Of a DNA stretch of 64,000 bases, positions 1 through 64,000 are shown piece after piece. The notes below the pieces were generated by a model that ran no database searches, was not told where the DNA came from, and saw nothing but the letters and a program-made list of their open reading frames with translations. The number at the start of each line of letters is the position of its first letter. Within the stretch, counting starts at the first letter, position 1. Source of the DNA: Azolla caroliniana (lineage: Eukaryota > Plantae > Polypodiophyta); assembly GCA_043228905.1 (NCBI GenBank), contig JBHGNT010000008.1, forward strand, positions 9,672,001 through 9,736,000, read 5' to 3'. Both the position numbers and the translations under genes were made by a program.

Positions 1-36
1 CAAATTACATATTACACGTGGGCTTATAGGTTGGTT

Positions 37-2850
37 TTATTCCTCTTCCAATCTGCCAAGGATATCCTTGGGGGCATGGGGTTGGTTTGGTTGCTCGGAA
101 GGTGGGGTTGGTGATGGAGGTTGTGTTGCCGAGTCGGGGAAGGCTGTGCCGATATGTGCGGCCTCCTCTGTTGGGACCGGTTCAGGTAGGGTCGGGGTTA
201 TAGTCAGTGGCTCGGGTGGGATGTCGAGGTCTATAGGGGCAGGTTGCCGTGGGGAGTGTCTCGGTTGGGATATGGAGGTCTGTAGGGGCAAGTTCCTCCG
301 GTCTAGCTGCCGCGGTGGGTGGCTCGGGTCCTTGCTCGTTGGTTGTGGGATCTCTGTTAATCCCGGTAGCGAGACGTTCCTCCTCGTACGCTTTGGCTTC
401 TAAGTGAAACACCATAAGATTGTCGTTGAATTCTTCTAAAAGTTGCTCGATGGCCGTGGTGTGGGAAGCTGCTAAGGTATGATATTCCTTAGTTAAGTCC
501 TCACGGAGGGCCTGGATGCTGGTGTCATCCATCTTGTAAAACCCTCAGCCCTCCTTCTTTCGGTTCTCAACATCCGCGCATAGTATGTGTAGGTCTGCAG
601 CTTGGACTAACCACCCCTGCCAGACATGGTCAAGCGTTTCTTTGATCGTTGTGGTGAATTACTGGCGATACTTGTTGATTAGGACCTTGATTTTAGTATC
701 TTCCATGCCGATGCTAGCGCGGTGAACTTCCATTGCCTCCCTTGCAGCCTTGGCTTCCGCTTGGCTTTTGCGGACTAGGAGTGCTAAATTAGCTTGATTA
801 TCTTTTGCTTTTTTGGTGATGAGCGCGATTTTCTGCTAATAGCTTGTGGTGAGCTAAGCTACAATTTCGTCCATGTCCTGTCGCCAAGCATCCCGATGTT
901 GTTCTCTGGCGACAATGTGCTCGGTTTGCAATTGGTGATACGCATCGGAAATTTTTGCTCTTTGCTCTTCCGAGATGTTCGTTGGCCATGTCTTGTAAGG
1001 CTCTTTGATGACGTCGTAATTCCTGGTTGTCCGCGAAGAGCTCTTGTTCCTGTTGGCTATTCCGCTCGGCTTCTTTGATGAAATGTTCTTTGGCCTCAAT
1101 GATAGAGACCTTAAGGGTCATCACCTCCCTTTCTCGTTCTTTGAGTGCGGCCGACCTTTCAGCAAGCTGGCGCTTGAGATCAGCTTCGCGGCTCGCGGCT
1201 TGTTCCCGTAGCTGGCCAAGACTGTTGTGGTGGTTCTGTTCTGCCAACTCGGCCAGAGCGATCTGGGCCTTTAGCTCCTCCTGGTAGTCTCGAAGGGGAG
1301 GCCCTGTCTAGGTTGCCACTTGCTGGATTCAAGGAGAGGGTTCCCTGTCTATCTGTGTAGATCGTTCCATGACGACCGGGGGTGGTGGCGTTTGCGTGGA
1401 GGATTGGTTGGATTGGGGGTGCGGGCTGATATCTGCTCGTGACGATGGCTCACTTATCTGTATCGAGTTCGTCAGTCTGCTGGCATCGACCGTGGCTACC
1501 CTGGGGTAGGTGGTGTCATCTTTGTGTGCATCGGTACCTTCAGCACCCGGGCTTGGGTTCAGAAGAGTGGCTGGTGAGACAACGTCACTCGGCGCAGGGA
1601 GGCTTAAGGGCGGCTGTTCTGGATGTTGTTGCTTGAATGTCGTCAGTTTCTCCTCGGCGGCTTGCCATAGCTCGGTAGCCCGTTTGGCTTGCTGATGCGC
1701 CGTTTTGATACATCGGGCCATGTCCTTTGCTGCCAGGGTAGTGCGGTGAGGATTGTGATATGCCTCAACTAAGGGCATGTTCAGATCTGGTAGTTCCATG
1801 AGAAGAGAAGCATTCTGTGCTTGCTTCTGTCTTCCTATCTTCTGTAAGGCTCGATCCTTGTGAGGTTCGATTTCACCCATTAGAGCGCGTTGAATCATCT
1901 TTGTTTCGGCGTGCTCCTCTGCCATACGAGTGGTAGCAGCTACTTGGGCACACGCGAGGAAATCCATTAACTCATATGTTGTGCCCAGTCGAAGTAGTGC
2001 ACTGAACTCGTATGCCTACGCAGGTAGATCTTTGTAACCGAGGACTTCCACCTATGATATCTGCGTGGTTTTTCCATGCTTGATCCTACCGACTTGGAGC
2101 CATGACTCCGCTGGTACCATGTCTGTGGAGGTTGGGCTAGCCTCTTTTGATTTTTGATGATGGTCGCCCTCGGTTGCTGTGGTTTCCTCTCGAATGATGC
2201 GGCGTCTTTTTGGCGGCTGATCCTTTGCATCCGGGCCGGTGGTGTTGGCTCCTTGGCCGTTTCCTCTTTTGTTGCCGGATGGCCGAGGGCTGCTGGCTTG
2301 TGGGCCGTGGGTTCGGTTGTGGAGAGGTCATTGATGTCCTTGGTGGTTTCTGCCGTATGGTGATATCCTCGGGGATGGGCTCCTCAGCCTCGTCCCATTC
2401 GACATGGGTCTCTATGACCGCTCGTTGTTTCTGTGTTTTTGGTGGGGCTGGTGCCGAGGCGGAAGTGGGGTTCCGAACGCCTGAGGGAGGTGGAGAAGGC
2501 GAGGGATCTTCCCATTCGTCCTGGGTTATCGCCAAAATCTTCTCCCATTGTTTCCTTGGTGGTGGTGGAGAGGTCAGGATGCGTCGAGGGGAAACCCTCG
2601 ACGCATCCTGACCTCTGCACAGGCAACAAACGCTTACTGGTTTGGAAGGATTCGAGCGCCGCGCGGACTCCTTCGCCGGTGATGATTCCCTAATCGATTT
2701 TGTTTACCTCGTATGCTTTGTTTTGTGGCATACTTGTAGGGTTGGTATGCACGAACGCGTACTCCATGAGGATGCGAGCGATTTCTCCGAAGGCCTTGTT
2801 GGATCCACCGTAGGTGCGATAGGCCTTACCAAATATGGAATACGCGATAC
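37..2850 (-). pseudogene. Extra 3' ORF of element A (globular block, helical block, coiled coils, Pro-rich tail)
   Basis: Fragments 2690-2959, 2137-2535, 1329-1967, 798-1247 and 182-532 are collinear and homologous to the extra ORF of element B, e.g. RMAEEHAETKMIQRAL vs RMAEEHAECQMIERAL. Confidence 0.8.
2569..2616. repeat. Perfect 22-bp inverted repeat with 4-nt loop
   Basis: AGAGGTCAGGATGCGTCGAGGG-GAAA-CCCTCGACGCATCCTGACCTCT read directly. Confidence 0.97.
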
Positions 2851-5124
2851 CAATTTGGGGGCGTGCATTGCATAAGTGTGCTCCCGATGGCGATATTTGA
2901 TGTGTCCACGAAGACGTGAAAAGGTTCCGACCATATCGGGGGTTGTACAATTGGGGCATGCGAGAGCATTAATTTCAAAGCTTGGTATGCCTCGTCCTCG
3001 ATTGAAGTCCATTGAAAGGGAAGTTGATGCACCGCCGCGTGTAGTGGTGTCGCGAAATCGGCCAGGTGGCATATCATCTGACTGTGCCATCTGATTTGCC
3101 CCAGAAATCGGCTGAGGGCCTTTGCGTTCGAGGGTGCGGGGCATTTAGGATGGCTTGTACTTTATCTGGATCCATGGCAATACCTTCTTGACTAACGATG
3201 TGCCCGAGTGGGTTGCCGCTTGTGACCAAGAATGCGCATTTTGCCGGTTTTAAACTTAACCGAGCTTGGCGACATCGATCAAGACAGAGACGTAACTGGG
3301 TCATGTGTTCCTATCGCTGGCCATACACGGCAAAGTCATCGAGAAAGAATTGCATGAACGCTGGGATATACTTGTTAAAAATTTCGGTGATGATGCGCTG
3401 GAACATGGCCGACGCCGTTTTCAAACCGAACATCATTACTTCTGTCACGAAAACACCCCATTCCGTGACAAATGTTGTTTTCTCCTGATCATCCGGGTGC
3501 ATTCTGATTATGTTGTAACCACTGAACCCGTCTAGAAAGTTGTAGCATTCGTGACCTGCCACCGTGTCGAGAACGCTATCCGTGAACGGGAGAGCGAATC
3601 CATCCGTGACTGTTGTAGCATTCAGCTTGCGGTAGTCGACGAAGACTCAGATTTTCCCGTTTTTCTTGGGGACGACTACGATTGGGCTTAACCATGTGGC
3701 GCGTTTTACAGGTCGTATGAACCCTACTCCGAGGAGCTTGTCTATTTCTTCCTTGACCTTAGCCGCATAATTGGGGTTCATCCGGTAGCGTCTTTGTTGA
3801 ATCGGCCGAGCGTCAGGGAGAAGATGGATCTGGTGTTGGTAGTATTGAGGGTCCAAAACCTTCATATCCGTGTAAGACCATGAGAATACATCCTGGTAAT
3901 CGGTGAGTAAGCGTATGAGGGCTACTTGTTCGCTGGCTGGTAAGTTATTAGCAATGTGTAGGGTGCGAGGGTTCTCATCCGAACCGAGGTTCAATGTCTC
4001 GAGTGTTGATGCCTTCACGACAGGAGCCTTTCCGCGGTCTGTTGTTGGGCATTGCGTAGCGTAGTGACCGGGTTGGTTGCACTTGAAGCAGGTAACGACG
4101 ACCGATTTGCTGGTGCCAGCCCGATCTCTGTGTGTGTGGGGGGGGGGAGGGTGTGATTGATTCCCGGCCTCGTGTGTTGGTGGGTTGGTCTAGGGCGCAT
4201 TCGAGATGCGCGATTCAATTTGAGGAGGGTCCCGACGACTGTTGTCGTTATTCCTTCTGTTGTTACACGATCCTCGGTGAGAGTTGCATAGATCATTACG
4301 TGAATTTCTCTGATCGTATCGGTCATCCCAATCATCATCATACCGATCATAATCGTCGTTTGCCCGATATTGGTCATCGTGATAGCGATCACGGCGGTCG
4401 TTTGATCTCTGTTGGTTGTCGTTTCGGTAACGGTCGTCGTCCTGACGGTAATCGTCATCACGGCACCACCTATCTGGTGATCGGGGTCATTGGTTATCCT
4501 GGTTTCGGTAGGATTGTCGCTCGTCCTGACGAGAGTATGTATCCTTGGGCTCGATTTGGCGAACCGGGGCTGTCGTTGTGCGGTTGAGCATATTGTATTC
4601 ACATTGCTTGACAGTGTGAGATCGCGATTGGTAGATCAGACACTAGGGCCGGTGAGGACATTCTAGGGCCAGATGGCCCGATCCCTAGCAAACTGTGCAT
4701 TGGAGGGCTTGGCGGAAGCGATTTTCCTCCTGGGGAAGGGCGCTTTGCAGCGAACTCATAGAGAAAGTCGTGTTTTGCTGTGTCCGATCGAGGGCGAGGA
4801 CGCGCGCTATGACTTGCTCGATCGTTTGGTTGGAAAAATTAGTAAGTGCAAGAGTCTTCTGTAGAGGCTCTCGTTGTCGTGTGAATCTTTTCACACTATG
4901 TAAAATAAATAAATAATAAAATAAGTACTTTATATTAGCTTAATGGCATGTTATAGAAAGATGGATGTTTGAGAAGATAAGGAAAAAAGAACTATGATTT
5001 ATCCCACATAGATAGGAAACTTAAGGCCCTGGCTATATAAGCACTTTCAGACCCCTCATTTTCATTTGTGCTAAGAGCAGTTTGGCCACTTTGTCTTCAT
5101 GGATGATGGTGACTATTTTCCCAA

Positions 5125-5290
5125 AAACTGGAAACCGGCCGATAAGCAATCCGGAACCGGCCGGGAAGCAAATTGGAACCGGCCGGGAAGCAATCTAGAA
5201 TCGGCTGGTAGGCAATCCGGAACCGTTCGGTAAGCAATTTGGAACTGGGCCGGGAAGCAAACCGGAACCGGCGGTGGAGCCGGCGAGGCA
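5125..5290. repeat. Degenerate ~22-bp tandem array (GGAACCGGCCGGGAAGCAA-like) inside the LTR
   Basis: About seven units of ccgg..aagcaa..ggaacc are visible. Confidence 0.85.
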
Positions 5291-5609
5291 GTGGGCGACC
5301 GGACGAGGCTGGACACAAACCGAACGGATAAAAGGATCATGTGGCTAATTAAAGTGAAGTGAAGAAAACTAAAGTAAAGGTCATGTGGACAGTCGCATGC
5401 AACGAAAAGAAAAAGCCATGCAACTAAAAATAGATGCAACTAAAAGAAAAAGCTAAGCAACTAAAAGTAGAGGCCATGCAACAAAAAGTGTACATGCATA
5501 TGATCAACTGGGAACTCTATATAAAATTCCATCTTTTTTTTACACTCATGCTCTCTCCATATTATCTTAATTATTTTTCTTTTCCTTCTGAGCTCCCTTA
5601 TCTTATTGA

Positions 5610-5820
5610 AGCCAAGAACCCTAAATTTCCTTACAGAAGTCATAAACCCTAATTTTCCCTACGGAAGCCATATCTTTCGTATAACCTAATTCTAATTTCC
5701 CTACGGAAGTAAAACACCCTAATTTTCCCTACAGAAACCAAAAACCCTAATTTTCCATACGGAAGCTATTGAACTCATAAACCATAATCTCTTATCAAAG
5801 CCAAGAACCCTAAATCTCTA
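5610..5820. repeat. Degenerate ~30-bp array with AACCCTAA telomere-like core inside the LTR
   Basis: Repeated a(a)accctaattttccctacggaag units. Confidence 0.8.
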
Positions 5821-6066
5821 TTGAATCCATATCTTAGTTTCTTCTAATCTATTATACTAGTAATATCCTTAAGATAAAACTTTTGTAATCCCAATCTTGG
5901 GATTGATTGTAATTTTTCTTTTCTATTTATTAATGAAATTTGCCAATCTTTCTCATTTTCCATTAACTGTTTAATATAAGCATACAAATTTGATATCTTT
6001 TGGTCGGAAGGCCCCGGGGTCTTGTCTCAAAGTTGACGTATCCTCGTCGTAATTTCACAACATCTT

Positions 6067-6084
6067 TGGTGAACCCGACGTGAA
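6067..6084 (+). promoter_or_regulatory. Primer-binding site complementary to plant tRNA-Trp 3' end
   Basis: TGGTGAACCCGACGTGAA is the reverse complement of ...TTCACGTCGGGTTCACCA, the plant cytosolic tRNA-Trp 3' end as recalled. Confidence 0.75.
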
Positions 6085-6539
6085 ACGAGGAGGCAAGTGT
6101 TGCCGATTAGGAACACGGTCCGCGGTCAGTCCTTCGACCTATACCTCCAAGTGGGTGTGGAACAACGAATAGGCGTCTAAGCGTAATGCGTAGGGGAATG
6201 TTCCCTGTAACCTATCAACGTATAAGGGAGACGGCTACAACCGAATCTTTAGCAAGGGTTACACTTACGTTCTTACATGCTCAAGTATTCAAGACACACA
6301 GTGGATTAGCCGTAGCTATACACAGAAAATCAGAGAAGATAGAATTCTTTTATGAGACGTTTCTTTACATTCCCAAATTTACACGCTCCCTCTATCAGAG
6401 GTTTTCTGCCCTTTATATACGCAGGGTCTATCTAGCCGTTCACGCTTCCTACGTGAACCGTTACATGCGTTATGATCTAATATTATTTCTTATTCCTACG
6501 CTCTTCTCCGTCGGTTACTATTCTGGCGGACAACACCTG

Positions 6540-9500
6540 GCACGTCTGTGGGACAGTGCCCTGGCACGTCGGACCCATCCCGTTAATCCTCTTCCAAAAT
6601 GGCCCGGATGTTTGGCTCTGCTGCGGCGTCCGTGTCCGAAGGCGACGTAGGGCCCATAGGTGCATCGTGGTGTGGCTCTCCTGTTTGGTCGGACTGGTTT
6701 CTCCCGGTGTCGCAGTCGTCGTGTGTGGGCGGTCCGGGTACGGTGGGCTCTTCTTGAGCTAGTGGGTTGGGCTCCACCGTCCTCGTGCTTGCAGTTGGCC
6801 GCGGTTTTGTCTCAATCGTTACTTCCTCCATGGTGTCCACCGTCTTTGTACGTATCGGGGAGTGGGGCGGCGATTCTGCCTGGCCCGCACCATTCTCCGT
6901 GTGGTCTGATGATAGCGTGGGTTCGTGCGGATGAACCTCTTCTTGGGTAGTGGTTTCGTTGTTAGTACTATGGGGAACTCTGCTTGTCGGTCCGCGCTGT
7001 TCACCGTCGTAATTTTTGGTGATCAGGCCTGAGGTTCCTCTTCTTCGGTCGTGCCCGGAATTGGCGTCGCGTTGGATTCCTTGTTTGTTCGTGTGTTGCC
7101 GGCTTGTGTTGATCTGGTGAAATAGCTCCTCATGGCTTTCACCAAATCATCTAAGAGATGTGCGAGTTCTTCAGAGTGTTGGTCCGCTAGCGCATGATAG
7201 TCTTGTGCAAGATCCTCTCGTACGGCCGCAATGCTCTCCTCATTTAGTTTATAGAACCCTCAGTTGTGTTTTCGCTGGTTCTCCCAGTCTGCACGATACG
7301 CGAGCAATTTCGCTGCTTGGGTTGCCCACGCCATCCATCCTTTGTCCAACGTCGTTTTCAATTGTGCTGTGAACCTCTCCCGATTTGTTTGGAGAAGATA
7401 CGCATGTTATCTGTGATGGCCTAGCAATGGTTGCGTGCGTCCTCCATCGACTTCTGGAGGTTTGCAATTTCTTGCTGTTTAACCGTCGCCGCTTCTTCGT
7501 ACGTGGCCTTCAGGCCCGCCCACAGTTGGGCTTCCTTTGCATGTTGTGAACCTCTCCCGATTTGTTTGGAGAAGGATATGCACGTTATCGGTGATGGCCT
7601 GGCAATGGTTGCGTGTATCCTCCATCGACTTCTAGAGGTTTGCAATTTCTTGCTATTTAACCGCCGCCGCTTCTTCGTACGTGGCCTTCAGGCCCGCCCA
7701 CAGCTCGGCTTCCTTTGCATGTTGTTCTTCTAATTTTCCCATTTCATTGTTTAGGCGGATTTCGAGCTGATGCCTTCTTTCTTGTTCGACCACCAGCTAC
7801 TCGTCGAACCATACCTTCCTTTTCTCTAATAAGGCCCGGAGTCCCGCGATTGCCGCCTCTGATTTCTTCGCGTCCTCCCGTAATTGGGTGTTTTCGTCTT
7901 TTGTCCAGATGTGTTGAGCCACCTCCGTAGCGAGTTTCTCTTCAAGGATTTTTACTACCTTCCGGCTGTTAGCCCATATCTCTTTTTCTCTGTCTGAGGA
8001 TTGGCGTAGTTCAGCTCGAAGGCGGTCAATTTCTAATTCTGCTAGTTGCACGACCCTTTTCGCTTTTAGTAGCGATGGCGGTCTGAGCCTCAATTTCTTC
8101 CTTTAAAGTGTCAATGGCGTGGTTTGGTGGCGGAGCTGCGTGTTGCGCCGTAGTCACGTTAGCTTCCAACTCTGCGATGCGTTTGTTGGCTTTTTCCAGT
8201 TCGGCTTGGGTCAGTTTCACCTTCTTCCAGACATTCTTATTTTTAATGGCCATCTCCTTGGCGCTTGTGCTGACATTTGCCAGTTCCCTATGGACTTCGA
8301 CTAGGGCCGTATTTAATGGGGGTATCTCCATCCCCACTCGGCGTACCCCGACGTTCCTCTGTCTGTCGACCCTGGCTAACCGCTCCTCATCGTTGCTCTC
8401 TCCCGTTTGTGTTAGGGCGCGCTCGATCATCTGGCATTCCGCGTGCTCTTCGGCCATTCGTTGGGAGGCTTTGACCTCTTGTGTTGCCAGGAATTCCATG
8501 AGCTCGAAAGAAGTTCCGAACTGTAATAGGGCGCTGAACTCATGGGCCGTATCCGGGATATCTGGATATGCCAAAACCTCGCTTTCCGCCGTCAATACGG
8601 CTTTCCCTCATTGGGACTGAGTCATAATGATTGGTCATGGCTCCCAGATGATTTCGAAGGTGGTATTGGGTTCCGTAGCTGCGGAGCCATGGCCTTCGGT
8701 CGGTGTCTCTATCGCCGTGGGGACATCTTTCACCAACCCCCGCCCATCTTTCCTGTCCAATCTACGCCGTTTCGGTCTGGGGCTATCCTACCGTGTTTCA
8801 GTGTGTGGCTCTGGGGCTGCTTCCACGGAACCTGCCGACCGTTCCTCCTGTGTTATCCGTGTGTCTGGCTGGTCGGTAGTTGTTGTCCTCAGGTCTTGCT
8901 GGGTGGGTTTGGGTTCCTCTTCCCACTCTGGGGCCGCTAACTCCGCTAACCTGTGTTTCGCGGATCGGGGCGGGGGCATGGGTCGGCTGGGCTACGGTGC
9001 CGGCAGGCCTCGGGGTGGGAATAGTACCATAAGGTATTGTTGTATGATCGGCTTGAGCTTTTTGCCTGCCTGATACGCGTGCAGGCCTTCCCTTAACGCC
9101 GACCCTGTGATGACCCCCCAATTGACCACACGCCCATCAAAGGTATCGATAATGATGCCCGCCTTCTGCTTGGGCATCCCATATGCGTTGACATGTACAC
9201 AACCGACTTCTAGCAAGAACTTGGTGACTTCACGGAAGAAGGGATCCGGAATCTGCTTCGTTCTTCAGGCCTTGGCGGCGGAGGAATATGACCCGAAATA
9301 TGGCTGCAGCGCCTCTGCAGAAGGGATTTCGAAATGCCTTTCTCCTAGCGATGACATGTCCAACTTCTTCTGGATGGAGAAGTTGGTGACCATGTCGATG
9401 TTAAGCTTCCTGGCGATGTCCATGGCATCCAGGTGTGGGGGTGCTTCTGCGACCCGGATGTACCCATCCAGGCGTTTCTCCACGAGCCATCGGCGTAAGG

Positions 9501-9711
9501 CAGTAGAGATGAAGATCGGCATCGCCAGAGGAGGTTCGTGGGAAGGAGACTGCTGGTTGCGGTGGGCTGAAGCTCTGTGATAGGATGGAGGAGAAGGTGA
9601 GGGGGAGGAGCGATGGGAGCGCTGATAGCTAGAAGATGGGTTTCTGTTTTGTGTAGAAAATCTTCTATTTCCTTCCTTTTGTGGCTTAGGGTTCATTGGG
9701 CGGTGAGCCAT
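6540..9711 (-). pseudogene. Extra 3' ORF of element B (about 1000 codons, disrupted)
   Basis: Own ATG at 9711, downstream of integrase on the same strand; fragments 9265-9711, 8992-9216, 8788-8979, 8026-8595, 7797-8093, 7421-7645, 6583-6840. Confidence 0.8.
7368..7722. repeat. Tandem duplication, 2 x ~177 bp, in the coiled-coil part of the extra ORF
   Basis: Units start TGTGAACCTCTCCCGATTTG at 7368 and 7545. Confidence 0.93.
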
Positions 9712-12700
9712 CGTGGTGCCACGCGTTCTTGAACTAGGAGTTTGTGAATGCCTTTAGTCGTTTTAATAGTCGCTATCTTCTCCTTTTTTTAATTTTTTTA
9801 TTTTTTCGTAACGGTTATCTACAACCTATTTTTACATTATGGTACAAGTGGGGCCGCTCATTTACAGTGCGGGTTCTCCGACTATGTCCTGTTCGGTGGT
9901 GAATGGGTTAGGTGGCATAGGGCCCAGAAAGGGAAACCCATTCACCTTTTGCCGTACTACTTCCCCGGCCAGCGTACCTAGCTGGAACGTGCCTTGTTCT
10001 GCTCCAATTATCCAGTATGGGCCGGTCCAACGGAATCGTAACTTCCCTGGCATATGGCCCATGCGAGTTTGGAAAACCAGCACCGCTCGACCCACGGCGA
10101 ACTCCTTTTCCTTTGTGTTCCGATGTCAATCCACAAACGCTTTACGTCGTTGATGTTCCTGCTCCAACACAGCCATACTGTGTACGCGTTTTTCCCCGAG
10201 TTGGAGGAGTTGGTGGACCCGTACCTCCTCCGACTTGGCTTCTGATAGTTGGTTCCGTACTTGAATTCGCAAACTGGGTACCTGAAATTCGACCGGCATC
10301 ACAGCCTCTAGTCCAAACGCTAGTCGAAACGGTGTTGACTATATGCTTGTTTTGTAGCTGGTTCTGTACACCCATAACGCACTCTGTAATTTAGTATCCC
10401 AGTCCGTTCTATTTTCATTGACGATTTTCTTCAAAATGGTCTACAACGTCTTGTTGGTGGATTCTGCTAATCCATTCACCTACGGATAATATGGCGTACT
10501 CTTCTTATGGACTACGGGGTAATGATGTGTTAGTTCCTGAACCACCATATTGAGAAAGTGACTCCCCTGGTCACTGATGAGCTCAATCGAACAACCGAAC
10601 CGGCACAAGATGTGCTCGTAAAGGAATCTGGCTGTGACGGCCGCCGTATTTTCCCGTAGTGCCTTTGCTTCTACCCACTTGGTGCAATAATCCGTGGCTA
10701 CCAATATGTATTTATTGCCCGTACGGGCTGCCGCCGATGTGAAGGGGCCCACAAAATCCAATCCCCACTTTTGGAAGGGGTCTAGCGGTAATATGGGCTG
10801 GTGTGGCATCCTTGCGCCCTCTGCGGGCTGGCCCATCCGTTGACACAAATCATACTTTCTACAATTCTCGGATGCGTCCTTCTGCGTTGTTGGCCACCAT
10901 AAGCCCACCTGCCATACTTTCCGAGCTGTAACGTTGCCCGCGTAATGGCCGCTTGCCGTAAAACTACTTCCTTCTCATCTTGACGTACCCCACGTCGCCA
11001 AATGCCGTCAGTTCCTTTGTGATATAAAACGCCTTTGACGAGGCAAAAGTGACAGCTTCGGACGACGAGTCGTTTCTTGTTGTCCGTGCATAATTGTGGT
11101 GGAGGCAGTCCCGTAGTAAAAAAGTACGTCATTTCCATAAGCCACCGGTCCAGAAAGGTCGATTCCGTTCTTTCTGCTAGTGTTGCTACCCGCAGGATAT
11201 CGGCGTCCGGAAAATCGTCGTCATCTTTCTGTACTGTTTCTCCATTCTCAAGTCTGCTCAGAAAATCCGCCACTGTATGTTGTGTCCTTGGTCGGTGCTG
11301 GATTACGAAATCGAATTCCTGGAGCAGTAACATCCACTGCACCAATTTCCCCGTCAGGGCTTGTTTCTCCACCAAATACATTAGCGTCGAATGATCCACG
11401 TGGACCGTGAATTTCCTTCCTAATAAATAATGCCGGAATTTATTGATGCTATAGATCATCCCTAGCGCCTCCCGCTCCGTTGTGGAATAGTTACACTCTA
11501 TTGTTGATAATTTGCGACTAGCGTAGTATACTAGCCGGTACCAGTTTGGTTTGGTGAGCTGCATTAGTGCACTTCCTATTGCTATGTCTGAGGCGTCGAC
11601 GAACACGTGGAATGGCTTCACCCAAACTGGTGGTTGTACGACGGGAGCCTGTGTGAGCATTATCTTAAGTGCCTCATAGGCCTTATCCTCCGTTGCAGTC
11701 CAGTGGAAAGGAATCCGATGTACGACAACATGTAATAGCGTGGCGAAGTCCGCCAAATACCGTATCATCCGACTATGCCACCATATTTGTCCTAAAAACC
11801 GGCGGAGCGATTTGGCGTTTGTCGGAGTTTTCGCTTCCGTAATCGCGGAGATCTTATTTGGATCAACCGCTATTCCCTCCATTCTAACTATATGGCCTAG
11901 GAGAGTCCCGCTGGTCACGCCGAAAGCACATATCGCAGGATTTAGGCTTAAGCGTGCGGTGTAGCAACGTTCTAGGCATAGTTGTAAGTGCGCAAAATGG
12001 TCTATTGTTCTCCCATATACCGCAAAGTCGTCTAAAAAAACTTGCATGAACGCCGGAATGTATTCCCCAAAGATCTCCGTAATTTTTCGTCTTTAGCCCG
12101 AACATCATGAAGACTGCCACATATACTCCCTAGTCCATGACAAATGTCGTCTTTTCTTAGTCCTCGGGATGCATGTGTACCTGGTTATAGCCACTGAAGC
12201 CATCTAAAAAACTGTACATCTCATGACCTGCGACGGCGTCCAATACGCTATCGGTGAAGGGTAAGGGAAATGCGTCCGTAATGGTTACGGCGTTTAATTT
12301 TTGGTAATCTACGCATACCCGTATTTTGTCGTTTTTCTTTGGAATGACCACTATCGGGCTTAACCACGTCGCTTGTTTAACTGGTCGTATGAACCCCACC
12401 TTCAGGAGCTTGTCAATTTCTTCTTTCACGCGAGTCGCGTAGTTCAGGTTCATGCTGTAGTGGCGCTGCTGGACGGGTTTCGCGTCGGTTGCTAAATTGA
12501 TCTTATGCTAATAGAACTTGGGATCTAACCCCTTCATGTACTCGTGAGCCCAAGCGAACACATCCTTATATTCCGTGAGTAGTGCGATCATCGTGTTTCA
12601 CTCGTCCAGCCTTAATTCCTTTGCGATGGAGAGGAAACGGGGCTCTGATTCCGTACCCACATTTACTTCTTCCAAGGCGGAAGTGGTGACTCGTCGTGAG

Positions 12701-14645
12701 ATCTCCATTTCCCTTTCGAATGCCGCCCGTGCTCTGCTGAGTTCCAATATGGACTCTGGGTTTGGTTCGTAGGCCTCGTCGTGGAGCATAGTGGTCGTGG
12801 CATATCCAGCTGCGGTTGCGATGACGTCGATTTCGAACAGCGGAATGATCCGTGGGTGCTCATCTGGGTATGCCTCTAATTCTGCATCGTTCACCCCAAC
12901 CAACATATTTATATCTTTTGCGTATAATGGTGTTATACCCTTGGGTTGTGGTGTGCTTCCTTCCGTAGGTACGCGAACCTTGGTGCGTCCGTGTCGGAAA
13001 CTGATACACTTGTGTTGCCAGCTCTACTTGATATTTGCTGCCCGAAGCCATGGTCTGCCGAGAAGCACTGGGTACGCCCCTGGGGCATCCAAAGCGAGGA
13101 AGACCGTCGAGATGTCTAAGCGGTGTCCGCCCACGATAATGCCTATTTTGCGAATTAACCCCAATGGTCGTACTGAGCGGGTATCTGCCATTCGGAGCTA
13201 GAATGGGCAAGCCTCCCATTCTGAAATGCCTAACTGCTCGCAATTTTTGGTGCTAATTACATTGACGCCTGAGCCGCCGTCGATTACGCATCCAGGAATT
13301 TCCTGTCTGTGTAATATTAATGTAATAGCCGGGTTGTGCTGATCCACTATCGACGGTCCATCGCTAACATCTGTAAGGTTTGTAGCAATACTCACCCCGG
13401 GTATGCCTGTTACCCGTTCTTCCATGGTCTGGCGGAAGCGTGGGACTAGCTACAGTAGTTTCTCCATGGTTAACGTTATCTCACAGCCTGCTAACGCCTG
13501 CCAAATGGGGTCTAGGACCGGTCTTTCGTCCTCTGCTCACTCCATTGTGTTCGTGGACTCCTTCCGCATTTGTTCCGTATTTGTCGCGTTTGCTTTTTCC
13601 ACCCACGCTTGGGCTTGTCGGCATACCTCGTCTTTCGCAGCCCAATCAACCGTTTTTGATTGCTGGGGTGTCGTGACTTGCTGCACTTCTGCCGTAATCG
13701 TATTGACAGCGGGCCCCTTTCACTTGCGTGTTGGGCATTGCGTGGCATAATGTCTGGGTTGCTGACAAATAAAATAATGGATGCTTGATTCACCCTTCTC
13801 GGCTCCTAGTGGTGTGTGCCGCTCCCCCGGTGCTACTTGTTCCTCGTTGTAACCGGGCATGCCAAATTGTGTTACTCGTTCCTTTGGAAAACACCTTCGA
13901 TGAGCCCACAGGCTATCGGTGTCAAGGGATCGTGTTACGTGGAAGCTTCTTCTACATGGGAAAAAGAGAGGAGAACAAGGATCGTACATGGGCTACAACC
14001 CGTTAAGTATGAACGTAGCCCGATTTACGAGTACAGGGAGAATACACAAATAGAAGTTTTGGAAAGGCGAAACTTATATTCCATAATAAAGCTTACAGTG
14101 ATTATAGTACTTGGCCTTAGCCGGAAAAAGTACGTACAGAGCTAACTCCTATGATATTACTCTCACTCAGAATGATCTAGATATCCCCCTGTCGAGGTAT
14201 GCAGACCTCGGTTTATATACTTTTTCTTCATATAGAGCCGAGCCGTCGGCTGATTGTGAGGCTCGAAACTCGGCGTTTTCCTAAACTCTACCTTCCTCAC
14301 CTACTAACCTTACCTACTGGTGTACTACATTTAATGAATTTATCTTTTTGTCCCATGGACAACAATGGTCCACATTCTAGCTAGTCCTTATTTGAGATCA
14401 CATTCTGATAATCCCTAAAATTGCCAACATATGCAAATTACATGTAGCTTTTTGCATAGCTAATTAGTTATGTCAATGACACAACTAATTGTTCCCGTTC
14501 CCATGCTTTCACCCCTTCTAGTTCTCCCCTATGTTTGGCTTGCTCTAGCTCGCTCGTTCTACTCCCCCTACAATCGACTGCTCTTCCCTTGGCCAATTTT
14601 CTTCCAATCGTTCTCTCATCTAATTCAACTTCTGTAGCTTATTCG

Positions 14646-14881
14646 GTTACCGTACGAGATGTATGGGTGATTGATAAGTGAGGGTGAAAGATGTAATGTA
14701 TGTGTAATGTTATATGATTATGAGTATGAATGTAAGTGTGAGTGTGGTGGATACAAAGAGGCGTGAGTGAGTGACTAGGTATGAACGCCCAAGGGGACTT
14801 GCACCCTTGTGTATCTACCCTTTTGTAACTATTTAACACCCCTTATGGGGAATGAATGAAGAGAAGGATCATTTCTCTCTG

Positions 14882-14924
<43 letters not shown>

Positions 14925-17025
14925 TCTTTCTCTCGCAGTACTTGTTAGCTATCGGTCTCTTGGCCGTATTTATTCTTCGATGGAATTTACCACCCACTTA
15001 GGGTTGCATTCCCAAACAGCCCGACTCGTCGACAACACCTCATCAGGTTACTTGCACCTCCGTGGGTTTGCCACCCACCAGCTCGCGTACATGTTAGAAA
15101 ACTTTTTGGCGACCACTACGGCGACCCTGCTTTGGAGACGAAGTCGAATACTAATACATGGCAAAGACTAATACGAATTGTGTGAGAATGGTGGCGATGA
15201 TGTGCGAGAAATCAAATTGACAATGTGCGGGAAATGGTGATGGTGATTAGAAGCCATCGAGGTCGAGGAATGCAACAGGGTGATGTTGTGCGAGAGGACG
15301 TCGCAAAAGGATACGCAACAGACATATGTGGAAGCGTGCGGTTAGTGACAATGTGTGTGTCCAGGAAAGCGTGGTACGAGAGACAACCAATAAGACAAAG
15401 ACGAATAGGTCGGATGGACAAACATAAATGGGGACACCGACAACCGGAGGATGGCCAAAACTGTGACAAAAATGGAAGGCCGACATAGGCAACAGAAACT
15501 AACGACGACCGGAGCGGAAGGACAATAGGGCCGGAAATGGCTAGAATGACGGACAACGACGGATCGTCGGCCAAAGCAGCAACAACCGGACAAACGACCA
15601 AAAACAGCCGGTGAAAACGGCCAGATGGACTAAAACGAACCGGAACGGACAAACGGATGGACCGAAAGACGAATGACAATGCTGGACAGAGATGACGAAA
15701 GAGGTGGCTGGAGATGGAGACGGAAACAGTGGCAGTTGTCAGACAGGGCCGACAGGACGACGAAGATGCCTGACGACAAACAACCAAACAACGGACGGAC
15801 AAATAGGCGGACAACGGAAAACAACAACTAGGAGATGGCCGAAGTGACAAAGAGGCAACCGAAAGGGTTGGATAGAGAGAGGCAGCGGTGTCGACAAAGA
15901 TGTTGGACAACGGCCAATATGTACAGCGATGGCCGAATGATGGCCAAAAGAGAGAAAGGCCGGATAGGGCTAATAGATGGCGACGACGCCGGACACTGGC
16001 CACACAGAAACGGTTGTAGAGCCAGAGACAGATGGCGACAACCGCCGACCAATGGATACTATGGAGCTTCAGAAGGAGAGGAAGCAATAACATGCATAGA
16101 ACAAGGAGAAATAGAGCAGAGAAAGAAAAAAAGAATGAAGGAGAAGAAAGGACGGAGTAGCACAAACAGAGACGAAGAGAAAGAAAGATAGGAGAAATGG
16201 AAGAAGAATTCATGGAAGACATGGAGAGACGGAGAAGGGAGCAGGAGAGACAGAGAAAGAAGAAGAAAGAGGAAAAAGAAAGAATACAGAAGACGAAAAG
16301 GTAGAAGACCGGAAGAAGAAGAACACATCAAGCAGGAAGAAATGCTTCTTGTTGCCAGCAGAATCCAAGGAGAAATAAACAATTACAATAATCATAATAA
16401 TTAAACAAAAGAGAGGGAAAAACAAAACACAAGGGCATAAGTAGTAAATTTCATAAACATAAGGGTACATAATTAAAATTTTAAAAATCAAAGGGCACCT
16501 ACAAAATTTCGAAAACTCATCAAACTAAAAGAAATGGACACGATCGACACACAACTCACAAAATCAACAAAAGGAAGATACACATACAAACAACATTTTT
16601 GGACCCATGATACCAATGTTCGTGTCGATGAAGATTCGCTGACCGACGGAGATGTTTGAGTCAAGCACTCTGATCGAGGGAGTCAATCGTTGAGAGGACC
16701 GATGGAAATTCCGGTTGAAGAAAAATTATGATTAAGGCATGTGGGATCTACATGCAAGGCACTCTTCCACTGGCGTGCCATATTGTGTTACCGTACGAGA
16801 TGTACAAGTGATTGATAAGTTAGGGTGAAAGATGTGTGTAATGTTATATGATTATGAGTGTGAATGTAAGTGTGAGTGTGGTGGATACAAAGTGTTGTGA
16901 GTGAGTGACTAGGTGTGAATGCCCAAGGGGACTTGCACCCTTGTGTATCTACCCTTTTGTAACTATATAACCCCCCTTATGGGGAATGAATGAAGAGAAG
17001 GATAATTTCTCTCTCTCTCTCTCTC
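14646..17025 (-). mobile_element. Non-coding LTR element: two ~240-bp direct repeats (14646-14900, 16786-17025) around a non-coding interior
   Basis: Both repeats begin GTTACCGTACGAGATGTA and stop at a (CT)n tract; PBS-like TGGCACGCCAGTGG on the minus strand at 16767-16780; interior is purine-rich and low-complexity. Confidence 0.7.
14923..15098 (-). pseudogene. Two fused, decayed fragments of nuclear 26S (LSU) rRNA
   Basis: Minus strand reads GAGTCGGGCTGTTTGGGAATGCA...GAGACCGATAGCTAACAAGTACTGCGAGAGAAAGATG (14923-15042) and TCTAACATGTACGCGAGCTGGTGGGTGGCAAACCC...GCAAGTAACCTGA (15041-15098); both match conserved LSU rRNA segments. Confidence 0.9.
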
Positions 17026-17229
17026 CCTTATGTTGAACCCGCTTGGGAGGGGGGTGGAGCCATTCTAGGCACCAACCCCCACCCCACAATGCTTCTCAAT
17101 GCTCATCCCATCATCATCAATTCCACAATGCTTATCTCCATCATCACAACCATCATTATCATCATGCTATCATAATCGTCATCCCTAAACCTAAAACATA
17201 CAACATATTCGACTGCCCTCTCGTCAAGT

Positions 17230-19700
17230 ATCTCCTCGACTTTCCCCCTCAAGTTCGGCAATTTGAGGTGTTGTAGACCAAGCATACCAGAGCATTGCCA
17301 CTACTTGTCAAGTTCATGAGGTTTGATGAAAACGTTGCCCACGTGCCGATCAGTCAGAACATATTATAGTTCCACTTCACCACTGAGAACTCGCTCGCGC
17401 ACGAAGTGACAATGCACTTCAATGTGTTTCATCTGAGCGTGGAAGATGGGGTTCCTCACTAGTTGGATACTGTTGAGGTTGTTACAGTAGATCCTCGTTG
17501 GATCAGACACCTCCACATGTAGTTCCTTCAATAGCCTTTTTAGCCAGATGGATTTGTACGTTGCGACAACCACTACTCTGTATTGGGCCTCAGTGATCGA
17601 TAGTGCCATTGTCGCCTGCTTTTTGCTGCATTAGACGATTTCCACACTCCCTAATGAGAATGTATATCTCGATGTCAATCAACATTCACTTGCACTTCTG
17701 GCCCAATCCGCATCTATGCAATAGACTAGATGTCCGCTTACACCTGTCCAAGAGAGCATCCCATGTTCCTTCATGTCGTTGACATAACACAATATTCTTT
17801 GTGTGAATTGAAGGTGAGCAGATGTCAACTACGACATAAGTTGACTGATCAAGCTGACCGGATAGCTGAGGTCCGGCCAGGTGATGGTCAAGTAGATCAG
17901 GCTTCCAATAATCTGTCGAAACTGATCATGTCACAAGTCAACCTTGATCCATGGTGAAGCATGACATTCTTGTTAAGAGGAGTCGAGATGGATTTACAAT
18001 CCTTCATGCCGAACTTGAAGAGCATATTCAACACGCAATGCCTTTGGTTGATCAATATGTTGTCTGGGGTTTAGATTACTTTGATGCGGAGGAAATAATG
18101 AAGGTCCCCTAGATCCTTCATCTGGAATGATGCCGCCAACTGAGACTTTATGTGGCCGATTTCCTCCAGATCGGTGCCGGTGATGACTAGGTCATCCACA
18201 TAGAGCAATATGCACACTAGTCCGTGTTGACCTTGCCGGATCAACACGGAAGAATCTGACTTGGACTTGTACCTAATGATAGTACCGCCAACGTTGTATT
18301 TCACTTTGAATACCCATTTGCAACCGATCGGCTTCACTCACTTTGGGGGGGTCAACAAGGTCCCATGTCTCGTTTTTGGCCAATGTGTGCAATACTTCCT
18401 CCATGGCCGTTTTCCAATTGGCATCTTGTGTCACCTCTACATAGCTCTCTAGCTCACGTATCTCCGCCACTCTAGTCATGTACGCATATTTATGCATCAT
18501 GTACTCATTGTACCTGTACCGGATTACGAGATTCTTCTAGTGAGTTGATTGACACAACCTCTTATTCCCCATCTTCAAGGACCTCTCGGATGATTCTGAC
18601 CTCAACTACAGAGCTTGTAGATAAGTTATGGCCCTATTGGATTCACTCCAATCCGACGTGTCCGCTTGGGTGCCTTATTCTGACATCTTCTTCTTCCCTT
18701 TTTCCTTACCGGTGAACCATCTCTTCGGCTTCACCCTCAGGGATTACACGACTAAGTCCCATCACTCGTCAAAATGTCAAATGGATGGCTATTCTGACTC
18801 AGCCCCTTAGTCGGCATGCTTAGCCGAAATGAGGTCGTACTCTCATCCGGAGCACCGGCCTCTTCTTCCATGATCATCTCCACCTCACTAGCCTCATCTC
18901 TAGAATTAGGCATGGAGTCCACAGGGCCGAATTGGTCGGAGGTTGGTACCATGATGTCATTTCGTCGAACACGACATCAAGCCTAATTCGAACCTGTTTT
19001 GTTCGGGTGCTATAATATTTATAATCCTTCTGCTTGTTCGAGTAGCCAACTAAGATACATTTCTCGGCTTTGGCATCCAGCTTCCTCCACTTGTCATTCG
19101 ATACATGCACATATATTATGCTACTGAACACACTCAAGTGTCCCAAATTTCCCTTGCACCCAAAATAAACCACAAGTGGCAACACTTTGCCTCTGGCCGC
19201 AGATGTCCGATTCTACAAGTACACTATCGTCCTGATGGCTTCGGCCCAGTAAAACTTGGGCATGCTCTTCTCTTTTAGCATTGCCCTGATGGATTCTTTT
19301 TTTCGTCCGATTCTTTCACTCCACGTCGTTCTGCTTTTGGTTGTATTTGTAGGGGAATTCGTGTTGAATTCCTTCCTTCTACAGATAACTAGAGAACTGG
19401 TTGGGAATTACTCTTTCTTGCCATCGGACATTAGGCACTTGCCATTCGGGGTGGCTTTTCACCTTTAGGAAGTAGGATAAGACTTCACTCTTCTTCTCAA
19501 TCAAGCACGCCCAAGTGTGCCGAGTGGAGTCATCAATGAAGGTGACAAAATATCGACTCCCTCCGATGCTCACATCCTGTGCCGGTCCCCACACATCTGA
19601 ATGGATTAAATCGAGCTTGTTTTGGCTCCAATTTTGTTCATTAGGGAAATGAAGTGAGTGTTGCTTCCTGAATTGGTAGGCCTCGTAGACGTGGCTATTG
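17230..19700 (-). mobile_element. Decayed Ty1/Copia fragment (INT, RT, RH)
   Basis: WGPAQDVSIGGSRYFVTFIDD; KLDAKAEKCILVGY; PIGCKWVFKVK; LLYVDDLVI; KHIEVHCHFVRERV. Confidence 0.9.
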
Positions 19701-20029
19701 GCCGGTTCAGAGGACCAAGTGTGAAAGGGATGAAAGGCGGTTATGGGGTGAGCTGAAAGCGGGTGGGGCCGAGCAAAGCAATAAAGAGAGCGGGAAGTAA
19801 AAATAGCGAATATTTAATATGAGTAACAATTCACGCGACGATTCGTAATCGTTCATAATCCCTATAAAGAGGGACACGAGAAGTCTGTAAGAAGCTAGTA
19901 CTGTATCATGTGCGTCTTCGCTAATAGAATTTTGTTTGCCTTATACATTGCGTTCTGTGTCGAAATCTTTTGTGAAGAATAGTGCGCAATATCGCTCGGC
20001 CACAACGAAGTCTTGAATCAGTGAAATGG

Positions 20030-20457
20030 GAATGAATGAGAGAGTACACAGAAATAGCACAGGATGTTTATGTGGGAAAACCCTAATAGGGAAAAAACCA
20101 CGGGAGCCCACGGACTCCAACTATCACTATATGAGAGGAAAATACAAAGTGGAGGCACAGAGGCAACGACCTCGTGCTCGCGATCTTCGCCAGACGGTGG
20201 TTACAAAAGAGAGTGCTCGTAGCTACTCTCTCGCTCTCATTGTACAGTAGTTAGGCACATACATCAATATGACAATAACAACAACCTTATAAAGTGATTG
20301 ACCTAAGACAATAACAACAACCCTAGCCTCAATAGGCTTACTCAAAACATATTTATAGATATGTCTTCTCTTCCAGTTCTCACCGGCTCTCTTCCAGTTC
20401 TCACTGGGTCCTCTTTATTAATCACTCGATCCCATTCGGAGAGACCGATTTCCCAAG
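20030..20457 (-). mobile_element. Copia (Tork/Tnt1-like) LTR, inverted homologue of 24695-25140
   Basis: The reverse complement shares AAATC.GTCTCTCCG.ATGGGATC, GAGTAAGCCTATTGAGGCTA and GGGCTCCC.TGGTTTTT..CCCTATTAGGGTTTTCC with 24695-25140. Confidence 0.85.
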
Positions 20458-21099
20458 ATCTTTCTATGTACGTAATCAGTCGGTTGTAGACCGCTCGAAT
20501 TCATCTCCACAGTCATACAATCATGCTCTATGTGATTCATACGTGTATTATTAGTATCGTTTTCTTCATCGAGACGATCCCACTGCAACTTCCCGACCAC
20601 AAGACCTATAGTCGAAACTAAAGGAAGAGTATCCAACACCATGTTATCCTTAGTGGTAACACTTTTCGCACGCCTAGTTGATCTATGAGTACACAAAAGA
20701 ACATCGGGGAGTGAATGTCGTCTAGCCGACGAGGAAACAAAGCGACGACGCGACGAGGCAAACCTCATACTCGAGCGGAATCCCAATGCGTGATAGAGGT
20801 CTCATTGGAACAGTCTCTACTAGACGTTGTGAAGATTTCCGGCTATAGTGTGAAATCGGGGTGGAATAGGGCAAGTCGGTGGTGTGCAACATGTGCACAT
20901 GTATAGTGGGAAAACGGTGTATAGAATAAGGGGGAGTATTGATCCCACATTGTAACGTTCCTCCCTCCTTGGGTTATAACGGGAAGGGAGGGGTCTCTTG
21001 TATGGGGTTGCCCATTTTTGAGTCCTAAGGGCATACCATTTTTTAGAGGGTCATTTTATTAGGAATTTCTAGGGTTAGTAACTTCTTCTCCTTCTCCTT

Positions 21100-23870
21100 C
21101 TTGGCCGAGGAGACGGTTCACGCGCAAAGAGAAAGGGAAGAAAAAGATGCCGGACTTTGAAACCGGCAACGATGAGTCAGATCGGTGTGCATCCGACTCC
21201 GGCAAGGAGAAAGGCGGATCTTCAGCAACGAAGACCGAACCGGCCAAGAAAGCCTTAAACTGGGTAACGGTGAGTTACGCCGGTCCACTCGCCAGAAGGA
21301 TCCCGCCAAACGGTACGGGTACAATGAGTACATGGCGCATCACTACGCGTACAAGACTAAGGTCGCAGAAGTGCATGAGCCGGAGAGCTACGCAGAAGCT
21401 GCAAAGGATGCAAATTTGTGTGCCTCTATGGACGAAGAAATATGCCACTCAATGCCAACGAGACATGGGACCTGGTTGACCCTCCTTGTCATTGTAAACC
21501 GATCAGATGCAAGTGGGTATACAAGGTAAAGTACAACGCTGACGGTTCTGTTAACCGGTATAAAGCCCGGTTAGTGGCGAAGGGATACGCGCAGACCCAC
21601 GAAATTGACTACGACGAGACCTTCGCTCCTATAGCGAAGATGACAACGGTTCAAGTGGTGTTGGCGGTTGTTGCGACAAGGGGGTGGCATCTTCATCAGA
21701 TGGATGTGAAGAATGCATTTCTTCAACGTGATCTTGAAGAAGAAGTCTTTATGACTCAGCCTCCCGGTTTTCAATCGGAGATGAACAAGTCGGCGGTATG
21801 CCGGCTGAAGAAGTCGTTGCATGGCCTTAAGCAAGGCCCTCGAGCTTGGAATGCGAAGATCACGCACCAGTTGCGCAAGCTGGGGTTTGCGGCCTCCAAG
21901 TCAGACTCTTCGTTGTTCATCCGGCAAGGCTCAGCCGGTCCGGTATGTATCCTGTTGTATGTTGATGATTTAGTCATCACCGGACCGGGTCTTCCAAAAG
22001 TCAACCGCGTCAAGTCCCATTTTTCGGACGCATTTGAGATGAAGGACCTGGGGCACCTTCATTATTTTCTTGGGATCGAGGTGATCCGAACCCCCGATGG
22101 CATATTCCTCTCACAACGAAATTACGTCTTGAATATGTTGTACAAGTTCGGCATGACAGAATGACGACCTGTCTCCACACCCTTGGACCGGAACCAGAAG
22201 CTTCGTCCCAACTCCGGACCAGCCTGCAACGAGAAACGGTTCCGACAAATTTTTGGAAGCCTTATTTACTTGACTATCACGCGACCCTACATCAGTTATC
22301 CGGTCGGAATGGTAAGTCAGTTCATGCAGAAGCCGACCATGGAGCACCTTCAGTGCACGTAGCGGATACTGCGATATGTAAGCAGCACGAAGGACCGGGG
22401 ACTGTCATACCGGCGAGGTATAACCGAAGAGCTAGTCGGTTACATGGATGCCGATTGGTCCGGCGATGCGTCGGATCGCAGATCCACTTCCGGTTTTATG
22501 TTTTCCCTTGGGAGCGCAGCTGTTGCGTGGAGCAACAAAAAACAGCCAACAGTTGCTCTGTCGAGCACTGAGTTTGAGTATCGGGGCGCTACCATTGCCA
22601 CATGTGAAGCCATTTGGCTTCGGCGACTGCTGCAAGACCTACGGATCGAGGTACCAACCCCGATTCTGGTCTATTGCGACAACGTAAGCAGCATGGAACT
22701 CACCAAGAACCCCGTATTCCAGGCTCGTACAGAGCACATAGAAGTGCACTATCACTTCATGCGTGAGCGTGTCCTAAGTGGTGAGGTCGAACTTCGGTAT
22801 TTTCACACGGATCGGACTGTTGCCGACATTTTCACCAAACCACTCGGATCAGACAAGTTGCAGCACTTCACCGAAATGCTTGGTGTTCAGCATCTTGACA
22901 TGCCACACTTGAGGGGGAGAACGGACAAAGACACCGGAATAGGCAAAGGCAAAGAGACTTCAGATTGCGCTGGTGAGGGAAGAACAGACGAAGGGAGAGT
23001 CAAGAAGGACAGAGTTGAGCGAAGGAAGAAGGCCAACACCCGGACATGGTTCGATGTGGTGAAGGGCTTGGAACCAGAAGACGGATCGGGAGCAACTGAT
23101 TCGGATAAGAGTTGGAACAAATCAGAGACAATCGATTTGGTTCAACAGACAGATTTGGAAGAACCAGATCAATTCAAGGCCAAGCAGACACGGATGCAGC
23201 GGGAGTCGATGCCATCGCGGAGGAACCGACGGATCGGCAAGTGCCGGAGTCATAGCAGCGAAGGAGCGAAGAGTGGCCTATTGAGCAGACATTCCGACCA
23301 AGAAGGTCGAGGCGCACAGAACCAGAAGGGTCGCGGCAAACAGAACCGGACCGGAAGAGGAGCGCGAGCAAGGCGGAGCGACGCCAGGAGAAGTCGGTTG
23401 GAAGAACCGACTGCCACAGAGGCTAACAGTAGGATCCAACCTCAAGTTGAGCTTGAGGGGGAGTGTTGAGCGGCATGCTCAACTGGAGCTGGATCGGCTC
23501 AATAATCCTGACCTGGCAAGCGAGACGGATCGGTAAGCCATGAGCAACGGAGCCGACAGGCAACAGAGCCGGTGAGATGGGGAGTCAGTTAGCCGGATCC
23601 AGACGGTAACCGGAGGCCTAGTATTAGTTTAGACTACTAGGCGGTTATAGTCTTGTAGTAAGTGTCAGATGCTCGTGTGAGCATTGAAGTACGCGGTACT
23701 TCTGTCAGTCCCACGAGGACTTGTATAAATAGTGCTACTGAGCACAGTTGTAAATACAGAGTGTCTATATTGTTTTGAAAAAAAGCTTTTACGTTCAGCT
23801 CTCTTTGTCTCTCTCGTGTACTCTGTGTATTCTCTGCTTTCTCTATTTTCTAACCCTTCCGCAAGTAATC
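21100..23870 (+). mobile_element. Ty1/Copia 3' half (RT, RH with long C-terminal extension, PPT, 3' LTR from 23464)
   Basis: YKARLVAKGY, QMDVKNAFL, LYVDDL (21418-22164); DADWSGD, SSTEFEY, ADIFTK (22444-23469); PPT TTGAGGGGGAG then TGTTGAG at 23464. Confidence 0.92.
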
Positions 23871-23871
23871 A

Positions 23872-25140
23872 TTTACAGTATGTGACAAAGGTGCTTCAAC
23901 AGTTCAACATGTCGGAGGCGAAACCGGTCGGATCGACGCTTCTGGCAAACTGCAAGCTATCCGGGAAACAAAGCTCGAGAACAAAGGCAGAGAAGACGAA
24001 TATGATGAAGATACCATATGCTTCTACCATCGGGAGTTTGATGTACGTGATGGTATGTACCAGGCTGGATATCGGATATGCAGTCGGAGTGGTGAGTCGG
24101 TTCATGAGCAATCCCAACAAAGAGCATTGGAACGTGGTCAAGTGGATACTCCGCTATTTGAAAGGCACTTCGAGTATGTGCCTCCGGTTTGGCTTTGGTA
24201 ATCCCCAACTTGATGGATTCACGGATTCGCATATGTCGGCTGATGCGGATACCAACCGGTCTACATTCGAATATGTCATGACCTATGTAGGGGGAATTGT
24301 TTCCTAGTAGTTGAGGCTGCAGAAGACAATTGCATTGTCAACCACGGAGGCAGAGTACATGGCAGCTGTAGAAGCCGGCAAGGAGATAATCTGGATGAAG
24401 GACTTCATCGGAGAGCTAGGGATCCAACAGGAGGAATACCGACTCTACTGCGATAGTCAAAGTGCCATCCACCTTGCGAAGAATGCGGCCTACCATTCCC
24501 GGACGAAACATATCCAGCGTAGATACCACTGGATTTGGGAGAGAGTAGAAGATCAAGAGTTCGTGTGACGAAGATCCACATAGAGGAGAACGGGTCGGAT
24601 ATGCTGACCAAGGTCCTAACAACCAACAAGCTGGACGCGTGCCGAAAGCGGATCGGGTTGACAAGATATCCTATGCCCGAGTGAAGGGGGAGATTGTTGG
24701 CAAATCAGTCTCTCCGGATGGGATCCGGTGATGAATAAAGAGGACTTGGTGAGAACCGGAAGAGAAGACATATATGTAAATATGTTTTTTGAGTAAGCCT
24801 ATTGAGGCTATATTTGTAAATAGCCCTACATTCATATAAGTATAAATATGACTTAGGGCAATCACTTTGTATTGTGTGGTTGTTATTGTTGTTGTAACTA
24901 TTGTACAGAAGAGAGTGACAGAGAGGGAGAGAGAGATACAGAGCGATACTCTGTTGTAACCGCGGCCTGGCGAAGAAACCGAGCTCGAGGTAGTTGCCTA
25001 TGAGTCTTTGATTGTACACCTTCTCTTCATAGTGATAGTTCAGAGTCTGTGGGCTCCCATGGTTTTTCCCTATTAGGGTTTTCCACGTAAACATCTTGTG
25101 TTCACTCTTTAGTTCTCATTTCTATGGTCTCCATTCTCAT
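23872..25140 (+). mobile_element. Ty1/Copia (Tork-like) RT-end/RH fragment with PPT and 3' LTR (24695-25140)
   Basis: PYASTIGSLMYVMVCTRLDI; ALSTTEAEY; RTKHIQRRYHW; PPT GAAGGGGGAGAT then TGTTGG. Confidence 0.9.
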
Positions 25141-25149
25141 CGAAGTGTT

Positions 25150-26850
25150 CAAGACTCGGTTGTGGCCGAGCAATATTCTGCGCTTTTTGCAACACATTCT
25201 CTCCCTATTCCACATTTGACTTGGTTGTGGCCGACATCCATTTTTCTATCAGTAGAGTCTTCTACTGCCTTGCATCCTGTGTGCACAACCAGATGGTGGA
25301 CTACATTCGAGATACAAAGACGTCGAAGGAGGCCTGATAAAATCTGAAGAAGATTTTCGCCGCAAGTACCACGACCCGTAAGTTGTAGCTCTGTCAAGAG
25401 CTCAACAATATCCGATAGAGGGATATGATAGTGACCGACTACACCAAGAAGATCAAGGAAATCTGTTATGCCTTGGGGTCCATTAATGTGACGGTGGACG
25501 AGGACGAAATCGTACAATTTTTCGTTGGTGATTTGGCTCAAAGGTATGGGCCAATCCGGACGACTATCTACATGAGGGAGAAACCACCATTGTTTTTTGA
25601 CCTTCAATCATTGCTTATGGTCCAAGAAAACCACGTGGATGCATCAAGGTTCACACAACCTAACCACCGGATGTTGTACACGGAGGCGAATAGGCCCCGT
25701 AGTCATGGACAACATGGTGGATCGACACCCAATGGTGGAGGCCGACAAGAGAAGAACCAGAGACATAATCAACATGCCGACAGCAGTTCTGGACCCTCCA
25801 TTTGTAGGGGGAGCCAAGGTGGTGCCGAAAATGGCTAGCGAAGGTTGCGTCGGAATGCTAGTATTGTGGCCAGAAAGGCCACGGAGAAAGCGAGTGCTAG
25901 AAGAAGAAGGCAAATCCAAACAAATCTGGATCAGGCAGGGCCGAACAAGGAAATCAGCAATGGTCGCACTACGCAGAAGGTTCTGGAGGACCCGAAACAG
26001 GCCCACCCTTTGTGATAAAGCACAAGGCCAATTCAATAAAGAGCAAGACCTCGAAGCCGAGTGAGAGGTTTTCATATGTTGATTCCGGAGCGTCAAATCA
26101 TATGACGAGCCACTGGGAGCGGTTTTCATATTTGGAGAGACCGGAACAACTAGGGGTCGTCGAAACTGGTCAGGACACCTCACATCCCATCGAGCATGTC
26201 GGTGATGTCCCATTGAGCAATGTCGAAAAAAAGGGGAGACTTATGAACGTCTTTCACATCTCGAGAATCACCAAGAATTTGGTGTTAGTTAGACCAATCA
26301 TCGACCAAGGGATGTAGGTCCGGTTTACCCATCTTGGCAGCTTCATCGAAGAAGAAGGGAAAATCATCGCACAAGGGCTAGGAGAAGGGAGGATGTTCAT
26401 CCTTAACACAAATGACGTTGTCACTACAATGTTTGCCAAAGTAAAATAAATCAAATCGGATATCAACTTATGGCATAACCGGATTGACTATGTCAACTTT
26501 CAACAGCTTCAGGAGTTGCAGGCGAAACAAGTTGTGTTTGTCTTGCCGAAATTTAGTAGCCGGAAGGTCCAAGTTTGTGAAGCCTACCAACTAGGGAAAC
26601 AACAACGACTTCCTTTTGCCAACGAGTGAAACCAGAGTCGCAATCAGCTCGACTTAATACATTCGGATGTGTGGGGACCGGCACAGAATGTGAGCCTAGG
26701 CGAGAGTCGATATTTTGTCTCCTTCATCGACGACTATAGCTGACACAGTTAGATCTATCTCATAGAGAAGAAAATTGATGTCTTCGACTGTTTCCGGAAT
26801 ATAAAGAGCCTAGTGGAAAGGGAAACTAAGAGAAAGATCAGGTGTCTTTG
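25150..26850 (+). mobile_element. Decayed Ty1/Copia 5' fragment (gag, PR, INT start)
   Basis: Gag DYTKKIKEICYALGSI; protease YVDSGASNHMT; integrase IHSDVWGPAQ at ~26660. Confidence 0.88.
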
Positions 26851-27097
26851 TTGACCTTTCGGCTAGTACAAGGAGTGAAGAAAGGTGAAATCATCGATGG
26901 GTTCTAGAGAAGTCAAGAGGGAGACGAGACCACCAAGATCGATTTGAGCGCACCAGAATTGTAGACAAAACTTGGTGTAGGGGAGGATTAGAAGAGATAG
27001 AGGGAGGGGAGAGGGAGATGAAGGATCAAAACACTAATAATAAAACTCTACATAAGAATAAAACACTAAATGAGATTAAAACATACCCATAAGCTTG

Positions 27098-28500
27098 AGA
27101 GAGAAAGAAAGAAAGAAAGAAAGAAGGAAAGATATATTAACGTCTTCTAAGGCCAAATTTGGCCCATGAGACAATTGGTTTACAACAAAATGAGTATTTA
27201 TCCAATCATCATAAGTAAAATAAAATAAAGTAAATATAGAACTTAAGCTAAAAGAGTTCTAGTAGTGTACAATATGTGCTATACTCGATAAAGGAAATGA
27301 CTTTACACTAATCCTAATTTTATTTCCACCCAAGACTCTCGAAAAGAAATGGGGGGTCAAAGGGTTTTGATGTGGGTGTGACCCGTGGTTCCAATGTAGA
27401 GAGTGCCCTAGCCATGGCTTCTAGACGGTGTAGGTCACGTTTCCTTATTTTCATTATTGCTTCCACACCATGTCGAGTTGCTTTGAAACCCGGCACCCGA
27501 GGACGTCTGGTTCTTCTTTGGTTTTCTGCCTCATCAAGGGAAAGGCCGAGTGGTGCAAGTGTGTCGACATTGTTCCTGAAAAACTTCGTTTGTTACATGT
27601 TGGTGAACATTAACAACATTATTGTCAACATTTTGTAACTTATTCTCCCTATGTTTTTTTAGCTCTAGAATGTATTTGCCTAATTTCTTTATATCTAGAG
27701 TATCTAATAGTTTGGGGAGGGTGGGAGAGGAACCAAGTATGTCTTGGTATTTTTCCCTTATCTCGGCGTAGGTTGGGCACTTGCATGTAAAGTGATACTC
27801 ATCCTCTATCTCTATGTGACATAACCTACATATCCTTTCCTCCCTAGGGACTCCATTAGTATGGCCATTCTCAATCTCAAGTTGGTGAGATGATATTCTA
27901 AGTTGTCCAATGGCAACCCTTAGTGCATGTGGTAAGAATACATCTAGATATTTTGGCCGCGTGATAAAACCTAACTCAGAGAAGTGCATGAAGTGTTCCT
28001 TATAGTACAACATTTTAGATGGGAGTGGCTCTCATGGGGTGATCCATTTATATCGAGTGTAAATTTGTCATATGTCTTGGTGTATTACTTTATTGCGGTC
28101 CTCATGAGAGATTAAAGTGTTAAATCAATCATGTGGTTGTACCTAAGGGGAGGTAGGTTATTAATGTCTAGACCATTCGCAAGAAGCCAACTCACCATCA
28201 TGCCATACCATGAGCTAGTATAGTCGGACTCATACAATGATCGAGAGGCCTTAAAGGCTTGATGAAATATTCTATCATGTGGTTGGCTATGTATCCTATG
28301 AATAAAGACTACAAGTTGGAAAAGTGTCTCTACTAACATTGGGGGTAACGTGAACTCAACCCTAATAATGTCATGTGGTACTATCGATTTGCTTCAGAGT
28401 TGGCGTGATAACATCATCACCAATGGTCTCTCTAATTGCGTCCACATGAAAGATGGTAATCATGGAGCCCAAACCGTTGATGCATACATGAGAGAGAGGG
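27098..28500 (-). mobile_element. 5'-truncated decayed LINE (RTEX-like, family 2) with (TTTC)n tail
   Basis: QLRISSHQLEIENG...RICRLCH.EIEDEYHFTCKC (27534-28013); 3' motif GGCCAAATTTGGCC at 27151-27164; homologous to 52300-53250. Confidence 0.88.
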
Positions 28501-28520
28501 ATTAAACTAAATTAATCTTT

Positions 28521-28760
28521 GTTGAGATACAAGCTCAACATTAGCCGGATCGGTGCGTAAACCGGTGCGCAACAAGAGGTTGGATCAGTGTGGAAACCAG
28601 AAGGCCGTTGAATAGATATTCTACGAGGGAATATATTTGGGAGTTAGTGTAGGAGCTCAGTTATGAGCATTGAAGTACGTGTCAATACTTCTGTCAGTCC
28701 ATATGGACTTGTATAAAAGTTCTCTCTGAGCACATCCTATGTACAGAGTTTAGAAAACAT
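28521..28760 (+). mobile_element. Partial Copia LTR related to the LTR at 23464
   Basis: Starts (T)GTTGAGATACAAGCTCAACA; shares GAGCATTGAAGTACG...TACTTCTGTCAGTCC...GGACTTGTATAAA with 23680-23730. Confidence 0.75.
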
Positions 28761-28789
28761 TAAATTGAATGGAGAAATACAAAAACAAA

Positions 28790-29200
28790 ACATTAAAGTT
28801 AAATTGAAGGGGCTAAAAAAGCCTAGAAAAAAACTCAAGGAACAAATGGAGAGGGTTAGGGAAAAGACAAAAGGGGGGGGTATGAATGAAAATAAGAGAA
28901 AGTAAGAGATGATTAAAAGAAAACATAAAGTAAAATTGGGAAGGGTAGGATCGGAAAAAAATTAGAGGGGGCCGAGATACTAAAACAGAAATTAAAATTA
29001 AAATTAAATTGAAGGGGCTAAAAATAAAAAGGCTAGAAAGTAAAAAACTCAAGGAACAAATGGAGAAGGTTAGGGAAAAGAGAAAAGGGAGGGGTACACA
29101 TGAGAATAAGAGAAAGTAAGAGAAGATAAAATGACAAATTAAAATAACATAAAGTAAAATTGGGAAGGGTAGGATTGGAAATAGGAGAGAGTGGGGCAAG
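28790..29200. repeat. Purine-rich tandem duplication, 2 x ~205 bp
   Basis: AAATTGAAGGGGCTAAAAA...AACTCAAGGAACAAATGGAG...ACATAAAGTAAAATTGGGAAGGGTAGGAT occurs twice. Confidence 0.85.
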
Positions 29201-29269
29201 GGTAGAGTAGAAATTAGGAGGAAGTGTGGAGGGGTAAGCCGGTGACAAACATCGTGTTATGCGAAAGAG

Positions 29270-30260
29270 TGTAGGGTAGTAGGACTTTTTCAGCGTACTT
29301 CATTTGTGACAACCATAACACCTTCCTAGTTCTGTCTTGAACTATGTGCATCCCCAAAATCTATTTGACCTGTCCAAGATCTTTCATTGCAAACGATTTG
29401 CCTAACGCTTTCTTCAAGCTCACGATCTTCTTTGTGTCCCATCCGACTATTAACATGTCATCAACATATAATAGAAGGATCAAGAGGTCACCGTCATTAT
29501 ACCTTTTTATAAACACGCGGTGATTAGCTTGTGTTTTATGGAACCTAGGTTCCAGCATGAAGGATTCTAACTTCTTTCACCATTAGCATGGAGCTTGTTT
29601 CAAACCATACAACCTTTTCTTCAGTCGACACACCAGGTTCTCTTTTCCTTTCACTACAAAGCCTTTGGGTTGTTGCATATAGATGTCTTCATCTAATCCT
29701 CCATGCAAGAATGCAGTCTTGACATCCAACTGTTCAATCTTTAATCCATACTAGTAGGTATGCTCAGAACAGTTTGGATGGATGTCATCTTCACGACTGG
29801 TGCGAAAATATCATCAAAGTTGACATCCTTTGTCTACTGAAAATCCTTCACCACAATGTGGGCCTTATATCTGGGTGTGTTGCCATCTTCTCCAGTTTTC
29901 ACCTTGTAGACCCATTTGTTTTTTAGTGCTCTCTTACGTTCCATTAGCTCAACCAGGTGGTAGGTGTAATTTTCATGCAAGAAATCCATTTCTTCTTGCA
30001 TTGCACTAAACCATTTCTCTAAGATCAAGATCAAGATACAAGACGAGTGAAGGAGATAGAGAGAGAGAGATAGAGATGCAGAGGCACAAAGAGTAACTGT
30101 ATTATTCACATACGTTACAATGAAAGAATGGCAACAACCTTAACAAACTACTTATAACCTAAGTTATATATGACTAAGTTAAGGCAAGTGCCCTTTGACC
30201 ATATTACAAATATGTCCAAGTCTAGTTTGTACAAATGGGACAATGTGAATATGGCCATTA
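29270..30260 (-). mobile_element. Decayed Ty1/Copia RT fragment plus LTR-like piece
   Basis: KNKWVYKVK...RYKAHIVVK; LLLYVDDMLIVG; FAMKDLG. Confidence 0.85.
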
Positions 30261-31546
30261 TATACCCGTATTTGATAGTGTCACCAAAAAAAGACTTGTT
30301 ATTGACAAGATTTTGACACTAAAAAATATATCCAATGCCGAGAATAAAATCTTCTAATGGCTTGATTCTCATCTCTGCATGCTCTAATGGGCTTCAAGTT
30401 TATTCTGGCATTGATGATTTGAATCAATTACAAAGTGCGTGCCCATTAAGGGGTCGTGTTAAATTGTATTGTCTGTGGTAATTTCCACATACATATTATG
30501 AGTTTTTTCTTGTGGCTATCTATGTAAATATCCACAAGGGAAAAGTTAAGCCTATGTTTTATCTTATATATATATATATATGCTGGCAAAACCATTTGAA
30601 TTTTACAATAGAGAATAAAGTTTTGTGCTTACATTGTGTCTCTCTATCTCACTCTTGATTTAGGGTTTCTCTTTTAAATTAGCTTAAACATGTCATACAC
30701 AAAGTCATTCTTGATTTTGCATACTCCTATTGGAGTAGATTCCACTTCCACAATTACAAAATTTATACCATGTATCATCATACATAGTGAATAAGTTTAT
30801 GTGAAGAGCACATGATTTTGATAATGCTTATTACTTCTGAATGGTTATGGACCTATTTGTCCCCTTTGCAAATGAGTTAGATGAAATTATTTATGGTAGC
30901 ATGAATTGAAATGTATGAGTACTATATGTATTCCCATTTTTTGTTTAGATGCTTGTTTTGCTATAAACGTTCCATCACGTAAACTAATTAGTTCCAAATG
31001 TGATCATCATATGCTACACTTGTAAGTAATAAACCCTGAATTCCCTTTTCACCAAAAGAATAATCCCCATCTGAACATCATCCAATGAAAACATAGGTTT
31101 ATGTTACCATTTGACTTTTGAATTGTTAAATGGTGATGAGACTACATTGTTATCAACTGTGATTTTAAGACCATAATATGATTGAGTTTGACAATTATGA
31201 ATGGAGCTAGTATGTAATACCTTTGACAGTAATGAATGGAGCGTAATACATAATACCTTTGAAAATAATGGTAAATGATTTGGAATATGGTATGAACTTC
31301 CTTTAGTATTTAGAGAGATTTGAAAATGATTGATTTGGTTATTCATGATGAAAGACACAAACTGAACTTTAGAAAGAGGGTTTTGATTGGCTTTTGAACC
31401 ACAACCAAGAAAAATATATTACACTTTAGGGGAATTAGAGATGCAATAGATCCAACTATCCACATCTAGGCAATATTTGTGCTGAAATATAATTGTTACT
31501 TCTTAATTTTTAAATACCTCATGAAATGAAGCACAACCAATGGCCG

Positions 31547-31636
31547 TCAAGTTTCCAAGTTAAGCCCAAATATAGATGTGGTATGAAGTATCATTTGTCG
31601 AACATCTTCAATTGTTGTCACAAATTTGTTTTTAAC
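31547..31636 (-). CDS. bHLH exon 4 (terminal helix of ACT-like domain; absent from the ORF track)
   Basis: Acceptor ttgtcaAG at 31638-31637, then 29 codons VKNKFVTTIEDVRQMILHTTSIFGLNLET and TGA at 31549-31547. Confidence 0.75.
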   Translation of the reverse strand, partial: VKNKFVTTIEDVRQMILHTTSIFGLNLET

Positions 31637-34600
31637 CTTGACAATAATTAACAAGTTCAATGATTAGAGAACCTTCCACAAGAAAGAATGACTAAAATTT
31701 TATGATGGTAAATACCCCAACTATATGACGATCTACATAAGTAGAAAATTGATAAGGATTACACTAGGAAGAATTTGTATTTATTTTATACATGTCTTAA
31801 AAACATAAACAAAGATCGATAAATAATATATTCATACGATAGTATACTACTAGTAATATTATGATAACCACCACCACAACCATAACTATTGGGATGACAC
31901 TCACCCTCCATCCTCAACCCATTGTAATGAAACCCAAATGCATGATGTCCCAATGCGAGTAAATATAAATTTGCAAACTATTGGGAATTGCAAATCCTTC
32001 TATTGGTAATTACTAATAATTTACTTGATATGTCAATGGGGATAAATCCATGAAGCAATGGTTTAAATCTTACTATCTTTGCTACTACCAGTAATGTAAA
32101 GGTAAATTTGCGAACTATTTTGAACAATATAAAATCCTTCTTGAGATTTGTTATTACTTCCATTGGCAATTACCAATACTTTTCTTGACATGTTAATGCA
32201 TACAAATATGTGAAACAATAATTTCTTACTACCTTTGCTACTCTTGATACTAACAATAATGTATTAGAAATCTTAGGTATTGATTTTGGACAGTCATGGA
32301 GATCTAGTAGATAATCATGCAATCAGTTTTTGACATGTTTATATAGTGTTGATGTTCATAACCATCTTTAATATTGAGTATATATTCACAAGTTGAATAA
32401 TGACCATTCATATGGTTTAGATAAAATGAAAAATGATGCAATATTTGGGGACGTTATAAAGAAATGAATAATGTAGCTTACCTCGATAGTTAAATTTTGG
32501 AAAATGTTATTGCCATGTGAGGTGATGTTTGCAGACAAAATATGAATTTCAATTGCTTCCATAGCTCGACATAGTTGAACTAACACATTATCACTTTTCT
32601 TGCAATGTATGTGAATGTGGTACAATTGCTTGTCCATTTGGGACACGTGTACCTACATTGGCACACATCTATTGATCATATATTCAATAAAGAAACACAA
32701 AAGAAAACTTAGACAAAATTCAATTGATTTACATGCGATCTGGCACAATTTCAAAGTGTAATACAAGTTATACAATTTCTAGATCATGGATCCAATCTTG
32801 AATGTTCAACGCTCCATGAAAAGATGAGGGCAATATTGCCCAAAATGAAGAGTACGAGTGTTCTATTTTAGAACATTAAAAGCATCCTAGCTAATTTGGG
32901 AGTCATGCAAGTGCAAAATAGATAAATAAAAAAGTAAAGAGCACTACAAAATGCATAGAAAATGAAAAACGGACATGGGGGGACCCTCCCTTCCATTGCT
33001 TTTAGATTCATGGAAACTAAAGCATTAAATATTTATTCGTATTATGAAATGAGGACAGAAAATTGTCTGCAAGACATTTCTTGTTATGGAGTAGTTATGA
33101 TTATAGAAATCAAGGGAAGCTTGGTTGGAAGTAGTTAGAGAAATTACTGATCTTGTAGTTGAGTCCATGGGTATTTAAGTAGCTTGTGTGCACAAAGAAG
33201 AGGAGGCCATTGTCTAGAAATTAGGGGAATGCCCCTCATATAATACTTCCTCTTTATTACAACAATACCTTTTCCTCTTATTCTATTGAGTACCCCTCTC
33301 TATAATTTCTTTCTCTCTTCAATGTTTTCTAATACTTGGTATCAAAGCGGGTTCTACGCATCACCTTCACCAAGAAGGTGTACGACCGTGGAAAGATCTA
33401 GCAACTAGCACATAAGAGAAGCAAATAGCAAACTCAAATAGTCATAGCCAGGGAGTGGAAGGTATGGCTAGAAATCAAGTGAAAGGCTACATTGGTGGTT
33501 GATTTTATTTTCAAGCACTAGAGAAAGAAACAATCTACAACAACTGAAGTGAGCATCTTATGATAGCAACAAGAAACACATCTAATAAGTTAAGAAGAGT
33601 TTATCGACAACATATCTACTCGACCGGCCAAACTCTCGGGTAAGAAATTTCTAAAAATGTGTTGAATAATAGAAGGAGAATGGATAGGGAATCACACCCT
33701 TTTCGACAAAGGGGAAATATGGAAATCGTGGATGAATTTGAATCACGAGAAATAATAGAGCACGGTAGTGATCATGTGGAACAACTAGGTGGGCAAACCT
33801 CACAAGATTTGGGAGAAACGGTGGGGATCGAATTTGGATCTCTCCATGAAGCATTGGAAGTAGAAGGGCAAGAGTCAAGGGAAGAGACGATTAGAAAACT
33901 CGTGGATACAATACAGATGATGGCCATAACCAAGCCCTAATGAAGCATCGATTAGAAATACTAGTCGATCTTCTTTTAAATAATGAAGTAGGGGCATAGA
34001 AGGGGGAGGCAGATAGTTCATGCCAATCAAACCAAGGATGTATTCAGGTGAACAAAAATCACTAGCCTTGATTAGGTAGGTTCATGAGGTAGAACACTTT
34101 CTTCGACAAAGTGGTATACCCCAAGGCCAATGGGCAATATCTCCAACAAACTTTTTAGAAGGGACGACCTTAAATGGGCAACTTTTCGGAGAGAACACAT
34201 ATTATTTCATGGGATGGCAAGCCTTCACAACTCAAATGCGGCAATATTTTATCCCACCAAATGAAACAATTCGTTTGATGGATGAATGGAGGAAATTAAG
34301 GAAAGTCGAGGGGATTTTTTCATTAAGTGACTAAAATTCATAGTTTTTTGTTTGGTTTAAGATATAAAATCAGGATGGAGATTAAAAAGCAGCTACCAGT
34401 GAATTTGGAGATGGCAATCCAATTGGCTGAACAAATTGGTGATATCGCAGAACTTCAACAACCATTTTGAGCCATGAAATCATCCATCAACTTCCCTATG
34501 AGATGCGATTTTAGTAGGCAAGAGCAAAGAGTTCTCTACAGATCACCAACTATGTCCAAGGATAATTGCGGGGATAATCGTGGAACATGAAAAATCATGC

Positions 34601-34867
34601 CATCCACATCAAATGGGAAAAGGATCCAAAATCTTCGAAGGGGCTGTTTTGAATGTGGCATTCCACACTTAGTGTCGAATACAAGTGTATAATGGTTGTA
34701 TTCACACTGTCCCTTTGGACATCCCAAGTTTGGGCTATTTCTATAAATAGCATAAAGGGCAGTTGCCCTAGGATAGTCACTATATAAAGTGACTTTGTAA
34801 CCTTTAGTAAAGGTCGGTTGTCATTCTTTGTAACTGTTGCTATTGGAAGTTAACGTTTTCTTTGTGC

Positions 34868-34903
<36 letters not shown>

Positions 34904-37900
34904 GAAGAAAGATTGAAAAACAAGGTTAAGGATGTGCCTAAAGATGGAAATGTAGGCAAATAGGGACACGTGATCTATGAGACTAACCCACGCCTTTTAC
35001 GACTATGCTTTTGGAATTGCAATGGATACCCATGGAATGCGGGATTTGGCATAGAGGAGTTCACCAATGACTCGGATATCACACTTCTTGTTGAAACATG
35101 GGAGCATGATACTCAAAGGATTCAAGGTTTAGGAAACTATAATGTACACTCTTTGATATGGAAGAAAAATCCAAGACAAAGAAGAGGACAAGGAGGGGTG
35201 GCATGTTTGATTAAGAAGGAAATAGAGAAATATGTGTCAATCATAAAAAATGATGAAAATAAATGCTACATATGGCTCAAAATAGAAACACCTAATGATT
35301 TGCCCACTTTTGTTGTTGGATGTTACATTCCTCATCAAGATTCTAACTTTTATGCTTGTTTGGATAAAGATCAACCGTTTGCCAATCTAGAAGATGATAT
35401 TGCTTATTTCAAATCCAAAGGGGAAGTTATTGTCTTTGGTGACATGAATGCTCGTACAAGAAGTTTCCAACTTGATTCACAAGAATCTTTCATGCCACAT
35501 ATCTCAAGGATGCAAGAGGATATGCAAATGTATAACCGCTCTTCTAGCGATGAAAAAGATCCGGACCAATTTGGGAAACTACTCCTACAAATGTGCAATA
35601 GTACCGGATTGCTTATTGCAAATGGTATTTCCTTATGGCCCAACACTAATGGTTTTACATGTAGAAAATACAACGGAAATAGTGTGATTGATTATGTGCT
35701 ACTTTCCGAAGGTATTTTGGATCGTATACATAAATTCTCACTTGGTGAATGGACACCGGAATCAGATCATAGGCCTTTATGTATTGATCTCAAATGTATG
35801 CATAGGTTTGATTGTGAGAAGGCTATTGAAGATAATAAACAACCGCACTTGAGCATGAACCTTAAGCGAGCACCCATGTATTCCAAGATGGTTGAGGATA
35901 TGTTACAAATGACAAAGATACAACATGGTGCCACACTAGAATGCAAATGGGAAGCTTTCAAGAAAGTCATTCTCTCATGTACAAACAAATGTTTTTCGAC
36001 CAACCGCACATCTTGGAAATGCACCAAGAAACTTAGGAAAAAATGGTTTGATAAAGAATGTCGTGAAGCTCGAAAGTGCCTTATGGTTTTGGATGTAGTT
36101 AAGGATAAAGAGAATTACCAAAAGCATTTGCATGAGTATAAAAGGCTTATTCAAAGAAAGAGAAGAATATGGGAAGTTACTCAACAATTTATCCAAACGC
36201 AAGAGAAAGCACATGCATGTGCTAAATTTTGGGGAAATCTAAAGGGAAAACGTGTTGAGAGTTATGGTGACTTAACTCTTCACGACTTGTCTATGCATTG
36301 TAAGAATTTATATGAGTTATCTCTTGCCGGAAAGATGATGTGTTATGGTTCTCTTTCACATATGCCTTCCTTCTTTACAATTGAAGATATATGCATAGGA
36401 CTTAAGAAATTGGCCTCTCGAAAGGCAAGCGATCTTCAATGTATAAAGGCTGAAATGCTCAAATGGACGGGAAAGGAAGCACATATATGGATAAGCGATA
36501 TGTTTAATGATGCATTGCAACATGGTATGCCGTACGATTGGACTACAAATTGGATCAAACCTTTACATAAAGGTGGAGATATAAATAATGTAAACAATTA
36601 TCGAACCATCATGGTTGGCTCATTAATGGCAAAACTATTTGGATGTATAATGGAATCAAAGATAAGTGTATGGGCTGAAAAAAGTGGTAAGAGAGCTTAT
36701 GGACAAGCTGGCTTTCGGAAACACCATAGCACCATTGATCACCTTATCACCCTTCGAGTATTAATGGAGGAAAGTCGCCTTAGAGGTAAAGGTTTATATT
36801 GTTGCTTTGTAGACTTCAAGAAAGCTTTTGATATGGTACCTCGTGAGCATCTTTGGAGGCGAATGGAAGAACTTGAGGTGCCAAGTGAATATATGCTTGC
36901 AATTTCCCGAATTTATGAGAAGGTTATATGTTGTGTGCGCATGAAAGATAAACTTTCAGATTTTTTCAAAAGCACTATTGGTGTTAAGCAAGGATGCCCA
37001 CTCTCACCAACACTATTTGGTCTATGCATTGATGAATTGGAAGAAATGGTTACCAAGTTTGCAAAGGAAGAATGTGTTGAAGAAGTTGCCATTGGGAATG
37101 TTGTGATTATGCTTTTGCTATATGCAGATGACGTAGTGCTTTTTGCAAATACTTTAGGAGATGCACAAAAGCTTATGAAGGCATTGGAAAAATTTTGCAT
37201 GCATACTAAATTAAGTGTCAATAGCTCTAAAACAAAGATTATGCTTGTGAAGAGCCAAAAAAGAGATAAACCATGCATTATGTACAACAATGAGCCACTT
37301 GAATGTGTGGAAAGCTTCAAATATCTTGGCCTTGAAGTTCCTTCAAATCATAGATGGAATGAATGTGCTACACGCCGCTTAGAGGCGGGCAAACGAGCAT
37401 ACTATGCATTTGAGAACACATGCAATCTTGGAGATATTAAGTGTTGGGTCCTCAAGAAATATCTTTTTGACACTTTGGTGACACCAGTTCTTCTCTATGG
37501 GGTGGAAGTATGGGGCGGTAGCATCCCTAAGTCTATGTGGAAAGAGTTTGAAAATGTCCAAAAGCATTTTCTTACCAAGTTTCTACAAGTTAAGAAACAA
37601 ACGCCCTACACCCTCCTCCTCCTTGAGACAGGATCGCTTCCCATTGAGATCATGGCCATGGAAAGGGTTGTTGAATACATGCTTAAGGTTCAAAAAAGTC
37701 CCTCACATCGACTTCCTAGAATTGCGTGGGAAGCAAGCAAAAATATCCAAAAGACGCATAAAAGCAAATTTTTGTGTTCCGGTTGGATGCAAGATATAGA
37801 AAAATGGTTTGGTAGATGGGATGTGAGACACTTGCTTCATGATGCATCATTAGATTCCTCTGTAAATGAGGCATTTTTGCAACGCCAATGTATCATGACA

Positions 37901-40900
37901 TGGGACAAATGTGGAGGCTCACGCTTCACACATTATACTACACATGTTGCACCTAACTACAAAACCATATTCTTTGCGGAACGGGGAAATCGTACACATC
38001 CATACATGTTAGAGCCCATACCGTTATCTGCCATTCGAACCATTGCTTCCATGCGACTTAGCTCACATGCATTGCGATGTGAAACAGGGCGTTGGGGTAC
38101 AAGTGATGAGAGTGGTCGGTTATGCACACTTTGCCCTAAACAAGTTCGCGAGTCTGAGTATCACACTTTGATACAATGCTCTGCCTTTGATCATATTCGA
38201 CCATGCTTTCCACATCTCTTCGATCGAGCCCAATCTTTGCATGAATTCCTCTCACAACCACAATGTGCACTCTCGATTGCAACATTCATTGGTAAAGTTC
38301 TTGAACATCGAGAGTCACTACTCACTTTCACACGTATCACGTGAAATGTAATATTTTTGGTCTCATAGGTCATATTTGATCTCCGAAGACGATAATATAA
38401 TCTATCTATCTATCTATCTATCTATCTTTGTGTGTGTCTATCTTGCATATGCGCATACACAGGTTCTTCATCACGAATGTTGCTTGCACTTCCGCATTGA
38501 CGACCTTGTCCCCAACATTGGGTATCAGAGCATTGGAGGTTCTTCAACACGTTGCCGGCCATCATAGTACACCACACAACATTCCGTTTTCGTTTTCTTT
38601 GAAGAACAGAGAAGGGAGAAGAAGAAAAAAAAAACAAAAAGCTCGCATCTCACTATGTTAAATCACAAATTGGAGTAAACCAGTCGGATGTACTCTGTTC
38701 CTGTGATTGTAACTGCTTGAGGGGAGCTCCTTGAGCAACAACTGACCCAATCGTGCTTCATTCGGTTAACCAACATCCGAATAGGTCACCAGACGTTATT
38801 CACCCGCTTGTTGTAACCACCCGCTACAGATTGGTCTCTAGGCAATAACCAAATTCATGCTTCACTCGGCTGATCGACATTCTGGAGGATCAGTTGGATC
38901 CGTCCCTCTCATCGCTGCAGTCATCCGAAGCAGAATCGGCCCAAACAATCAGTTTCGGTAATCGGTATTCGGCATACGATCAGAAGCTAACCGGGCTAAC
39001 TCTGACTCGGCAACATTCAGGAAGACCAGCCGGTTTTGTCCCTCAAGTTACCGGAGTCACTCCGAGCAAGTTCAGCAACAAGTACCCGAAACCAAACCGA
39101 CTCGGGTTCAAAACCGACTAGAACGATATCGGGTGAGCCAACCGGCTGCACCCCACTAAGGTTCGTAGTAAACTCCGAACCGAGTCTTACCAACCGAAAC
39201 CGAAGCATATGGCATCAACATTCGGCTCATTGGAGATGAGTCTAAGGAGGTTCAAGGGCTTGAACTTCAACTTCTCGAAGGATCAAAGTCAAGGCTCAGA
39301 TAGACCCGATTGAGAATGAAAATTCCCGAGAAGCATGCAAGGCAAACGAGTGGCAGAAGTTGGATAGAATTGTCCATGCCACGATTCGGATGCACTTGTC
39401 GGAGTCAGTGTACTTCACAGTGCAATCATGCTCGACATCATTTGAACTTTGGAAACCACTGTCGGAAATGTATGAAAAGAAGGTCGCGGCAACGAAGATG
39501 TATCTGATCCGGCGCCTCTACAACTTGTGGATGAAAGAGTCCGATTCGGTTTAGGCACACCTCAACGAGTACGAAAGCATAAGCTCCCAAATCTCGTCTC
39601 AGGGGGCGGCAATCGAGGATGAACTCAGAGCAATGATACTCGTGAGTAGTCTTCCCTCTTCATGGGAAACTTTCGTTACAACCGTGTGCAATGCTTCAAT
39701 AGCTACCGTTAAGTACTCCGAAGTCATGAGCGCAATCCTGACTGAAGCAGGTCGGAGAAAGTCTTTTGCCAAAGACTCGGCAAATGAAGCTTACGTAGTA
39801 CAACGTTCGATCAACCGATCGAACAACCGGGGAAGAAGTTCTTCCCGACCGCCGAACACGAAGCCGGAGCAAGTCCTGAGACAACCAAATCTACAACTAA
39901 TGCAAGAAACCGGGACACATCAAAGCCGATTGTCGGTCACTGAAAGCAAAAATCGACAAAGCTCTGAGAGCGGATCAGAAGAGTAGCCGGCATGAGTAGG
40001 TCAAGTACATCGGCTTTTTAGCCGAAATTTTGACGATCGACCCGAACATACTTTCCATAGACAACCCAATCGAATAAGAAGTTCTGCTCTTGGACTCGGG
40101 TGCATCGTATCATGTGACACCTCACTGATCTCAGATTTGGCAATACTTGGACCGGAACCCCGACTCAGTTCGAGTCGGAAACTCGCTACACTGTGCTATA
40201 ATCGGAATCGGCACCGTAGACCTCAACCTTTCGGGCGGCTCTACATTCGTACTCAAAACGTCTGACACGTTCCTGAGCTCTCAAGACCCCTGATCTCAAT
40301 TGGACAGCTTGACGAAGCTGACATCCGTGCCAGATTCTCATCAGGAGGGTGGACACTCCACAAAGGGAACCTCCTTCTTGCTCGAGTACCAAAGGTACAA
40401 TCCTTGTATCCTTTATATGTCACACTCAAGGAAGGTGACTTATTTTTGGTTGATATCCCCGTGTCATTGTTATGGCACAGACGACTTGGACATCTCAGCA
40501 AGGCCGGCATAATGCACCTATCTAGAGCTGGTTACATCCCCAAACTCTCCTTCTCGGATCACCAATTCTGCGAGCATTGCCAGTACGGCAAACAGGTACC
40601 CACATTACACCTGACATCAGCACCAAGAGAATCAAGTCCCCTCGATTTGGTCCACTCGAACGTTTGTGGCCCAATGCCACATCAGTCTCTCAGTGGTGCT
40701 TCGTACTTCGTTAGTTTTATTGACGATTCGACTCGGAAGGTGTGGGCTTACCCCATCAGAACCAAAGATCGGGTGTTCTCGATCTTCTCCGAATGGCTTG
40801 CAATGGTCGAAAATTAGACTGGTCAGAAACTGAAATGTCTCCGAACCGACAACGGAGGAGAATTCAAGTCTGAAGAATTCGTCAAATTTTGCCAGGAAGA

Positions 40901-43900
40901 CGGCATTCGACGTGAATATACGACACCTTATAGTTCGGAGCAGAACGCATGAATCAGACGATTCAAGAACGCATAGTATCCATGCTCCAACACTATGGAC
41001 TGTTGGATGGCTTCTGGGCGGAGGCTCTACTTACAGCAGTACACATAATAAATATGTCGCCAAGTAGACCTGTAGGACTTACAATACCTCAGGAAACATG
41101 GACCGACAATAAGCCGAATGATGACAAGCTGAGGATCTTTGGCCGCGGGGTGTATGGCCTCATACTGAAAGACGACCGCCGGAAACTTGAACCAAGATCA
41201 AGGAAATGCGTTTTCCTTGGATATGGACCCAACGGCGAGATCGGATACCGACTCTGGGACCCTGAGCACAAACAAATCATCTGAAGTTAGGGCGTCGTGT
41301 TCAACGAGTCGGCTATGCATAAAATGACCGAAAGGCCTATTGAAGTCCAAAGGGTAATATTGTCTTAAGTGTCAACCCTTCATGAAGGTCCAACCCACAA
41401 CACGAGATCGGTTTCACGGGTAACCGACAACTCTCGCACTGAATCCACCGACTCGGCACAACCGAATGGCTCGGCTCCCGACCATCCGACATCGACACCT
41501 GGTGCGACTAGTCCAGTCATACCTCGCAGATCCGAGAGACTGTCGCAACCTCCGGAGATGTACTCTCCCGGAATTTTCTTTACCGACGCCGGCGAACCGA
41601 CGTTTTACGAAGAAGCATCGGCATCTACCGATTCAGCCACATGGCATGTGGCGATGGAGTCGGAAATGCACTCCATTTGGGCAAATAAGACTTGGGACTT
41701 GGTTGAATTACCGAAGAATCAACGTGCTCTTCCGTGTAAGTGGGTCTATTGACTAAAAGAGACGTCCAACTCGACCAACCCAAAGTACAAGGCCAGATTA
41801 GTTCCGACGGGAGTTTGACAAGAATATGGCGTCGACTTCGACGAAATCTTTTCACTAGTGGTGAAAATGACAACCCTTAGTTTCATGTTCGGCGTCGTGG
41901 CCGCCGACAACTTGGAGCTAATTCAGCTAGATGTAAAAACGACATTCCTCAACGGTGACCTACAGGAGGAAATCTATATGGAGCAGTCGAAAGGCTTTGT
42001 GGCATCCAACCAGGAACATCTAGTCTACCGACTGAGGAAGAGTCTCTACGGCTTGAAACAGGCACCCCGACAGTGGTACAAGAAGTTCGACGACTTCATC
42101 CAATCGGTCGGCTTCTCAAAGAGCGATGAGGACCATTGTCTCTTTACCAAAACAACTCAAGACGGGTCTCTCGTCTTCCTCATCATCTACGTGGACGACA
42201 TGCTACTCTCCGGTCGGCATGCTGGAGAGTTCACCGAACTTGTTCGGAAATTGCGGTTGAAGTTTGCCATGAAGGACCTTGGTTCGGCAAGACACATACT
42301 TGGTATGAAGATTAGTCGGCATCACAATAAACAACAAGTTTTCTTGTCTCAAACCGACTACATCGGACGTGTCTTGGAACGCTTCAACATGCACTCGAGC
42401 AAGTCTGCTTCGACCCCGCTCCCCATTAACCTTCGGCTGTGTCAGCGAGACTGCCCAACATTCGGTCCGGAGGGGGAAGATATGAAGTCGGTACCGTATG
42501 CACCGACAGTCGGCTCCCTTATGTATGTGATGGTCACGACACGGCATGATATCTCTCACGCCGTAGGAGTCGTCAGCAGATTCATGTACAACCGAGGCCG
42601 ATCGCACTGGAACGCAGTCAAGCAAGTATTCAGATATCTAGCTAGCACAAAAGACCACGACATTCTTTTTGGCCCGAACTCAACTTCAAGCGTAGTCGGT
42701 TACACTGACTCGGACTTCGCCGGCTGCGTGGACAGTCGGAAATCAACAACCGGATACTGTTTCAAATTCGGCAATGGAGCAATCTCGTGGAAGTCAAAAC
42801 TTCAGGAGTGCACAACCACATCAACAACCAAAGCGGAATATGTAGTTGCGTCCGATGCGGCAAAAGAAGCCTTATGCGTCCGACCTCGACTCGGCTCTAG
42901 TTGTCTACAACGACAGTCAGCGTGTTGTTGCTTTGTCAAAAATCCGATTCACCACAACACCTCCAAACATATCGATGTTCGATATCACTTCGTTCGGGAC
43001 TGCGTCATTTCAGGGAAAATCGGTCTCGAGAAAATATCCACAACCGATAATGTCGCAGATGGAATGACCAAGTGTCTTTCGGCGGATCGTTTCCGGTCCC
43101 TTCGGCACCAGATGGGCGTAACGAAAAATCAGTCTAGTTAAAGTCGGACACACAACACAGGATGGTTTTGGACCACCGACATCGGTTCTTTGAGGATCAG
43201 CTTCAGCTCTTCTGACCTGACCGGTGTGGTCTTCTTTCTTTGGATCTTGCCAACTCTAACAAAACCGATCCGTCCGATAAACCTTGTATATACCTGTAAT
43301 TTTTTAGATAACCTATGTATACGCCCATTACGGGGGAGTGTCGAATACGAGTGTATAATGGCCGTATTCACACTGTCCCTTTGGACAGCCCAAGTTTGGG
43401 CTATTTCTGTAAATAGCATAAAGGGTAGGTTCCCTAGGATAGTCACTATATAAAGTGACTTTGTAACCTTTAGTAAAGGTCGGTTGTCATTCTTTGTAAC
43501 TGTTGCTATTCGAATATAACGTTTTCTTTGTGCCTATCTCTCTCTCTCTCTCTTTGTGTGTGTTTATCTTGCATATGCGCATACACAAGTTCTTCTTCAT
43601 CACGAATGTTGCTTGCACTTCCGCATTGACGGCCTTGTCCCCAACACTTAGCATCTGAATGTCCCCTAAGGAAATCAACAAAAGTTCTATTAGCCCAAGC
43701 CAATGTTAGGGATCTTGATGATGTTTTCGACAACAATAGACATGAACCTCTCGACATTCTTGATGAAGTGGACGATGGGGTAATGGAGGTCATGGCAAGG
43801 GCAAAAAAGGTAAAACCCCTTTGTTTTGTTGTGGGTGTCTCTAACATTTTCTCCCTAGTATAGAGTGCCATTCGGAATTATCTGAAACTTTGCACCAAAC

Positions 43901-45065
43901 CTCTGAGGCAGACCTACACCATTTTGTCCTCATCCACCATCACACTGATGGACCCTAGAACGTCGTACATCTCCTTTATTTGGAGGTATAATCGGCCACC
44001 GACATGTCTTTTTGCCTAATGTTGTTCAATTCTTGTTGAACTGCAACTTTTTAATAGTCATGCTTGTAGCAAAAAACTTTTTCAGATTTTTCCAAGTGTC
44101 ATTTGGTGTCTTCGCATACCAGTTGCAGCCGAGCATCTGATCGTGCACACAGGATGCCAAGCAGTACAAGACTCGACTTGTTGCTTGCTCCCAGACTGGG
44201 AAATCCTTGTGTGTCGGCTCCGGAGCTTCATAATTTGCTCCATCCACGTATTAACTCCAGTGCTCGTGTTTGAGCACGTACTGGTGCATCTTGTATTCCC
44301 AATATACATAGATGTTCCTATCGAGTTTTCTGTCGGTGTCACGGACACACCAACTGCGGACTACAACGGAGCATGGATGATGAGGATACGATCCATAAGG
44401 CTACGGATGTGGAACCAAAAGTGATGAGGCTAGGAGCTCTAGAAGTTGTGAGTGATGAGTCTATGAACTTAGGAAGCTATTGAGAGCATGAAGACATAGA
44501 TGACGAAGGAGACAATATGGCATGAAACGAGAATACTAGATTGATATGTCAATGTCTAGTGTTGAATCCCTTGAAAGGAACCAAGGAGGTTAAAAGTATT
44601 TATACAATTTCTAAGATTGAGTATCTCTAGAATATACCTTACAAATATCTCTAGAATATACCCGTCTAGAATACACCATAGAATATTTCTAGAATATTCT
44701 GGAATGTATATATGCTAGAATATACAATTATTATCATACAAATACATGCTCATATCTAGATGGTTGAGTATGACGTCTTGTAGATTTGAGGTTGAAAGTT
44801 CAATCCTCACTAACAACGTATTTGATGTCACTGTGTCATGACAATTGGTAGAGAAATACTCATACCTCTGTCCATGTTCCTATTTTTATGTGTGTCCAAA
44901 AGACTTGTTTGGTCTATGTTTTAAATTGCTTTGTCGGTTACAAAGGATCCATCTATCCCTGGTGCTCTTATGATGTGAAAGCTTTACACATGTGGTTGAG
45001 CCAGAAAAAAAGATAATAAACAATTAGGTAAAAAAACAAAGAATGGTGATTGAGATGGAGTACAC

Positions 45066-45109
<44 letters not shown>

Positions 45110-48064
45110 TTAGCAAACAACATGAAAAAATTTCTATTACAAAAGACTCTGTACATACAATGTTCACACAAAGTACTTTTTATAAAAGCCCTTGAGAGTG
45201 GGCTAACACAAGTACTAAAAAGTACTAAATGCTCAATTATGAGCTCTGACACCTAACTTTCCTATAATATTCCTATTAAAATAGGAATATAGGTTTGAAC
45301 AACTTCTCTAGCTGATCTGGCCCTATGGCCCTTTCTCAGCTATCAGCCGATCCTACCAGTCGATTCAGCCTTTCGGCTATTAGCCGATTCGGCTTCATGT
45401 TGAGCTTGTTACTCAACAGTCATCTATAGCAAAACATTGGAAGAGCACTTGGTACATGTTAAGAAGCTATTACAAATATTGCGAGAAAACAAATTATATG
45501 CTAACCCCGAAGTGGACAACTCTAGAACAAAATGCTTTCGAAAAAATCAGAGCAGCACTATGTTCACAATTGGTGCTTAAGTTACCCGATTTTACTAAAT
45601 CATTTGAAATCCATACATATGCTTCTGATGTGACTTATGGTGCAATTTTGATATAGGATGGACATATGGTCGCTTATGAATCCAAGAAATGTTTAGAGAT
45701 TGAAACTAGGTGGCCTACTCATGTGAAAGAAATACTTGTCATTGTCTATGCCTTATGCAAATGGCATCATTATGTCCAAGATAAATTACTAAATTATTCA
45801 TAGATAATATATCCTTGCAGTATTTTCAATCATAGCCGAAGTCGTTCCCTAAACAAGCACATTGGCAAGATTTTCCAGCAGAATTTGACTTTTGCATAAA
45901 CCATAAAAGTGGTGCTCTTAATCCTATGTCAGATGCTTTAAGTTGAATGCCTCATGCTTGTACCATTTTGGTGATCTCTAATTCTTCTTTGCTACAAGGC
46001 ATTCAAACAACTCAACAACATGATCGCTACACACAACAATTGATTTCTGATATGGAATGAAACATGCGGCCCATGGGTCACTTGGAATGCAACAAGAACA
46101 AAGGTCAAATAATGGTACATAGTAACAGGTTTGTACCTAATATAAGGGAAATTAAGGCATTGGTTTTGCACGAAGCACATGATTGTAAGATGGCAGGGTA
46201 GGGTAGTATTCACAGGACACTTACCAACATCCAACTTCATTTTTTTTGGCCCCATATGGTGTTGGATGTAAAAGACTGCGTCCAATCTTGTGTGATATGC
46301 CAACAATTCAAAGCTCGATGTGGACTGCCATATGGATTACAACAACCCATGCCAACACCCACTCAACCATGGGATGTGGTGAGTATGGATTTCATAGCAG
46401 ATTTGCCCGTGTTGAGAAGTTACAATGCTATCATGGTGGTCATCGACTATTTCTCTAAACAAGCTCACTTCGTACCAACAAAACCATCGTTGACAACCTT
46501 GTAGGTAGCCAAATTGTTTTGCAAACATATATTTATATATCATGGCCTGCTTGTGGCTATCATATCAGATAGGAACCTACGTTTTACTAGTCGATTTTGG
46601 CAAGAACTTTTCAATTTTCTAGACACACAACTCCAAATGTCTTCTATGGCTCATCCCCAAATAGATGGCAAAACGAAAATGGTAAATCAGAGTCTTGAAG
46701 ACTACATTCGTTGTTATGTGCAGGCGGATCATATCGATATGCTGGAATTTTGTTATAATTCCTCTAAACAGACTACCGGTGGTTTTTCTCCTTTTGAATT
46801 AGCTATAGGGAGACAAGTTCTTACACCAGTGGCTTTGGTCTCTCATGTTGTTTGAGATAAAATTCAAGAGCTTGATGTCGACCTTTTTCTAGCAGACTGG
46901 CAAGCAACAATGCAGATTGCACAACAAGGATTAAAACAATCGAAGGAACGAATGATTCAGGCAACCAACAAAAAATGTCAACACATCGATTTTTTTCAAA
47001 GGTGATTTGGTCCTCATTAGTGCCGCTCATTGGCCATTACCTAGACGACTCTCACCAAAATTTAATCATCGTTATTACGGGCCATATGAAGTACTACAAA
47101 GTTTTAATGGAGTTACTTACAAGCTGAAATTACCTAATTTCATCAAGGTGCATGACACATTTCATGTAAGATTGCTAAAAGATTTCATGCAGATAAAGAT
47201 TGGAGCTGGAAGACTAACCATGTGAGGAAGCTAAAGAACCTGAAGCAATCTTAAAACAACAAGCGCGCAATGGAAATACGCAATTTTTGATCAAGTGGAA
47301 AGGCCGACCACTTTCGGAAGCCACATGGATCTTTGAAAGAAGTTTGTTTCATTTGGATCCCACATTCTTGTTTTGGTACCCTAGCTATAATTAGTATTAC
47401 AATGGCAAGGGTTTAGGCATTTCCTTCTGTATCAATATGGTAAGACCACTTTTGCCATTGTTCTTCTTTCTCTCTTTTTCATTATGCTTTTCAACTTAGC
47501 CGGTCATGTTAGTGTACTAGTGTTTCAATTTCGAGGATGAAACTCTTCGCCTCGTAGGAGAGTGTTATGGAGTAGTTAGGATTAGAGAAATTAATGGAAG
47601 ATTGGTTGGGAGTAGCTAGAGAAATTAGTGGTCAAGTAGTTGAGTCCATGGGTATTTAATTAGCTTGTGTGCACAAAGAAGAGGAGGCCATTTTCTGGAA
47701 ATTAGGGGAAGGCCCCCCATGTAATACTTCCTCTTTAATACAACAATACCTTTTTCTCGTAGTCTATTGAGTACCTCTCTCTATAATTTCTTTCTCTTCA
47801 GTGTTTTCTAATAATTACTTTCCATGTCTTCTATAGACTGCATGGAAATCAATGCATTAAATAGCCGGAAATGAAAACAATCATAATGTTGTCCCAAGGT
47901 GTAATGGCACGCCTTTTAAAATATGTGGAGTATGTACATAATTACTTGTTCCCCTTACCACAAGTATGTAAAGATGCTACACGGGTACACCTCACAATGT
48001 GGGCAAGTTGAGAATTGTAGAAAGTAAACGTGGACTCACTACAAGAGCAGATGCATGATGAGGC

Positions 48065-48110
<46 letters not shown>

Positions 48111-49024
48111 CTCAATGCATAACCAGAGAATCAAAGAGTCCAAAGTTACAACCACATGATGGTAGAATATGACATTTGAAAAGGCGTAAGACACTAATAA
48201 AAATCTATTCATTTATGGAACGTATATTTCTCACCTTAGGACAAACGTAATTAGTATGCAAAGTAAAAGCAACATCCATCCAATCAGATTGCAAAGAGAG
48301 CTTGAATTTGGACTTGTCTATTTAGCTAGGATGGATACAGAAATATCTATAGATTCATGTACATACACATAATATATTTCTCACATGCTACGAATACTAT
48401 ATAAAGTAAAAGCAACATCGTCTCAATTGTATTGCAAAGGAAAATACATATGAGTGAATGTACACTACAAAAAAGGGAAAACAACATCCTTCCAATCATA
48501 TTATTGCAAACAAAAAACATATCATTTGGTAGGAGACTATTTAGTGATGATGACTTGGGGACTTCCTTTGTTGTACATGGTCTTTTTGGTGATTTTTTTC
48601 TAAACTGTTGATTATATTTTTCCTTATTTGTTCCCATAGCCTGGTTTGTAATTTTTCTTCCCTATCCCCTCCCCTCAAAATAGACATGTACAATAATATC
48701 TCATGCAGGTTCGAACTTGGATTAACGGTTGCTTGTCATATCTCCTACTGTAGTTACTTTGGTTAGAAAGTTAAAAGTAAAAGGTTGGCATTAAAGGTGT
48801 TAACCATCTTCCTAACTAGATTTAGATTGCATAACAAATATGAGGTGAGTTCTAAATGCTGAGTAGCGTTGTATGAGTAGTATTGTGCATCTAAACGAGT
48901 GTAGCCACTAAGAAATAAAGGAAAATATATTCATGTCCACTAAGATATGATTTGGCCCATGAGACAATTGATTACAAAATAGGATGTGTACCCAATCATC
49001 GAAAATAAAACACAAATAAAATCC

Positions 49025-49081
<57 letters not shown>

Positions 49082-50762
49082 CCTTAATAATCTCACAAGG
49101 TTGGAAGGATACATTCTCTAGGGATGCATTGCCCATTGGTAAAGGAAATGTTAAGGGATCCACATGTCGTATGCCAACGTCTTGACCACATTGGCCAGTG
49201 ATGGCACGTTGCATTATGGCCACAAGGGTTTCAATGTCGGCTTCATCCTCGTCCACATCCGTCTGTAGCTCCTTCATGTATCGTGCTGCATCCCCAATAA
49301 TCGACACTTTGTCCATCTAAAATCAAACCAAGATGTTAGATTGTATCGACAATAATATGGTTTTCTGAGCAAATGATGGGATTGGTAATAGATCAAATAA
49401 AAAAGATCAAACAAAATGTGAGATTGTATCAACATGGTTTTAAGAAAACAAATTGGATCGATAACATACAAACTGATCGCGGTAGCAAAGATGTCAATCA
49501 AATTGAAGAGAGAAGAATCCCAAATGATGGTACTAAGTAGAGTGAGGGAATGTAATTAATTTACTAAGCTTGCGACTTACTTAAAAAGAAGAAGAAGAAG
49601 AATTTACCTTGGTGATGTTGGGGACAAGGGCTCTCAATGAATAGAGCTTCTCATTGAATATTTGCCGGCGTTTCCTCTCTGCAACCAAGTTCTTCTTCTT
49701 CTTCTTCTTCTTCTTTGGTTTCACACCATTCTCATTTTTCATAGCCATTATTGTTTGGGTCGTCTTTGTCTTTGTCTTCTTCTTTTTGTGGTCGTCCATG
49801 TGAATGGTAGGCACCACTCCATCGCTACTCGAATTAGGGTTAAGGAAATCCTGATGTCTAGTTGATCCAACAACATATGGATGACTGCTGTTAACCATCC
49901 CATTCATGTCCTGCAATCCCATCTGATTCATTATTATGTCATCCGATATGTAATCACCGAAGCAGCTATCAAACATACATGCATCTGATGATTCGAACCT
50001 TCCGTAATGAGTCCGCACTTTATCATCATCATCATCATCATCATCATCATTGCCGTCCTTATCGTGGTCATGTTCACCATCATCTTCATGTGGATCCTGA
50101 CCATAACTACTGTCCAGCGGCAGCGAGTTCTGCGTATGAATCCCCATGCTAAGATGATCATCCATAATATCCCATGATGGGATTGCTAGATCATGAATTA
50201 TGCTACCTATCACCATAGTGGGTCCTGAAGAATTCTTGTGACTAGTACTGTTATAGATCTGGCCGGATAGATGGACCTCATGGACATTGACGGCTGGATT
50301 AGTAGTCATCCGCTGAATCATAAACTCATTAGGAGGTACATCATGGTCATTATCATTCCAAGTACTAATATTACTAGCAATTATATCCCAATCCTCAAAG
50401 CCCAAGAGATGGCCATTGTAAGTGGTAGATTCATGATGATCGATGTCATGGTGGTGGTGAGTATTGGTATAAGGAGGAGGAGGAGCACGAAACGCGGCCG
50501 AATTCTGTGGGGTGTCATGGCATGGGACAACGGGTAAGTCGTAGTGCGGGATCGATTGTTCAAGATCGGATGGGCAGGCGGGCGAGAGTAGTGGTTCGGT
50601 GGGGACGATGCCATTGGCACCAAGCATCGTGTACTCGGAGGAGAGCGATTTCATGGTATCAAGGTCATTGCCATCACCGATGCCGGGTCCACCCAAAAAG
50701 GGAGCATCACGGCAGGCAGCTCCCGCAATGGTGCCGTAGGACGTATCAATGCCGGTGGACAT
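31547..50762 (-). CDS. bHLH transcription factor with C-terminal ACT-like domain (FIT/bHLH IIIa-like), 4 exons, 549 aa
   Basis: Exons 49608-50762, 49083-49316, 32482-32652 and 31547-31636 join in frame through GT-AG phase-0 introns: KNLVAERKRRQIFNEKLYSLRALVPNITK|MDKVSIIGDAARYMKELQ...EIIK|VHVSQMDKQLYHIHIHCKKSDNVLVQLCRAME...LTIE|VKNKFVTTIEDVRQMILHTTSIFGLNLET*. First ATG taken at 50762; the ORF-track start at 50783 is a GTG. Confidence 0.88.
32482..32652 (-). CDS. bHLH exon 3 (ACT-like domain)
   Basis: tgtAG acceptor 32654-32653, GTaagc donor 32481-32480, 171 nt; HIHIHCKK..VLVQLCRAMEAIEIHILSANIT. Confidence 0.88.
34901..38427 (+). mobile_element. LINE (RTEX-like), truncated within ORF1, with (ATCT)n tail, inserted in the (CT)n tract of the Copia 5' LTR
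   Basis: Absent from the sister 3' LTR, where the CT tract is contiguous (43537-43555); short 3' UTR and (ATCT)n tail at 38400-38427. Confidence 0.93.
34964..38344 (+). CDS. Uninterrupted LINE ORF2: apurinic-type endonuclease, reverse transcriptase, C-terminal CCHC region
   Basis: EN motifs FWNCNG, LVETW, GDMNART, SVIDY, ESDH; RT motifs QAGFR, FVDFKKAFD, GVKQGCPLSP, LLYADD, KYLG; C-terminal RLSSHALRCETGRW..CTLC..ESEYH..C. Confidence 0.96.
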   Translation, partial: GHVIYETNPRLLRLCFWNCNGYPWNAGFGIEEFTNDSDITLLVETWEHDTQRIQGLGNYNVHSLIWKKNPRQRRGQGGVACLIKKEIEKYVSIIKNDENKCYIWLKIETPNDLPTFVVGCYIPHQDSNFYACLDKDQPFANLEDDIAYFKSKGEVIVFGDMNARTRSFQLDSQESFMPHISRMQEDMQMYNRSSSDEKDPDQFGKLLLQMCNSTGLLIANGISLWPNTNGFTCRKYNGNSVIDYVLLSEGILDRIHKFSLGEWTPESDHRPLCIDLKCMHRFDCEKAIEDNKQPHLSMNLKRAPMYSKMVEDMLQMTKIQHGATLECKWEAFKKVILSCTNKCFSTNRTSWKCTKKLRKKWFDKECREARKCLMVLDVVKDKENYQKHLHEYKRLIQRKRRIWEVTQQFIQTQEKAHACAKFWGNLKGKRVESYGDLTLHDLSMHCKNLYELSLAGKMMCYGSLSHMPSFFTIEDICIGLKKLASRKASDLQCIKAEMLKWTGKEAHIWISDMFNDALQHGMPYDWTTNWIKPLHKGGDINNVNNYRTIMVGSLMAKLFGCIMESKISVWAEKSGKRAYGQAGFRKHHSTIDHLITLRVLMEESRLRGKGLYCCFVDFKKAFDMVPREHLWRRMEELEVPSEYMLAISRIYEKVICCVRMKDKLSDFFKSTIGVKQGCPLSPTLFGLCIDELEEMVTKFAKEECVEEVAIGNVVIMLLLYADDVVLFANTLGDAQKLMKALEKFCMHTKLSVNSSKTKIMLVKSQKRDKPCIMYNNEPLECVESFKYLGLEVPSNHRWNECATRRLEAGKRAYYAFENTCNLGDIKCWVLKKYLFDTLVTPVLLYGVEVWGGSIPKSMWKEFENVQKHFLTKFLQVKKQTPYTLLLLETGSLPIEIMAMERVVEYMLKVQKSPSHRLPRIAWEASKNIQKTHKSKFLCSGWMQDIEKWFGRWDVRHLLHDASLDSSVNEAFLQRQCIMTWDKCGGSRFTHYTTHVAPNYKTIFFAERGNRTHPYMLEPIPLSAIRTIASMRLSSHALRCETGRWGTSDESGRLCTLCPKQVRESEYHTLIQCSAFDHIRPCFPHLFDRAQSLHEFLSQPQCALSIATFIGKVLEHRESLLTFTRIT
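43865..45417 (-). mobile_element. Second insertion cluster in the chromovirus: Copia gag fragment plus LTR pieces
   Basis: Gag WEQATSRVLYCLASCVHDQML (44026-44330); LTR from 44337 (TGTCACGGACACACC, same family as 59297); LTR end ...TACTCAACA at 45417, after which the chromovirus RT resumes. Confidence 0.75.
48915..49025 (-). mobile_element. Very short LINE 3'-end remnant next to the (GA)n tract at the intron 2 donor
   Basis: TTTGGCCCATGAGACAATTG.TTACAA...CCAATCATC matches 27158-27212. Confidence 0.75.
49083..49316 (-). CDS. bHLH exon 2 (helix 2 and linker)
   Basis: tttAG acceptor 49318-49317; MDKVSIIGDAARYMKELQ; GTaat donor 49082-49081; 234 nt. Confidence 0.93.
49608..50762 (-). CDS. bHLH exon 1 (long acidic, low-complexity N terminus; basic region; helix 1)
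   Basis: 385 open codons ending NLVAERKRRQIFNEKLYSLRALVPNITK; GTaaat donor 49607-49606, the conserved bHLH loop intron position. Confidence 0.92.
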
Positions 50763-50850
50763 CACACTCGGAGAGCCCGACACTTTCTAAAATGTGGAAA
50801 GATGGAATGGAATAGGCAAATAATAATGATAACAACGCCATTGTGTGATT

Positions 50851-50860
50851 GTTTATATAA
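50851..50860 (-). promoter_or_regulatory. Candidate TATA box of the bHLH gene
   Basis: TTATATAAAC on the minus strand about 90 bp upstream of the ATG; an ABRE-like ACGTGGC lies at 51002-51008. Confidence 0.45.
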
Positions 50861-52299
50861 GAGTGTATGTAGTATGTGTGTGGTGATCAACTAACTTAAA
50901 GAAAGGGACGTATATTTATTTACTAGTGTATAGGTGTGGGAATGGATGGATGTTAAATCCTTGCAATTTGCAAAGAAAAGAGCATTTCATTACAAAGACA
51001 GACGTGGCCAACTTTGCCTCATTTCACAACAATCCTTTACATATTTTTCCTTCACATTTTGCGGTTGTACTTGCGTAATGTGCGGTCATGAATCATTTTC
51101 TCCACCATTAACTCCTTGTCCTCATCCCCTTCTCTTTCCTTCCTTTACTATACATAAAATCTATAAGTACATATCAACACACACTTTGTCACAAGAAGAC
51201 ATGTTATGCCATGCTAAACACACACACACACTTCATGACCATACATGAAAACCCACCCAAAAGGTTGGAGGATCATTAGAAGTCATAATGATGAGAGCTT
51301 GTTTTGTTATATGTATTGCTTTTGCTTTGAGGTGATTAGATGTGCTTTCTTCTACACATGTGACCAAAACACTCTCTAAGAGAGATATGACTCGTATAGT
51401 TAAACAATATAAGTTGATTAAACTTTATGTTCGGAAAATGAATAGAAATGGTATGGCCATCCATTCATAGAAATGCATTGCTTGCACCCCATAAAAAAGT
51501 TTCTGTTTGTTTAGACCAATGACATCAGGAGATGTCAAGTTGCCCTAAATTCTGTCATCTCTAAATCTCTTTAAAGTGTCAAATTGTCTATAGAAACATA
51601 ATTGAAATGCTTTAGTATTTGAAAGTAAAGGTATCGAAAACATGAGTATACATACTACAAAAATGTAGGGTTTATTACCAAAACTTCTTTCCTTTTCTCA
51701 CACATTGCCCTAAGCAATAATCACAACCATCATCTATCTTCTTCACTTGAAATGATATGAAAAGTAGACCTCCCGAGATAGAGTATAGACTCTAGAGTCT
51801 TTGAAACCATTAAATCATGCTATCCTAAATAACACTATCATTAACTAGATTGCCATTGCCAACCAACATGGTGTTAGGGCTTCCAGTTCAAATGCCACTT
51901 ACACTGTTATGGTAATAAAGCCAAGTTGGTGAAAACTATTGTAGAGGGGTCACTATCAATGTTGGAGGAAAATGTTAAAGTGTGTCATTTGCTTCAAACA
52001 ATACTTATGGACATAAAATTGGTTACGTGTTTGCCATCTAATTAATGCATGCACAGGGACCTTTTGCCTTGCCATTATTATGAAGATTAAGATGGAAGAA
52101 GTTACTTTCGATGTAAAGGCATCCTTTTCTCACCAGTATATAACAATATTCACATTTGTTGAATAGTAACACCATGTAAAACACATAACTCGAAACTTTT
52201 GAGGGCCACCATGAAAAAGCATAATCAAGTAGAAGTTAGGATTGACAACGAAGAATGTTGGGGAACTTAGAAATTAAAAGTTTCCTAATGTTGGAGTGG

Positions 52300-53220
52300 C
52301 CCCACGAGAGCCACTCCCATCGAAAATGTTGTACTATAAGGAACACTTCTTGCACTTCTCTCAGTTAGGTTTTATTACACGACCAACATATCTAATACAT
52401 TCTTATCAAATGCACTAAGGGTGGCCATTGGACAACTTAGGAAATCATCTCACCAACTTGAGATTAAGAATGATCGTGCTAATAGAGTCCCTAGAGAGGA
52501 AAGGCTATGTAGGTTATGTCACATAGAGATAGAGGATGGACATCATTTTACATGTAAGTGTCCAACTTATGCCGAAATAAGGGTGAAATACCAAGATATA
52601 CTAGGACCCTCTCCCACCCTCTCCAAGCTATTAGAAACCCCGGATATAAAGAGACTAGGTAGGTATATCTTAGAGCTTAAACAACATATGGAGAATAAAT
52701 TACAAAGTGTTAACAATAAACCTTTTAATATCCACCAACATGAAACTAATGTAATTTTTCAGGAACAAGGGGAGACAATAAATGTGGACACACCTACACC
52801 ACTCGGCCTCTCTCTTGATGAAGCTGAAATGAAAAGAACAACAAAATGCCCTCAGATGTTGGGCTTCAAAGCAACTCGACACGGAGTAGAAATGATTAAG
52901 AAGATAAGGGAACGTGAGTTACGTCGCCTAGAAGCTATGGTTGGGGTACCTCTTACATTAGGACCACAAGCCACATCCACATCGAAACCTTTTGACCGCC
53001 CGCTTCTTTTCGAGAGACTTGGATGGAAATGAAACTAGGCCTAGTATAAAGCCATTTCCTTATAGAACATGTTTTCTTAATAGCAACATTTAGCTTAAGC
53101 TCTATTTTATTTTATTTTGTTTTTATTTTTTCTTTCGATGAATGGGTAAATACCCCATTTTTATTGTAAACCTTTTGTCTCATGGGCCAATTTTGGCCTT
53201 AGAAGACGTTAATATATATT

Positions 53221-53251
<31 letters not shown>

Positions 53252-53252
53252 A
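52300..53252 (+). mobile_element. 5'-truncated LINE (RTEX-like, family 2) with (CT)n tail
   Basis: QLRKSSHQLEI..RLCRLCH.EIEDGHHFTCKC (52421-53032); GGCCAATTTTGGCC at 53185-53198; tail 53220-53251. Confidence 0.9.
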
Positions 53253-53719
53253 GTCAAAACCCACAATTATATTAAAAAATGTGTGTGAAAAACACTATTT
53301 ACAATGGGTGTTACCCACTAACTACATGCGTACCGAAATTTGTTGAATTGCCATTAGGCAAGACGAACACTCCATTGAAGAAAGAAGTTCCACTTGCTCT
53401 AGTAATGAAAATTTCCTATTTTTGTCGATATGCTTTCACTCCATGCCTACCACCAGATACAAAAGCATTGTGCATATCCCAATTATGACGCAATCCCTAG
53501 TCCCTCAGAAATAGGAGAACAATCCCCATCTCTGATTTTGGGTCAACCAGTGTAAATTGTGCAAAAACGCACTGTCTACACGTCAAATAACATTGTGATC
53601 AAACTTGCCAAATTTGAGAAAGGTAACTCCAAATTTGTTAAGCAATCGCGCATTTTATAAAACGTGAGTACTATCTTCCATTTGAACAATACAAAAGAAC
53701 CAAAGCGTGACAAGCATTC

Positions 53720-56700
53720 CTAGAGGTTGAGCATTTTTGCTCAACTCTTGGAGTGGGAACAAAGATTGATGGGGGTAGATAAAGTTCTAATGTTCGTAGG
53801 ATCGATCGATCGGAAAGAAAGGATGGACATCAGGATCAAACTTGAAGATGATAACGGTGCAAATGGACTCACTGAGGATTGGGCCGAAGTCCAAAGAGTA
53901 TGCCAAAGACATGATAAGAGGAAAACGAGAATCTCGTTAGCAACAACATGATCCATGAGGAACTATCGATTGAGGACGAATGATGTGTCTGAGATGAAGG
54001 TCGACGCACGATACGGCAGTACCACGGGAGAGGGTATAGAACTAGATAACCTCTCGTCTTGCGAAAGAACGAAAACCAATGATAAGGGAGATAACTTGAG
54101 AGTGGCGAATGTTACTTCAAAGGTGGAAGAAGGTTTCGGGACACGAGTGTTTGAAACATTGAGTGAAAAAGGGGTAATAAAGAGTGCGAGGTAGACGTGA
54201 TTGAGGAGGTAGCCACAAAAGATGACATCGAGTCAGAGGTGGCGATGAACGAGTCAAAGACCGGATGGCTGTGTCGAGACTTTCCCACCTCTAATTCCAA
54301 AGACTTTGGCGGTTGCGTTCGAAAGGCAACGAGAGACCAAAGAGATGGAAGGTGGCGGAGAGAAAATGAAGGTCGAAGCCGATGCATACGACGGACAGAT
54401 AGCCCAGAAGGTGGCTTTGGGCGAAACGACAGAGGATGGTAATATCGAGGATTTCTGCCCACTAATTCTAGAGACTTCAGCGGTTGCATTTGACAGGCAA
54501 TGTGAGACCGGAGAGACAGAAGGTGGCAGTGGGAAAGTGGAAGACCAAGCCAATGCAAGAGATAAGTACGAGGTGATTGTGATTGATCAAAGACCTAGGG
54601 ATTCCTCCAATCCTATTTCACAGACTTCGACAGTTGTGCACGAGATCCAACATGAAACCGAAGAGATGGAATGTTGCGGTGAGGTAGAGTTCGATGAAGA
54701 GATAGAGACCGGTAAGAAAGGAAGAACTGGAAGTCGATTGGGATGGAAGATGATTAGGCTAGTATTCCGATCCAAAAGGATGCCAACCCAGACCGAAACC
54801 GATCGGTTGAACGTGACCCGAAAGGTGCCCGACTCGGTCGAAACCGATTTCCGAGTTCGATTTAGATGAATGCAAATCCGGATGGAAGCCGACCTAGCCG
54901 AAAGCCGATTAGATGAGACCGATTCGGAAAGAAGCTAATCCGACTCAACCAGAGGTCGAAACGATCGAGGCTGATGAACATGAGTAAGAGGCCAAGTAGG
55001 CGCACTACCATGGACGACAAGGGCCAAGCGGATTTGAAGGTTGTTACTGAGGATGAGATCTTGACAGAGAAGGAGAGCTCTAACATGAAGATTGTCAACT
55101 CTAAAGCAAGATTGTACAACGAAGGTGGACAAAGTGAGAAGCATGAGAATATGCACTTGAAGGGTCTACATGGGATAGTCAATGTTGGTATTTAGACAAA
55201 TCCTTGGGGAGGAAGGAACGAAACAAGAACAAATGATGGGTCGAATTGCATTGACCAAGGAGACAATCGGAACGAAGGTGGCACATGCACGAGACATGAA
55301 GGGTTAAGCTAAAAAAGAGCACAAGGAGCCATGAGAACCGGTCATGTCAATGCAAAGAGTGAACGAAGAATATGGTGGATCGAATGACGACAATGGTTCG
55401 AGTGGAAGGAATGGACGTGCTCAAAATGAAGAGACAAAGTCAACATAGTGGGACAAACAGAGGATATTATGGATAGAGAATAACGAGCTCCGACAATTTC
55501 GGCACATACCGGAGGATGTGCAGGTTTGGAGGGGGCGAGTGTCGTAGTGTATTTCGTACACTACGTGAAAAACGTATAGATTACTAGATTCAATGAATAT
55601 CATTAAAATATACATTACATGCATAGGGAAAAATTCAAACCTTGTCCCTCCATGTTAATAAGTTGAAGCCTTACCTTTATACTAACACATCATGAGTATT
55701 AGAAAAATAGATATTCCACATAGAAATGCTATTTCATGCATATTTTCTAGGAAAAAGTTAGTTAAAACAAAACACATGATAGAAAAAAGCTACACATGCA
55801 CATTTAGCGTGCTATAGTTAATAAAAAAAATGCATGAGGTTAGAATAAACATGAAGTTTAGAAAAAGCATGAAGTTTAGAAAACAAGAAGAGATATTGAT
55901 AGTCGGACACCTATGTGGACCCTATGGCTGGAGACCATCACTAGTTAAGATCGATGTGATTCAAGCTATGAAAGAAATATGCGAGTCACAATCCGAAGTC
56001 CGTAGGTTTCTTGGTGCATGTGCATTTTATCACATATGGATTCCACACTATGCACACACTATGGACCAACTTTATCACTTGTTGCGGAATGGTAAGAAGT
56101 TCAAATGGAGACCGGAACATACCAAAGCCGTGAGGAAGCTCAAGAAAACACTACAGAGGGCAGAAGCACTTAAGAAGCTGAACTATGACCGACTGATCAT
56201 AATAACGGTTGATACAAGTCCAAACGGGATCGGATGGGTCATCAACCACGTCGACTTAGATGGTTCACAATACCCGATTTGATTTGGAGCAAAGGTTCTC
56301 AACAAAAGGCAACATGCATATGCACAAGTTAAAAGAGAACTATGGGGAGTCGTGTATGCAATAAAATCAGATCGAGATTACTTGATCGGAGCCGAAATAG
56401 TGATCGTAACAGATTGTCTTCCGATACTTGGGATGATGCGATGTTGCATGGTACCAAATGAGGCTATCCTAAGATGCATTGCATATGTAAAGTCACTTAA
56501 TCCGGAGGTTTGACACATCTCGGTAAAAGACAACGCGGTAGCAGATATGTTATCAAGGGCCCGGTTCGAAGATGACATAGTCGAATCAGATAATGAAAAA
56601 GATTCCGAAGATTACTTTACTTCGGAGCACATATGCCAGGTAAATCTAATTCGGGAGTTCTGGGAAGACGAATACGAGGGCGAAAGCTTGTTGATCGGGA

Positions 56701-57754
56701 AAGTGCTACAAGAAATCGGGGAATCATCGGACAATAAAGAAAAGAGAGTCCAGATCTGAAGGAAGAAACGGTAAGTCCGGAAGTTCTTCTTGAACAATGG
56801 ATTAATCTGGAGGGAGCCGAAAAGACCGGATGGCATACCACTCTGGGTAGTCGGCACAAAGGAGCAACAGAAACAGGTAATATCCAAATTTAATGAATCT
56901 GATTGGGCTGGACATCGGGGAACATGGGCGACATTTGCAAAGATCAAGCAAAAATATTGGTGGAAGAATATGTACAAGGATGTAGCGGAGTTCACGGAAA
57001 ACTATAAGAAATGTCAAATCTATTCCGGAGTACAACACCAAGAAGAATTACATCTGACATTCTCACCGACAATCAATTTTAAATGGATGGTCGACATCGT
57101 GGCCATGCCAACCGGGATCGGACAAAAGAAGTACTTGGTGTTAGCTCGGGAAGATATGACGAACTAAGTAGAAGGTCGGGTGTTATGGAGGAAAACATGT
57201 TCTCTCTTGGAAGAAGTGTTCTACATGTACGGGTGCGTAGGACAAGTGATTGCGGATTGGGGAGAACTTGACTCTGATAAAGCTAGGGAATTCTTCGCCA
57301 AACATGCAGTATGGTTGACACTAACCACGTCATACAATCCAGAAGCTAATGGGAAGATCGAATGAGGACATAGTCCAATTGTAAAAGCACTTACGAAAGC
57401 ATGCAACGGAAGGGTAAAGAATTGGCCTCAGCTGCTTCTGTATGCACTATGGGCGGATCGCACAATGCATAGTTTTGTGATTGGTTATGTGCCAGAGGAA
57501 CTTATGTCTGGACAAGCTCCGGTAATGCCTACGGAAACCGCAATTGCGACATGGATAGACAGTGCTATGATGGAAGGAAGAGATGAGTCGGGAAGAACTA
57601 CTACCAGTCCAGATATGACAACTAGAAGGAATACCAAAATACATAAAGGAAGTGGTACACAAATAACAAGAAGTGCGTTTTCGGAACAAACGTCGATTTG
57701 ACAAAAACCACCGACTTCGACCATGGAAGATTGAAGAAGGGGATTGGGTGATAG
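53720..57754 (+). mobile_element. Decayed Ty3/Gypsy of a different lineage (gag-like region, RT end, RH, INT)
   Basis: EVRRFLGACAFYHIWI; ITVDTSPNGIGW; WAGHRGTWATF; KWMVDIVAMP; TSYNPEANGKIE; interrupted by AT-rich DNA at ~55550-55870. Confidence 0.85.
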
Positions 57755-57845
57755 TGTTAGAGTTATTATCTAACATAAGCATATGATAAGGATAAAATAT
57801 ATAAGAAATATGAAAGGTGAGAGAGAAAGAAGGGTGTTGATCCAC

Positions 57846-58224
57846 CCGAACACCCACGAGCGAAGGGATCGAGACGGACTCGAGCCTCGATCGGCGTCCC
57901 ATACCACTATCGTGGCGTCAGTCATACCTGGTGCTGGCGCACTCACTACAAGAGTTAACCCACCACAAGAACAGAGTCTCGACCTAGTCAAGAGATGATG
58001 ATATGAGGGTAGCTAGGCCTCATATTTATAGCGAACATCCGAACACCCACGAGCGAAGGGATCGAGACGGACTCGAGCCTCGAGTGGCATCCCATACCAC
58101 TATCATGGCGTCAGTCGTACCTGGTGCTGGCGCACTCACTACAAGAGTTAACCCACCACAAGAACAGAGTCTCGACGTAGTCAAGAGATGATGATATGAG
58201 GGTAGCTAGGCCTCATATTTATAG
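57846..58224. repeat. Near-perfect tandem duplication, 2 x 193 bp, within the LTR
   Basis: Units start CCGAACACCCACGAGCGAAGGG at 57846 and 58039. Confidence 0.95.
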
Positions 58225-59296
58225 TGAGACCCAAGGCCCCCAGGCAAGTTCACACTTGTCGTAATGGGTTGTCTCAATCCCGAGGATTAAAAGTAATCCT
58301 CCCCTTCTTTACACTCTCGTTTAACCCTCACACTTATCCATGTGTATAGAATACTATGGTAAATTCTCACCACGGGATATTATATGGTCATGCCCATAAC
58401 ATACTTCGCCTCTTTAAAACATTGCACTCTTGCAATGGAAAGTTAGGGAAGTTAGTTCTAAGAGTATTTTCGCACTCCCATGTGACATCTTTGATAGATT
58501 TATCCATCCATTTAATTTTATATTCTTGGATTATTCTCAAATTCTTTCTAGTACATGTGGTTTAGAAGATAATTCTTCAAAAGTAACCAGAGTTTCAGTT
58601 GTAACTATATTGTCGCCAGAACCTAGAAGTTCTTTTAGACGACTTACTTAAAAAACTTGATGAATTTCAACACCATTGGGAAGAGTCAGACGATAGGCTG
58701 ATGATCCAATGCCTTGGAGGACTTGAAAAGGTCCACCAAACCATGGGGCTAACTTAGCGCACTTACCCGAAGACAATGTCCTAGAATTGTGAGGTACACG
58801 TAAAAATACCTTCTGGCTAGGGTTGAATACACGAGGTTGCCTATTATGATTAGCGTAAATACACGCTCTATCTTGAGCTGTTTTTATATTATCTCGTGCA
58901 ATATGCAACATATCTTGCAAATCCCGAAGAATGTTTGCGTACTTCGCAACTCATCACGATGTATATTAACATCAATCGGGGCTTGTGGCTGAAAACCATA
59001 CATCAACATAAAAGGACTATATCCCGTAGATGTATGCTTGGAGCTGTAAGCAAACTCCAAAATTAGAGATAACATTGTCGTGATGTTTCTAACACATAAT
59101 GTGAAACCACCCTCGAAAAGAAGTAAAATAGTAGTTCAAATAAACTAGTATTGTGAAGTCAACTTTATTGGTAGCAATAAATACTTTTTCATTTGCCAAA
59201 GATAACTCCTCATAAATAAAAGGTCAAAGGATAGAACCTTACTATAAATAATGATGAATATTAAGTTAGAGGCGGTTTTCAAAAGTAGACAAAAGT

Positions 59297-59722
59297 TGTC
59301 ACGGACACACCATGTGCGAACTAAGACGGAGCATGGATGATGAGGCTACGACAGAGTGATGACGGAATGACACAAGAGCATAAAGATAGAGATGAAGATT
59401 AAGGAGAGAAGATGGGCGAAACGAGAATACTAGATTGATATGTCCATGACTGGCGTTGTTCACCTTGAATTCCTTCAAAGTGAACTCAACTATTTATACT
59501 AAGTGGCATGCATACTTGTTGCACGCATGTGATACAATAGAGCATGTAGGCAGTAGGTACGCATGCATGTGCCAAGTGTTAATAATACAAGGGAGAAATT
59601 ATGCACATGATGCTAGCTAAAACCTACAATGAGGAAGTATATACATGATTATATGCTAGATGTGTGGTTAACACATAACACTCGATTATAACATGGTCAT
59701 GTCAAGAGTTCGAATCTTGACA
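59297..59722. mobile_element. Nested solo LTR with AAAGT TSD
   Basis: TGTCA...TGACA ends; AAAGT at 59292-59296 and 59723-59727; homologous to the LTR at 44337. Confidence 0.9.
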
Positions 59723-60254
59723 AAAGTAGAGAAAATGATGGGGGCAAAAAAGAAGAAGCACGCGTGAATTTGAGGAGCACAGTAGAGAAAAATGCTCATA
59801 ATTTCCTCGTCAGATGTCCAAGTTAGAAAAGAAAAATGCATAAGAAAGCTAACCCAAACAACTTTCCATGAATATCTTGCATGTGAAATTTGGGGCTAGA
59901 AAACATAAATAGTGAGGAAAAGAAAACTCAACTCATATAGACAAGTTCTTTTTTAGGGGAAAAAGACAAGCAATCCTAAACCTATAAATAAGAGCCTATT
60001 CTAGTGAGGAAGGGGGGCAGGGAGAAGGAATGTGGAAGCTCTACTCAATTGGACTCAATGGGACGATCAACAACATCGAGAGGTATCATCAACAAAGAAT
60101 CACCTTCTTCTATATTCCACTCTATTCTTTCCTCCACCTCCCTTCCCCCTTCCTTTATAAATTCTCTCTCATATTCATATCAAACTCGTTGTAAAATTGA
60201 TTCTTATTTTATAAAAGAATCTATTATATTGCAATAAACTAATGTTTGGTTTCA

Positions 60255-61115
60255 CCTACATATCTTATATGTTATTGTCATTTGTGCTTATTTGTTTGTG
60301 TGCCTTGTGACAAGGGAGCGTTTCGGACTTGCCCATACACCTCTCCTTTCACGAAGGCATTCAAACTTACGTGTCTTAAATGTTATCGTCATTTGTGCTT
60401 ATTTGTTGTGTCTTGTGAGAAGGGAGCGTTTCGGGCTTGCCCATGCACCTCTCCTTTCACAAAGGCATTCCAACTTACGTGTCTTATATGTTATTGTCAT
60501 ATGTGCTTATCTGTTTGTGTGTCTTGTGACAAGGGAGCATTTCGGGCTTGCCCATGCATCTCTCCTTTCACAAAGGCATTCAAACTTTCGTGTCTTGCGT
60601 GTTAGTGTAAATCTTTCTTGTGTGTCCGTGCGACTTGTGGCAAGGGAGCATTCGGGCTTGCCCATGCACCTCTCCTTTCACAAAGGCGTCCGAAATTGTA
60701 TCTCCCGTGTGTAAACCTTGCTTGTGTGTTCGTGTGTCTTGTAACAAGGGAGCGTTCAGGCTTGGCCATGCACCTCTCTTTTCACAAAGGCATTCAAAAC
60801 TTTGTCTCTCGTGTGTGTAAGTAAGCCTTTTCCTTGTGTGTCCGTGTCTAAGCCTTCCTCATGTGCATTCGTTCGCCTTGTGACTGGGGGTTTATTTGGG
60901 CTTGCCTATGCACCTGTCCTTTTCACAAACATGTTTGAATACTCATGCCTTGTTTGTGTAAGCCTTCCTTGTGTGTCTGTGTGTAAGCCTTACTCGCGTA
61001 CATTCGTTCGCCTTGTGACTCGGGGTCGATTCGAGCTTTGCCCATGCACCTCTCCTTTTCACAAACATGTTTGAATACTCATGCCTTGTTTGTGTAAGCC
61101 TTCCTTTTGTTGTGT
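60255..61115. repeat. Tandem array of about seven 105-140 bp units inside the solo LTR
   Basis: Core GCTTGCCCATGCACCTCTCCTTTCACAAAGGCATTC recurs in units near 60312, 60420, 60531, 60642, 60746, 60885 and 61020. Confidence 0.93.
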
Positions 61116-61957
61116 GTTTGAGCCCTATTTCCTTCCCATCCATAACCCTGGCGGTTCCACCTCACGATCCACCTGTTGTGACGGATTTTAACGACAACGT
61201 TCCCATTTTATTAGTTTTGCACCAACGTATGCTCGAAGCATATCCTCAATAATTTGATTTACTCATTCTGTCTGTCCATCGGATTGAGGATATCCGTGGA
61301 GCTCATGCTCAACGTAGTTTCTAACTTCTTAAAGACTTGCCTCTAGAAGTCACTAGTAAACTTTGGATCTCGATCACTCACAATATCCATCGGTAACCCA
61401 TAAAAACGAAATAACTCGTCAACGAATTGGTAAGCCAATTCAGGAACTATTACCGTGATTTTAGTAGCAATAAATCTGGCCATTTTGGTTAGTCTAGCAA
61501 CCACAACCCAGATGACATCATGACCTTTTTGGGTGCGAGGAAGGCTAACAATAAAATCCATGGATATACTTTCCCACTTATTATTGGGTCGAAGCATGGT
61601 ACGGTGTACCAACTTTTTGCCAAAAATTTAGTACTAAATCGAGGAAGAAAATAAACATGAAAAATTGAAAATAAAACAATTAGTGCACAAACTAGTGGAT
61701 TATCATCCATTGAATGAGGTTCAAATTCATATAAAAAATTCAATACGAATGTTCAATGATATTATACGTCACAATCAAAGTGTCCCAAGGCCGTATTTAA
61801 TACATTAACTAAACTTCATTCTCCTTGGTAGAGTTGTACGAAAGCAGACCTGGAGAAGGTTTTGAATGTGTAAGTTGGTCAGTCTCAGTCTCTCTCTCTC
61901 TCTCTGGTATGGGTAGTCGAACGTGTCAGTTGGCCAATCTCTCTCACTCTCTCTGTC

Positions 61958-62025
<68 letters not shown>

Positions 62026-62497
62026 GTCTCAAAGTTGTCATTCAGAGAGTTGCAGAAAGTTAGAAATCAAACACATATCTATTACCTATCTCTCTCTTTC
62101 TCTCTTGCTCTCTCTCACTCCACCTTCGATTCTCTATTTCCCCATGTAATTCTTGTTGTGTTCCCTCTGTGCATGATTTTTGTTGTTGTTTCTCTACGAT
62201 CTCTGAACTCTATATATGCAGAGATTGTTGTTTCCCCTCTACTAACGTTGTTCTTGTTGTTGATGTGCTTTCTCTGTGTATGCTCGTTTGTCTCCTTTGT
62301 GTATGCTCGTTTGTTTCCTCTGCAACAGCCTCGTCAACAACCTCCTGCATATAGGTGATTTTCTCAGCTTGGTGTGCTCACAAGGTGAAGAAATCAACAT
62401 AGTATGGTACCTCTAGCTTGACCTTGGCTCCATCTGCCTTCGACCCATCGTTCCATCTGCAACTTGTACGACCTCCAAGTATTCTCTATGCTGCATT

Positions 62498-62760
62498 TTT
62501 AGGGTTTGATTATTCATATTGTATGTGTTGCATGCCCAATTGGTATGTTTTCGTTTTCTTTGTGTTTCTTGTCCGTCTATTTTTATTTTGTGTGTGTTTG
62601 ACATGGATGAGTTTTGTTCCGACTGTTTAGGGTTTGATTATTCATATTCTATGTGTTGCATGCCCAACTGGTTTGTTTTCGTTTTATTTGTGTTTCCTGT
62701 CTGTCTGTTTTTATTTTGTGTGTTTGACATGGATGAGTTTTTTCCAACTGTTTAGGGTTT
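62498..62760. repeat. Tandem duplication, 2 x ~127 bp, starting TTTAGGGTTTGATTATTCATATT
   Basis: Direct comparison of 62498-62625 with 62626-62760. Confidence 0.85.
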
Positions 62761-62843
62761 TTGTGTGTTTCACATGGCTTGTACATGCAACTTAGATTGA
62801 GTTAGCTATGATGATTTGCTGGTTGTTGATGGTATTTTGATGA

Positions 62844-63760
62844 GTGTTCTTCTTGTACATGCATATTCTTTCAACAAGAATAGTGAAGACTAGGACAATG
62901 ACAAGAAGGACACCCATAAAGAAGACATTGGTGAAAGAGAAAGTGAAGACACCAATGAAGGAAAGAAAAAGGACACCTATCAAAGAAAGCAAGAAGACAC
63001 CCACAAGAGAAAGGGTGATGAACTCATCAACTCAGAGAAAGAAGATGTGCCACTCCATCATTCGAGACACACCTCTCGGATGGCATTATTTCCTTCAAGC
63101 ACAACCTAAAGTTTATGAAGAGTTGAGAGAATGGTTGATAAAAACTTGGGGGTCACCACATCCTGATACAAGGCGAGGATTCCAGATAACTGGATTGAAG
63201 AAGGAAGATGTGAACTTATTGAAGACGAGATATGAACTTGTTTATGATACTAATCAAAGCTGTAACAATGAGGTGGGTATTGTTTTTGCACGTGCATTTG
63301 CATGTGAAGTTCAAGGTGGCATCGACGTAGATTGGGAAGATTTTAATCGTCACCGATCAGAACATTATAAAGGGTCCTCCAGTACCAACACTGGCTTGAA
63401 GTCATTGGGAACCTCTCATGTGGATATTCCGGCTACAACACATGTCCACAAAGTTCAATCTGCAAAACTACAGGCCACAATGACTGAAAAGCATGAACAG
63501 ATGATGGCCGGTTGCATAGCTTCTATGAGCTCAAGAATACAAGCACTACTTGCTGATTTGGAAGCAGTTAAATCAGTTGAGATACAGGCATAAAAGCAAT
63601 TCTCTTCAATAAAGACTACATATGAATGGATTGCATCGAAAATCCAAAATTTAGAAAGTGAGGTGTTGAAAGAGGAGTTGAAGAAAGAGCTGAACAATAT
63701 GGGCACTCAATTAGGATCAGAGATGAGAGACCTCGATACTTGCAGAATTGCACATTGCGA
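62844..63760 (+). pseudogene. Uncharacterised, probably TE-borne coding segment (acidic repeat, globular block, coiled coil), disrupted
   Basis: VYEELREWLIKTWG...VFARAFACEVQGGIDVDWEDF, then heptad-like sequence that continues past the stop at 63593; the acidic N-terminal part is in another frame. Confidence 0.5.
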
Positions 63761-64000
63761 ACTAGATAATAAGTTGCATTCCGAGAACCTTGCGTGCTTG
63801 ATGTAGGATTTAAAACGAAAAGGTTTTGAAACTTTGTGTCCATTGATAATTGAGCACACAAGTGGTATGGAAAGTACCATTACTAGTATAGCTATATCAC
63901 TATATTGGCTTTAAAAGTTATTTATTTCTACTTTTTTGGTATAAATATCATATTAGCTAATATATTATAACTTGTGTTTGCAATCTGCCAGGTGTATATT

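What the first reader, a model, noticed from the sequence alone, without database searches (positions are those of the whole stretch)
37..9711. Large non-env extra ORF conserved between two divergent Athila-like Gypsy elements
Seen: elements A (37-2850) and B (6540-9711) each carry a roughly 1000-codon sense ORF 3' of pol, with three collinear conserved blocks separated by unalignable Pro/Gln-rich linkers. Block 1 is FGEIARILMEYAFVHTNPTSMPQNKA..ID*GIITGEGVRAALESFQTSKRLLP vs FREVTKFLLEVGCVHVNAYGMPKQKA..VNWGVITGSALREGLHAYQAGKKLKP. Block 2 is EVLGYKDLP..YEFSALLRLGTTYELMDFL..RMAEEHAE vs EVLAYPDIP..HEFSALLQFGTSFELMEFL..RMAEEHAE. Block 3 is WLVQAADL..ADVENRK..GFYKMDDTSIQALREDL vs WATQAAKL..ADWENQR..GFYKLNEESIAAVREDL. 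No hydrophobic transmembrane stretch is visible. Known: Athila/Tat elements carry extra ORFs of mostly unknown function. Inference: protein-level conservation despite DNA divergence implies past purifying selection on an accessory protein, for example an anti-silencing, chromatin or particle-scaffold factor, that I cannot assign to a named family.
Basis: partly seen in the sequence, partly recalled or inferred. Interest (0 to 1): 0.8.

Follow-up and report, generated by a model that had tools for sequence, protein, structure and literature searches.

The report
VANC-fold accessory gene in plant retrotransposons
Two broken copies of a plant jumping gene each carry the remains of a conserved extra gene of about 1,000 codons; its first domain is predicted to fold like VANC21, a transposon protein that removes host silencing, so it likely works on the element's own DNA in the nucleus and not as a viral envelope.

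The parts
37..2845 (-). Element A extra ORF remnant (residues 78-1011 of its closest stop-free relative P0008), with stops and frameshifts
   Evidence: tblastn of P0008: 67-86% identity in five collinear segments; translation
2595..2845 (-).
   Evidence: P0008 78-159 at 84%
1640..2051 (-). A: block 2, helical, conserved in families A and B, absent from family C protein P0060
   Evidence: limits approximate
330..680 (-). A: block 3, conserved in all three families
   Evidence: limits approximate
2846..4874 (-). A: gag and RT-RNase H remnant; protease region and integrase deleted
   Evidence: matches to L034 polyprotein residues 226-494 and 836-1226; 94.6% DNA identity to L001 in RT
6583..9711 (-). 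Element B extra ORF, decayed; upstream ATG at 9711, conserved domain-1 Met at 9522, ends ILEED-stop
9013..9522 (-). B: complete domain 1 (~170 aa), predicted VANC21-like fold
   Evidence: 60% to P0017, 34% to P0210; models of P0017 and P0210 match 9LNK/9LNJ
8758..8772 (-). B: basic KRRRL motif in linker 1, NLS-like (motif class recalled)
   Evidence: same motif type in P0009, P0010, P0013, P0014, P0015, P0060
8248..8580 (-). B: block 2
   Evidence: 47% to A over 111 aa
7400..8075 (-). B: charged, proline-poor, coiled-coil-like segment, with a 178-bp tandem duplication at 7368-7725
   Evidence: profile gives only weak coiled-coil protein hits, E>=0.02
7035..7397 (-). B: block 3
   Evidence: P0008 814-943 at 38%
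9862..13812 (-). B: end of gag, protease, RT, RNase H, integrase (decayed); most of gag missing
   Evidence: L034 polyprotein residues 455-1795; Pfam RT_RNaseH
13850..14364 (-). LTR (14364-13867) and PBS (TGG at 13863) upstream of B; resembles family-A LTRs, not B's 3' LTR
6536..6556 (-). Inverted PBS-like site where a polypurine tract is expected; B's 3' LTR starts at 6535

Best explanation
The ORF is a conserved accessory gene of a high-copy plant Ty3/gypsy lineage, decayed in both window copies, whose N-terminal domain is predicted to have the VANC21/plant-mobile-domain fold and which likely acts in the nucleus as a DNA-binding chromatin factor that would help its own element resist silencing. 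Shown: position after integrase, three-family conservation, purifying selection, no TM helix, domain layout. Predicted: fold of domain 1. Inferred: the gene is translated from its own ATG (probably a subgenomic RNA); the basic linker motif takes it to the nucleus; domain 1 binds element DNA through conserved Lys/Arg residues; the charged helical half oligomerises or scaffolds; the conserved acidic C-terminal motif recruits a host chromatin or transcription partner.
Confidence: 0.45

Rival explanations
1. Same fold, other job: the protein tethers the integration complex or cDNA to chosen chromatin (a targeting factor that replaces the chromodomain these elements lack).
For: No chromodomain in the polyproteins of L034 and L007; DNA-binding-type fold, long helical arm and NLS-like motif fit a tether; no target-motif arrays inside the element.
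Against: The only solved relative acts on DNA methylation, not integration; no insertion-site data were examined.
Confidence: 0.2
2. The protein binds the element's RNA or particle (export, packaging, or support for the unusual second-strand priming site) and is a scaffold, not a chromatin factor.
Against: Best structural match is a DNA-bound protein; no RNA-binding family matched.
Confidence: 0.15
3. The VANC21 likeness is a chance helical arrangement; domain 1 is a new fold or an unrelated one, and the mechanism is something else.
Against: Two models from families 33% identical pick the same target over the whole domain, one with a gap of 3.2 Z units; the target is a plant transposon accessory protein among 48,161 chains; the Atlas names plant-transposon families for P0008.
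Confidence: 0.17
4. It is an env-like membrane protein for cell-to-cell movement.
For: Position (sense, between pol and 3' LTR) is that of env-like ORFs.
Against: No hydrophobic 19-mer above 1.31; no match among viral structures; NLS-like motifs.
Confidence: 0.03

Closest known systems
VANC21 of the Arabidopsis VANDAL21 Mutator-like DNA transposon (PDB 9LNJ/9LNK; PMC5735166, passages read)
   Same: Predicted fold of domain 1 over its whole length; transposon-encoded accessory protein with conserved domain plus variable regions; a coiled-coil part is predicted for VANC21 too (PMC13547354).
   Different: Here the host element is an LTR retrotransposon; domain is ~170 aa against ~230-240 aligned residues' span in VANC21; 7-9% identity, no DUF1985 HMM hit; no tandem target arrays found; DNA binding and demethylation untested.
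Plant mobile domain proteins (PF10536): Gypsy-encoded PMD-A and host MAIN/MAIL (PMC5418596 passages; bioRxiv 2024.09.27.615353 passages)
   Same: Gypsy extra-ORF location; PMD-C is reported to resemble VANC's DUF1985 in structure, so domain 1 likely shares that fold.
   Different: No PF10536 hit; PMD is described as angiosperm-only (PMC8616336), whereas this host is likely a fern (from earlier notes, not tested here); much shorter domain followed by ~800 aa of unrelated sequence.
Athila sense 3' extra ORFs with ATHILA (PF03078) / Transposase_32 (PF20167) domains (PMC6317226 passages and one supplement table; PMC11728184 passages)
   Same: [quoted passage not shown]
   Different: No HMM hit; protein about twice as long as the 487-aa sunflower example; PBS type differs; no polypurine tract.
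Retand antisense ORFs with Transposase_28 plus Smc-like coils (PMC11963269, passages)
   Same: Globular domain plus long coiled-coil-like part, predicted DNA binding, found in nearly all family members.
   Different: Retand ORFs are antisense, the elements carry archaeal RNase H, and there is no PF04195 hit here.

Membership tests
VANC (DUF1985) anti-silencing proteins | DUF1985 profile match | tested here: not met
   0 of 58 and 0 of 66 members hit it at E<=1
VANC (DUF1985) anti-silencing proteins | VANC21 core fold | tested here: inconclusive
VANC (DUF1985) anti-silencing proteins | Encoded by a VANDAL (Mutator-like) DNA transposon | tested here: not met
   Gene follows Gypsy integrase in 27 of 33 loci
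VANC (DUF1985) anti-silencing proteins | Target motifs amassed as tandem repeats in the element's non-coding DNA | tested here: inconclusive
   No such arrays in 9 loci by TRF; no enriched 8-9-mer in 5 elements or fragments; only short U3 duplications with CCGAGT. The motif is unknown, so dispersed sites could be missed
VANC (DUF1985) anti-silencing proteins | Sequence-specific DNA binding and loss of DNA methylation in trans | not testable with these tools
   Needs DAP-seq/EMSA and methylomes
Plant mobile domain (PF10536) | PMD profile match | tested here: not met
Plant mobile domain (PF10536) | PMD fold | tested here: inconclusive
   No predicted-structure library of cellular proteins on hand; link is indirect through VANC21
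ATHILA ORF1 / Transposase_32 (PF03078, PF20167) | Profile match | tested here: not met
ATHILA ORF1 / Transposase_32 (PF03078, PF20167) | Remote homology by language-model features | tested here: inconclusive
   0.88 and 0.85 for P0008 1-175; not repeated for P0017
Athila lineage (REXdb) | Gypsy domain order, no chromodomain, no archaeal RNase H | tested here: met
   Pfam on L034 and L007 polyproteins: gag, zinc knuckle, RT, one RNase H, integrase only
Athila lineage (REXdb) | PBS for tRNA-Asp, -Asn or -Ala (88% of Athila) | tested here: inconclusive
   PBS reads TGGCA(C/T)GCCCGG; assigned to tRNA-Arg from recall and earlier notes, not aligned to a host tRNA here
Athila lineage (REXdb) | Position in the RT-RH-INT tree | not testable with these tools
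   Reference FASTA supplement too large to read
Tat lineage (TatI-III, Ogre, Retand) | Additional archaeal RNase H domain | tested here: not met
   definition in PMC6317226
Env-like proteins | Transmembrane helix | tested here: not met
   Max KD19 1.31

The most novel reading that the evidence does not exclude
A Gypsy lineage of seed-free plants encodes its own VANC-type, DNA-binding anti-silencing protein, and the VANC/PMD/Athila-ORF fold is an ancient retrotransposon invention that predates flowering plants and later gave rise to both the host MAIN/MAIL regulators and the VANC proteins of DNA transposons.
Probability: 0.25. Interest if true: 0.8.

Novelty: new variant of a known kind. Interest (0 to 1): 0.55.

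Why it matters
What the extra ORFs of plant Gypsy elements do is a long-open question (PMC7264820, PMC6317226). A structural link to VANC21, the one member with a known activity and a solved DNA complex, makes a direct test possible: DNA binding of a 170-aa domain and methylation at cognate elements. It also bears on the origin of the plant mobile domain, which Ikeda et al. left 'fully open' between a gene-first and a Gypsy-first history and which a 2026 atlas reads as VANC captured from MAIN. A member invisible to Pfam in a high-copy lineage of a likely fern would push the fold well below angiosperms and favour a retrotransposon origin. If the function holds, it could help explain how such families reach very high copy number in heavily methylated genomes.

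Tried and rejected
Pfam on window segments, full-length relatives and two alignments: only weak coiled-coil-type hits. PDB by sequence: nothing for P0001, one non-significant TALE row for A1, weak coiled-coil proteins for A3. Atlas with P0017: unrelated bacterial and phage clusters at 0.79-0.82. Homodimer prediction for P0008 775-920: no answer, score 0.00, no evidence either way. My simple heptad Fourier score did not single out the charged segment, so 'coiled coil' stays a likeness. TQT motifs (LC8-type, recalled) occur 1-3 times in linker 2 of family A (3 in P0008, shuffle P 0.017) but not in P0060 or that linker of B: lead only. CpG observed/expected is 0.8-1.3 in these elements but also about 1.0 in two Copia elements of the window, so it does not single out this lineage. 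Expression: no RNA holder listed; one contig of a run only guessed to be RNA covers 6329-6792 of a B-like copy at depth 44 and stops inside the LTR, and one 162-nt contig touches A's ORF; neither shows transcription. Viral contigs held no relative of B's RT-RH. The VANC21 structure paper and Sasaki 2022 are not held, so DNA-contact residues could not be mapped. Literature searches that found no report of this protein or of a VANC-fold ORF in a fern retrotransposon; supplements of those papers were not searched, and the REXdb eORF tables and Steinbauerova 2011 were not seen and may list related ORFs.
Full report
1. Observation. [quoted passage not shown] Neither region is an open frame: the longest stop-free pieces are 228 aa in A and 193 aa in B. 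B runs from an ATG at 9711 to a stop at 6583, with stops, frameshifts and a 178-bp duplication. In A, a deletion joins RNase H at 2847 to residue 78 of the conserved protein, so integrase and half of the first domain are gone. A and B are homologous at the protein level: block 2 is 47% identical over 111 aa (E 7e-28) and block 3 is 37% over 123 aa (E 2e-23), while blastn finds one 49-nt match. In the three blocks identity is 60-67% at codon position 2 and 26-32% at position 3, and synonymous sites are saturated. That is the pattern of long purifying selection on a protein.

2. Relatives. The B N-terminal half found 3 proteins of 978-1,075 aa among 7,990 long candidates and 389 representatives at E<=0.001. 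An alignment search found 187 proteins; the 120 listed are all unnamed, without Pfam domains, from ENA assemblies. Seventy-six near-complete copies of domain 1 fall into three families of 28, 12 and 31 sequences plus 5 singletons, 34-42% identical between families. P0008 is the closest stop-free relative of A (67-86% by segment). A scan of metagenome contigs gave 83 relatives, 80 kept as loci. L034 holds a whole element layout: LTR, PBS, a 1,797-codon gag-pol frame, a short spacer, a 1,194-codon open stretch, LTR start. In 27 of 33 loci with enough upstream DNA the gene starts 483-582 nt after integrase. Two cautions. The loci come from a small set of related assemblies, so they show family depth and not host range. 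The stop-free contigs mostly have high coverage (L034 151x, L012 27x) and low-coverage ones carry up to 9 stops, so 'intact' sequences may be collapsed repeats and not single live copies. In sequencing runs the family is very abundant and covers pol and the extra ORF alike (31,371 contigs of X1 laid on B). Of 382 places where most contigs differ from the window, 261 have G or C where the window has A or T, which fits decay of an old methylated copy (inference). Two coded organisms hold it. The host is a land plant; 'fern' comes from earlier notes on this genome and was not tested here.

3. Selection. Pairwise Nei-Gojobori dN/dS among natural copies, keeping pairs with dS 0.1-1.5: domain 1, 0.15 (1127 of 2609 pairs, none >=1); linker 1, 0.32; block 2, 0.12 (144 of 377); linker 2, 0.53; charged segment, 0.26 (58 of 91); tail, 0.47; block 3 (residues 830-915), 0.09 (34 of 66). 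The loci were found with two domain-1 peptides, but the parts outside them give 0.16 and 0.21 (15 of 1244 pairs >=1 in the latter). Gag, RT and integrase give 0.03-0.07. Pairs are not independent, and protein-guided alignment lowers linker values.

4. Anatomy (P0008 numbering): optional Ser/Arg/Pro-rich leader; domain 1 (1-170, globular); linker 1 (Pro/Ser/Thr-rich, with a K/R-R/K-R-L/I basic motif in members of all families); block 2 (340-490; absent in family C); linker 2; a proline-free charged segment (605-850); block 3 (28 columns invariant in the 14-row alignment lie at 837-910); an acidic tail ending in a conserved hydrophobic-acidic motif. No 19-residue window exceeds hydropathy 1.31, so it is not env-like.

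6. What is known. VANC21 binds a 9-nt motif in non-coding parts of VANDAL21, where targets build up as tandem repeats, and removes DNA methylation (PMC5735166, passages). VANC resembles MAIN/PMD-C in predicted structure (PMC13547354, abstract, passages and section 10; bioRxiv 2024.09.27.615353, passages). PMD-A is encoded by Gypsy elements of angiosperms, and its ancestry was left open (PMC5418596, passages); a review calls PMD angiosperm-only and suggests TEs may use it against silencing (PMC8616336, passages). PMD, Transposase_28 and Athila ORF-1 mark the extra ORFs of Ogre, Retand and Athila (PMC6317226, passages and one supplement table). A sunflower Athila ORF has Transposase_32 and a predicted NLS (PMC11728184, passages). 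Retand ORFs join TRP28 to Smc-like coils (PMC11963269, passages). PMC7264820 (first third read) reviews these ORFs as of unknown function. The VANC21 structure paper was seen only as a reference and in a meeting report. Ten searches of the held library found no report of this protein or of a VANC-fold ORF in a fern element. Four unreviewed notes of this scan report VANC-fold genes inside the LTRs of Gypsy elements in another genome, likely a liverwort; I saw them after my own fold results and did not test them.

7. Mechanism. Most likely the protein is a nuclear factor that binds its element's DNA through domain 1 and uses the helical half and acidic tail to oligomerise and recruit host chromatin machinery, keeping the LTR active (0.45). 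Nine Lys/Arg columns are conserved across families; whether they face DNA was not tested. Against a strict VANC mode: no tandem target arrays and no enriched 8- or 9-mer, short non-coding regions, and a slowly evolving domain. Rivals are an integration tether (0.2), a chance fold likeness (0.17), an RNA or particle scaffold (0.15) and env (0.03).

8. Lineage. The polyproteins have gag, zinc knuckle, RT, one RNase H and integrase, with no chromodomain or second RNase H, so they are neither chromoviruses nor Tat. The PBS differs from the Athila types, and an inverted PBS replaces the polypurine tract (found before by this scan). 'Non-chromovirus, unplaced' is safer than 'Athila'.

9. Verdict. 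Real, selected, decayed here. It likely works like a VANC/PMD-fold factor, but fails the sequence membership tests for VANC, PMD, ATHILA and Transposase_32. New variant of a known kind; interest 0.55. If DNA binding and demethylation are shown and the host is confirmed as a seed-free plant, it would be the retrotransposon counterpart of VANC and evidence for a pre-angiosperm, Gypsy-borne origin of the fold (probability 0.25, interest 0.8).

Noticed in passing
window 6536-6556 (-); L007, L009, L012, L021, L022, L026, L034, L035, L060, L069: No polypurine tract before the 3' LTR. An inverted PBS-like site ending GTGCCA lies 2 nt before the LTR start in window B and in 10 of 11 loci that reach the ORF end (L034 and L035 are near duplicates). 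Earlier notes on this genome describe the same as possible tRNA priming of both strands; one paper search found nothing.
   Followed up: partly
window 13867-14364 vs 6535 onward (-): The LTR upstream of B resembles family-A LTRs (68-87% to L074, L012, L016) and does not match B's 3' LTR; most of gag is missing just after the PBS, so 'element B' is likely a recombinant or deleted copy.
   Followed up: partly
window 14931-15189 (-), between repeats 14640-14894 and 16781-17028: A fragment of 28S rRNA (Rfam LSU_rRNA_eukarya, E 3.8e-16) sits next to one of two ~255-bp repeats (91% alike); the other is followed by a PBS-like site at 16788. Looks like a non-coding LTR element carrying an rDNA piece.
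   Followed up: partly
P0060 (family C): A third family keeps domain 1, block 3 and the C-terminal motif but lacks block 2, so block 2 is a separable module.
   Followed up: partly
L001-L080, region upstream of domain 1: 22 of 33 loci with enough upstream DNA have an in-frame ATG 69-124 codons before the domain-1 Met (63 codons in B), giving a Ser/Arg/Pro-rich leader; either ATG may be used.
   Followed up: partly
window 6060-6100: A second tRNA-end-like stretch ending CACCA lies 4 nt before a TGTTG on the - strand; tRNA-Trp by recall; it may belong to another element.
   Followed up: no
window 4875-6000: AT-rich insert with 22-, 21/37- and 28-bp tandem repeats that cuts A's gag at 4874; unassigned.
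   Followed up: no
window 34964-38344 (+); 49581-50786 (-); 62844-63593 (+): A stop-free 1126-aa LINE ORF (endonuclease + RT), a bHLH-type exon, and a 249-aa ORF with no Pfam match.
   Followed up: no
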